NCBI GenBank assembly: GCA_002104905.1
Contig: MCFE01000003.1
Span: forward strand, 186,001 to 250,000
DNA length: 64,000 nt
Direction of reading: 5' to 3'
Source: Basidiobolus meristosporus CBS 931.73
Taxonomy: Eukaryota; Fungi; Basidiobolomycota
The position numbers were made by a program, and so were the translations under genes. Below, one piece after another: positions 1 through 64,000 of this stretch (the first letter of the stretch is position 1; every line of letters starts with the position of its first letter). The notes beneath the pieces were generated by a model. That model searched no databases. It saw nothing but the letters and a program-made list of their open reading frames with translations, and had not been told where the DNA came from.

Positions 1-222
1 AATTAATTAATATTGCTAACATCATAGTAAAAAAAGTACACTTTGAGTAAATGGGATTAAACCTCCGATGCCCGTAGAGATTTCAAAATATTATTCAACT
101 TGGCCGCAATTAGGTTAATATTCTTCACGGTATTTATATTCAAAAGCTTAATATCCAACGTATAAAATAATACATGTAAAATTGCAAATTTAACAAGAAA
201 TATACATGATGATGGGGAATAT

Positions 223-702
223 TCACCAGCCACGGCTAAAGCCTATGGACATCACAGTCAATGCAAGGCCAAACTCAATTAGTCCAAATGTCGCATCAAT
301 GAGCCCGGCGTGCTCGAAATGAATCAGTCCATTAGCAAGCACAAGGTCAACAAACACCCACACCACCCCAAATGAGAAGTAGATCCAGGTCAGAATCATG
401 GAGCCGTGGGTGAGTCCCAGTCCCAGCGTGCTGGCCACAAGCATCCACAGCATAGTGATGAACACATTGCGTGCCACCTTCTGGGTGTGGCTGACACTGC
501 AGTGCAAGCCTCGGAAATGCTTGGTGAGGGATGAGCCAGTGGCTGATGTTTGGTTGTTGCCGGTCGACTCGGATCCTTGGTCAGCGAGCAATAGCAGCGC
601 CCAGATGATCCAGAAGATGAAGAGTGCGATGAACGAGTCTCTGATGTTGCGATTGTCCCCGAGATTGATTGACTCGAGTGCTAGTGTAGTGGTTGCCTCC
701 AT
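223..702 (-). CDS. Small 4-TM membrane protein, subfamily A, copy A1 (159 aa, unknown function)
   Basis: Intronless ORF with four hydrophobic segments (FIALFIFWIIWALLLLA; VFITMLWMLVASTLG; MILTWIYFSFGVVWVFV; FGLIEFGLALTVMSIGF), ends RGW; TATATAAA on minus strand at 813-820; conserved in 5 copies. Confidence 0.9.
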   Translation of the reverse strand: MEATTTLALESINLGDNRNIRDSFIALFIFWIIWALLLLADQGSESTGNNQTSATGSSLTKHFRGLHCSVSHTQKVARNVFITMLWMLVASTLGLGLTHGSMILTWIYFSFGVVWVFVDLVLANGLIHFEHAGLIDATFGLIEFGLALTVMSIGFSRGW

Positions 703-1784
703 GGTAGAGTAGAGTAGAGTAGAGTAGGCAGAGCAATGTTTCAGTTGTAGTCTAGATGATAGTATGGATTGTACTATTCGATATGTTCCGAGTTACATCA
801 TTCTACTGGCCGTTTATATACGATGACATGCTGGTACTCCGTATCCACCCGGCGTTCGAATTGATCGAAGATACCGAGTTCAAGTAGCAGTCATTTTCAC
901 CGAGTGTATTTTGGGTAGCGGGGTGATGTTGAACCGAGTTGGCAGAATGTCAGGGTAATGACATTGCCAGATGTATTTACTCGTAGCTGACCATATCCAA
1001 TATTAGCATTGTCCGATCTGTATCGAGTGGCTTACCATGTGATGAGATTACCGATCTTCTACTCTTTCCGCATTTCCTCATTGTCTCATTGCCTTGTCAA
1101 CTTCACTGCCGGCCATAATAGCCCAGCCACAATGGGGTGGTGGCATTGCTACTCAATTCAGTTCAGGGCAAGAGCATTCGGATACGTGATCTTCACCTAT
1201 ACATGTGCACATCTTCCACGAAATAGGCAACGGTGACATCAACTACTTGCAATATCCGGTTAATCGGTCATGAGCCATTATCTCCGTATGGAAGGTGGCC
1301 ACTTTGATGGCCGATCATTTGTATCGTCACGCCAGATTCCTAACTCGGAATACCGGTCTATTTCCATCACTATCCTGTGAGGGATTTTCGAGTCCGAAAC
1401 CATTGACTAATGGTTAAATCCTGCTTCCTTGAACTCGTCTGCATTAGTAAACGACTAAGACAGACCTTCGCTTGATACTGCACTCTGCATTTCAAGAATG
1501 CTCTGATATTCTTTCGTGGTTGTAGCATCGTTGGCAGTTGCCGGTCCATGAAATTAGCCCAGCAACACTGTGTCCACCGGATTATCGTATGGCACTTGGG
1601 GAGGCTCATTTAGTATATAATGCTCATCGGGATCGAGCCAACACTCCAGGAAAATACTATACACTTTGTGTAAATCATAGAATCAACCTGATCACAGGAG
1701 CAACGCACACTATATACTCTGACTAGAGCGTCACAACAGCACACCACCACTACTTTAACCGCAGCTACCACTTCACAAGAGATC
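703..1784. promoter_or_regulatory. Bidirectional promoter P1 between A1 and B1
   Basis: Outward-facing TATA boxes (TTTATATA 813-820 for A; TATATAA 1614-1620 for B); homologous region repeated in each unit. Confidence 0.7.
704..725. repeat. (AGAGT)n microsatellite abutting the subfamily-A start codon (also at ~5675, ~8346, ~11052, ~13805)
   Basis: Counted AGAGT units: 4 (A1), 4 (A2), 5 (A3), 2 (A4), 3 (A5); reads (CTACT)n in the A 5' leader. Confidence 0.85.
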
Positions 1785-2327
1785 ATGGCATTCTGGGATA
1801 CCTTTGACCTTTGGAGCAAGGATGACTCCTACATTCGGGACTGCTACATCGCTCTGTGGACCTTTTGGATCACCTGGTCACTGCTTCTGTTGGCCAGATA
1901 TTTCTTCGACTGGAAGGATCGTCACCTCGTTGCCGCCCCAGGCACCGTGCCGGAGATGCACGAGAGAGTAGGCTCCACGGACTCCACTCATCCAGCAGTG
2001 GAGAGTCAAGCCACGTCACCCGGTGGTGCCTCCCCTGCTGCCACTTCTGAGCCTGCTCTATCACCGCTGGGGGCAAAGGTGGCTCGCGCCGAGTCACTAT
2101 CACGCAATCTATTCATCACATTCCTTTGGATGTTGACAGCCAGCGCGCTAGGCTATGGCATCACTCGAGGCTCGATGATTGTTGCATGGCTCTACTTCTC
2201 GTTTGCAGTGGTGTGGATTGCAAGTGAGCTGAGTATCACACATCCAGCGGCAAGAGTTGGATTTGGACTCACAGAACTTGGACTATCTTTGGCAGTCATG
2301 GGAATTGCCTTCAACTTTGGTTGGTAG
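1785..2327 (+). CDS. Small 4-TM membrane protein, subfamily B, copy B1 (180 aa, unknown function)
   Basis: Intronless ORF; TM segments align with subfamily A (RD.xIAL..FWI.W.LLLLA; RN.FIT.LWML.AS.LG.G.T.GSMI..W.YF; FGL.E.GL.L.VM; terminal GW); Ser/Thr/Pro-rich loop 1. Confidence 0.9.
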   Translation: MAFWDTFDLWSKDDSYIRDCYIALWTFWITWSLLLLARYFFDWKDRHLVAAPGTVPEMHERVGSTDSTHPAVESQATSPGGASPAATSEPALSPLGAKVARAESLSRNLFITFLWMLTASALGYGITRGSMIVAWLYFSFAVVWIASELSITHPAARVGFGLTELGLSLAVMGIAFNFGW

Positions 2328-3384
2328 TTATTTCTAAATAGTTACTAGATTTCCGGTACATTATGTACCATGTCAAATGTTGTATGATTATGTATTTTTC
2401 AGTAAATAAATACAGTAGACCAAAGTAATGTTGCTCAGGATTAAATTGCCGTCTCGCATGAAGATTTGCGCAAGTATACTTTGTCTGTTGTAATTCATAT
2501 GGATAATTGGTTTGAATCAAAGCAGCTTTCGCTAATTATACACTCAAGGTTGGAATACGTTGAGACCAGTAGAGAAAGACACTGGGCCATGAAATGTACC
2601 AAGTATACAGTCAAGTAAACCGTAATCTTGCGATTTTTGGCCATGTGACAGTGCAGTTTTCATGACGAGTTACAAAATTTCCAATCCATGAGTTTGCCGG
2701 GAAGTTTATCATAAGGACTCGTGTTTTATTAACAACTAGAGATTCGGCCGGACCTTTTGGCCAGAATTTGACTGAATGGTCGAAATAGTACGCTATTGTT
2801 TTTACTAGGTGAATGTCTTTCTTTGTTTATTACATGTTATATCCTGATAAACAAGTATTTGAATATGTATTTTTTGATATTATTTTGAAGATTGCTCATA
2901 TGCTTTTTATCTTTGCCTGAGACCCAAATAATGCTTCCTGTCAGTAAACATCTTGATATTAATATGTGTGTATCAGTGTTCAAGAGCTTTATTAAACACA
3001 AAGAAGCCAAGCGTCGTTTATCGCTGCGTTTTGACAGGAATACACCTGGCTTGAGCTTCCAAAGAGTTATCGTTGCGCGCTCAACAGTCGATGGTAATGC
3101 GTAATATGATGTCATTTTGGATTCAGTACCGGGGATTACATTGACACTTTCATAAAACTGTTTGAAGTATATCAAGATTGGCAGTAATTATACCTTGGGA
3201 CACATTGAACCTGCAACTGCTAATACTACCGAGCACTACAAGGCTTACCGAATGGAGAGCCCTTGCAGGGGAAGACGGAGAAATGGTAACTATACAGCGA
3301 CTTAAAGTGGTTGAGAATATGAGAACCACAAAAACAGGATGTATTCCATTCATTATATTTCTAGGTTTGATTAATGCCGCTAAC

Positions 3385-4755
3385 AATCCCTATAAAAAAT
3401 TTCAAACTTGGATTTCATATGGCACTCTGCTGGTGTTCTGCTGGTATTTTTTAATCAAATTTTCAAGTGCAAATGCCTCTAAAAACCAGTGAGCTGACTA
3501 TTATCATATTTGGTATGAGGGTTACTCAGGAACAACACTTTCTCGAACATATGTCGACTTGTCCTCAAGAAGGCTAGAACTTGTAATATGTGTGTTGTAA
3601 CTTTGAGGAAATTTGAATTTTTGCAGGCATCATGTTGGCAATCCACTGGTTTTTGATGGACTTTTTTCCAAAGGAAATCTTCGAGATAGCTTGGCATCTT
3701 ACCATGATATAATATCTACAGAAAGATAGGAGATTTTCTTCTGCTGCTTTATCCTGGGTATCTGTGAAGTCAATGCTTTATTGTATGTTTGCTTATCAAA
3801 GCGATGTTTGTTGCATTTCTTTTTCAAGGATGTTTTGCCATGTATGCTATTACTGTTGTAAAAATTCGGAATTCCACCTAAATATTCGCCTAACTTAGTA
3901 ACTTGAATCATTACCTACAAATCTTAGAGAATACTGACCAAATTCCTTGTCGGGATTTACTTGGAATATTTTCACCAAATCATCAGGTACCCTGAACATA
4001 AATAATCTCAAGGTTATCCAAACAGCCCCAAGCTTTGCACACATGTTCTTGGGACCTTCCTAAACATATTTTATGTGTTTGTTTTACCAAGACCATGTAA
4101 TAGTACAAATACCACTTTTACATTCAATAAATCATTAAGAGAAACCATATAATCCACTTGTTCTCCCAATCACTTCCAACATCTCCAAGACTCTTACAAC
4201 AGTTATAATATTGCCAGAATTTTGCTAGTACTGCGGCTCATGTCACAGGCACTAAGGTTTAATTTTCATGCGGTGGTATTTTTGACCATCCAATGTGTGA
4301 AGACTACTATGTCAAGCATTTAAAAGTGGTATACTAAAAAATCAACAATACTCAATCATTCTTCAGAGGAAGGACAAGCGATTTTTGATAATTCAAATTA
4401 AGTTGCTGAAAGCCATACACATTGTATTTCACCCTGAAAAAAAAATATTAAGAAAAGGCCAGCTGAATACCATCATATTATCAGCTGAATTCCAAGTTTC
4501 TCTAAGCTTAAAACTCTCAATATGTCTGGAACTAATTGTTTGGCAGACAAGCAGACATATCTACTAGGAGGGGACTAGGCCAACTAGCATTCATACCAAA
4601 TTTGGTAATCAGCTACTCACTACTTCCAACAGAAAATCCAACTAAAGTTGGAAGGAAAAACACCAGCTGAATGCCAGCAAAATACCGTTAGACTACCAGC
4701 AGAATACCAGCAAATAATCAGATGAATTCCAGGTTTGAGATTTTTCATAGGATTC
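3385..4755. mobile_element. Degenerate long-inverted-repeat (foldback/TIR-type) element relic
   Basis: Left arm ~3385-3660 is the diverged reverse complement of ~4450-4755 (TACCAGCAGAA(C/T)ACCAGCA, TCATACCAAAT(A/T)TG(A/G)TAAT, GACAAG..GACATAT match across arms); lies in a ~2.2 kb insertion absent from the other array spacers. Confidence 0.55.
3854..4201 (+). mobile_element. Solo LTR, copia-type, related to the LTRs at 60567 and 63532
   Basis: 348 bp bounded by TGTTGTAA...TTACAACA; shares blocks with 60567-60915 (CTTGTCGGGATTTACTT.GAATATTTTCACCAAAT, CTTTGCACACAT.TTCTTGGGACCTTCCT, ATCACTTCCAA); flanks ATTAC/GTTAT. Confidence 0.85.
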
Positions 4756-5193
4756 AATGAAGTATTGATCCATTTGGTCTGATTAAAATTTGCCAAAAAT
4801 TGCTAGTAAAAGCAAAAAAAGACAGTTTTGAAAACTTTCTTGAGAAACGCCAAATGCTATTAAGTTGAGGATACTTTAGAGAATACCTTCGCTTTGTTTA
4901 GACTTCGCGTATCTTTTCTATGAGATCTGAAAATTTGACTACAGGTAGATAAAATAGTCGAATTCGGGTAATTTATGGTTGTAAATAAATGGCAGTTAGT
5001 CAAGAATTTAGGATTATAGTATTTACATTATTCATTGAACGATGATGAGGTTTATTAAACAAAGAATGTGCAATCTCGCACTATAAACAAACAGCCAAGT
5101 ACTGTGCCTGAGACAATATACAATCTATAATAGCTAATAGCTTGGGTATTTTCAGGTGCTTTTTACATTTATCACGGCATACTTGACCTAATT

Positions 5194-5673
5194 TTACCAG
5201 CCTCTGCTGTAGCCAATGGACATCACAGTCAACGCCAGACCAAACTCAATCAATCCAAATGTCGCATCAATGAGCCCGGTGTGCTCGAAATGAATCAGTC
5301 CATTAGCAAGCACAAGGTCAACAAAGACCCACACTACCGCAAATGAGAAGTAGATCCAGGTCAGAATCATAGAGCCATGGGTGAGTCCCAATCCCAAGGT
5401 GCTGGCCACAAGCATCCACAGCATAGTGATGAACACATTGCGTGCCACCTTCTGGGTGTGGCTGACACTGCAGTGCAAGCCTCGGAAATGCTTGGTGAGG
5501 GATGAGCCAGTGGCTGATGCTTGGTTGTTGCTGGTCGACTCAGATCCTTGGTCAGCGAGCAATAGCAGCGCCCAGATGATCCAGAAGATGAAGAGTGCGA
5601 TGAACGAGTCTCTGATGTTGCGGTTGTCCCCGAGATTGATTGACTCTATTGCTAGTGTAGTGGTTGCCTCCAT
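5194..5673 (-). CDS. 4-TM protein subfamily A, copy A2 (159 aa)
   Basis: Near-identical to A1; ATG at 5671-5673 by alignment (the ORF-track extension to 5775 is not conserved). Confidence 0.9.
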   Translation of the reverse strand: MEATTTLAIESINLGDNRNIRDSFIALFIFWIIWALLLLADQGSESTSNNQASATGSSLTKHFRGLHCSVSHTQKVARNVFITMLWMLVASTLGLGLTHGSMILTWIYFSFAVVWVFVDLVLANGLIHFEHTGLIDATFGLIEFGLALTVMSIGYSRGW

Positions 5674-6759
5674 AGGTAGAGTAGAGTAGAGTAGAGTAGG
5701 GCAGAGCAATGTTTCAGTTGTAGTCTTGATGATAGTATGGATTGTGCTATTCGATATGTTCTGAGAAACACTCATTTGCTGCTCCGTTTATATATGATGA
5801 CATGCTAGTGCTCCGTATTCACCCGGCATTCGAATTGATCGAAGATACCGAGTTCAAATAGCAGCCATCTACACCGAGTGTATTTTGGATAGCGGGGTGA
5901 TGTTGAACCGAGTTGGCAGAATGTCAGGGTAAATGACATTGCCAGATGTATTTACTCGTAGCTGACCATATCCAATATTAGCATTGTCCGATCTGTATCG
6001 AGTGGCTTACCATGTGATGAGATTACCGATCTTCTACTCTTTCCGCATTTCCTCATTGTCTCATTGCCTTGTCAACTTCACTGCCGGCCATAATAGCCCA
6101 GCCACAATGGGGGTGGTGGCATTGCTACTCAATTCAGTTCAGGGCAAGAGCATTCGGATACGTGATCTTCACCTATACATGTGCACTCTTCCACGAAATA
6201 GGCAACGGTGACATCAACTACTTGCAATATCCGGTTAATCGGTCATGAGCCATTATCTCCGTATGGAAGGTGGCCACTTTGATGGCCGATCATTTGTATC
6301 GTCACGCCAGCTTCCTAACTCGGAATACCAGCCTATTTCCATCACTATCCTGTGAGGGATTTTCGAGTCCGAAACCATTGACTAATGGTTAAATCCTGCT
6401 TCCTTGAACTCGTCTGCATTAGTAAACGACTAAGACAGACCATCGCTCGATACTGCACTCTGTATTTCAAGAATGTTCTGATATTCTTTCGTGACTGTAG
6501 CATCATTTGCAGTCGCCGGTCCATGAAATTAGCCCAGTAACACTGTGTCCACCGGATTATCGTATGGCACTTGGGGAGGCCCATTTAGTATATAATGCTC
6601 ATCGGGATCGAGCCAACACTCCAGGAAATTACTATACACTTTGTGTAAATCATAGAATCAACCTGATCACAGGAGCAACGCACACTATATACTCTGACTA
6701 GAGCGTCACAACAGCACACCACCACTACTTTAACCGCAGCTATCACTTCACAAGAGATC
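5674..6759. promoter_or_regulatory. Bidirectional promoter P2
   Basis: Homologous to P1 with both TATA boxes retained. Confidence 0.7.
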
Positions 6760-7302
6760 ATGGCATTCTGGGATACCTTTGACCTTTGGAGCAAGGATGA
6801 CTCCTACATTCGGGACTGCTACATCGCCCTGTGGACCTTTTGGATCATCTGGTCACTGCTTCTGTTGGCCAGATATTTCTTCGACTGGAAGGATCGTCAC
6901 CTCGTTGCCGCCCCAGGCACCGTGCCGGAGATGCACGAGAGAGTAGGCTCCACGGACTCCACTCATCCAGCAGTGGAGAGTCAAGCCACGTCACCCGGTG
7001 GTGCCTCACCTGCTGCCACTTCTGAGCCTGCTCTATCACCGCTGGGGGCAAAGGTGGCTCGCGCCGAGTCACTATCACGCAATCTATTCATCACATTCCT
7101 TTGGATGTTGACAGCCAGCGCACTAGGCTATGGCATCACTCGGGGCTCGATGATTGTTGCATGGCTCTACTTCTCGTTTGCAGTGGTGTGGATTGCAAGT
7201 GAGCTGAGCATCACGCATCCAGCGGCAAGAATTGGATTTGGACTCACAGAGCTTGGACTAGCTTTGGCAGTCATGGGCATCGCCTTCAACTTTGGTTGGT
7301 AG
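6760..7302 (+). CDS. 4-TM protein subfamily B, copy B2 (180 aa)
   Basis: Near-identical to B1. Confidence 0.9.
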   Translation: MAFWDTFDLWSKDDSYIRDCYIALWTFWIIWSLLLLARYFFDWKDRHLVAAPGTVPEMHERVGSTDSTHPAVESQATSPGGASPAATSEPALSPLGAKVARAESLSRNLFITFLWMLTASALGYGITRGSMIVAWLYFSFAVVWIASELSITHPAARIGFGLTELGLALAVMGIAFNFGW

Positions 7303-7864
7303 TTAGTCATAAGTGATATTAAGGCTCCCCTATATAATTTACTGCACATTCGCCGTTGTATATCTTATGTATATTTCAATAAACAAGTACAATAGGTAAA
7401 CGTAATCGAAGTAAACGTTTGTCCATTATTGAACAGCCGTCATGTTCATCATATATCCAATTAAGTATTTCTGCTCTGTATAACTCGTTGATTTCGTCCG
7501 ATTGCTCTCGATATCTAAGATTCTAAGATAAATAGCATTTAAAGCTATAGTGGAGTTATCAGTCAACGACGAATCTAATAAAGTGATGTAAAGCTATTAT
7601 CTAGTTGTTTTTGGAAACGCGATATTGGCGATTTCATGGTAGACTACAAAACTACACATCTACAATATCATCTCCTTATTCACTGCACAGTTCGTCTTCT
7701 CAGCTAGTTAATGATATACGTAAACAGAAGTTTTAAATGGGAAACTATATTTTATGAATTATATCCCGCAAAGAATGCGACAATATAGTATTTAAGAAAT
7801 GTACATTCTATTATTTTTAAAGAGGGGGTGCATTGTACTTTGTTCGTGGCAATTTCAAATTAAA

Positions 7865-8344
7865 TCACCAGCCTCTACTGTAACCAATGGACATCACAGT
7901 CAACGCCAGACCAAACTCAATCAGTCCAAATGTCGCATCAATGAGCCCGGTGTGCTCGAAATGAATCAGTCCATTAGCAAGCACAAGGTCAACAAACACC
8001 CACACCACCCCAAATGAGAAGTAGATCCAGGTCAGAATCATGGAGCCGTGGGTGAGTCCCAGTCCCAGCGTGCTGGCCACCAGCATCCACAGCATAGTGA
8101 TGAACACATTGCGTGCCACCTTCTGGGTGTGGCTGACACTGCAGTGCAAGCCTCGGAAATGCTTGGTGAGGGATGAGCCAGTGACTGATGTTTGGTTGTT
8201 GCTGGTCGACTCGGATCCTTGGTCAGCGAGCAATAGCAGCGCCCAGATGATCCAGAAGATGAAGAGTGCGATGAACGAGTCTCTGATGTTGCGGTTGTCT
8301 CCGAGATTGATTGACTCGAGTGCTAGTGTCGTGGTTGGCTCCAT
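7865..8344 (-). CDS. 4-TM protein subfamily A, copy A3 (159 aa)
   Basis: Near-identical to A1. Confidence 0.9.
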   Translation of the reverse strand: MEPTTTLALESINLGDNRNIRDSFIALFIFWIIWALLLLADQGSESTSNNQTSVTGSSLTKHFRGLHCSVSHTQKVARNVFITMLWMLVASTLGLGLTHGSMILTWIYFSFGVVWVFVDLVLANGLIHFEHTGLIDATFGLIEFGLALTVMSIGYSRGW

Positions 8345-9422
8345 GGTAGAGTAGAGTAGAGTAGAGTAGAGTAGGGCAGAGCAATGTTTCAGTTGTAGTC
8401 TTGATGATAGTATGGATTGTGCTATTCAATATGTTCTGAGAAACACTCATTTGCTGCTCCGTTTATATATGATGACCGCTAGTGCTCCGTATTCACCCGG
8501 CATTCGAATTGATCGAAGATACCGAGTTCAAGTAGCAGCCATCTACACCGAGTGTATTTTGGGTAGCGGGGTGATGTTGAACCGAGTTGGCAGAATGTCA
8601 GGGTAAAGATATTGCCAGATGTATTTACTCGTAGCTGACCATATCCCATATTAGCATTGTTCGATCTGTATAGAGTGGCTTGCTATGTGACAAGATTATT
8701 CAATATCAGTCATTTCCGCATTCTCTCATTGCCTAGTTATCTTGACCGCTGGACAAAGTGTTCCAGTCACAATGGAGGTGGTGGCATATAGGCTCATTTC
8801 AGCCCAGCATATCTGCTTACGGGTACGTGATTAATATCCATTTACGCGACCGCTTTCACGAAACAGGGAACCGTGACATCAATCGTTAACCAGATCTGGT
8901 TAATCGGGCATGTGTCATTGCCTGCATATAGTTGGAGGCCATAGACGATCGATCGTTTGAATCCTCGCGCCTGCTTCCTAATGCGGAATCTGAGCCTATT
9001 TCCATCCTCATCCTGTGCGGGATTTTTGAGTCCGAAACCATGGACTAATGGTTGAATTTTGTATCCGTGGACATATTCCCATTAGTTAATGACCAAGACG
9101 GTCTACTGATTGAGCTGGAAATCAAAATATCAAGAATGGCCCGATATTCTTTCGTGGCTGTGGCATCATTTGCAGTCGCCGGTCCATGAAATTAGCCCAG
9201 TAACACTGTGTCCACCGGATTATCGTATGGCACTTGGGGAGGCCCATTTAGTATATAATGCTCATCGGGATCGAGCCAACACTCCAGGAAATTACTATAC
9301 ACTTTGTGTAAATCATAGAATCAACCTGATCACAGGAGCAACGCACACTATATACTCTGACTAGAGCGTCACAACAGCACACCACCACTACTTTAACCGC
9401 AGCTATCACTTCACAAGAGATC
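8345..9422. promoter_or_regulatory. Bidirectional promoter P3 (diverged central block)
   Basis: Ends match P2; centre ~8680-9140 diverged; both TATA boxes retained. Confidence 0.7.
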
Positions 9423-9965
9423 ATGGCATTCTGGGATACCTTTGACCTTTGGAGCAAGGATGACTCCTACATTCGGGACTGCTACATCGCCCTGTGGACC
9501 TTTTGGATCATCTGGTCACTGCTTCTGTTGGCCAGATATTTCTTCGACTGGAAGGATCGTCACCTCGTTGCCGCCCCAGGCACCGTGCCGGAGATGCACG
9601 AGAGAGTAGGCTCCACGGACTCCACTCATCCAGCAGTGGAGAGTCAAGCCACGTCACCCGGTGGTGCCTCACCTGCTGCCACTTCTGAGCCTGCTCTATC
9701 ACCGCTGGGGGCAAAGGTGGCTCGCGCCGAGTCACTATCACGCAATCTATTCATCACATTCCTTTGGATGTTGACAGCCAGCGCGCTAGGCTATGGCATC
9801 ACTCGAGGCTCGATGATTGTTGCATGGCTCTACTTCTCGTTTGCAGTGGTGTGGATTGCAAGTGAGCTGAGCATCACGCATCCAGCGGCAAGAATTGGAT
9901 TTGGACTCACAGAGCTTGGACTAGCTTTGGCAGTCATGGGCATCGCCTTCAACTTTGGTTGGTAG
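9423..9965 (+). CDS. 4-TM protein subfamily B, copy B3 (180 aa)
   Basis: Protein identical to B2 in the ORF track. Confidence 0.9.
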   Translation: MAFWDTFDLWSKDDSYIRDCYIALWTFWIIWSLLLLARYFFDWKDRHLVAAPGTVPEMHERVGSTDSTHPAVESQATSPGGASPAATSEPALSPLGAKVARAESLSRNLFITFLWMLTASALGYGITRGSMIVAWLYFSFAVVWIASELSITHPAARIGFGLTELGLALAVMGIAFNFGW

Positions 9966-10570
9966 TTAGTCATAAGTGATATTAAGGCTCCCCTATATAA
10001 TTTACTGCACATTCGCCGTTGTATATCTTATGTATATTTCAATAAACAAGTATAATGGATAAAATAACTATTTATTGAGTAGTGGATTGTTATAACTTGT
10101 AGAATTTAGCCTAAGCGTACTTCCAACTCTAAATTGTATGGAATGGTGCGTGTATCAAGCCACTCATCTGCCATCACAGCTTTCACGAATGATTATGTTG
10201 GGGTAGTATAGGTTAGTCATTTAGCCGGTGCCCGCACAAGTATGTGGTGAAACAAACAATGCTGTTATTTTGGACACGCAATATAGATGATTTTGTAACG
10301 AACTTAGAATAAGCGTATGTTAAATTAACCTGGGCGTTCATCATATAAATTTTCGTCTTGTTTATGAAATATGATTACTCTACGATTAAGGATTACTGCA
10401 AGTGCATTGTTCATTACAATATGATGGCATTTATTAAACAAGAAATGTGTGCTCTCGCACTATGAACAAACAGCCAAGTACAGTGCTTGAGACAATATAC
10501 AATCTATTATGGCTAATCTTGGGTATTTTCGGGTGCTTTTTACATTTATCACGGCACACTTGACCTAATT

Positions 10571-11050
10571 TTACCAGCCTCTGCTGTAGCCAATGGACAT
10601 CACAGTCAACGCCAGACCAAACTCAATCAGTCCAAATGTCGCATCAATGAGCCCGGTGTGCTCGAAATGAATCAGTCCATTAGCAAGCACAAGGTCAACA
10701 AACACCCACACCACCCCAAATGAGAAGTAGATCCAGGTCAGAATCATGGAGCCGTGGGTGAGTCCCAGTCCCAGCGTGCTGGCCACCAGCATCCACAGCA
10801 TAGTGATGAACACATTGCGTGCCACCTTCTGAGTATGGCTGACACTGCAGTGCAAGCCTCGGAAATGCTTGGTGAGGGATGAGCCAGTGGCTGATGCTTG
10901 GTTGTTGCTGGTCGACTCAGATCCTTGGTCAGCGAGCAACAGCAGCGCCCAGATGATCCAGAAGATGAAGAGTGCGATGAACGAGTCTCTGATGTTGCGG
11001 TTGTCTCCGAGATTGATTGACTCGAGTGCTAGTGTGGTGGTTGGCTCCAT
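10571..11050 (-). CDS. 4-TM protein subfamily A, copy A4 (159 aa)
   Basis: Near-identical to A1-A3. Confidence 0.9.
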   Translation of the reverse strand: MEPTTTLALESINLGDNRNIRDSFIALFIFWIIWALLLLADQGSESTSNNQASATGSSLTKHFRGLHCSVSHTQKVARNVFITMLWMLVASTLGLGLTHGSMILTWIYFSFGVVWVFVDLVLANGLIHFEHTGLIDATFGLIEFGLALTVMSIGYSRGW

Positions 11051-12143
11051 GGTAGAGTAGAGTAGGGTAGAGCAATGTTTCAGTTGTAGTCTTGATGATA
11101 GTATGGATTGTGCTATTCGATATGTTCTGACTTATATCAATCTTTTGCTGCGTTTATATATTCGATGACCTGCGGGTGCTCCGTATCCATCCGGCATTCC
11201 AATCGATCTAGAATTGTAAGATTGAACAGGAGGTATTCCCAGAGTGCATTGTGGACGGCGGGTTGATGTTGAACCAAGTTGGCAGAACATTAGGGTAAAG
11301 ACATTGCCGACGTATTCAATCATAGCTGATGGTATCCAGTACTAGGATTGTTCGATCTGTATCGAGCGGCTTACCATGTGACGAGATTACCGATTATCTA
11401 TCACTTCTTTATCACCCTATTGTCACATTACCTTACTTCCTTACAATACTTCAGTTGCGATGGAGGTGGCAACATTGCCGCTCCATTCGGTTCGGGGTAA
11501 CCGCATTCTGATACGTGATTTATACCCACACACGCGTACCTCTCTACGAAATTGGCAACGGTGACATCAACTACTTGCAATATCCGGTTAATCGGTCATG
11601 AGCCATTATCTGCAAATAGAAGGTGGCCACTTTGATGGCCGATCATTTGTATCGTCACGCCAGCTTCCTAACTCGGAATACCAGCCTATTTCCATCACTA
11701 TCCTGTGAGGGATTTTCGAGTCCGAAACCATTGACTAATGGTTAAATCCTGCTTCCTTGAACCCATCCGCATTAGTAAACGACTAAGACAGACCATCGCT
11801 CGATACTGCACTCTGTATTTCAAGAATGTTCTGATATTCTTTCGTGACTGTAGCATCATTTGCAGTCGCCGGTCCATGAAATTAGCCCAGCAACACTGTG
11901 TCCACCGAATTATCGTATGACACTTGAGGAGGCTCATTTAGTATATAATGCTCATTGTAATCGAGCACCGCTCCAGGAAATCATAATACACATTTTGTAC
12001 GTAATAGCGCTAACCAGATCATAGACGCAATACATAGCATATACCTTCACTAGGTCTTCTCAACGACAGGCTTACACAACACGAGCACTTACATTAACGA
12101 CAAATACAACTACCACACCACAGTATATCGAAGCAGCATTATT
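11051..12143. promoter_or_regulatory. Bidirectional promoter P4
   Basis: Mosaic of blocks shared with P5 and with P1/P2; unique B-proximal leader; TATA boxes retained. Confidence 0.7.
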
Positions 12144-12686
12144 ATGGCATTCTGGGATACCTTTGACCTTTGGAGCAAGGATGACTCCTACATTCGGGAC
12201 TGCTACATCGCCCTGTGGACCTTTTGGATCATCTGGTCACTGCTTCTGTTGGCCAGATATTTCTTCGACTGGAAGGATCGTCACCTCGTTGCCGCCCCAG
12301 GCACCGTGCCGGAGATGCACGAGAGAGTAGGCTCCACGGACTCCACTCATCCAGCAGTGGAGAGTCAAGCCACGTCACCCGGTGGTGCCTCCCCTGCTGC
12401 CACTTCTGAGCCTGCTCTATCACCGCTGGGGGCAAAGGTGGCTCGCGCCGAGTCGCTATCACGCAATCTGTTCATCACATTCCTTTGGATGTTGACAGCC
12501 AGCGCGCTAGGCTATGGCATCACTCGAGGCTCGATGATTGTTGCATGGCTCTACTTCTCGTTTGCAGTGGTGTGGATTGCAAGTGAGCTGAGTATCACGC
12601 ATCCAGCGGCAAGAATCGGATTTGGACTCACAGAACTTGGGCTAGCTTTGGCAGTCATGGGAATTGCCTTTAACTTCGGTTGGTAG
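12144..12686 (+). CDS. 4-TM protein subfamily B, copy B4 (180 aa)
   Basis: Protein identical to B2/B3 although its 5' leader is unique. Confidence 0.9.
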   Translation: MAFWDTFDLWSKDDSYIRDCYIALWTFWIIWSLLLLARYFFDWKDRHLVAAPGTVPEMHERVGSTDSTHPAVESQATSPGGASPAATSEPALSPLGAKVARAESLSRNLFITFLWMLTASALGYGITRGSMIVAWLYFSFAVVWIASELSITHPAARIGFGLTELGLALAVMGIAFNFGW

Positions 12687-13324
12687 TTACACTTGAATCG
12701 TTTTATCGTTTTTCTGTATATTGTGTTCCGCATTTAACATTATTTATGTTTATGTAATTGAATAAATATGCTTAATAGAGGCAAATAATTGATTGTTCCG
12801 GATTGAAATGCCGTCTCATGTTCAAGTTGCTGAAATTAATTTGACAGTGGTAATTCATATACAATTCGGATTTGTACACCAGCGCTGCTTCGATATATCA
12901 GCTTTCAGAATGAGACTTCGAGGACCTGATAGACGGATTTTTTGCCAGAATCACTACCAAATATATACTAAAGTAAATATGAATTTGCAATTCTTAGAAG
13001 CCAGATTTCAATGGCATCAAGGTAATTTACATATTGACGCATCCACAGTGAAGTAATTGTGCTCTTGCCATTTTTACACTAACCTATAGGCTAATCACAT
13101 AATTTGGCGTCTCATTTATAAAATATGATTACTCTATGATTAAGGATTACTGCAAGTGCATTGTTCATTACAATATGATGGCATTTATTAAACAAGAAAT
13201 GTGTGCTCTCGCACTATGAACAAACAGCCAAGTACAGTGCTTGAGACAATATACAATCTATTATGGCTAATCTTGGGTATTTTCGGGTGCTTTTTACATT
13301 TATCACGGCACACTTGACCTAATT

Positions 13325-13804
13325 TTACCAGCCTCTGCTGTAGCCAATGGACATCACAGTCAACGCCAGACCAAACTCAATCAGTCCAAATGTCGCATCA
13401 ATGAGCCCGGTGTGCTCGAAATGAATCAGTCCATTAGCAAGCACAAGGTCAACAAACACCCACACTACCGCAAATGAGAAGTAGATCCAGGTCAGAATCA
13501 TGGAGCCATGGGTGAGTCCCAGTCCCAGCGTGCTGGCCACAAGCATCCACAGCATAGTGATGAACACATTGCGTGCCACCTTCTGGGTGTGGCTGACACT
13601 GCAGTGCAAGCCTCGGAAATGCTTGGTGAGGGATGAGCCAGTGGCTGATGCTTGGTTGTTGCTGGTCGACTCAGATCCTTGGTCAGCGAGCAATAGCAGT
13701 GCCCAGATGATCCAGAAGATGAAGAGTGCGATGAACGAGTCTCTGATGTTGCGGTTGTCCCCGAGATTGATTGACTCGAGTGCTAGTGTGGTGGTTGGCT
13801 CCAT
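13325..13804 (-). CDS. 4-TM protein subfamily A, copy A5 (159 aa)
   Basis: Near-identical to A2/A4; ATG at 13802-13804 by alignment. Confidence 0.9.
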   Translation of the reverse strand: MEPTTTLALESINLGDNRNIRDSFIALFIFWIIWALLLLADQGSESTSNNQASATGSSLTKHFRGLHCSVSHTQKVARNVFITMLWMLVASTLGLGLTHGSMILTWIYFSFAVVWVFVDLVLANGLIHFEHTGLIDATFGLIEFGLALTVMSIGYSRGW

Positions 13805-14875
13805 AGTAGAGTAGAGTAGAGTAGGGCAGAGCAATGTTTCAGTTGTAGTCTTGATGATGGTTTGGATTGTGCTATTCGATATGTTCTGACTTATATCAAT
13901 CTTTTGCTGTGTTTATATATTTCATGGCCTACTGGAATGGCTTACCCAGGTGATATTCTAATTGATCGAGGATACCTGTTTAATGAATGGGCATTCACAT
14001 TGAGCTCTTAGTGGGTGGCGCGGTATTGCTGAACCGAGTGGTCAAAATAGCAGGGTAAAGACATTACCAGATGTATTCACACGTAGCTGACCAGATTCAA
14101 TATTAGGATTGTTCGATCTGTATCGAGTGGCTTACCATGTGACGAGATTACCGATTATCTATCACTTCTTTACCACCCTATTGTCACATTACCTTACTTC
14201 CTTACAATACTTCAGTTGCGATGGAGGTGGCAACATTGCCGCTCCATTCGGTTCGGGGTAACCGCATTCTGATACGTGATTTATACCCACACACGCGTAC
14301 CTCTCTACGAAATTGGCAACGGTGACATCAACTACTTGCAATATCCGGTTAATCGGTCATGAGCCATTATCTGCAAATAGAAGGTGGCCACTTTGATGGC
14401 CGATCATTTGTATCGTCACGCCAGCTGCCTAACGCGGAATACAAGACTATTTTCGTCCTCATCCTGTGCGGGATTTTCGAGTCCGAAACCATTGACTAAT
14501 GGCTAAATCTTACTTCCTTGAATTCATCCACCTTAGTCTATGACCAAGACAGTCCATTGATTGAGACGGAAATCATCTTTTCGAGAACGATCCGATTATC
14601 ACTCGCAGTTTTAACCTCCTTGATAGGCACATATCGATGTAGGATAATCCAGGAGCACCGTGATCTTTGTATTTTCTTTTGTCATTTATGGAAGCGCATT
14701 TAGTATATAATGCTCGCCGGGATCGAACCAACGCTTCAGGAAATCACAATACACAGTGTGTACGTAATAGAATTGACTTGATCACAAGAGTAACACACAG
14801 ACTATACTCACTTGAGCGCCACAACAGTACACTACTACTACTACGTCAACTACAGCTACCACTTCACAAGAGATC
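13805..14875. promoter_or_regulatory. Bidirectional promoter P5
   Basis: Homologous mosaic; TATA boxes retained (GTTTATATA ~13912, TAGTATATAA ~14701). Confidence 0.7.
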
Positions 14876-15418
14876 ATGGCATTCTGGGATACCTTTGACC
14901 TTTGGAGCAAGGATGACTCCTACATTCGGGACTGCTACATCGCCCTGTGGACCTTTTGGATCATCTGGTCACTGCTTCTGTTGGCCAGATATTTCTTCGA
15001 CTGGAAGGATCGTCACCTCGTTGCCGCCCCAGGCACCGTGCCGGAGATGCACGAGAGAGTAGGCTCCACGGACTCCACTCATCCAGCAGTGGAGAGTCAA
15101 GCCACGTCACCCGGTGGTGCCTCCCCTGCTGCCACTTCTAAGCCTGCTCTATCACCGCTGGGGGCAAAGGTGGCTCGCGCCGAGTCACTATCACGCAATC
15201 TATTCGTCACATTCCTTTGGATGTTGACAGCCAGCGCGCTAGGCTATGGCATCACTCGGGGCTCGATGATTGTTGCATGGCTCTACTTCTCGTTTGCAGT
15301 GGTGTGGATAGCAAGTGAGCTGAGTATCACACATCCAGCGGCAAGAATCGGATTTGGACTCACAGAGCTTGGACTAGCTTTGGCAGTCATGGGAATTGCC
15401 TTCAACTTCGGGTGGTGA
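14876..15418 (+). CDS. 4-TM protein subfamily B, copy B5 (180 aa)
   Basis: Near-identical to B1-B4 (E>K and I>V changes); TGA stop. Confidence 0.9.
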   Translation: MAFWDTFDLWSKDDSYIRDCYIALWTFWIIWSLLLLARYFFDWKDRHLVAAPGTVPEMHERVGSTDSTHPAVESQATSPGGASPAATSKPALSPLGAKVARAESLSRNLFVTFLWMLTASALGYGITRGSMIVAWLYFSFAVVWIASELSITHPAARIGFGLTELGLALAVMGIAFNFGW

Positions 15419-16514
15419 TAGTCATGCCGAAAGGATTCTATGATTTCATTGTGTATATGTAATATCTAACTTGATTATTTTCACTGGTTACCCATTAAAT
15501 AAAAATTGTATAGTAAATAGCCGCGTGGTCTTTTTCTTAATGTTATTATCAGCATCAATAGTAATAGCTCGCAGTAATGGTGATGCGCCCTACCTGGCCA
15601 CTTTCGTAGTAGACCTTTAGCACTGAAAGCAGCCTCCAACTTAGTCTTCTATTTGCAATATAGTCCCATATTTGTTTTCCTGCTAGGAGCGTGATGACTG
15701 CATAATTACCATTGACTTTTTTAGGTTGAGGTATTTCCGGATAAACAGTATAGCATGTTGATCATTTTATATGTCCACATAACCATGTTGGAATACAATA
15801 AATAGCTGGATCAGCCATTTTGGGCGTATTTGCAAGTTTATTAATTCACAATCTCGATTCACTCAATGTTAATAGTACTAGTTGGAAGTATGCCACCTTT
15901 CCAAATTTAGATTTGATCAGTTCATCACGATCGATACCGTCAAATTATTAGTTCCGGTAAACACATTTGAACGCCCGGATTCGAAATCAATCGGATTTTC
16001 GATATACCACTGTCTCGATGCAATTAGAAAAGCCTTGAGATTTTAATAGGCGCGAACAGGTCTAAGCTATAGAAACTTCTTTGATGCACGTGTGTGTCCT
16101 CTTCATCGTATTAATCTGATAACCCGATCCGTGGGCTAGAAGTACGAAGTGTGATATATGATTTGCTCCACTAAGAATACCAGAGATAATATACTTCAAT
16201 TTACAAAAATATTGAGTTTTTTTGCGCACCATACACTTCACTCACTGCCTCATCCTACCAATGCACTCTACACTCGTGAAATATAATTTGTCATATGCAA
16301 TGTTTGCATTAGAACACCCACTTGCACAAGGATTTCCGAAAACCGTTCAACAATCAGTCGATTTTTCGATAATCTGCTTTGTTTATTTAAACTCTTCGTT
16401 GTGTTTCACATGGCTCGATTTGATTAATTTCTTACAATTGAAAATATTAAGCTATACATACTACGAATGATACGTTATTGACCTTGGAGCTCTTCATGTG
16501 AAGCGCTGCCTCTT

Positions 16515-17072
16515 TTACCATCCGAACTTGAAGGCAATGCCCATGATGGCCAAGGCAAAGGCAAACTCGACCACGCCAAAGCCTGCTCTCGAGATTGGAT
16601 GAGACACGGCAAATTCGACTCCAATCCACACAATGGCGAATGCAAAGTACAGCCAGGCCACGATCATTGAGCCTCGGGTGATGCCGTAACCAAGGGTACT
16701 GGCAACCAACACCCAAAGGAACGTGATGAACAGATTGCGTGCCAATGTCTCCGCCCTAGCCACACTTGCACCCAGACGGGTGAGGGTAGTGGTGTTGGCA
16801 GGAGCGGCTGTGGTGGCAGCGGTCGTGGCTGTAGCTGGTGGAGCAGTTTGACTCTCAACTGCCGGATGTGTAGACTCGGTAGAGTTGACTCTCTCGCGCA
16901 TCGCTGGCCCGGTGGCCGGTGTCTCCATGAGGTGGCGATCGTTCCAAGCGAAGAGGTACTTGGCTAGCTGGAGCAGGCCCCAAACTATCCACAATGTCCA
17001 GAGGGCGATGAAGCTGTCGCGAACGTATTTTGGGTCCTTGCCCCAAAGATCGAATCCGTCCCAGAATGCCAT
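16515..17072 (-). CDS. 4-TM protein subfamily B, diverged paralogue B' (185 aa)
   Basis: MAFWD.FDLW.KD..Y.RD start, ERVNSTESTHPAVESQ loop motif, GYGITRGSMIVAWLYF and AFKFGW end all match B; TATA (TTTATATA) at 17206-17213. Confidence 0.9.
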   Translation of the reverse strand: MAFWDGFDLWGKDPKYVRDSFIALWTLWIVWGLLQLAKYLFAWNDRHLMETPATGPAMRERVNSTESTHPAVESQTAPPATATTAATTAAPANTTTLTRLGASVARAETLARNLFITFLWVLVASTLGYGITRGSMIVAWLYFAFAIVWIGVEFAVSHPISRAGFGVVEFAFALAIMGIAFKFGW

Positions 17073-18220
17073 GTTGTTCAGGAGTGTACGAGAAGTAGTT
17101 GATTAGGTATGAGTGCTGTGTTTGTCGCTTTAGTGCTTGACGCTTTATGCTTTATGCTTTGTGCTTTGTGCTTTGTGATGTCGGACTGCCCACTGTGACC
17201 GCTTGTTTATATAGAAGGTGGGATTCTCTTGTCCTACCTTGAGCACGATTATTCAGCTAGCTTATTATTCAACCTGCTCATCATCCGACTTTGGTCGGTT
17301 TAGGCACTCCCCAATGATGTCATCCTGAATTTGAATCAACCCATCCCCATTCGGATGCGAGTCTCGATTGGCTGAAAGGGGAGCGGGATCATTTGATTGC
17401 TTGATGATTAGTTCCGCAAGGAGCCGGCTTCACTGATGATCATCCTCACACTTCGGTCAAATTCCTCATGCGTTCCGTAGTCAAACATGAAAATAGGAAC
17501 GAGCACAAACACATGAACCATCCAGAGATGGAAACCTCCCATTTTCCCGTTACTTCATTCGAATACAGGTCAACGGCACCAATGACTAATTCTCCAGTCA
17601 GTGCCGCATGACTGTTGATAGGCTCAAGGCAGTATCAGTATTCTTGACATTCTCGCATCGTTGATACTGCCAGTGGCATTCATGGCAGTGTCCCAACATC
17701 AGCACGGTGAATACCGAGGTGAGCTTGAGATTTTTAAGGTGGAAATGTAGGACATGTTACCGGTCGGATGGATAGAAGTCAAAAGATAAGTACGTCCCTT
17801 GAGAGAATGAGGTATCTCCGGAGTTTGGTGCGTGAGACAGTGGCTGAAACGCTACTACTATAAGTGAGGAGCATTTGGTTGCTTGGTTTGACCTAGAAGC
17901 AATGTTGGTAATCAGGATGTCGTAATGCCTATAGAAATGTGCTCATATGAACCAGGCATTTTGCTTCTAGAGTTTTCGGTAAAATCCGGCAAACTGAGTA
18001 ATCACTGATTATTGAAATCCATTTCAAACCAACAGGGAATCTGAATCGTAGGCATCGTGTAGCTGGTCCCGAATGTAACCGAAAGATCGAGATGTAACCG
18101 GCCCCGTTGCATTTCTTGGTGAATAAGCAACCTATATAAATGGGTAGTAATTCGCATAAATCACCATCACAAACACAATTACCAAACAACTCTTAAAGAC
18201 AAGGAAAACAACCTGAAGCA
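17073..18220. promoter_or_regulatory. Bidirectional promoter P6 between B' and A'
   Basis: Outward-facing TATA boxes at 17206-17213 and 18133-18140 (TATATAAA); 1148 bp, similar in size to P1-P5 but not alignable by eye. Confidence 0.65.
17142..17176. repeat. GCTTT(A/G)T heptamer x5 between TATA and ATG of B'
   Basis: gctttat gctttat gctttgt gctttgt gctttgt. Confidence 0.85.
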
Positions 18221-18661
18221 ATGGACGTAACTCAAACCTATAGCGTCTTCTACTTTGCAGACAACCACGATGTTCGCAAGTCTTTTATCGCACTTTTTAC
18301 CTTCTGGATTATATGGGCTTTATTGCTCATTGCTGAACATGGAGTAGGATTCATATCTACTGACGAGGCTTCTACCCCAGCTACCGGTCGTTTCAGTGGC
18401 ACACGAAGCAATATCACTCGCGCTCAAAAGGTCGCTCGTAACGTGTTCATTACTATGTTATGGATGATTGTAGCCAGTGCTCTTGGGTACGGACTCACTC
18501 ATGGTTCCATGATTTTGACTTGGATCTACTTCGCTATTGGAGTAATCTGGGTTGCAGTGGATATGGTGCTAGTCAATAGCATTGTTGACGCCGCCTTTGG
18601 CCTAGTTCAATTTGTCTTGGCGTTGGCTGTGATGGGTATTGGATTTAGTAAGGGTTGGTAG
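18221..18661 (+). CDS. 4-TM protein subfamily A, diverged paralogue A' (146 aa)
   Basis: QKVARNVFITMLWM, GLTHGSMILTWIYF and GFSKGW match subfamily A; TATATAAA at 18133-18140. Confidence 0.9.
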   Translation: MDVTQTYSVFYFADNHDVRKSFIALFTFWIIWALLLIAEHGVGFISTDEASTPATGRFSGTRSNITRAQKVARNVFITMLWMIVASALGYGLTHGSMILTWIYFAIGVIWVAVDMVLVNSIVDAAFGLVQFVLALAVMGIGFSKGW

Positions 18662-19527
18662 AGTCGAATACCACCATGAAACTTTTATTACTACTACTAT
18701 GTGTACATCCTGTGAAATAATTCAATAAATTAATGTTATTTATGCCGATATGGCGGTTCATTTGCATTCTTGTTACCATTAAGCTTGGAAAAGTAAATTC
18801 AACCCTTACTGGTTGTGAAGCAAAACCAGTCCCCTACTTGCCAATAAGGCTAGGTTCAACCTCTTCCTCGCTTAAGGCACCATGTGCTGACCCTTCCGTA
18901 TTCGGATTCTTACCGAAACACGTGGGAGGATGTTACTTAGTCAAGAGGCTGTGACATGACGTAGATGACTCATTGTACTTGTTTTACGATTATTGAGCCA
19001 TCTAATTCCCCATGTCGAGGTTTGCATGGTGAATGACGAAATAAGGGCCTTTCTACACTGATATTAAGGTCAACCTTCATGCACTTCATACATTGTATTA
19101 GATCATCGAATTTGATTCCAAACATTGATTGAAAAGTGGTGGCTTGGTATTTACCTTATTTTATTACTGTAAATACAGTCACTTCAGTACCTCCCCACTG
19201 GATGCCCAGTGGGTACTCTAAAATAATTCGCCGATGTATATAGAATTTAAGAGGCAGATACATAACAAAGGGAATATCCGTACGTTAAAGGGATGGGAAG
19301 CAACCTTAGATGCCCTGGCCTCCGTGATGTTTGGTCCATTGAGTCATGAGGCGTAAATACGTATATTGTTACAGATTTGAAATTCCTTTTTTTACTCTTT
19401 CGTATATAAGCTCCCTACCATCTCCTAGTCATACGCATTGCTACGAGTCAGTCCTTGCTTTCGATACCTTTTCGCCTCACATAGACTCGCGCAATAAAGC
19501 AGTTATACCTTACGAGATTTGTCCGTT

Positions 19528-19734
19528 ATGAGCCAAGTAAGCTTCAAGATAAACATCCTGTTTATCTTCATAATGCTACAATGTGGCATTTCCCTGATTA
19601 CTGCCTTCCCAGCACCATACGAGGCCCAAGCAGGTATGCTTTGGGTACCAGTAAACGCAGTGGAACATCCAGTAGGAGTATTCACGCCTGTCCCTACCGC
19701 CGCTACAGCTCAATCAACCAGCACACAAGCATAA
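19528..19734 (+). CDS. Putative small secreted peptide (68 aa)
   Basis: MSQVSFKINILFIFIMLQCGISLITA-FPAP signal-peptide-like N-terminus; TATATAA ~19404; AATAAA ~19796 and ~19811 downstream; Thr/Ala/Pro-rich tail. Confidence 0.5.
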   Translation: MSQVSFKINILFIFIMLQCGISLITAFPAPYEAQAGMLWVPVNAVEHPVGVFTPVPTAATAQSTSTQA

Positions 19735-19974
19735 TCAAAATCCGCTTCTAAGAAAATATAGACATTTTACTTTATTCTAATCATCTATTGTCTTGAATAA
19801 ATTGCTACCTAATAAAGCCTATACTGTACGAACATCGAGGAGCTTCATCAGCCTGCCCAGGTGAACCTGGCGATGATCGTACCTAGATTACTGGCACCCA
19901 AGCTCAAACTTCTTGAGAGAATGAGTTCCAAACGAGGAACATTACAAGATGATGCCAAAGGTGTATGCAGCTCA

Positions 19975-21646
19975 TCATAGCTCGCTACTAGGCTTCTGGC
20001 CAAGTCGTGCCGCCTTAAATTTGGATACTTTTTTTGCAGGCTTGTTGGGCTCAACATACTAAAAATCAAACTACTTTAAGAAGCTGTTCAATGATTGGAG
20101 CTCTCTCCATATCCTTACCTCCAAATTCTCGTTATTCACAGATGCAAATCCACTGTTGGCAGAAATGAAGTCTTGCCTTCTGCGATGATACTCATTCGTG
20201 ACCTGCGACACCAGCTGTCAATATATTTGATATCGAAAGATTCGTTTTGAAGGTTTACCTCGCGCATAAGCATGTCCTCCTCAATATCCTCTTCCATTGT
20301 TGGTGCACCCTCCTTTTCAACAACCGCACCTTTCATGACCGAACCAACTTGTGGAATGTCCTTGGATCTACGCTTTGATGGAACTTGAGGGATGTTATTC
20401 AATTCCGATTCACTAGATTCAACCCCCATTCGAGCTGCTTTGAAGCGCGAAACCTTCTTGGGCTTGGGATTTTCGTTTGTAGATGAACTAACATTATCAA
20501 TGACTTGGGGCTTCTCGTTTTCAGGAATCACCAGGTCGGGTGGTGCCTCGGATTTCTTAACTGCAGACAGCATTCTACGATATATATCGGCCGGATTTTG
20601 AATCTTGCTAGAGTCTGAGCTGTCGTCTACAACATCAGGCGAAAATGTCACCTTTTTAACTGGTTTGCTTTTACTTGTTTCAGGCTCATTCATCATTCCA
20701 CCTTCTTGTTCTGCTTCTTCTTCCTCCTCTTCCTCTTCATCTTCGTCATCCTCCTCGTCCCCCTCCCCCTCCTCCTCAGGCTCCTCCTCCTCTTCTTCTT
20801 CTCTTCTTCTTCCTCCAATTCCATTTTCGCCAACATATTCAGCAATTTCTGGTCCTCTTTCAATTCTTCTTCAGACTTTTGAGGCTTTACCGTCGGCACT
20901 CTGTGAGTTACTGTAGAACATAATAGTCAGACATGCTTTGAGGTGATTACAGCAATCACAAGAATACCTGGACGCTCTTTTTCTTCTTCTTCGGGATTGT
21001 ATTCTTCCCGAATTTCCATATACTTGAGACCCTCTTCATTGACCTGGTAGAGATTTGGTAAGTGACCAGAATCACCAGAGAAGCACAGGTATTCCCTTTA
21101 CCTCGCCGGTTTCTTGCGTACCAAACAATTCGGGGGTAAGACCAAACTTTTGCTTCAAATCCTTCAGCCGGTCTTCCAAAGTCTTGATGTTCTGATCCAC
21201 CACTGGATAGATAGCGACAAAGCAAGTCAGACTAGCTACTTATCGACGGCGCCAAATTACGACACCTACTTTCTTTTCTACGACCAATGATTTCTACTGC
21301 CTGTTTGCAAGATCTCTCAGCAAACCAGTTGTCCCCTAATAACGCCAACACCTCATTGGTATGGATTAACTTTCCTGGCATGAAAGCTAATTTCCCGAGA
21401 GGAACCTAGTCATATGTCAGCGTATTACAATAGCGAAGCCTCAAGTAGAACACGTCTCTATACCATAACTTCGTACGACGTCTCTTCGGGTAGTTTAAGT
21501 AAGGTGTTTTGTGAAGCTTCGTAATCAGCAGAGTATGTACGCCATCTTTCAATTTCTTCTTGGGTCTGTTTCAGAGTAGCACGCACTCGCTCAGCGTACA
21601 GCTTCAATTCCGATACGTCCACCTTGTCCACGTTCTCGGCACTCAT
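19975..21646 (-). CDS. URI1: Unconventional prefoldin RPB5 interactor (URI1/Bud27), multi-exon
   Basis: Spliced prefoldin-alpha domain (EVMV|VPLGKLAFMPGKLIHTNEVLALLGDNWFAERSCKQAVEIIGRR), poly-E tract, KKVSRFKAAR and KKVSKFKAAR motifs. Confidence 0.85.
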
Positions 21647-21949
21647 GTTTACACTACACTCGCGTAGAGGCAAATAACAGGTAACTAGTGGGGAATTTTT
21701 TTGTTATACATATGCACGGATTTGAGAAAAAAACCAATTTAATCATGTTGATCAGTCGCTCAAAAAGTTGCTTTGATATGTTGTATAGTATTAGTATATG
21801 ATGGCTTCGCTGCGATTTTCCAGGTTCATATTTCTTACGAGACGGCGTAAATAGAGTGACGACATATATAAATAAGCGAACAAACCACTTGGGTCGGCTC
21901 GTTTGCGAATCAATTTAATCAGCCTTTACAAAATATAACTCACAACCGA

Positions 21950-23292
21950 ATGAGCAACGACGTCCCGGTACAGAGTAGTTACCCTGCAGGCGTATTTCGT
22001 TCTAGATTACAAAACGTTCGCTCTCTGGTTGTTTTATTGAGAGCCATCCAGTTTAAAGAGGTATTTCTCTTCGACAATTGTTGGCTCCGACCGTTCTCAT
22101 AACAAACTTTAAGAGAGCTGTATGCACCATCACTCCGAACGGACTTAAATTCTCGGTTGAAGAATCACGATGTGTTCAGGCCCACGCCTATTTACAGTCG
22201 AGCTTATTTCAAGAGTACCAATTCGACGCGCCAATCTCCTCTATAAACTCTCAAGAGAATATCGTCTTTGGAGTGCAACTCAACACTTTGATAGAATGCC
22301 TTAATATATTTGGCACTGCGAACTTGAATCAACTTGGCAATACCGTGACTACTAATGGAACCGCCTCCACTATGCCCGTATTCAAAAGCCAAACTGCACT
22401 TGTTATGTCATATGAAGGATATGGTGCTAATCTGGTCTTGACGTAAGATACAATAACACAGCCGTGTTCTTAAATTCGGCCGGTCGTTAACTCAATAACC
22501 CACTCAACTCAAGTCTAGAAGATAATGGCGTCATCACCGTGTGTAAGCTTTCCACCTTCGAGCCGGAGAATCTATTGAGCTTCAATTTCCAGGAATATTC
22601 AATTACCCAGAAGATAATCATGAAGGTAAAACCATGACAGTGCGCTACTTTTGGAAACCCCCACCCGTTGACAAGCTATACGTTGCTCTAGTCTGAATGG
22701 CTACGTGATGCATTGAGTGAATTAGACATATCTAGCGAGAAGATCACGTTTCTGATATCGCCGCAACCACCCTATTTTCGTATGTCTACTATAGGCATTA
22801 GTGGGAGTACAGAGGTATTCGATACTCGAATTCGATGATGTTTATAAAGCTAACTGTGATATTATAGATGGACTATCCACGAGATACCGACGTCCTTGAG
22901 TCATTCTACTGTACCGAAACTATGTCTAACAGGTGTTGTATGCCCCTATATTGCCTATTTGTGTTCGAACACCTCTTAACAGTATGGCTTTGTTAGCTAC
23001 AAACTTTCTCAGGTACAACACGCCCTGAAAGCACTTGTTTATTCCTCGAAGACATCCATACGAACCAATGAGAAAGGATTTCTCGCTATGCAGGTAAGTA
23101 TACGCGCCTTTCTTTACTACGCCACACTAAGCATTGGTTTGTTAGTTCATGATCCCAGCCGAGACGGAAATCAGCTTTGTAGAGCTATTGGTATGAACAT
23201 GCTACATGTCAAGAACGACCGCGCCAACTAACACTTTTGCTCACTAGTGCTCCCCGCTCGAAATCGACCTGAATGAGCAAGAAGCACAATAA
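21950..23292 (+). CDS. RAD1: 9-1-1 checkpoint clamp subunit Rad1/Rec1/Rad17, multi-exon
   Basis: Exons NVRSLVVLLRAIQFKE, GLKFSVEESRCVQAHAYLQSSLF, TQKIIMK|SEWLRDALSELD, SKTSIRTNEKGFLAMQ are typical of Rad1. Confidence 0.9.
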
Positions 23293-23569
23293 CCACCTGT
23301 ACATATAGACTTCCCAACGACGTTTCAACAATAGTGACTGAAGAAATTTTATTGAACAGTAAATCATGCTTAGCTTGGATCTATGTTTCTCATCTACAGT
23401 ATCTGGGTGGAAAGAGGTGGGGAATAGATTATTGATTACAAGTCAAATGGGATATTAAAATATACATATTGCTGATAATATGTACATATTAATGAATACG
23501 ATTAATTCGAGAATGACAAGATCCAAGTGGTGTTGGGCATTAAATCAAGTAGTATCCAGTAGTTGAGGG

Positions 23570-25271
23570 TTACTCCGAATCTGATATCGCTTTGGGCAAT
23601 GACCTATGACACCTTCTCTTGCGCGATGGGACCATGACATCCTCTTCTGACTCGCTTAGCTCCAGACGAGTACGTACTCCGACATTACCATCGTTTTCGT
23701 CCTCCTCGCTCCCTTCACTTCTGTTCTCTTGTTCGTCACCAGAGTCGTTCTCTATAGGTGAGAAATTGGCTGCCTCCCCATCAGACGAGCTAGGTTCATC
23801 ATCGTCTTTCCTACGACGATAGGAACGGCGGTCATAGCTCTGCTCATCGTCCTCGTCTGACAGATACCTATCTCTGTCGACACCATCATCGTCATCTTCA
23901 TCATCTTCTCCAGAACCTCGACGCTCGAAGGAATCCCAATCATTACTGTTGTCAGGGTCGTCGTTGGACTCCTCGTCGTCATAGCGACGACGTGGCCTTC
24001 TTTGATATCCAAGCTCCTCGTCAGAAGGATCCGGAGAATCGTCGTTGTTATCCTCAATAGCCTCATCGTCGATAAATGAGTTTTGTGAGCCCGACTCTTC
24101 GTCCTCCTCCTCGTCCCCTTCCTCTTCTTCTTCCTCCTCCTCCTCCTCTTCCTCGTCTTCCATATCTGAAAACAACAGGCCACAATTGGTACATTCCCTG
24201 CCTACAACTTCCCAAGAACACCGAGGGCAACGACTATATGTGACGTGTTAAAGAAGTGATAACGCAAAGTTAGCCAGAAACCCCGTACCTGACGCCATCC
24301 TGAGAATCCACAATTATACCGGCACCATCCAGCGGGAAGATCCCAGCCCATGGATCCTCATCGTCATCGAACATCTCCAGCTTTATGGTGTGCTTTTGGA
24401 GATCCTCACGCAAGGAATTCACTTGATCTACGAACGACTCGACCAACTCCTTGATCGAAAAACTGAAATACGGTCTCCGACTGATTTTTTTGCGGCAGCT
24501 TGGACACTCTTTACGCACCTGGAGCCATTCGTGGAGGCAGCAATAGCAGAATGTGTGTCCTGTAAAAAGCATGTTTAACCAAAGGACAGCTACCCTGTAA
24601 GAAGGGATTCTTCACTCTACCACATTCCGCAGTGCATGGTGTCTTGAAGTAATCCACGCAGATAGCACAGCTAAGTCCTAGAACGAAACGGTTAGCTCAA
24701 ACGTCCTTCGAAAACTTGATACGCCGCGAAATAAACCTTGTTTGTATTTGGGATTTATGTTGATCATCTCATCTAATAACTTGTTCTTTCGCGAAGTCGA
24801 TTCACGAAGTAGGATTATCTCTTCTTTGAGCTCCTCAAGTGACATCTCATGTACCTCTTTTGTATGGACAACCTCACTCAGGATCTTCGAAGGAATCTCT
24901 AGGATTTTGGCGAGAGAGTCATCTTGAGTCTTCTCCTGGGTCTCGACGGCTTGGCCGTTTTCCTCTGTGTGGGAGACCTTTGTTGGGTCGGAGTGTTGTG
25001 GAGGAGTGTTGCTGGTGGTAGGAACGGGAGAGAGGTTTTTGGAAGCCACTTCGGTGGGGCTTTCCTGAGAGGTGGCCCTCTGGTCTGGTTTCGAATTCCC
25101 CTCGTTTGGTGGTTCATTGGAGCTTTTGGGGTCGGAGTTGGATGCCGCGTTCCTCTGTTTTGGTTTGGTTTTATTGGTCGAGTCGCTTGGTTTGGTGTTA
25201 GGCAAGGTTGCGGTAGACTCCCCCTCACCATCTATGGTTTTTTTCTGCACCTCTGAAGAGCCGCTTGGCAT
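23570..25271 (-). CDS. RING-finger E3 ligase, Psh1-like (C3HC4 RING + DGVxRC..C.WE zinc motif + acidic tail), multi-exon
   Basis: Spliced RING CAICVDYFKTPCTAEC|GHTFCYCCLHEWL..KECPSCR; downstream DGVSRCPRCSWEVVGRECTNCG; long D/E-rich C-terminus. Confidence 0.7.
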
Positions 25272-25562
25272 GTTGCTGACCTAGCTGTTAGATAAGTTAT
25301 TCAAGAATAGGATTTACTCCTTGCTAGAGAACGCGTTCGTGTATCACTGATTCCTAAATTGTTTATTTTCCAAAGCTATCCCTCGTACCAAGCATATCTC
25401 AGTTGATCAAAATACCAGCTGATAACCATTACTGATTCCCACAATCAATTAAGAATTAATCGAACGCCAACCAGTCAAGGGCAAGGAAGCCTTCATCTCT
25501 TCCATATGCCCAGCTCGATTGGATAGTCCGGGAATTCTGGGAATCCCCTCTCAACCCTGATG

Positions 25563-26418
25563 ATCCCACAATTCCTGGATGGTTTCATGGAATACAAATT
25601 GGCCGATGCTGGTTGGAGCAACATTATATCTCACGAATTTTAACGAGCAACTTAATTCTACTTCTTGCTTATCCTTGAGAGAAGTAGCCAGACATTGCTC
25701 AAGAAAGACTCACGATGTATGTAAAACCTCATTGCGATGGGCAACCCATGATACAATGATACCTAAGCATCGGGACATCTTACCTTTATCTGAACACAAA
25801 TACCAACACAGCTTTATTGAGTTGAATTCTCAGTATTAAAGTATCAAAAAGATGCAGCAAAATGAGAGGATATTGCAATCGAAATGCTTGCCTGATATTT
25901 CTAGCCAAAAAGTTGTTTAGTACCAATCCCATAATACAAAATCTGTTGTACATGCTACGAAAGTAAATATCCTTTTTTCACACATCTTCGGAATCTGATA
26001 AGATAACAGTTGAGGAACTCATGTTGGTGCTTTTCGTATAAACCGGTTAATGCCGTTTTGTATTTGTCAGGTCTTCTCGAAGTTGTTAGTTAACGAGATT
26101 TTTCTATATCAAGAGCAGTTTGTTAGGTTATTTTGATTTTTGTATACTGAGAATTTAACTCAATAAAGCTGTGTTGGTATTTGTATTCAGATAAAGGTAA
26201 GATGTCCCGATGCTTAGGTATCATTGTATCATGGGTTGCCCATCGCAATGAGGTTTTACATACATCGTGAGTCTTTCTTGAGCAATGTCTGGCTACTTCT
26301 CTCAAGGATAAGCAAGAAGTAGAATTAAGTTGCTCGTTAAAATTCGTGAGATATAATGTTGCTGCAACCAGCGCACACCCATTTTCTACTCCTTGAGCGT
26401 TGGAAGGAATTGTGGGAT
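25563..26418. mobile_element. Non-coding long-inverted-repeat (MITE/foldback-like) element
   Basis: 229-bp arms 25608-25836 and 26144-26372 with 3 mismatches, 307-bp spacer; outer 14-bp IR ATCCCACAATTCCT (25563-25576 / 26405-26418); no TSD identified. Confidence 0.7.
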
Positions 26419-26763
26419 AGGTAGAAAATCCAGGTAGAAAATCCAACGACCTAGATCAACCGACAAATTTAAGCATCGACTTCTCATTGAACGAAACACA
26501 GATAGCTACCCCACTCTGGATACACTACGGATAGATGCGAATTCTGATGGGATGCTACAAAAACGGAATATCATCCTATCAATCCAATAGGAGTGGTTAA
26601 TCATCTATGTTATGCAAAACCCCCCTTCAAATACTCAAAAATCTTTCCACCTGGTGCCCACTTTGGTCGCCTTGGGAATCGGAAATAAGAACGTAAACAG
26701 AGTTGTTAGTAGTGTTTCTAAGCAGAGATCCAACGACTTCCTTTTCTTCTTCACAGCACGAAA

Positions 26764-28674
26764 ATGTACAGAACGAATACTCGCAAATCCACCAGTGTTA
26801 CATCCAGTTCGCGCGAGGTTGACACTGTCTCCGGTGTGGAAAGCACCACCAGCTCTGCACGCCAAAGACAGTCGAAGCGGGACGAAATCATTCGCAAAAA
26901 AGCGGAGGCCGAGCTTTCTCGCAAGAAAACCACCCCCAAGCGTCAGCCCACCCGCTCCAGAAAGAATCCTGGGACGGTGTCTGCTTTACACCACTCCGCG
27001 GCCTTAACCATCCGCGAGAGCATGTCCATCGTAGAAGCTTCCCAGCTAATGGCAGCCAAACGTACTGACAGTGTTTTGGTGATAGATTCAGACGAGCATT
27101 TGTGTGGTATCTTTACCTCGGTCGATCTCACATACCGTATTGTAGCACTATCTCAGGATGCTCGTAGCATTCCTGTCTCAACCATCATGACAAAGAATCC
27201 CCTGTGTGTCACCAACGACACCTCAGCCAACGATGCTTTGAACATTATGGTGCACCATAACTTCCGCCATCTCCCAATTTGTAACGACGAGGGAGACGTG
27301 GTTGCTTTGCTTGATATTACCAAATGCTTATGCGAAGCTTTGGATCGCATGGAGCGCGCTTACGGCTCAAGCAGAAAGCTGTACGACGCGTTGGAGGGAA
27401 TCGAGAAAGAATGGTCAGTACAGCAAGCACCAATGCTTCGTTTCATGGAATCCTTGAAAGACAAAATGGCCTGTCCAGATCTGTCCGTTCTTCTTGATGG
27501 AACCAACCCACCGGAGGTATCTCCCAGAACAAGTGTCCACGATGCAGCAAAACTGATGAAAGAGCAGAAGACCAACGCCGTGTTGGTCATGGAGAATGGA
27601 CAACTGGTTGGTATTTTCACGACAAAAGATGTTGTTTTGCGTGTCATTGCCGCTGGCCTGGACCCTACAAAGTGTAGCGTCGTAAGAGTCATGACGCCCC
27701 ATCCGGATTGCGCCAGCGTGGATCTGACGATTCTCGAGGCATTGAGAAAGATGAATGGTAACCCTGTTGTGTTCAATGTGTTCTTTCGTTCGGACATTCA
27801 TCCAGTATCAATTGTGAAGACGGAAATTACACAAACCTCCCTGTTGTCAACGAGGCCGAGCAGATCATCGGTTTGGTCGACGTCCGTAAATTAACCCATG
27901 TCACTTTGAAGACGGTATGTTTCGTGTTGCGGACTGGTTCAACCGTGGCTAGTGTACTGACCCCCTACCTAGCTTGAGAATATCCAGAGCGGAGATTCCG
28001 AATCCGACGCCGGACCGGTGTGGAGTAAGTTCTTCACCGCCTTCGACAACGACTCGGAGTCCATTACATCGGATGCTCGTAGGTCAGAGAACCAAATCCC
28101 CGGAACCCCCGAGATCTATCCCCACGAATCTGCGTCCGCTGTTGAGGAGCCCACATCTAGTGTGCACTACTCCTCCTACACTAACCCACAAGATGACACC
28201 TTTGTTTTCAAGTTCAGCACTGTCGATGGCAAGGTCCACCGTATCATATCAGAGTTCAACAACTTCGAGAAGCTCCGGGATATTATGTATTCAAAGGACC
28301 ACAGCCTGGACCCGCAGAATCCATTGGACATATGCTACGTGGATGATGAAGGTGATATCGTAGTTATTTCTAACGATAGCGATCTAGAGCATGCTGTCGG
28401 TATGGCCAAGCATCACGGCCTGGACCGATTGAAGCTCTCCATGGGTGTGGAGGCCATGGAGCAACTTCACGACGAGCCTCAAGTAGATATGCGCGCACAG
28501 ACACCCACACCTACACCCGTCCCTGTGCCCCAGGAAGCAGCACCCACTCCAGCCCCAGAGCCAAAGCCCAAGAGCTCATACGGATTGCCTATATCAGACG
28601 AGTTGTTTTACGGACTTGCCGGCGGGTTTGCCGTTGCTACGATAATGGGACTTGTCATGTCTAGGATGAAATAA
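26764..28674 (+). CDS. mug70: CBS-domain and PB1-domain protein with C-terminal TM anchor (Mug70-like), multi-exon
   Basis: RQRQSKRDEIIRKK, tandem CBS repeats (GIFT..DL..R, HNFRHLP), PB1 (FVFKF...YVDDEGDIVVISNDSDL), hydrophobic tail. Confidence 0.85.
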
Positions 28675-29050
28675 ACGTCCCTCAACCACCGGAGCTTCAC
28701 ACACCATCGTTAACATCTCCATGCTGCTAGGGCCATGATGACTGCATCGCGCATGGCTGAAGGCCCTCTAAAGTTAGATCTGGTCATTTTATTCACTTTT
28801 GACACCAGCCCATATACAATAAACACCTTATATATTTATACGATCCAATAGATAGCATTTGTCCCACTTCCTTGGCTTTCCTCCCGCCTACAGGAAATTC
28901 AGAGGTTTATTTTGGATTACGTGGCTCAAGAGAATCCAAATTACACTGCTGACATGACAGTCACTTGAATCCAGCCAGGTTAGATGTAGGCCGTCGGGTC
29001 GGGGTTAAATTGGCGTACAGACCTGGACAATCACATGGATCCGGACCAAC

Positions 29051-31009
29051 CTATTTCCTCTTCAATACACGGTCCAGGTTGAAGGCCGCGGATATCAGTG
29101 CGATGTGGGTGAAGGCTTGTGGGAAATTGCCCAAAGATTCGCCGCTCTTGTTGATCTCCTCCGAAAAGAGCGACAGATGATTGGTGTAGCCCAGCATCTG
29201 CTCGAATATCACCATGGCTTGATACAGCAAGGTTTTGTCGTACTCACCGGCTCGGGTCAACGCCTCAACCAGCCAGAATGTGCACAGGGAAAAGCTTCCC
29301 TCCTCACCGCCAACACCATCCTCCGCGGAGAGGTGGTTGTATCGGTAAACAAGATTGTTCTCCAAAAGGCCCCCTTTCTCAGGGACCTTCATGATGGCCT
29401 TTAGGGTGTTCAGTAGACGAGGGTCGCATGGGGCAATGAAGAAAACCAGTGGCATGACAAGTGTGGAGGAGTCCAACGTCTCGCGTGATTCATAGGATTG
29501 GGAGAAGTACTGCCGCTCAGGATTCCACCCCTTTTCCATGATCTCAGTGTAAATGGTGTCTCGGATCTGGATCCATTTGCCCTTGTTCACGCACGGGAAG
29601 TTACTTCTCTTCTCGGTGAATCGGATGGCCCGGTCCAAGGCGACCCAGCACATCACTTTGGAATAGACGAAATTCTGCTTCGCACTCCGTACTTCCCAGA
29701 TCCCCATATCCGGCTGATTCCAGGCGGTACATACGTACTCTACCATGCGGGTGATGTAGGTCCACATGTCGTACGAGATGGGCTTTCCGTTTTTGTTGTA
29801 AAGATAAATGGCGTCCAGGAGCTCTCCGTAAATATCGAGCTGCAGGTGATCAGCGGCCCCATTTCCAATCCGCACTGGCCTGGATTCACGGTATCCCTCC
29901 AGATGATCCAGCTCCATCTCCTCCAGTTCTTTGTCCCCGCGGATTGTGTACATGATCTGTAGGGAGCCATCGGGATTCATGGTCGAGAGGATGCGCTCCA
30001 GGTAACCCATGTATGCGTCAGCCTCCTGCGAAAAGCCTAGACGCAGCAGGGCGTAAATTGTGAATGCCGAGTCTCGGATCCAGGTGTATCGATAATCCCA
30101 GTTCCTCGAGCCACCGAAGTGTTCGGGTAAACTAAAGGTGGGCGCGGCAACAATGGCTCCCGTTGGCGCAAACACCATAAGCTTCAAGGCCAACGCACTT
30201 CTGAGCACGGTTTCGCGCCACTTCCCGTTGTAAGTTGACCGATTGATCCAGTTTCTCCAATAGACCAGCGTGCCAGTGAACAATCTGCATACGAGGGAGT
30301 CGGACAGCGGCGGGTTGAGTGACGGGTCTTCTGGCACCTCACGGAAGATGAAGGTAATGGATTGCCCCTCCGATAATGTGACTTTGGTCGTAACACCAGG
30401 GCCAAGCAGCCCATCTCTTTCCTCAACCTCGAACTTCCAAAATGGGCACTCGTGCTCACCACAGTCGTATGTGTACCGCAGGTCCATGGTCAGATTGGCG
30501 GACTGGAACTCCACTCGCCATGGGCCCACATGCGTGCTCTCGTCCAGGTTATCTGTGGAGTGTATCGTGGTGTTGTGACCATCCCGTGCATAGTTGAAGG
30601 CTGGGAAACATTCAATGTCAACATCGATGGAACCCCTGATCGCCTCCACCTTACGAATCATCCAGGGTAGCAAAGGTTTATTGTGGCCAGGGATTTCTTC
30701 AGGGTGATTCATAAAGTCGGTGATCTGTGATACGCCGTGGTCGCCAAGAAACTTCGTAGTGAGTATGTTCGAGTTGGGCAAGTACTGCTGTTTGATGGAT
30801 GTATAATGTTGTGGGGTTATCGAGAAGTGACCGCCTTTGTTCTTGTCCAGTATACGGGCAAACACCGATGGGCTATCGAAGTGCGGGTAGCAGAAGTAAT
30901 CAATCGCACCATCTGTCGAAGATAATGCAACCGTTCGCATGTTACCAATCAATCCATAGCTTTCAATTGGTAAATATCCAGTCTCCTTGCGATCTTTGTA
31001 TGCAAACAT
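29051..31009 (-). CDS. Glycoside hydrolase family 15 (trehalase/glucoamylase-like), intronless, 652 aa
   Basis: YLPIESYGLIGN, APTFSLPE..GG.RNWDYRYTWIRD, QLDIYGE, GIWEVR, EEGSFSLCTFW, LGNFPQAFTH motifs. Confidence 0.92.
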   Translation of the reverse strand: MFAYKDRKETGYLPIESYGLIGNMRTVALSSTDGAIDYFCYPHFDSPSVFARILDKNKGGHFSITPQHYTSIKQQYLPNSNILTTKFLGDHGVSQITDFMNHPEEIPGHNKPLLPWMIRKVEAIRGSIDVDIECFPAFNYARDGHNTTIHSTDNLDESTHVGPWRVEFQSANLTMDLRYTYDCGEHECPFWKFEVEERDGLLGPGVTTKVTLSEGQSITFIFREVPEDPSLNPPLSDSLVCRLFTGTLVYWRNWINRSTYNGKWRETVLRSALALKLMVFAPTGAIVAAPTFSLPEHFGGSRNWDYRYTWIRDSAFTIYALLRLGFSQEADAYMGYLERILSTMNPDGSLQIMYTIRGDKELEEMELDHLEGYRESRPVRIGNGAADHLQLDIYGELLDAIYLYNKNGKPISYDMWTYITRMVEYVCTAWNQPDMGIWEVRSAKQNFVYSKVMCWVALDRAIRFTEKRSNFPCVNKGKWIQIRDTIYTEIMEKGWNPERQYFSQSYESRETLDSSTLVMPLVFFIAPCDPRLLNTLKAIMKVPEKGGLLENNLVYRYNHLSAEDGVGGEEGSFSLCTFWLVEALTRAGEYDKTLLYQAMVIFEQMLGYTNHLSLFSEEINKSGESLGNFPQAFTHIALISAAFNLDRVLKRK

Positions 31010-32270
31010 AGGGATGTCGGTTGAGGTATTGTAGAAACGTGATGCCCTTCGCCTGGAGCTTTTATACCTCTTGCCTTCTTACGTATGTGATCAGATAACA
31101 TGAAACCACTGATTTCGGATATTTGAAATGCACTAATTGAAGAGCCAGAAACGGCGGAAATACACCGATTAAAGAGCTGAAAGTGGTATTTAATCCCATG
31201 ACGTAACATCCTCGCAAGGACTACACTGCTGGTCATGAGCGTCCAAGCATGATTACCCTATTAATCCAGCGCGGCCCTGAACTATACCATGTCTATCTTT
31301 GTAGGACGGGCTCGTCGATTATCATAGGCTGCTCATCTCCAACCGCTGCGTGAAAGTTCTGTTCTAATCTATTGGCGCAGTTATAGATCAACGTTGTCCG
31401 TCCAAACGGAAAATAGGGGCGCCGATACTATTTGATCCTCAGTTAACACGCGATGTTGAAATCCGGTAGAAATCTCGATATATCGTAAGGACACTCAATC
31501 GGTAACAATAACTAAGCAAATGTTGACAACAGCTGCTAGTTAGGTATTCATGCTGATTGGAGGGCAATATCTGAACTCCCTTAATCCAGCCATTTGGCTA
31601 TCATTGCCACTGTAACAAAGGAGTACTCACCACTCCCTTTGAGTCAAGGTATACAGCAACAGGAGATGGGATTAAAAATCGATGATTTTCACAGCCTATT
31701 ATCCAAGCTTTTCGATGTTTTCGTAATTCTTTGATTCCAGTGAATTGGATGATTTGCTTGAAGTGAAGTGGGTGCCACACATGTAGTTGAGGTTGAATCG
31801 GGATCGCACTCCATTATTCCTGCCAAGTAACCCTAATAAGAAAATATCGGTTTGCTTAATTCTATGATTTGTGCTCTTAGAGTCGAGTGTTCGACAAATT
31901 GCCGGGATCAAAAATTACTCCACTTGTAATCCCAAAAAAAGTAGGGAAGAACCTACAGCGACAGAACAATCGGTCTCTCTAACTTGACGAGCCTCTTTAT
32001 ATTCTCCATATAACCATCTGTCACTTGGGTATTTTGTCTGCCTCTTGTCATCAACAAGACGTATTTATTTCTCGGTACCGCAACCTTCCCCTTTTCGTGG
32101 ATTATCCTGAATAGATCGTTTACGTTGAACTCTCATCTCTTTTCAACCTCTATACACCAAACAACACCACTTTGAAAGAGTGCAGGTTCTAAGCTAGTGC
32201 AACGTCCCTCATACACGCAATAGAATTATCGACTGAGAATCTGTCCACTCACGCACCTTGCTATTAGATC

Positions 32271-35200
32271 ATGTCAGCACCACCCCAACCGCGCCCTACG
32301 CCGAAACGCGACTCCGATATCATGTTGGTATTCTTTTGTTGGCCCCCCTGTAAAATTCATCACCTTTTCTTGAAATGGTCCCATTTCCTAGTGGTCCGTA
32401 CCCCAAGGTCAACTCCCTCCTCTAACTCCAGTTTCCGTTCACAGGCTCAACAAATATATATACGACTACATGATTAAGAGAAAGTTCAAAGGGGCGGCCC
32501 TTGCTTTTTGGAACGAGGCGAATCTTCACTCTGAAAGTTTACCCCAAAATCCGAATCTCCAACGTCAACCGACCGCTTCACCCAAACCCGGCGATTCGGC
32601 GCCCAGCCCTGTCATAAAGAAGGAGCACGCCAATGCAAATAGCATCCATTTCGACAACAATTCGCGGAGCAGCAAGCCCGGCACGCCCATGAACGGGATA
32701 CCCCATAGCCGACGTACGACTCCCGGCCCTGGTCCGGATTATGAAATGTCCCAGGACGGATCATCCCTACCACACATACAAGTTCCAATCGATGCGCCAG
32801 ATGGATTCTTATTCGAATGGTGGTCAGTGTTCTGGGATATTTTCAGTGCTCGCTCTAACCAATCTGGCTCCAGTCGGGAGGCCCACACATACATCGAAAT
32901 GATCAACCAAGTTCGTAAATAGAGTGATCAATGCCGGGTTGATGTTCCCAGAATTCATTCTCTCTTTGTAATAGATGAAGCCTAGTCAACCAAACGCCCA
33001 GTCTATGAACCAGCCCATCAATCTCCATACCGGTGCCAATTCGAATCTGCCATCAGGTAGAAGTTGTGAGTTTTTGCTTGTGTCGAAGTCAGACAGACGT
33101 GGATGCTTACTAACTCTGATGCATTGGTCGTTCAGCTTCAACGATGCATGGGGATGTTCCTATCATGAAGGTCCAAAGCCCATCCCCATCTAGCAATATC
33201 CCGGGAAATGGGCAAGAAGCTATGGGTGCTGCTCACAACGATAAAGTAACCGCCAATGACTGCCATTTCCAGATCTCTAATCGGATGCTAACGCCTCTTT
33301 GAATTTTATCAGCGTCAGATGCTCACCAAACAAGCTATCATGAACAACCAACATCAACGTGCTGGTGGAAAAGGGTAAGCATTCGCCAAGGTTCTGGATC
33401 TGATTCTGTTTGTTCTTTATTAACGCTGCTGTAACAACAGGCCTGCTAATCAAATGTCGCCACAGCCAGGCTTTAGAGAGGGACCTCAGGTGCAGGGCAT
33501 GAATCCTTCATTACATCAACAAGGAGTAAGTCATCGTTTCTTAGCACATACGGATTATCACAAGCCCAGTTGGAATCGATTCCGTGATGGTTAACGGGTA
33601 TTTTTCAGGCAAAACGCCCTTCTGTAGAGCCCCAAAATGATCCCAACAGCTCACCAGTCATGGGTCCGCCCAACCCCTCACCAAAGAAGAGGCCTAAGGG
33701 GTCACCGGAAGTAGGCAACACCGGTTTGAAAAATCCCATAAACTTTTCCTTTGCACAATTTCTAACAGTGCTCTAATGAACAGGGATGGGAAGTCAATCC
33801 CCTAAAAGTCAACCTCAGTCTTCACCATTGTCTGTGATGCAACAAGTCAATGGGATGTCTCCACAGGTATAGTGCATCTACTTTAGAGTCCGGCATATAC
33901 GTTGGGGAATTCGCACTTATGCCATTTATGTAGCAAATGAATGCACTTCAAAATGCTTCCCAAAATAACCAAGCCCGCTTTGCTCTGGCCCAGTACCAAC
34001 AAAAACTCGCCTCACAACAGGCCGCCATGGCGGCGGCCCATCTGAACACCAATAATCCCACTAGCCCCGGCAACGCTGTCAGTCGACCTAACCAACCTGC
34101 TGCCTCGGCAGCCATGGCACACCTTTCTCCCAATCAAGCTACCACTCCGTTACCACCGAATGTGGGAAATACGAATGGGATGGCAGCCTCCCCCATGAAT
34201 GGAATGAACAATCCAGGGGGTGGGATCAATAATGAGTATCAGTATCAGCAGTACATTCTCGAGAGTCAGAAGCAATTCGCCATGCTTCAACAGCAACAGA
34301 GGAACGCTCATCAGCAATTACTGATGCAGCAGAAACAGCTGCAGCAGCCAGGAGGAAACAATAATATGCTGAATCAACGAGTAGCCGCCGCCAATCTTCA
34401 GCGACAGCAAATGATTCAGAACCAGCAGCGTGGAATGATGGGCCATCCGGGTGGCATGAATCCAGGTGGACAAATGGCTGGAGCTATGCACCAGCTATCT
34501 CCACAGTCTGCCAATGCCAACCTGCCGAACATGGATGATCCAAATATTCCTCGTTCAGGTCCAGGGGTAATGTCCAACGGGATGGTTCCCGGTTCCAACC
34601 CAATGAACGGCGCACGTCCAGTGATGGCCGGCCGTAATATGATGAACGGCGGAATGGTAGGGATGAATATGAATCCAAATGCGATGCCACCCAATGCCGC
34701 TTTACTCTACCAACAGAACCTGATGAGAATGAAGAATGCACAGGTGATATGATCCTCGACGAGTGTTGGAAACATAACAGTCTACTAAAGCATGCATATT
34801 CTCTATTAGATGCTACAACAACAGCAGCAGCAGCAGCAGCAGCAACAGCAACAGCAGCAACAACAGCAGCAACTTCAGCAACAACAAATACAACAGCAAC
34901 AAATGCGAGCTGTTCAATTCGCTCAAGCCCAGCAGAACCAAAGCATGATGAGAAATCAGAAGATGGGTCAAAGCCCAGGAATGGGCAATGACGACTCGGT
35001 AAGTTGACTAATTACAGGACTCTTTCTTTAGGTTCAGGCCAATTCAACTGACGTGACATTTAGAATGTAGGGAAGCCCAGTAACATCAACATGAACCAAA
35101 TGCACCAGATGACCTCGCCAAATAGCAATGCCGCACTAAACGGATCTCCAGTGGGACCTGGTAATTTGAACCCAGGCCCACAAGGACCCGCCTCGGTCCC

Positions 35201-35681
35201 TCCACCGAAATCTACGCCACAATCTTCGGTGTCCCCCCAAAATCGCGCTCAATCCGTCCAGTCTGCAGATCCCAACCTGGGGACACAGCAGAATCCAAAT
35301 CCCACTCAACAAGGATCAGTGAGAAAGCCTCAAGAAAAGGGACCCAGTTCCGACGCAGGGAAAATGGATGGAAACGACATGGGGGTTGAGCAGGTAACTT
35401 ATGAATGATCTGCATGCCAGGTGCTCATGGAATTGACCTTGTTCGCTTCTTAGGGATTCTTGGGAGACGATAGCTTCCTCGGAACAGATTTCGACTCCAG
35501 CATGATGGGGGATATCGATTTCGAGATGTTCCTCAACAATCCTGATGACTTGGGTGGGCCAGGTGGCAACAGCCAGCCTCCATCTGGCCAGGGTGGCAGC
35601 CACTCCAGCAACGATGGCCCTGGAAACATGTCAGATTTATTTGATACCTCTTTTTTCAATGAAGGTACTACGGCGGAATAA
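32271..35681 (+). CDS. LisH/LUFS (SSDP)-domain transcriptional regulator, Flo8/Som1/Adn2-like, multi-exon
   Basis: [14 protein letters not shown] LisH exon; [25 protein letters not shown] motif; Q/N/M/P-rich body; acidic C-terminal DIDFEMFL. Confidence 0.8.
34816..34902 (+). repeat. CAG/CAA polyglutamine tract (19Q-L-4Q-I-4Q)
   Basis: Read directly from sequence. Confidence 0.95.
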
Positions 35682-36183
35682 GGTTTAGTATGTTTACGAA
35701 GCCATGCCGAGGAGATACTGCCTACCATCTCCCTCATCGAATGCCTCCGCTTATTCATCCACCACCATCATCTCATTTTTTGTTCTTTTCCTTTATATAT
35801 ATTCGTGCTTGTATACATACAGATCCTCGTTCACACGCAACACCCACGCACAGCCACTCCACATACGCCTATGTCCATGTGACCAAGGATTATTCCAACT
35901 TATATTAATATATTAGGGTTCCGCATAAAGCCTCTCTCAACACAGGTGTAAAGTATTTATATGTGATGCTGGGGTGGACTACACATTCATTCAACATATT
36001 GCCTTTATTGCTCTTGACTTCCAAAAATAAATGGTCACGAAAAAAGAGGATGGTCGACTGGAATCACGGGAAATTTTTCAAACACATATACAAAGTGAGA
36101 GTCATCGGTTGGTTTCGTTGAAATGTAGGCTTGTGTCTGGTGAGAGTGATTAGTATGAAAAGAATTCGAAAGAAAATACACGA

Positions 36184-39100
36184 TTAGTTGGGGTTCATAA
36201 CATCTACATAGCGATTCCTAACACCACGCCGAGTAGTACCACTAGTACTAGAGTGACTTCTTGTCATTCCAATGCCTGCTCCTGGTGGACCTAACAAGCT
36301 AGGACCAGGACTTGAGCGTACACTTGGTGGACCACCCGCTAGTGTCCCCACCGTAGGAGATGCGGATTGAGCTCTATTAAGACCAGTGGGTGGTGGAGGC
36401 AAGGCTGCAGGTTTGCTTTCCTCTGCTGTCGCTGCCTTGTTGACCCATTTTTTTTGTACCTCATCGAAGTAGAAATTGCTTCCGGAAGGCAGGTGCGCTT
36501 TGGCAGGGGCGGGTTTGCTGTCTTTCTTGCGGCCCAAGAAGGAGAACAAACTCCAACTGCCTCCGTTAGCCTCTTGCTCTTTGTCCTCGGGCTTCTCTTG
36601 TTTGGCCTCTGCTGTTTGACCTTCGCCTTGGTTATCCTGGGCATTCTCTTCAGCCTTGGGGGCTTCTGTCGGCTTCTTGCGACTAAGAGATTTGTTGCCG
36701 AATCCAAGATCATCTTCGTCATCGTCATTATAAGCTGGGGTGGATGGTGTCTGCTGAACTGGATATGATTGACCAACTGCAGAACCGAAGGTAGGAACGA
36801 GTGAAGCGGAATTGGACATTAGCGAAACAAATTGGCCTTCCTGGTTGCTGTTGCTTTGGGCACTATCATAATCATTTACATTGGTGGTTGTGGCACCTTG
36901 GTAGCCGTAAGAACTGTCATATTCATTAGCTGGTGGTTGAGACCACCCGTACTGATTAGTGCTAGGAGTACTCTCTTCAGTATATGTGGCCTCATTTTGT
37001 TGTTGATTTTGAGTGTTGTACTCGCTATTCTGATCATAGCCGTAGCCGTAGCCATACCCATATCCATAGGCCGGATTCTCCCATGAACTTTCGCTTTGGA
37101 GCGGAGGTTGATTTTGCAACGAAGGAACATGGTTACCCTTTGGCGGTTCGTAAGTGGATTCACTATCTTCATTGATTTTAGGATTCCACTTCTCCTCTAA
37201 CGTTGGTTGGAGCGAACGAAGTAGTATATGAGCGGGACATGGCCACCGGAACGCCCTCGTATTGGTTGATGCCTGACGAAGGACTACTTGGTGAGGCAGA
37301 CCGTCTGCCATGGGGGTTGATTACATCGCCGTTGTGACTGAACGGTGAGTGCTTGCGTAGATGCTCATATCTTGACGTGATGTCGTTCACCGAAGCACTG
37401 CGAACTGGAACCTCCATGTTGGGTGCTTGCAAAACTGAGACACGTGGATTGTAGGTAGAGAATGGATCGGCAGTGATCTCGTGGGTAACCTCGCTCTTGG
37501 GCTTGGGATTCTCACTCTCGCCAACAATGAATCGATTCAAGCCTCTATCTACGGCATCCATGAGGCTACCAAGAGTAGGCTTTTTCATGGTGGTAAGCCA
37601 GGAGAGCGTTGTCACGTTGGAAGAGCTTGCCTTGTCGCCGAGAGATTTGGTGAGTCTTTCGTGGAGCTCCTTGAGCTTTTCCAAGAATAACTCATGGAAA
37701 TACGGGGAGCCCTTCGGATGGACCTTGACAATATTCGCAATGGACTCGCAATACCTGAGTGCTTCGTTTGTATAACCACAGTCTGCGAGATACCAGGCAC
37801 GATGAAGCTTGTAAGGTTGAAGGAATGGCAATCCATTGACGGGAGTCGAGCTCCGAAGAGAAATAGCATGCTCATAAATCTCAGTACGGTCAAGGGCGTT
37901 CAGATCCCGAGCAAAGCAAGCAAGATACTTCCCATGATCTACACCAAATAGAACAGTTTTGACTGAAGGGGTATCCAGCCCTGAATGTATAGATGATTGT
38001 GGTGAGAGCAAATAGCATATGTGTGCAGCATAAATCCACCCTTGGCTTCGTAGCAAGTCTCCAAAACTAGTGAGAGCCTGAGTGTCTCCAGGAGTTCTGT
38101 TAGCCAGGATCATCGCAACGGTTTCGCGCCACTTCGAGAGTTTATCAACAGAAACGGCGTTTTGAAGTGGCTGGCTGGATAATGGCGAGACTAGAGGCTT
38201 AGGAAGAGACTCAGGCGTGAAGAAGTGTGACTGTGGGTCAGTAGCAGACAGTGGAGCAAAGTCCTTGATGGCGTCTTTTCCAAGGCCTGCAAACAGGTTA
38301 TACATGACCGTCATGGATTCTCGATTGGAATCTTTATCGGAGGAGATCTCCTCCTGAGTGAATTTTTGAACCACTTGCTGCCAGGTTTCTTTACCTACGC
38401 AACTACCGATAATCAAGGCATGCGCCCAAAGACCATTATCCATGGCAAACTTGGTGGCAACTGAGCGATCTCCCTTCAACAAGAGCTCTTGGAGAGAATC
38501 TAGCGCTCCAGGGGAAGCCTGCTTATGCTGAGGTGGATTCCTGCTCACATCGGAATTGCGCTTGTGCATGGACTGAGGGAACACCACTTCGAGAGTCTCT
38601 TTTTCAACATCAGCGCTATATGAACCAACATGCTTGTAAATTACGTTTCTGGGGTAAATGGTCGCAGTATTGATTCACATACCTTCCTAATAACACACCA
38701 TCATGATCACACAGTACTTTGAGTAATTTCCACAGGATGATTTCGTTTTGCGAATCTTCTTCGGTTTGGATCGATGGGCTTTCGCTTAACTCTCTAATCT
38801 TAGTATCCAAAAACTCCCCAACTGCCTTTTTGCGGGCTTTGATTGAGCTCTTCTCGCTATCGAAAAGCAGAGGACCTGGGAAACTGTTGGCTTTTTTCTC
38901 TCCAACAATGTTGCCCAAACTATGAAACTTCAATTCTCCAGGATACACTTTGGTTACTGGAGTGGATGAAGATGCGGAAAACCTTGTTACCACTTGAGGG
39001 AACATAAATAGGACTTTTCCACCGAAGCCGAATGTGACAATTGGAGATCCTTTGGTTCTACCAAGTGGGTCGTAGATTCCAGAGTCCACGGCACTCTTTT

Positions 39101-42100
39101 CGCCGTAATAAGAGTCACCTTGCCCCATATTAGGATCATACTGGTTCCCAAAATTCTGATCAGAACTGTAGTTTGCAATAGCTTGAGCATCACCAACACT
39201 ACGATTGTTGGTGCTCTGGTCGATTCCATACGGCTGGTGGGATTGTTGGTCGTAATACATCTGACTAGCTTCTTGCTCATGCCCAGGTTGATAATACTGG
39301 GACGCACCGCCATACTCATCCTGTACAGAGTATTGCTCGGAAGTATGCTGAGCATCGTTGCTGGGTTGGCCGCTATTCGGGTCATATTGAGCATATTCCT
39401 GCTGGTAGTAATCTTGGTTTGGCTGATATTGCCCGTCTTCTTGGTAATACCCTTGCTCATTGTAATAAGACTCTTGATCTGGGACAACCGCACCCTGGTT
39501 ATCGGGAGTGTACTGCTCCAGAGTCTCTGGGTTAACCCCAGCGTGGCCCTCAACTGCTTCTCCTTGCCCTTGTCCGTAATAGTTTGATTCATACTGCTGG
39601 CCATCGTAATATCCATAGTTCTCGTACCCATTACCGTAAACGGCCCCTTCAGTCTGCCAGGTATTGTTATCGGTTGGAACAACACCTTCATCAGGAATTT
39701 CATCTACGTTTTGTTGCTCGTGGCTATTTTGCTCAGTGCTCTCCACGTTACTGGTAACGGTGTGTTCATAACCATGCTGCTGATAGTCTTGTGGATAGTA
39801 TTCTTCATTGTACCCGTGTTGTTCTCCGCTGTAATAGCCTTCTCCACCTTCCCAAGCTTGTTGAGTGTTTGCGACATCAGAGCTCAAAGGCTCCTCCATA
39901 GCGTGAGGCTGTGTCTGATTTTCGCCCTCGACCGGTGCGTCACTTGGGGTGTATTCCTGTGCATAATAACCTTCCGTGTTATTGTATTCGCCATAACCAG
40001 GCACCTCTTCCCATGCCCCTTGATACGTATTAGATCCCAATGCCTCCTGATTGTCGGCGAATTCAGCATTATTCTCGTAAGAAATATTCTCATATTGCTC
40101 TTGTTGAAGATGGCTCTCCTCGCTTGGATAAACATTGGTAAAGCCCTCATAAGCTTGCTGCTCAGACTGATCATGAGTGGGGGAGATATGTTCATAAAAT
40201 GAATCAGTAGCATAATTCTCAAGTCCATTATCTGCATTCACATTGGGCTGTTCCATACACTTGTCTTCGCTTGGTTTCTCTTCGACTTGAAGAGGTTTCG
40301 GCACCTCCTCAAAGGGAGATTCTACTACCGACACTACACCGCTATGGTCCTGCTCTGGCGACTCTTGAGGAATCTCAAGTTTGGGCTCAACCATTTCTCC
40401 TTCCTCGTAAAATTCGGAGTTGTAATGGTCGTGTGGACTAGACTCAGCTAACGCCTCACCACCTGCAGAAACGTTTGTATCATCCAAGTGGTGCTGGCTT
40501 GCAAGCTCTGTGGATTGCGCGTCAATGGGTGATTGTACAGAATGAGCGCTAGATTCTATCGATGGCCCTTGAGCACCTTCACTGGCAAATTCAGAAAATT
40601 CAGGACCCTTTTGAATGCTGTCTTGGTCTTCTGGGTGGTCGACAGATGTATCATTGGGGTTTAGGCTTTCGGGGCTTTGCTGGTCAACAACAGAAACAAA
40701 TCCTTCGGGAGATTCCTTGCCCTCGCTATCGAGGATATCCTCGTGGTTCGTATCCAAATCATGAAGCTCAAGCAAGGCATCGTCCTTCACGAAGTTCTGC
40801 TCTTTAACCTCACTAATCTCCTCTTTGCCAATTAGCTCCTCGTCATTGGCGAGTTCGTCATTCGGGACCTGAACACTTTGGATTGATGGGGAGGTGGATT
40901 GCTCAAGAGAGGGCTCGGATGATTGAGTTTCCAACTTCGACCCATCCTCATGGCCATCTGCCTCTTTTAAGGTTTCCTCCTCAAGAGGCACATCTGCCGC
41001 GGTGATTTCCAACGGTGGGGATGCTACATCCGGGCTGTTGCCTGTCCCCGCTACAACATCGTAGTCAGATGAATCTTTTTCTGATTCATTGTTCTTTTCC
41101 ATTGATGCTGTATCTTGAAGACTAGACGTTGAACCCAGCACCAAATCATCCAGGTCATCTAGGTTGTCAGATTGGGAATTATTCTGCTCGAAGGAGATGG
41201 ATTGATCTTCCGGCGATTTCGGTGATGATTGCTTATCGCTGGCGTAAGATCCGCCGACGAAACTGTTAAACATATCCGCCGCAGTGTCAAAGAGAGAGGG
41301 ATCGTTGATATCAATATCCTCCGTTTGTCCAAGAGGATCATTGGCACTCTTCTGCTCCAATGGCTTCGCAGTCGGCGGTTCTTTGACATCTGGTTGGGCC
41401 ACTTGTTCGGTGACATGGTTTTCAGCAGTCTCGAATATGTCCGAGTTATCTTTGACGATGCTAATCTCGTCTTCGGGAACAATGTGCTCTTGGGTGTTCG
41501 CGTCGCTTGAAGGGTTGAATTCACTCCGAGATTCGGTCACTTGTTGATGGGAAGTTTGGTCTACCTGGGTATTCGGGTCCTGATGGTAATTGATTTCCAA
41601 CTCTTCACTTGGGTTTACAAGCGCTACAGCCGGGCTGTCAGGTACTGTTTGATCTTGGAGAGTCAAGGTGTTTGATGTTTTCTCCATCACAGAATAATTT
41701 GTTCCCTCTGGTATGGAATAATCATGCTCATAAGGAATCCGATCGTTGTTTTCTGCAGAGAAAGATTCGAAAAATGCACTCGGATCACTGCTTTGAGTTT
41801 CCGCAAGATCTTTGCCTTGATGGCTGGACATTTTCTGATCTGGCGCGTGCTGTGGATGGGGAGGCTGCGTTGGATAATGAGAAATGGCAGCACTAGTCTC
41901 ATCCGTTGGCACCTGTTCGGTTGGTTGATTGTACATCTCCCCTCCGCCTTCGGTATACTGACCATTGTAATCATATTGTTGATAATAGTCAGTATAGGCT
42001 GGATCTTGTGCTGACGAATTGTAGTCATAGCCTTGATAGTCATAACCGTACCCTCCAGCGTAATCTTGATTCTGGTACTCAGCATTAGGATTGTTGTAGC

Positions 42101-42878
42101 TTGGGTCGACATACCCTTGACCTTGGTTGTAGTAAGCAGCCGCTGAAGGATCCTGTTGGTCGTATCCTTCATAGTAGTTGTTGTACCCGTCATAGTTGTT
42201 TGCATTGGATTGCTGGTACTCTTGATAATCCCCTTGGTATTGGGAGTGGGGATCAGCTTGCTGTGCATAGGCGCCTTCTGCTCCTCCGTAGCCAGGGTGT
42301 TGTTGCTGGTAAGCATTCTGTGAATACCAATCAGCTTCATTCGAAGTCTGTTGGTATTGCTGGCTATTTGGGTCTACGTATGATTGTGCTTGATAAGCAT
42401 CATATGACGGGGTCTGTACTTGCGCTTGATGCCCATACATCTGCTGTTCTTTGCCAAGATTATCGAAGAAAGAAGACTCTGGTGCCGCGTTGGAAGAACC
42501 CATATAGGCTTGGTTTTGCTGAGCAGAATTCACAGAAACATTTTGGGTGGCTGAATAATTATCAAAGAACGAACTCGCGTTATCAGCACCTTGATGTACG
42601 GAAGGTTCGGTGGTTTTGGGGCGCTGGGGAGTAGGATACTGCGGTGAAAAAGGTACAGAGGGCTGCGTAGCTGGGGCAGTGGAATTACTGCGAGGTGGAA
42701 TAGACCCCTTATTACTATGCGAGGTATTATTCCAATCGTAAGCTTGAGCGGGTTGAGTGGATTGGCTGCTCACCAAGGAGCCAAACAAATCAGTCTCTCC
42801 ACCGGAATTCCCAAAAAAAGGGATGGGGCCCTCATCCACCTCGCCTTTGGAATTTGGCCGTTTATCGGCTGATGCCAT
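36184..42878 (-). CDS. SEC16: COPII coat assembly protein Sec16, multi-exon
   Basis: PIVTFGFGGK, HALIIGS, WRETVAMILANRT, AAHICYL central domain; C-terminal AHLP..SNFYFDE..KKWVNK and RYVDVM. Confidence 0.92.
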
Positions 42879-43477
42879 ACGTATGATTATATTTGTCTAG
42901 AGAAAATTATAGAGCCAAGATGTTAACGAAACGGAATCGTAGTAACACGCTAGTAAAGACTCGCGAATGTATATGTATAATATAACAAAAAGACAATCAA
43001 TGAAATATGATAACGAGCCAAGCAAGTACAGGTAAAAAGTAAGGGGTTTACCGATCAACTCGTAATAATAAATTTACTGAGGCTGTTCTGACCAATGAAC
43101 AGCCACCAACCAATTCAGACCATTCACCACTGCGACTGCATTCACATTCATTCCCGATTATTTGCTCTGGCCATGTGTTTACTTACCTACGCACACCTTT
43201 TACCCAGACTTTGTCTAACCTCATATTGACTGTAGGCAAATATCGACAAATCTTAGAAATGCTAGACTAATACTGGAAGTTATGCATTAATTCACGAGTC
43301 ACGTTTGATTGTTATTAATTTTGATTTGGTGCTCATTTAAGCAAATTTTACTTTTGTGTGTACCTACACTGCGATGAATCATGGTGTAAAGATTAATTTA
43401 TCTTGGGAAGGAATCAGTCAGAGTGGCACAGTCGGAGGTTGGAGCTTACCAAGTGTTGTTTAGAGCTAGGCACATCT

Positions 43478-45906
43478 ATGTTCGCTGTAAGACGTTTTAC
43501 CCAGCTAGAGGGATGGTATCTACGTGCTGAGGTTCGCCCGCTGAAAACGAGCTCGAACGTACTCGTTAGGGCTTTCTCTGTTCAGCATTCTTTTGTTACT
43601 GAAGATTCAACGGAAACACCAGCCAAGCCTCGCCGTAGTGTGTTCGACATCGACAAAGCTGAGCTCACAGCATTTGTGAACGGTTGGGATTATGAGGGAG
43701 AGAATCTTGAGGGGGATTTTGAAACCGACGATATCGTTCGAGAGGATTCCGACTTTGTCGGCTACAAAAAGAGAAAGACCTCAAACCGTTATGTGGAGTA
43801 CGAAGAGCAGGAGCAATCAGACTACCGGAAATTGGAGTATCGTTCGCGGACGCAAAGCACGGAACACACAGGGTATGAAGTAATAGGAAGGAATAAACAT
43901 CTCGCACCTCTGAATGAGCTATCCAACTTCGAGGATGAGAAAATAGAGTTTGAGCCGATGTCAGTCAACAAAGAGAGCGATGCCTTGGACACTCTGACTG
44001 ATACTGACATTGTGTGCGATGAGAAATTAGTCTTTGAGGATGATAACGTAGAATTTGAAGAGAGAAGTGCATCATACAAGCATCAGAAGCTAAGCCATGA
44101 TGTGTCAGAGATCGACGAAAAGCTTGAATTCGAAGATGTTTCCCAGCCTCGGCAGGTAAACAAGTACAACTTCCAATTTGAGTCTAACACCAATGATTTG
44201 GGAGACTATATTCCGGGGTTGACGTACGCGCGTTGGGCACAGAATTCTAGCACTGACAAGAAAGTGATACTGGAGGACATTGACCTGGATTATGTTGAGC
44301 GGCGAACTTTTAGTCGACTGCTGCAAAAGCTTAATAACAACCCACAGCGATTGTCAAGCGATCTATTTATAGATGAAAATGTGACTGTTGAGCGCTTTCA
44401 GAAAGACGAGAAGCAATTGGAAAGGATCGCAAGAGAGCAATACTCCAACACAAACAAAGTGGACCTGCCACATTTGCGTTTGGACGTAGACGAGAAACTG
44501 CTGTATGTAGACGAATTTGGCCACGCCGCACAGAAACCCAGAAAATGGTCAAAAAAGTATGAATTTGAGAAAACTGATTTCTACTCGGAGCAGACAAACA
44601 AACGCGTTGTACCTGATGTACCACTTCCTGAGTTGCAACCCAGTGGGGTAGATCAACCAGTACAAACACCGGAACCAAGTAGCGAACAGGAGAGGCTTAG
44701 ATATGCAGATGACAAGGTAGAGACAAAAATCTGACGAGCTTCACGCGTTCCTAATAGCTAACAAGTAATCTGCTTTGGTAGACTACAGACTATTGTGATT
44801 TCAAAAAGATCCAGATCACTGGAGGCGATGGCGGAGATGGATGTGTCAGTTTCCTTAAAGCTAGGCACCGCAACAAAGGAATGCCAGATGGAGGAAACGG
44901 CGGCCAAGGCGGATCAGTATATTTTGAAGCCACAAACGATATAGTCTCGCTCCACTCAGTCAGCTTAAAAATACACGGACAGCGAGGTTCAAGTGGAAAG
45001 GCTAAACATCATGATGGGAAATCGGGGGCTGATGTACTTATACGGGTTCCTGTTGGCACTGTAATTCGTGAAGTTGAACTTTCGGAAAGAGACGCAGAGT
45101 CTTTACCGCCTAATGATGATTGCTTCATACATTATCCGGGATGGAGGAACAAGAATTTACACAACATCTTCACCGACACCATCAAACCAATCTCCATACC
45201 TCGTCAGAAATTACCCGAATTGGATTTGAAGACAGATGGGCAGAAACACCTGTTATGCTATGGCGGGTTGGGCGGCTTTGGTAACCCCTACTATGTGACC
45301 GGCCAAAACAAGTACCCAAAGTTCGCCATGAAAGGACAGAAAGGCCAAACACGTATTTTGGAATTGGAGTTGAAGACAATTGCCGATGCAGGGCTCATTG
45401 GGCTGCCCAATGCGGGGAAATCGGCATTCTTGAGGTCCGTTTCGAATGCCTATCCTAAAGTTGACTCTTATCCCTTCACTACCATACACCCATGCGTTGG
45501 CACGATTCAATACCCTGACCTATTCAATTTGACTATCGCTGATATTCCTGGGCTAGTTGAAGGGGCGCATAGGAATGTAGGACTCGGCCACTCGTTTCTG
45601 CGACACATAGAGCGTAGCAAAGTCCTAGTTTACGTTATCGACCTTGCAAGAAAAGCCCCATGGGATGACCTAAGCTTGTTGCGCAGCGAGTTGGAGCTTT
45701 ACAAGCCTGGGCTAGCACAGCGACCATCACTAGTCATAGGTAACAAAGCTGACATATCCAATGTAGCTAAGAGCAATTTTGAACACCTCCGATCCGTAGC
45801 TGAACTGCAAGTTGTTCCCGTGTCAGCCAAATTGCAAAAGAACATCAAAAAAGCTACGTCGTTACTCCGAGAGATGGTCGAGAGTGTAGCAGGTCAAGCC
45901 TGTTGA
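43478..45906 (+). CDS. MTG2: Mitochondrial Obg-family GTPase Mtg2/GTPBP5 with ~410-aa N-terminal extension; one intron (44717-44781)
   Basis: Presequence-like start MFAVRRFTQ; phase-0 GT-AG intron joins to DFKKIQITGGDGGDGCVSF..PDGGNGGQGG; G motifs GLPNAGKS, PFTT, DIPGL, NKAD. Confidence 0.85.
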
Positions 45907-46209
45907 ACAGCTACTGAGTAGTCTACATCTTAGTTCCTTAACAATACGACCACTTCCATCATTTTAGAAACTACGCCACTTGACTTTGCACTTGCACTTC
46001 TTTCATTTTTATGAAATTGTATCATCATTAAACCATAGATCGAGAAATCTACAGCTGTATTGCTAGTACGGAAGTTACTTTGTATCGAGAGACTAATCGT
46101 TGAGTGTGAGCTAGTCGCGCATGTATTTTAGACTCGAAGTTCACAAAAACCAGTAGCAGTCAACTTTATTTTTAAAGAGATTCAGAGATTCATTGGGCTT
46201 GCACCATCG

Positions 46210-46884
46210 TTAACCCCATGCAGCCGTAGTACAGTAGTTAATAATTAATTGGCCTTCTACACTGAATGACTAGAGGATTGTGACAGATATGATACTTTAG
46301 AATCCAACTTATGCTGCATCGTAAAACTAATAGGGCAGCGTAACTAACCTTGTAAAGATTTGATACCAATTCGTCAGGTGCAGGCGAGAATGCACTGTTT
46401 ATATACAAGAACTATAAATATAGGAAACGGAATTAGTTGACGGTTTGACGATGCTCAGACTGAGATAGAAAGCTTGAGGTTTTCCTTTACCAAAGGTTCT
46501 GAGCCCTTGTATTTGAGTTCTTTCCGAAGAAACATGATTACTGTCTGAAATTTATGGGAAGCAGTAATTTTGTATAAAGATTGTCGCAAAATCGGCGCGT
46601 TTCCTATGGCTCGAAACCGAACTACCACTATATAGTAGGAGTAAATACTTTAGTTGACTGGAAAACAAGCTTTCGAATGCAAGGCTTGAAAATAAATATA
46701 AGCCTTGACTACCTTTAGATGTGTCTTTCTTCTTATATTGAGCTAAAGGATCGGAATTTGTGAAGGGAAACCCTTGAGAAGGTGGGTTTGTATTAATAGG
46801 AGATGCCGTTTCGGTGTCATTTACGGATGGTGATAGTGGCATTGCTGGAGCCTCAGCATCGGAAGGTGTGTTAGGCATACTCAT
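46210..46884 (-). CDS. ATG12: Ubiquitin-like autophagy protein Atg12, 4 exons (not captured intact by the ORF track)
   Basis: Spliced product KVVVRFRAIGNAPILRQSLYKITASHKFQTVIMFLRKEL...FLYINSAFSPAPDELVSNLYK|SFSVEGQLIINYCTTAAWG*. Confidence 0.95.
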
Positions 46885-46999
46885 AATTCAACAAGCCTTG
46901 CTGCAGTTGGGTATACACTAATGAAAGGTCTAAATGCAATGAATCAAAATGAACTCAGTCGTGACTATGAATTCGAAGTCGGCAATAAACCAAGAATCA

Positions 47000-47013
47000 A
47001 TATCACGTGATAT
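47000..47013. promoter_or_regulatory. Perfect 14-bp palindrome ATATCACGTGATAT (extended E-box) in the ATG12/FANCA shared promoter
   Basis: Read directly; TCACGTGA core is a canonical bHLH(-ZIP) site. Confidence 0.55.
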
Positions 47014-47084
47014 GTGCGGCTTCATATATGCTATATTTCAATAAGAAAGCCTGTGTCCAAGCGGCTTATGGCTGAGAAGGAAGT

Positions 47085-50000
47085 ATGCTAGAAAAGGATA
47101 TTGACCTTCTAAATGATCTTGACGATGGTATAGATTTCGAATCTTTTGTTTTTGAGGAGAACTATCACCCTACTCGAAAGATCATTCTACTACAAAATCT
47201 TCGCACAAAAGAAGGTACTTGCCAATCAACTTTTCATATACAACGGTGGAATACCCAATAAGTTAACGGATTCACTGGCTGCTTAAAAGCACTCAACGTA
47301 TTGCAGGCTAGTAGAAATCTCGTCGTTGAATCCCAATATCTTGGAATTCCGACTGCACGATATGCCGCACGAGAAATGGCATATTGGCTATTGAAATGTG
47401 ATACCAGTGAGCAGGTACTTTATGCCTAGGTTTAAATATTGAAGATCTTGCCCGACGTGTATTGACACTTGAATTAGTTCGAAACCATATGTGGGGTTAT
47501 TAAAAAATTCGATGCCGAGGCTCAATTTGATATGAAACGCTTCATCGGCGTGCTACTGAACTCATATGGACAAGGTAGAGAAAGGCCTACTGGAGAGAAT
47601 CTCTCGCCACAGATCTGTATCCTCTCCCTATTGTTCTGCCTTAGAACACAGCTGCCTGGATTGATGTCAGAAGAGATGATATTTGAACAATTAAAATCAG
47701 TCGAAAAATTTATTGTCTACGATTTGAAGGAAATGGTCTTGACCACAGATGGTCAACTACAAGCAAACGAGGTTTTCGATGGTTAGTCATTCAGTCCACC
47801 AAAGCAGAGTTCTACGACCACAAAAGTGTTCATAACACCGTATCGCTTAAAATAGATTTTTTGAAGAGTGCTTTGAAGATCATCAATCTATCGCTAGCAA
47901 GTGAAAATGAGAGAGAGAGTTACAGTTTCCGGCACATGAAGTTTATTGAACAGATATTCCATAGCATTTTAGAACAAGATATGACGAACTTCCTAGACTG
48001 GAGGTAAACTGCATCGATAAAACATCAGTCACAACGCCACTAATAGGTATCATGTCTGTTCAGCATTACTGCGCCGAAAATCGCTGTTTACCAATACACA
48101 CTGGACTTTATTATTCAACACACATTTGCTTTGGAGGAAGTAAAGACATCTCTGACAGTTCAGGATGTTTTCATACGTGAGGTCACACGCATATGCTGTA
48201 AGACACCATGCTCTTTGGATGAATTGAATGGAAAGCCTCAGTCAGAATTCACAAAAACCTGTGGAAATGCAGTGAATGCGATGCAAAATGGTATTCTTTG
48301 AGCTTCTAGAAATCATGTCTGCCTTTTCTAAACTAGAATATCTTCAAGATAATAGCAAGCCTTATGAATACCGACGCCCGGTTTTTGCCACTCTCCTAAA
48401 AATATTTGATACTAGCAAAGACTCTACTCTCTCCGCAACAGATCAAAGCATCGCGGTGATCAACAGTGTCATTTCGATTGGGAGACATTTAGCAGTAATT
48501 CAGATTGTTCATGTGCAAACTATACCTCAGAATGTACTGACATTGACTATGTTAGCTTCTACCTGAATTAACATGCCTCTTCGGCTTAATTCGAACCTTT
48601 TGCTCGTTTGATCCCTTATCGAACAAGGAGGCCCTTAACGTCCTTACTGACTATTTGGAGAATGCGATAGAACACTACGACTCTAATTTGCTTGTACTGG
48701 TTTTGAATTTTGCATGGATAGCTGAAAGTGAAAAGGCGTTCAGACACATTAATGGCTACCGGATTTGGGTGCAGGTAAATAATGAAGAGATCTTGAATGC
48801 AATAAGGCGCTTTCTCTGAAAATTAAGCTACTTGTAAGCGCAATATTATCCGTGAGGACGCGAGCCTTCTTTCTACGAAACGAAAAGCCCAGTTTCTCTT
48901 TACTACTTTAAGCAATATGGTTCCGTATCAATCAAGCAAAGCATTACAGGTACTTTGCAGAATTATCTCACATTCCCTGCACCTCTTTACAAAACTCAAT
49001 TTGGCTTTAGTTGAATTTACACTCTTTTTTGGGCCTCTCTCGTTGGCGAGCTATTGTCAATGATTATGTAACACTACTAAAAACGCGACTGCTGGATATG
49101 GGAGTAAGTATAATTTTGTTTTTTCCATTTAGGCTCCACTAGCTGATTATTTCCACCATCTAAAGGAATCTATACAACTGAACAAAAACTCTGTGACGCC
49201 ACAACCCGCACTCACGCAAGGCAGTCGTATGTTATCAATAGGAAAGATCCTTACCTCCTTTTCACTCTCGTCCCGCATTCCCCAAGCGTTGCTAGAATCC
49301 ATAGTGTTTCGTAACCGCTGGTACTTGAATACCTTCCTACCCGAATTGATGTACGGAGAACCACTCGAGGAAGAAATCTCTGAAAGCATTCCATCCACAA
49401 CTAGAGCGTCGTTGATTGAGAATCTGTATAAAAATGGAAAGATCGGAAAGAAACAGTACGACAGTTTTTTGGAAAGTAACCGTCAGAAAAAACTTGAGCT
49501 CGCACAAGCCGCAAGAAATAGAAACCCTGGACAACCATCAGATAGCAAATCACCCATCCTCATAGACCTTGATTCACCAGAGAAGTCACCTAATAGAAGC
49601 CCAATACCCATAAAACCGGATGTATCGCAGGAAGCCCTCTTCAAAACGATTGAGCGTTTAGTTGAAGCACTATTGGGCAGTATTGAGGATTCCTCAGATC
49701 ATAATCTCGAACGTTTAAAGCTAGACGAGAAGATCAGCGAAATTAAAACGGCAATTGCTTCACTTCTGGACATCACTTTGAACGATGAATCCCACACTAC
49801 AAAGCAAGCATCATTAGAGCACATGACCGACTGTTTGATATATGACTATAGATCTCACGAAATATATCAGAATCCACGGAAGCTACTAGATCTTTGCAAA
49901 ACTTCGAACTCTTTGACCACTTTACTGATGAACGTGATTCAACTGTTTCTTCAAGATATTCAGCATAAACAAGCGAGAAAGAGCATCAGCATTCAATGCT

Positions 50001-52709
50001 TTATTTCCTTTCTAGATATCTTGAGAACATTCAAGTCACTTCATCCCAACGTATATCTGAACCTCTATCAATCACTATACTCGAATTCCACTGCTTTTTC
50101 GACTGACGAATGCTTGATTATTGCCTTGATATGCTTGATATTGGACGCTTGGCAACCTGCCGGACATAATGGGAGATCCTCTGGATTCGTGCACATTACT
50201 GCCCTTGATCATCGTACCAACTATTCCCACCCCAAACCAATCTCATACGATCCATTCAATCGGATATCTCCTTTGAAGGCGCTCTTTGACCTCTTTATTT
50301 ACGGCAACCTCCCTACTAGCTTTCATTCACCAACTCTTTTGATGGTGCTTTGTTATGTTATCACCATTGGTTTTGGGGTTTTTAATAATCAATCTCAAGA
50401 AAACCTCGAATTACTGATCCACTCTCTTGAATCCGGGAATTTATGGTGCGAACACTTGGGTGCAACTATTGACAAAACCTATAAGCAGAATGAAGGTAAT
50501 GGCGTGACTATATAAGCGAATTGGCTCTTACCAAACTGACGTTGCTTCTACAGGCCTTGTACCCAAAGAATTTGTCTGGAAGGTTGCATTTGAACTCGAA
50601 AAGATGAAAAGCTACGACAATGTTGAACTGTTACCCAATCAGCAGCTCAGTCAAGAAATAACACAATTGCTTCCTCGCCTCCCAAAGATCTATCGCCATT
50701 CAGATTTAACCTCGTGGATCACTTGGACATTGACGCAGAAACCCAACGATCAAGGTATGCGTTAGAGAATGGAAACACCACATGTGAAATTTACTTAATA
50801 TGATTCGATAGAGCATCTCAGGAATATGATCACGACTAGATTTTATCAGCAATTCAGTAAACCTTTCGTCATAACAGAAAATGGCCCTGGAACAGCTGTC
50901 CAGCGACTAGGTGTAGGTATTTTGACATACATTCTTCGCAAGGAATTGGCACGTGCCCTCAATGCACAATCATCCGAAACTTTGAGATCACTGCAACGTA
51001 TTATTGAGATAGCCGTTAACGATACACCCTTGGAGTATAACAGCACAATACAGCTATTGAAAGACTTGCTGATGTCGCAACCGGAGAGACATCTTAACCC
51101 TCAAATGGAGTGTACAGCTGCTCAAGAGTTGACAAAATGGGCCCGGGAATGCTTGATTGCAGAACTACAAAGTATCGACACTGGAAATGACTTTTATGGA
51201 TATCAAGTCACATCTGACAAGGTAAATTACAATCTAGTGTGACATCCAATTGAAACAATCGAATAATTTGGTTAGAACAAGCAATTCTGGAGCATATATC
51301 TCGAAACTTTTCAAACCCACCTCAACCTTAGCTTCAGCGATCTCATCATTGAAGGGCTGGATAGTCAACATCCAACTAAGCAGCAAATACAAGAAACAAG
51401 CGTATGGGTTGAAATGTGTTTCTCGATGAACAAAGTCATGAATGATCCAGCATGGACGAAGCCGATCCAACTACAACTGAAAGAAGTATTCTCTCGATTC
51501 GGTGATAATTTCTGCAGTATTGAAGTTGGCTTCATTCACAATATATCATACGAAAACACCACTAATTATTTGGCCTTGGATTGTAGCAATTCTACTCGCG
51601 CTGTCCCACCTTTTTATTGGCTTTGGGCGAATGCTCAAATACCGACTTAGTGTGCTGCAGAACACATAACATTACTGTCTCGCACGCCATTAAGCAACTA
51701 CAGACCAGTGTTTCTTCGATTATAAGTGGCACGTGGTGGTATGTGTTCATACACCGATTGATAAGCTCTTGCCCCGATATCTAAAGTACTTTTAAGTGAG
51801 GGCCAACCCAGCTCCGCAGCCCAACCAGATCCATATAGTCTGGCTTGTGCCGTCCATAATCACATTGAGGATATCTTGAACTCGGCAATTTCAGAGGAAG
51901 GTGACCAAGCAGCAAGAATCGTAAGTGGGCTATCTGGTCTTCTTAAATACTTCAAACAGCATACTTCGAATCGACTATATTATGTGGAGAAGAAGAAAAA
52001 TGAGGATTTCGTTTGCATCCTTTACGAAAAGTGTGTGTGGAAAATCATACAACTGCTTTCGGAAGATTTCGTTCGTCTGGGAACAACACTTGCCTCGTTA
52101 ATATTTGGCGATACGACTTTCGCAGACCTGACTACCTTCAAGCTCACGTTCTATAAAGAGCTCGTATTAGGGATTCTATGTACACAGCCACAAGTACTGC
52201 AGACTCTTTCGTTTGAATGGCACTCGAAACATTCACCGAGATCCAAAACTCTCACTACCACTGGCCTCAGCTGGTGCCTGTATTTACAGCTTACTCTAAT
52301 TCTGACATCCAAATTAGAGAGAGATTTCGGGCCGTTTGAACCTAAATACGTGGCACGATATTACTTCATCAACGTGCTACCGGCCTATCTCAACTTTCAA
52401 CAGCATCTGTTTAGCGCATCCGCCCTGTATTACTATCCACTTGTTATCAACAACGCTGTACGACGCATGATTGAGCGCTGGAACAGCTCTCTGCTCCCCC
52501 TTGCTTCCAAAAACCCTGAAGAGATCGCTTTGGACCCCCTTTCACACGAATCCACCAAGACATTAATCACGAGTCTGTGGGCCTTGGACCCTACCATTGG
52601 TACCCAGATTAAGCAACTTTGGGTACATCTCAATCTGAAACCTAGGTGTACGGGAACACCAGTGAATCACCTGAAGAGAAAAGCACCACTTGTTATCGAA
52701 ATAGATTAA
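47085..52709 (+). CDS. FANCA: Fanconi anemia group A (FANCA)-like protein, many exons; start codon approximate
   Basis: Collinear motifs matching human FANCA as recalled: [104 protein letters not shown]. Confidence 0.78.
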
Positions 52710-53512
52710 TCTCGCCAAACACCTCCACCCCCCTCCCCTCAACCATCCCTCGCCGATCATCCGTGTATTTATCAATAGAAATGTGATTGATTTGTGTATC
52801 ACTCCTTGAACCAAGTGACTTATCCATCAAACATCCATGCGATTGGGTCAAGGTCATAGGGCTTCGAATCGTATGATTTAGTATTGCGCTTCAATATGGA
52901 AATATTACGCGTTCGCGCCGGGTGCAGTTGGTATGTAGCGCCTACGTAATTCTCGGTGACATTCCCACAAAGCAGATATTATTGTGACCAATGATGCGGT
53001 CAGTGGCCATGTAATCTTGAGCCCCATTGGCCAAAATTGCTAGGATCAATGGATGAGAGGGAGCTTTTGAGACTGGTAGCTTCAGACATGCATCATTTCA
53101 AGGGATCAGCCATAGGATCGCCACACACATTCACAATGGAACACCCATAGAATTGGTGGATCTCCGTTAGAGAGGAGAGGAAAAATTTTCGTGACAAGTT
53201 GTCGAAAAAATTCTTGACAAGGGTAGGAATCCTCCCTTTTTTTTAAAATTTCTCCAAGCGCAAGTAGCATCCCCTCGTTCCGTATTTCTTTTTTGTTTTT
53301 TGTGTTTTATTTAGTTCCATTTTGGTGACTTTGTCAATTTCTTGTCAGTATATTTATGTATCTGTGAATGCGTTGGTGAACTGTCGTGTATTAACTTATC
53401 GTTATTGATCTATTTATTCGCTCTGTAAATCGTTGACGCTCCCTCCCCACTGTGTGTTGAATTTTGTCATTTTCCGCGAACTTTTCTTCTGGGGAACCGT
53501 CGAATTTAGAAT

Positions 53513-54537
53513 ATGTCATCGGATCGTAAGACTGGTCGCGTCAAGTTCTTCAACTGTCAAAAAGGTTACGGCTTCATCATCCCTGACGATGCCGCCGAAA
53601 CTGGAACTGCTGAAAGTATGTATTTTTCAGTTTACTTTGAGATAGGTGGCCATATTCGCGACACTTGCTCGGAGGTGCTTGTTTCCAACGCATTTGTTTC
53701 TGCTTGAAAGTTTACCGATGATGGTTGTGTTTTGTGTGCCCAGTGAAAGTAGCGGGTGGCATTGTTCGTGCTATCTACTCTTGCCTCTCACGTCCTCGCC
53801 CCTTCCACTTTCCCTCAATTAATCCAAATCCCTTCGCTTGTAGTTTTCGTACATCATAGCGCTATCCATAACGATGGCGGTTTCAAGAGTCTCGCTGAGG
53901 TATCCACATACTCCTCTTCAACCTACTAATTATAAGTGCGCTGATCGTTCGCGTAATAGGGCGAAGAAGTTGAGTATGATTTAGTCCAAGGACCTAAGGG
54001 TATGCAAGCAGCCAACGTTTCAGGCCCCAACGGCGGTTCTGTTCGTGGCGCCCCCAACTTTTCTAGAGGTGGCTACGGAGGGTTAGTTCGAAGGTTACAT
54101 AAGGAACGCACATCTTGTTGCTGTTGCTAATGCCAACTCTTTCATAGTGGTTACAACAAGTTTGGAGGATACGGTGCACCAGGTAAGCATGAGGTCAGGT
54201 ACAGCTCTCGGGCGATTCTAACCCATTAATCGACCCGACTTTAGCTGGTTATGGTCATATGGCCCAGGGCGGCTATGGTCAATACCAACCCTCCGGCTAC
54301 GGTGGTCAAGGTGGATACGGACAATACCCACAATCATATGGTGGTCAGCAGAATTTCGGTAATCAAGGTGGATTTGGTGGTGCTGGCTACGGCTATGGCA
54401 ACCAATCCTTCGGCCACGGACCTGGTGGTTACGGCCAATCCTATGGCCAACAACAGCAACAACCACAGCAGCCTTACAACGGCGAGTTTAACCAGCCTTC
54501 TGGCTATGATAACTCCAACCAAGGCGCTCAATACTAA
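53513..54537 (+). CDS. Cold-shock-domain (Y-box/GRP-like) RNA-binding protein with Gly/Tyr/Gln-rich tail, multi-exon
   Basis: RKTGRVKFFNCQKGYGFI (RNP1), VFVHHSAI (RNP2), GFKSLAE|GEEVEY..VQGPKG.QAANV; GGYGQ repeats. Confidence 0.9.
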
Positions 54538-54902
54538 GGGCCAAGCCTGGCTACCAACTCTCTATTTTTACTGCAACTACTTCGTGTGACTTAACTCTTG
54601 TATTTTGAAAACATTCCAATCTATAATGTGTTAGGAGCCAAAAACCCATCAAAAAAATCCCCCATTTCCTACACGGATTATCCACTCGCGATTGCGTGAA
54701 CGGCATTTGTAGTGTATAGGTCTCTTTAACTTTCGATTTCTTTCTTGTCAAATGTCTGAGCGCAGTCCTGATCTATCTCCCCTACTTTTCTATACACCTA
54801 TGACGTGTTTCTTGTAGCGATATTCTTTTACTTCTTGAATTTTTCATTTTCTTGAGCGAAAGAACACTTTATTTAATAATAAACCACAGGAAATGTACGC
54901 AG

Positions 54903-56484
54903 TCAGTTGTCGATCTCCTTGCAGGAGGAGTACTCGTCAAGCAAAGTGAGCGCGGCACCCAGCGACCAGCTCGTCTCGATGTCGTCGATCTTCTTGGCCA
55001 CCTTCAGCGGAGTGTCCAGTGGGATCTCGTAGGCGTGGTGCAGCAAGGAGAACAGGTACGAGAGGTCTAAGCAGTCGTGGAATCTATCGGGTTGCATGAA
55101 GAACTTGACCGCCTCGCTCTCGGAGAGCTCGGGGAAAAAGGTTCTTTCACAGATCTTTTTGTTGGCCTCTTGGATCTCCCAGAGTCCAATGTTTTGCTTG
55201 AAGCCCAGGCGTTGGGTGATGTCGTGGAAGTAGGAGAATATGTAGATCTCTTGGTGGGTGAAGGTTTCGGTGAGTTTTGGTTGATAAATGCCGTTGAATG
55301 AACACGGTGACGTTGGGCATTCAACCGACTTGTCGAGCATCTTGTACATCAATTCGTGACATTGTTCCATGCCAGTGGCGATGCCTACCAGGGTGAGTGT
55401 GCGTTCGCCAGCCTCGGTGGGGATTTCCCACTTTTGAGAAGTGCGAGGGAAGAGGCAGGGGTGGGGGATGACTATCTGATGGGCTTCGCTGCTCTGAGCG
55501 ACCAATGCTTTGGCTTGTTTGCGTGCTTCCATCAGCCCATAGCCCAAGTGGCTGTGTTGGTAGAGGATATGCTCGCGTGGGCCGAATTTGAGCCTGTATT
55601 GATGCTCTTCTGGGAATTCGTGACTCTCACTAAGCGTCGGTTCGAACACGATTTGTGTAGAGCCGCCGCCTAGATCCAAAATCGCAACGGTGGGCTTCTG
55701 CTTCTCCTGACCAATGTTCTTGAGAAGATAGTTCACCGTGATCCATGCGTAGACCCCTAGGAAGTATCCAAAATGAACTTAGCTACTGAAATGCCATCCA
55801 CTGCTGCTGCTCGACTTACCTTCTTTCGCACCATCCAGAATGGCAACGCCTTCATCCTTGGTGAGCGGAAAGGGGTAATTCTCGACAAGTCTTTCTTCAA
55901 CCGCTTTCAGGATTTCAGCGCTCTTTTCTTCACCAAGCAATCTCAACCCGGCGGTGGCTTTGACGGTGATTGGGGTACATTTGTGCAAGTGTTTAGGAAT
56001 TTTCTTCAAGGCGTGATCAATCAAAGGATCCAAACTCTTCGCAGCAATGTGCGGTTCTTCGGAGTATGCCGATAGACCAGGCTCTACCTGTTCAAAAAGC
56101 TCATCAAGAAGTTTCACTTCATTTGAGCAACGCTCAAAAGTATACACATGAATCCGAGAGCCAGTTGAGCCAGCATCAATGATAGAAACATATTCTTGTT
56201 TACAGCCTAAACGGATAGTAGTCAAAGCAGAACACCATGAGTACTGCGAGTAGAAACAAGCCACAAGGTGATTTTCCAGTAGCCTTACCTGAAGGGTTGC
56301 TTGTGAAGTAAAACCAAGTAATAAAGGAAAATATGATAAGTAAGAAGATTGGCTTCACTCGATCATTCGAAAGGTCTGTGCGCTTTTCTGCAACGTTTTT
56401 CGGCACCTCCTTAGGTGAGCCTGAAGGATCGCTTTTCCCTTCCGAAGTTTCTCGCTTACGTTTAGTCAGCTTGACTTCAGTCAT
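54903..56484 (-). CDS. GDA1: Golgi guanosine diphosphatase, GDA1/CD39 family, multi-exon
   Basis: N-terminal TM anchor; apyrase motifs DAGSTGSRIHVY, KATAGLRLL, EG|VYAWITVNYL, DLGGGSTQI, SWSLGA. Confidence 0.9.
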
Positions 56485-57336
56485 CTTTGAGTTTCACTGT
56501 TGGATTTCTTATAAGTGGTTGTGATGATGCCCCGGAAGCATGGAGCTATTTTAATACTTAGGAGCAGTTCCAAACCAACGTCACTGTGGTTACTACGTTC
56601 ACTCCCCTTGTTACCCGTTCGAATACCTAGGAAGTGTGAAGATTTCACTGATCAAAATACCAATTTAGTATAATTGCTGGACAATATCATGAAGAATCTG
56701 TGCTTTGCTGGAGGAGACAAAATGGGGCTGGTTCCTTGTTCCCGGATGATCCACCGGCGATCCAACAATCCCAACAAAATTAGTATATCACAAAGTAGGA
56801 TAAGCATCGAATTTAAAGCAAATTAGAAGCAAGAATTCAAGGTTTAAAGTAAAGTAGCAGCAGGAATTACTTAATCCGCCGGCCTGCATCTGAAGTTGCT
56901 ATCCGATATTTGCTTCTTCGATGCGTCGCAGTTTATAATCGATAAACGAGATCACGCGATTGCTAAACTAAAGTGCGGAATTCGTAAGTTCATGTAGCAC
57001 AGAGACAGAATTCGCAGGCACTGCATATTTTTCACAGCACGATTCTTTCCCGACTGGAGCTGTTGCCCGGTTTTCAGGAACTCTAAGAGGTGGATTGGAA
57101 TTTCTCACGAGCGATGGTGGAAGCACATCTCTCCCATATTTGAATGCGAATGGTGCTACAGCTGCTCGTAACTGTTGTGACCTCAAACCTACTACCAGCT
57201 TTCGAGATGGATTCGAAAATGTCGCACCAATAACGACGGTTTGAGATTTAAGCTTGCCTCGAAGTATAAATACTAAGGCACTGCTACTGCTCAAGGCACA
57301 TCTCAAGTCTTACTATCATTGCAGCTTATTTTGAAA

Positions 57337-59958
57337 ATGAGATTGCAACAACTGTTCCTCTTATCCGCTCTTCTCCTCGCCGAAAGTGCTCTTGGTAGTA
57401 GACCTATCGGAGTTCTGAAATCTGTTCCTGCGGGCTTTGGTGAGGGCACTGCCACCAGTGTCGTTCCCCATGCATACATCGTCGAGTTCGACGAGAATGG
57501 TGATCACGCAGCCAAGGTCAAGGCCCAGGATCTACTTCGCGCTGGTTTGAAGAAGCAGGGAATTGAATTCCAAGAACGCGCCGTCTTCACCGATTCCTTC
57601 AACGGTCTTTCCTTGAATGTGGGTGTCGAGCACCTCGATTTCTTGGCTTCATTCGAAGGGGTCAAGGCGATCTGGCCAATTGTAAGATTCCTCTGCCGTG
57701 GTACTTCACACACCAATCCATTACTAATCCTGAGCATCATTTAGACTCAACATGTGAAGAGTGCTGCCGTTGCGAAGCCTGCTGCTTCCGGAAGTCTTCC
57801 TGCCAACCTTATCTCTGACCCTCATGTGATGACTGGTGTCGATAAGGTACACAAGTTGCTCAAGAATACCGGTGAAGGAATCAGGGTTGGTGTGATCGAT
57901 ACCGGTATCGATTATAGCCATCCCGCCCTTGGCGGCTGCTTCAAGAGCAAGAACTGCCGAGTCCAATACGGTTATGACTTTGTCGGTGACGAGTATAACG
58001 GTACCCTTGGCTCCCTCAAAGGTGACGAGGACCCCAAAGATTGCCAGGGTCACGGAACCCATGTTGCTGGTATCATCGGTGCCAATGACAAGAATTTCAT
58101 TGGTGTCGCCCCCAAGGTTACCTTCGGTGCCTACAAAGTCTTCGGTTGCACCGGTGGTGCCCCAAGTGACATGATCATTAAGGCCATCGAAAAGAGCGTC
58201 GCTGATAAGATGGATGTCATCAATCTCTCTCTAGGAAGTCCCCTTCCATTCCCCGATGATCCGATCACCAGAGCCATTAACAGAGCGGCCGAGGCCGGAG
58301 TTGTTCCTTGCATTTCTGCTGGTAACGATGGTATGAACGGTCTATGGACTGTTGGTAGACCATCTACAGCCAAGAGCGCTATCTCCATCGCTTCTTTCGA
58401 CAACGTCAAATATCCTGGTCAGGCGTTCACCATTCACGAGGACAAGGGCAAACAGTTTGTTGCTGGTTATGAAGGTTTGAAGGCAGTATCCATCAAAGGT
58501 GCCTCCTTTGCCATTGCTAAAACCGGTGGCTGCAATCCTTTGAACGAAGACCTTACTGGTAAGGTTGTTTTGTTCTTCAAGTCCGAGTCGTGTGACTTGG
58601 TTGTGAAGGGGCTCAATGCTCAGAAAGCTGGAGCCGTGGGTGCTTTTGTGTATTCTACCACCTTCGGTGCCTACGTCCCAACATCCATGGATCCCGCCCT
58701 CAAGATCCCCCTGATGGGACTTCAAGCTAGTGATGCTGCTTATCTCAATGCTCTTTACGAGAAAAATCCCAAGCTTACCATCACCTTCGATCCTAAACAT
58801 CAACTCTACACCAACCCCAATGGAGGAAAGCCATCTTCCTTCACCGCATGGGGCCCTGACTTCGAGCTCAACTTCAAGCCTGATGTTGGTGCTCCAGGTG
58901 GTATCATCTATTCCACATACCCAGTTGCTAAGGGTGCCTATGCTCACTTGCGTGGTACCTCTATGGCCTCTCCTTACACTGCTGGTTCCGTGGCCCTTTA
59001 CCTCAAGTCCAAAGGCAAGGTCAACCCTCTTGCTGTGCGCTCTGTCCTTCAAAATACCGCAAACCCTGTCAGAGAACTGAACTTCAAGGGAATCACTTCT
59101 GCCGGAAAGCAAGGAGCTGGTTTGCTCAATCTCTGGGATGCTATTCACACTGACACTTTCGTCTCGCCATCCAAGTTCGCGTTGAACGATACCGTCCATT
59201 TCAACGGAGTCCATACTCTCACCGTTGAAAACAAGGGCAAGAGACCTATCACCTACGCTGTTGACCACTATCCTGCTGTCTCAGTGAATGGTTATGACAA
59301 CAAGGGCTACCCCGTTCTTCAGAATGCCTTTGTATTATCCGGCGCTGGAGCCTCTGTCAAAGCCTCCCCATCCACCGTTACCGTCCGTCCTGGTCAGAGC
59401 AAGAAAGTGAAGATCACAGTGACTCCACCTCGTTTCGACAGAAAAGATTTCTGGGTTTACTCCGGATATGTCCAATTCAAGCCTCTGAACGGCAAGAGCA
59501 ATGTCGTCCGTGTTCCTTACTCTGGAGTCGCTGGGGATCATCACAGCAGAAAGGTGTTAGAACTCAAGGGCGAGAAGGCTCCAGTGGTTGTTGACTTCAC
59601 TACTCGTGTCCCCAAGAAGGAATACACCCTTGTTGGCGCCGATATTCCCCTCATCCAATTCCCATTGATCCACCCAACTAAGTATCTCTCAGTTGCTTTG
59701 GCTGATGTCAAAGGTAAGGAAGTTGGACTTATCACCCTCAGTGAAGGTGGTATCAACCGCAACTACCCTGGCACAACCACTAGCATCAAGTTCGATGGAA
59801 TTATCACAGTGGTAGAGAAGGGCGAAGCCAAGGAAGTTCCAGCTCCATCCGGCACTTACACCGTGGTGATCAGGGGTCTCAGACCATTCGGAGTCAAAAC
59901 CAAACCTGAGGACTTTGATACCTGGGTCTCCGCTCCATTTGTAGTCAAGCGTTCCTAA
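57337..59958 (+). CDS. Secreted subtilisin-like S8 serine protease with I9 propeptide, PA insert and Fn3-like domain; one intron (~57683-57744)
   Basis: Signal peptide MRLQQLFLLSALLLA; catalytic VIDTGID, HGTHVAGII, GTSMASP; FKPDVGAPGG. Confidence 0.95.
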
Positions 59959-60566
59959 GGAATCAATTTCGTTAGCATTTTATACTACTGTTCGTAATTC
60001 GCCTAATACTATACGTGGCTACCTAATAAAAGCTGCTGTCACACGGTGATAAGCAAGTCCGATTATAGTACACATACAAGTTAAAAAATACATACATCCA
60101 TAGAGATTTTGATTACCGAAATCCAAATGAACAGTTGCCAGCTGCTTTGGGTTCGAGCGCCGATATCAATTCCCGGTGATGATGGGATGCAACAGCCTAC
60201 ACATATTTCCATTGAAGTGAACAAAATGTATCACTGCAAAGATTCTAGCATAATATCCTAATAATGTGATATTGAAGCGTTGGCCATGTATCTAAAATAA
60301 CTCAAGAATGTCGATCACATTCAGATATGCCAATCTACTGCGCCCAAGAGAAAAGCTGGGAATTACTTGGTATTGCAATTAGCTAGCGCAGCACCAAAGT
60401 TCTTATACAACCGGGGTTTCTACTTGGCATATTGTCAAATTTATGGAATTTTGGATGTCCTGGACAAATCCTTTTTCAATATCATATATGTAAAGGCTGC
60501 ATTATTTGATTACTGTGTTATGTGACCAGGATGGAGTACCTTATCAATCTTGGGAATGGATGTGTG

Positions 60567-60915
60567 TGTTGTAATTATTGAATTGTCACCTAAATATTCA
60601 TGCTAACTTAGTCACATAGATCTTATTCTGTGATTAGCATTCTGTCCTGACTAGATTTCTTGTCGGGATTTACTTAGAATATTTTCACCAAATTGTCAGG
60701 TACCCAGATTATTATTTTTCTCAAAGTCGTCCAAAAGACCCCAAACTTTGCACACATATTCTTGGGACCTTCCTTAACAAACTCTACACGTTTGTTTCCT
60801 CTACTTTATCAAAAGTATAAATACCATACTTTTGATCAATAAATCTACAAGTGAATAACATGTAAATCCTCTAGTTCTCCACATCACTTCCAATACTCCT
60901 CAGAATATTGCAACA
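60567..60915 (+). repeat. 5' LTR (349 bp)
   Basis: TGTTGTAA...TTGCAACA; differs from 63532-63880 at two positions seen (G/A, C/T). Confidence 0.92.
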
Positions 60916-60927
60916 GGTTATGAGCCC
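60916..60927 (+). other. Primer-binding site GGTTATGAGCCC (complement of the tRNAiMet anticodon arm; half-tRNA priming); repeated at 63881-63892
   Basis: Exact reverse complement of GGGCUCAUAACC of initiator tRNA-Met, as used by Ty5/copia. Confidence 0.9.
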
Positions 60928-61079
60928 CGAGCTTGCTGTCCTCTTGGTGTCTACTATGCTTTGGATCCTTTTCTGCTAGTCTGGAGAAAGACTTTCCGCA
61001 CTATTGCTCTGCTAAGGTTAAAGAAGACTACCGCTGCTAAAGGACTATGTTTATGAGGATATTGCTGTGGAGAAGAAGG

Positions 61080-62400
61080 CCTTGCCTTTAAAAGATGCCT
61101 TCAGTAACTATCCAAGTTAGTTATGAAGAAGAGTCAATCAAACTGGCATGTAATTGTGTCAAGAAATATAGTATGTTGGTGCTCTACCACTACTGAAGAA
61201 AATTGCATAATTCCAGCAATTGAGGGTCCAGATCTACAATGAAATATACTGCAATATGTATTCATATGACCCCAATTGACTGTTAGACGAGCTTTTGGAT
61301 AGGATATTATCCTGAATTGCAAAAGAAAAAAATATAGATCATTATTAATGATTGCCGGAGGAGGATTTTACCAAAAATCTGTTGCCACTCAAAATACAGC
61401 TGAGAATGCAAATACTGGAGCTGTTAGCCGCCATTCTGGACTATCTACTGATGGAAAAAGATCTCAGAAACAAGCTTCCTGAATTGTAAGGATCCCAATG
61501 ATATATGATACATATATATCCACCTGGAGTACAGATATGTACTACACAATCCATTAGAAGAATGCTATAATTGTATCAAGTGTTTTGATACTGAAACCAG
61601 TGTACCAGGAGCTAAATATGGAGCTGTTAGACGTGCTATCACTCTGTTTAAGTCTCAAAACAGTGGGAGAAAGTATTATACAAATTTAGCAAAATCAACT
61701 CATGAAGATTCTACCGCCAGCCAAAGGAGTGAAGCATATAATTGCAAGCCTGATTGGAGTATACAACCAAGCAACAGTTGGTCAGTACACAGCTAAGAGC
61801 CACTCAGAAGATAACACAGTACTTTATACTTGTTATATATATATCACTTATTACAGTGGGAGAAAACACTTGGTGATATTTAACTTCTCTGTATCAGATC
61901 AGAAGAATTTTGATTGATCAAGTCACCGCCAAGTTCTGCAACTCAAAATACTGATATATTGGAGTCTGATACCAAAGTATTGATGAAGCTAGCTATCAAA
62001 TGCAGTTTATTTGATCAAATTTGGTCAACTCTATCAAAAGTTATGAATGATCTAAGTGGATGCCGATTTTGATTATTTCACTCTCAAATAGTCAGATATT
62101 CTGGAACAATGATGTCATGGAGACTCTTGTGCTCAAAAACACCGTGGTCCTACCTGCAAGGAAGTCCAGAACCACCCCACAAAAGGAATTATCCCTGGGT
62201 CATCAGCAGAAAAAGAAAAGAAGAAAAAATGGAAAATACTACTACCGCAAACTAGGGTACATCCCAAATGGTGCCAAAACTTATGTAGGCCATATTTGGA
62301 CTATCTGGCAATGCAGATATGTTCTATGGAGCCTCTTGTACGAAGTTCTCAAGCTAGAAACCCCAGAAGAGCCTTGAAACTTCAACAGGATCTGTTAGAT
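61080..62400 (+). pseudogene. Decayed gag-like coding region
   Basis: Protein-like frames broken by TAA/TAG/TGA readable as C>T mutated Gln/Arg codons; KYYYRKLGYI resembles a degenerate CCHC knuckle (tentative). Confidence 0.45.
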
Positions 62401-63522
62401 ATTGTAGTATATATTGGAACAGATTATTTAGTGCAGAAGTCTTGATGTCTGCTGTCTATGGAGCTGAAAGAAAAAGGTGCAAGGATCAACCAGATGGTTT
62501 TTATGGATCCTGAAGACACTGAGAAGATCAGTTAGCCTTGGAAACCGAGCTCAAGGTTGAAAATAACTATCAGGAGAATAAGGATAATCAAAGCCCTTGT
62601 TAAGGAGAATCTCACTTCTGGAAAAGCGCCAATCTCTATTCTACAAGTATATTCTGATAAGACAAAAGCAGCTGTATCAATCCAAATCAGTAGAAGCACT
62701 CTAAGAATAGCTACCAAACAACCCATGGTGTTGTCCAATACCAAACTGGGTAAATCAAGAAGCAAATGGACTTTGAATCTACCGCATATGAAGTAATCAG
62801 TCCAAAGAAAGTTATTGCTATTTAAAGAAGACAAAGATGACCATTCTAGATCATATTTGTGGATCTGAATCACTAAACAGACGTGGTTCAAGTGGGAGCA
62901 GGCCATCCCAGCTCAGAGTTGAGCAAAAACCTTCTTTTTTTGGCCCATGTTATATGTGCCACAGTGCCAGGAAACAAGGATAATCCGGATCAGGCATAAA
63001 TGACAAAACCTTAACTTGACCCAAAGTAGGTCACTATTTTTTACCTCATATAGCATCTATATGATGGAAGTAACTGTCCCTGAGCCTAATATGGACACAC
63101 AGTGAAGTTGTCTAAATGGATTAGACTGTTGGCCGGAAATAAGGAAACTCCAGATCTGCCGTAAATGACAAAACCTTAACTTGACCAAAAGTGGGTCAAT
63201 TTTGCTCAAATAAGAAGCATTGGATAGCCCAGAGGCTATATACCATTATTACGATCTGTCAATTAGACTCAGCTTATTATTCAAGCCCGTACAACTGATC
63301 AAAGTTGATGATTAGTATTATGATCAGATCATTCAGATTTTTAGGCATATTACTAAGTAGATATGCATACTGAATTCCAAGTTACTTGTTCTATTAAGTT
63401 GAACACAAATGCATACACCTTTGGATAATATATTAGTCCAGTATGCAAAACAGTTAAATCTTATACGCTTATTACAGATTGCACACTCACAATATGTATT
63501 TATTACTCATGAATATTTTGTT

Positions 63523-63531
63523 GAGTGGGAG
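63523..63531 (+). other. Polypurine tract GAGTGGGAG
   Basis: Immediately 5' of the second LTR and absent before the first. Confidence 0.7.
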
Positions 63532-63880
63532 TGTTGTAATTATTGAATTGTCACCTAAATATTCATGCTAACTTAGTCACATAGATCTTATTCTGTGATT
63601 AGCATTCTGTCCTGACTAGATTTCTTGTCGGGATTTACTTAGAATATTTTCACCAAATTATCAGGTACCCAGATTATTATTTTTCTCAAAGTCGTCCAAA
63701 AGACCCCAAACTTTGCACACATATTCTTGGGACCTTCCTTAACAAACTCTACACGTTTGTTTCCTCTACTTTATCAAAAGTATAAATACCATACTTTTGA
63801 TCAATAAATCTACAAGTGAATAACATGTAAATCTTCTAGTTCTCCACATCACTTCCAATACTCCTCAGAATATTGCAACA
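63532..63880 (+). repeat. Second (shared) LTR (349 bp)
   Basis: Direct repeat of 60567-60915, followed by PBS and the same internal sequence to the window end. Confidence 0.92.
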
Positions 63881-64000
63881 GGTTATGAGCCCCGAGCTTG
63901 CTGTCCTCTTGGTGTCTACTATGCTTTGGATCCTTTTCTGCTAGTCTGGAGAAAGACTTTCCGCACTATTGCTCTGCTAAGGTTAAAGAAGACTACCGCT

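Follow-up and report, generated by a model that had tools for sequence, protein, structure and literature searches.

Does the plus-strand gene at positions 47085-52709 of a 64-kb stretch of Basidiobolus meristosporus CBS 931.73 DNA (64,000 nucleotides; the window) encode a fungal orthologue of the Fanconi anaemia protein FANCA, and, if so, how much of FANCA does it retain? Our analysis points with high confidence to an affirmative answer to the first question: the gene is very probably the FANCA of this fungus, vertically inherited and kept functional, comprising 15 exons and encoding a predicted all-helical product of ~1585 aa that is likely a core-complex scaffold. What the present analysis establishes is the homology, the structure of the gene, its selection, and its synteny. 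The first-pass annotation, which had proposed a FANCA orthologue here from four peptide blocks, is borne out over the protein's central third and is consistent with the architecture of the gene as a whole; the flanks show no recognisable similarity to FANCA in Pfam, PDB, or hhalign comparisons.

Hand splicing together with a DP model yields a single 15-exon gene that fills 47085-52709 on the plus strand, as had been proposed, and that has a predicted product of ~1585 aa, in keeping with a preliminary size estimate of ~1400-1500 aa. The splice model was refined by comparison with the Basidiobolus ranarum orthologue (KAK9766422.1; 1599 aa; annotated as 'hypothetical protein K7432_004509' and uncharacterised), superseding a first automatic model whose introns of 151, 118, and 101 nt were wrong by this comparison and were replaced. 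The refined model has 14 introns, all GT-AG and all 54-75 nt in length, and a reading frame free of stops across all 15 exons. Exon 1 (47085..47214; 130 nt, equal to B. ranarum exon 1; placed by hand splicing and the DP model) starts with the first ATG downstream of an in-frame stop at 47073-47075, and a tblastn protein match to the window begins at the same position, 47085. Exon 2 (47290..47414) is identical in length to B. ranarum exon 2, and exons 3 (47478..47781), 4 (47856..48003), and 6 (48349..48494) are placed by the refined model and B. ranarum comparison, as is exon 5 (48064..48290), which is separated from exon 6 by a 58-nt intron (48291-48348) picked by agreement with B. ranarum. 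In the 3′ part of the gene, exons 11 (50554..50754) and 14 (51587..51738) are likewise placed by comparison with B. ranarum; exon 12 (50812..51221) is identical in length to its B. ranarum counterpart; exon 13 (51276..51524) has a weak donor, GTTGGC, that is kept as GTTGGT in B. ranarum; and exon 15 (51797..52709, including the stop codon) is predicted to be all-helical, and its end carries a basic KRK/KKRK patch and the conserved terminus IEID. Exons 7-10 carry the FANCA similarity and are described below.

The window product is 100% identical to the deposited protein ORY08175.1, which carries the UniRef name 'Fanconi anaemia group A protein helical domain-containing protein'. The deposited protein is 1255 aa long; its model is missing exons 1-5 and 8 and has three introns of 22, 29, and 39 nt, none of which remains in the refined model. 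The corrected full-length model (1585 versus 1255 aa), which regains exons 1-5 and 8 and drops three introns too short to be plausible, is a minor novelty of this work.

Comparison with B. ranarum reveals conserved synteny and intron structure. In particular, KAK9766422.1, whose gene model is complete, unlike the B. meristosporus deposit, shares the 15-exon structure and the neighbouring genes, with 14 of 14 intron positions shared and 11 of 15 exon lengths identical, and gene order in both species is OBG, ATG12, FANCA, CSD, GDA1, S8. The two proteins are 58% identical over 1583 aligned columns, and collinearity spans all 1585 residues of the refined model. Values of pN/pS for successive thirds of the gene are 0.13/0.84, 0.19/0.75, and 0.33/0.74, with pN far below pS throughout; the gene is under purifying selection. 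The short introns required by the deposited model would fit a pseudogene in decay or a relic that is not expressed, but these introns are gone in the refined model, and we reject this reading as highly improbable, given the intact, stop-free 15-exon frame, the collinearity with B. ranarum, and the low pN relative to pS.

Basidiobolus inhabits animal guts, which would favour a different account, namely that the assembly is contaminated with animal DNA or that the gene was recently acquired by horizontal transfer from an animal host. The same account draws on a published FANCA tree (Barua, Plecha and Muszewska, 2024; PMC11061109), in which ORY08175.1 is a leaf that adjoins animal FANCAs and is not grouped with Mucorales. 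Against an animal origin, the gene lies among housekeeping genes on a 288-kb contig, has 14 short introns, is only ~26% identical to animal FANCA over the part matched by hhalign, and has a B. ranarum orthologue with the same synteny and intron positions; contamination or transfer is effectively refuted, its probability being close to nil. Purifying selection, together with the synteny and intron structure shared with B. ranarum, shows that the gene is neither a contaminant nor a pseudogene.

The detectable similarity to FANCA begins in exon 7 (48556..48774), in which the part resembling the Pfam domain Fanconi_A_N starts at ~48568 and the hhalign match starts at ~48640. All four peptide blocks of the first-pass annotation are present on the plus strand, in exons 8, 9, 10, and 10, respectively. 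Specifically, exon 8 (48839..48949), which is skipped in the deposited model, contains block 1 (48878-48949), which aligns to residues 466-489 of human FANCA and also to bird FANCA; exon 9 (49011..49103) contains block 2 (49053-49100) and represents the last part of the Fanconi_A_N domain; and exon 10 (49166..50495; 443 aa) contains the FANCA_helical domain (49238-49474), including blocks 3 (49277-49351) and 4 (49403-49444), followed by a low-complexity linker and then by the start of an arcN-like region (to ~50122). The human FANCA strings given for comparison in the first-pass annotation are correct: they are printed in HMMER alignments to PDB chain 7kzp_A, with the counterpart of block 1 from residue 466, that of block 2 at 506-521, and then that of block 3 and RVAFIESLKRADKI.

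Profile searches identify the same module. FANCA_helical (Pfam PF24781) matches window exon 10 with E 2.5e-9 and 37.9 bits (cut-off 28; profile positions 8-80 of 82), the deposited protein with 35.6 bits (above the gathering score), and the B. ranarum orthologue with 43.4 bits. Fanconi_A_N (PF15865) matches residues 365-499 of the B. ranarum orthologue with 33 bits (cut-off 27), over profile positions 217-351 of 355 only, and matches window exon 9 alone with E 0.074 (profile positions 326-354). A two-sequence Basidiobolus profile searched against 177,635 PDB sequences retrieved human FANCA (E 4.6e-12) and a second FANCA entry (E 1e-11), and no other entry below E 1; the single protein matched only FANCA entries (E 2.1e-7), as did exon 10. 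An hhalign comparison with 14 bird FANCAs gave a probability of 97.6% and E 3.1e-12, aligning residues 389-820 with bird residues 391-768, and the refined model matched chicken FANCA with E 5e-14, with a conserved segment at 388-631 versus chicken 387-625. A word search of 5.8 billion proteins returned bird FANCA as the sole match outside Basidiobolus (E 7.7e-4). In the reverse direction, bird FANCA searched by tblastn against the 64-kb window matched no part of it but exons 9-10, and a word search with bird FANCA returned birds only among the 120 matches listed. An ESM Atlas feature search with exon 10 returned generic helical-repeat families (Med23, Urb2, Integrator) with scores of 0.89 or less and was uninformative. 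Judged by these sequence comparisons, the FANCA match in the central third is far beyond chance.

The module occupies the corresponding place in human FANCA. In human FANCA (PDB 7KZP chain A; 1477 residues in the entry), central residues 466-624 are collinear with Basidiobolus residues 459-629, and with FANCA entry 6LHS chain B the shared segment extends to 372-639. Motifs common to the human and Basidiobolus proteins are FLFxxLSxxVP, DYxxLxKTRLxD, IPxxxxExxxFRxxxYxxxFLPxL, and IExLxxxxKI. Homology to animal FANCA, together with collinearity, is demonstrable for the central third, which takes in the end of Fanconi_A_N, the whole helical domain of FANCA, and the beginning of arcN.

Nevertheless, significant homology appears to extend no further than this central part (residues ~360-820). 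The N-terminal 388 aa and the C-terminal ~765 aa, compared with human FANCA and other animal FANCAs, show no detectable similarity by Pfam, hhalign, or Smith-Waterman alignment against shuffles, tests that have little power since they rest on a two-sequence profile and low-confidence models. Specifically, the first two thirds of Fanconi_A_N were not detected by hhalign, Pfam, or Smith-Waterman alignment against shuffles; FANCA_arcN (PF24783) gave no Pfam match even at E 10, although the hhalign match takes in ~70 columns of arcN in the bird proteins and ends at bird residue 768; and FANCA_CTD (PF03511) gave no signal in low-power tests by Pfam, PDB sequence search, hhalign, Smith-Waterman alignment against shuffles, or word search. 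Residues 820-1599 of the B. ranarum protein retrieved only the two Basidiobolus proteins in a word search. An N-terminal motif, LGIPTARYAAREMA versus bird LGVPTAILAAKNAV, is visually appealing and unsupported by any statistic (hhalign, Smith-Waterman alignment against shuffles), and we do not count it. AlphaFold models computed from two-sequence alignments, from which animal FANCA sequences were excluded so that the outcome would not be circular, were of insufficient quality for a test of the fold, both for the C-terminal 910 aa (pLDDT 36) and for the last exon (pLDDT 56, pTM 0.51); Foldseek searches with the weak last-exon model returned only designed and generic helical repeats, from which we conclude nothing. 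A basic NLS-like stretch near the N-terminus of bird FANCA, RARKRK, is absent from the Basidiobolus N-terminus, and Basidiobolus instead has its KRK/KKRK patch near the C-terminus. The N-terminal 388 aa are 75% identical between the two Basidiobolus species. By these comparisons, the flanking regions of FANCA, which are expected to carry its partner-binding surfaces, are unrecognisable in the Basidiobolus protein.

Such a pattern could arise if the gene encoded a helical protein specific to Basidiobolus that retains the middle segment of FANCA, has flanks unrelated to FANCA in fold and partners, and works unlike FANCA. Similarity is absent outside residues ~360-820 in every test, and exon 10 searched against a large library brought up nothing but the protein itself and a single 282-aa fragment, leaving no material for a deep alignment. 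To our knowledge, however, the FANCA Pfam domains occur in no other protein family. The module also sits at the same absolute position in both proteins (459-629 versus human 466-624; start at 389 versus bird 391), overall length is similar (1585 aa versus about 1430-1477 aa in animal FANCA), and both proteins are all-helical, that of Basidiobolus, flanks included, by prediction. The reported absence from fungi of FANCG and FAAP20, partners of human FANCA (PMC11061109), would also suit a protein that works unlike FANCA. In view of the position of the module, the overall length and helicity, and the low power of the flank tests, we consider this reading distinctly improbable and retain the assignment to FANCA.

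By analogy with vertebrate FANCA, Basidiobolus FANCA would most likely serve as a non-catalytic scaffold within a Fanconi core complex of reduced composition, aiding the FANCL/UBE2T ligase in monoubiquitinating FANCD2-FANCI at stalled forks or crosslinks. A FANCD2 tree in PMC11061109 includes B. meristosporus ORX90317.1; no other FA genes lie within the 64-kb window. According to the same paper, FANCG is absent from all fungi and FANCC and FANCF are unreported in fungi, and its supplement lists FANCB, FAAP20, and FAAP100 among core proteins absent from fungi, so a vertebrate-style complex cannot be assumed. The suggestion that a FANCA-FANCG-FAAP20 module was ancestral to opisthokonts and retained in fungi accordingly finds no support. 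A tentative and rather unlikely variant is that Basidiobolus FANCA keeps only an ancient central module, with the conserved N-terminal 388 aa and the fast-evolving C-terminal half serving as surfaces for different partners. If so, fungal FANCA would work without FANCG and FAAP20 and would reveal an ancestral, pre-animal role, which might be to support FANCL/FANCE directly or to anneal strands.

Both the gene and its assignment to FANCA are already known from the literature and UniProt, and the view that FANCA is restricted to animals is outdated. Its presence in early-diverging fungi is reported by Barua, Plecha and Muszewska (PMC11061109) and repeated in a 2026 review. In the text of PMC11061109, Mucoromycotina and Glomeromycotina are the only groups said to bear FANCA, and Basidiobolus is not discussed; the Mucoromycotina homologues (Mucor lusitanicus KAF1798128/9, Rhizopus, Absidia) belong to the same published family as ORY08175.1. 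Our results confirm that FANCA is older than animals and persists in a fungal lineage that diverged early, as published in 2024 with ORY08175.1 in the dataset. Between animals and Basidiobolus, recognisable conservation appears not to reach beyond the protein's central third, a boundary that is relevant to modelling a minimal fungal Fanconi core complex.

From 47085 to 52709 on the plus strand, the window contains a series of stop-free blocks separated by short gaps, a pattern typical of an intron-bearing eukaryotic gene. To model the gene, we performed a splice-site search and checked the result against the sister species Basidiobolus ranarum, for which exon structure was obtained by exact protein-to-DNA matching of KAK9766422.1 (1599 aa) to its locus (L002, JASJQH010000156.1); the initial automatic splice model was changed at three junctions. 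The final model comprises 15 exons and 14 GT-AG introns of 54-75 nt and encodes a product of 1585 aa. Intron number and positions agree in the B. ranarum orthologue (14 introns, 57-75 nt); exons 1-9, 12, and 13 are equal in length in the two species; a weak donor at intron 13 is common to both; and an alignment of the two proteins spans 1583 columns at 58% identity and contains no large gap.

The first-pass annotation had proposed a fungal FANCA orthologue here from four peptides. All four are present on the plus strand (48878-48949, 49053-49100, 49277-49351, and 49403-49444), and the human FANCA strings given for comparison are correct, appearing letter-for-letter in HMMER alignments to human FANCA (PDB 7kzp_A). 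The proposal holds for the central third of the protein, which, on good sequence statistics from Pfam, PDB, and hhalign searches, is FANCA; the N-terminal 388 aa and C-terminal ~765 aa have no detectable similarity to animal FANCA. In particular, the window exon exceeds the gathering score of Pfam FANCA_helical (37.9 bits versus 28), as does the full-length B. ranarum orthologue (43.4 bits), and the B. ranarum orthologue also passes Fanconi_A_N (33 bits versus 27; profile positions 217-351 of 355). In searches of all PDB sequences, FANCA entries alone fall below E 1, both with the deposited B. meristosporus protein (E 2.1e-7) and with a two-sequence profile (7kzp_A, E 4.6e-12; 6lhs_B, a second FANCA entry, E 1e-11). 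Profile-profile comparison with 14 bird FANCAs aligns Basidiobolus residues 389-820 with bird residues 391-768 (97.6% probability, E 3.1e-12), the same absolute position in both, and the match extends into the first ~70 columns of arcN. The refined model matches chicken FANCA at E 5e-14, and in a word search of 5.8 billion proteins a bird FANCA is the sole match outside Basidiobolus.

The flanks show no match to Pfam at E 10 and, as separate parts, no hhalign match to animal FANCA; Smith-Waterman scores against animal FANCA do not exceed those of shuffled controls, and a word search with residues 820-1599 returns the two Basidiobolus proteins and nothing else. AlphaFold predictions from two-sequence alignments, from which animal FANCA was kept out to avoid circularity, have pLDDT 36 for the C-terminal 910 aa and pLDDT 56 for the last exon; both predicted models are all-helical and too uncertain for use, and the Foldseek matches of the last-exon model are generic helical repeats. 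The case for FANCA orthology along the full length is thus built on similar size, collinear order, and helical content rather than on direct evidence from the flanks. Between the two Basidiobolus species, conservation is highest in residues 1-388 (47085-48640; 75% amino-acid identity, pN 0.13), yet similarity to animal FANCA is not detectable there. At the end of exon 15 (52650-52706), both Basidiobolus proteins carry basic residues, KRK in B. meristosporus and KKRK in B. ranarum, ahead of a terminal IEID that does not vary between them. Bird FANCA has a basic RARKRK-type stretch at its N-terminus, whereas both Basidiobolus N-termini lack one; a nuclear import signal may have been relocated in the Basidiobolus protein.

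The exon 10 translation matches, at 100% identity, residues 198-640 of ORY08175.1 (hypothetical protein K493DRAFT_377823, 1255 aa, B. meristosporus CBS 931.73), which is encoded on a 288-kb contig and named 'Fanconi anaemia group A protein helical domain-containing protein' in UniRef100_A0A1Y1ZEB9. Compared with our model over 48288-52709, the deposited model is defective, being 5'-truncated and mis-spliced. Specifically, its start codon is that of an internal methionine, so that exons 1-5 (47085-48290) are missing; it skips exon 8 (48839-48949, plus strand), which carries the first of the four peptides; and it contains three plus-strand introns that the B. ranarum orthologue does not support, of 22 nt (48534-48555), 29 nt (49104-49132), and 39 nt (within exon 15). 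The short introns are accompanied by 13 and 11 extra residues not in B. ranarum, the 39-nt intron deletes 13 residues that B. ranarum keeps, and 13 more residues (VFSRFGDNFCSIE) are spliced away at the end of exon 13.

Synonymous sites are saturated between the two species (pS 0.74-0.84), and pN stays far under pS along the gene, rising from 0.13 in the N-terminal third through 0.19 in the central part to 0.33 in the C-terminal part, which indicates purifying selection throughout. The neighbours are ordinary housekeeping genes, encoding Sec16, an OBG GTPase, ATG12, a cold-shock-domain protein, GDA1/CD39, and a subtilase. The large Sec16 gene (37178-42878, minus strand) has a Sec16 mid-region domain and a Sec23-binding TPR_Sec16 domain in two long ORFs. 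The order OBG GTPase, ATG12 (minus), FANCA, cold-shock-domain protein, GDA1/CD39 (minus), subtilase S8 (43403-59958) is the same at L002. Together, selection, neighbouring genes, and shared order rule out contamination from an animal as well as recent transfer, and argue against a pseudogene. ATG12 (APG12 ubiquitin-like; 46238-46884, minus strand) lies upstream, head-to-head with the FANCA gene, with ~200 bp between start codons, and the layout is kept in B. ranarum (L002 5077-5763); the two genes may share a bidirectional promoter.

A divergent FANCA-like central segment is also present at 7503-8318 of a Logan contig (L001) of run SRR32476553, which is eukaryotic, with 46% GC and SNF5 and PI3-kinase genes nearby. 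The B. ranarum protein matches it over residues 437-621 (tblastn, E 1e-12), and the 282-aa product called there (P0002) scores 25.7 bits with FANCA_helical, slightly below cut-off. By sequence, this segment may represent another non-animal FANCA.

FANCA in Basidiobolus is already known: the presence of FANCA in early-diverging fungi was described by Barua, Plecha and Muszewska (Sci Rep 2024, PMC11061109), whose supplementary FANCA tree has 'Basidiobolus meristosporus CBS 931.73_ORY08175.1' adjoining animal sequences; a 2026 review restates the finding; and UniProt labels ORY08175.1 FANCA-related. As FANCA-bearing groups, the prose of PMC11061109 mentions only Mucoromycotina and Glomeromycotina, and its text includes neither the truncation and mis-splicing of the deposited gene model nor the label of uncharacterised that the B. 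ranarum orthologue still carries.

Within the vertebrate Fanconi core complex, FANCA serves as a non-catalytic scaffold that supports FANCL/UBE2T-dependent FANCD2-FANCI monoubiquitination; there are also reports that FANCA has strand-annealing activity (summarised in PMC11061109). According to that survey, early-diverging fungi have FANCL, FANCE, FANCM, and UBE2T, with no FANCC, FANCF, or FANCG reported; its supplementary text places FANCB, FAAP20, and FAAP100 among core proteins absent from fungi; and its FANCD2 tree includes B. meristosporus ORX90317.1. The broader proposal, in which FANCA, FANCG, and FAAP20 would form an ancestral module, finds no support there. If the homology holds, the components present (FANCD2, FANCL, FANCE, FANCM, UBE2T) and absent in the survey suggest, at about even confidence, that the most likely role of Basidiobolus FANCA would be as the scaffold of a reduced core complex.
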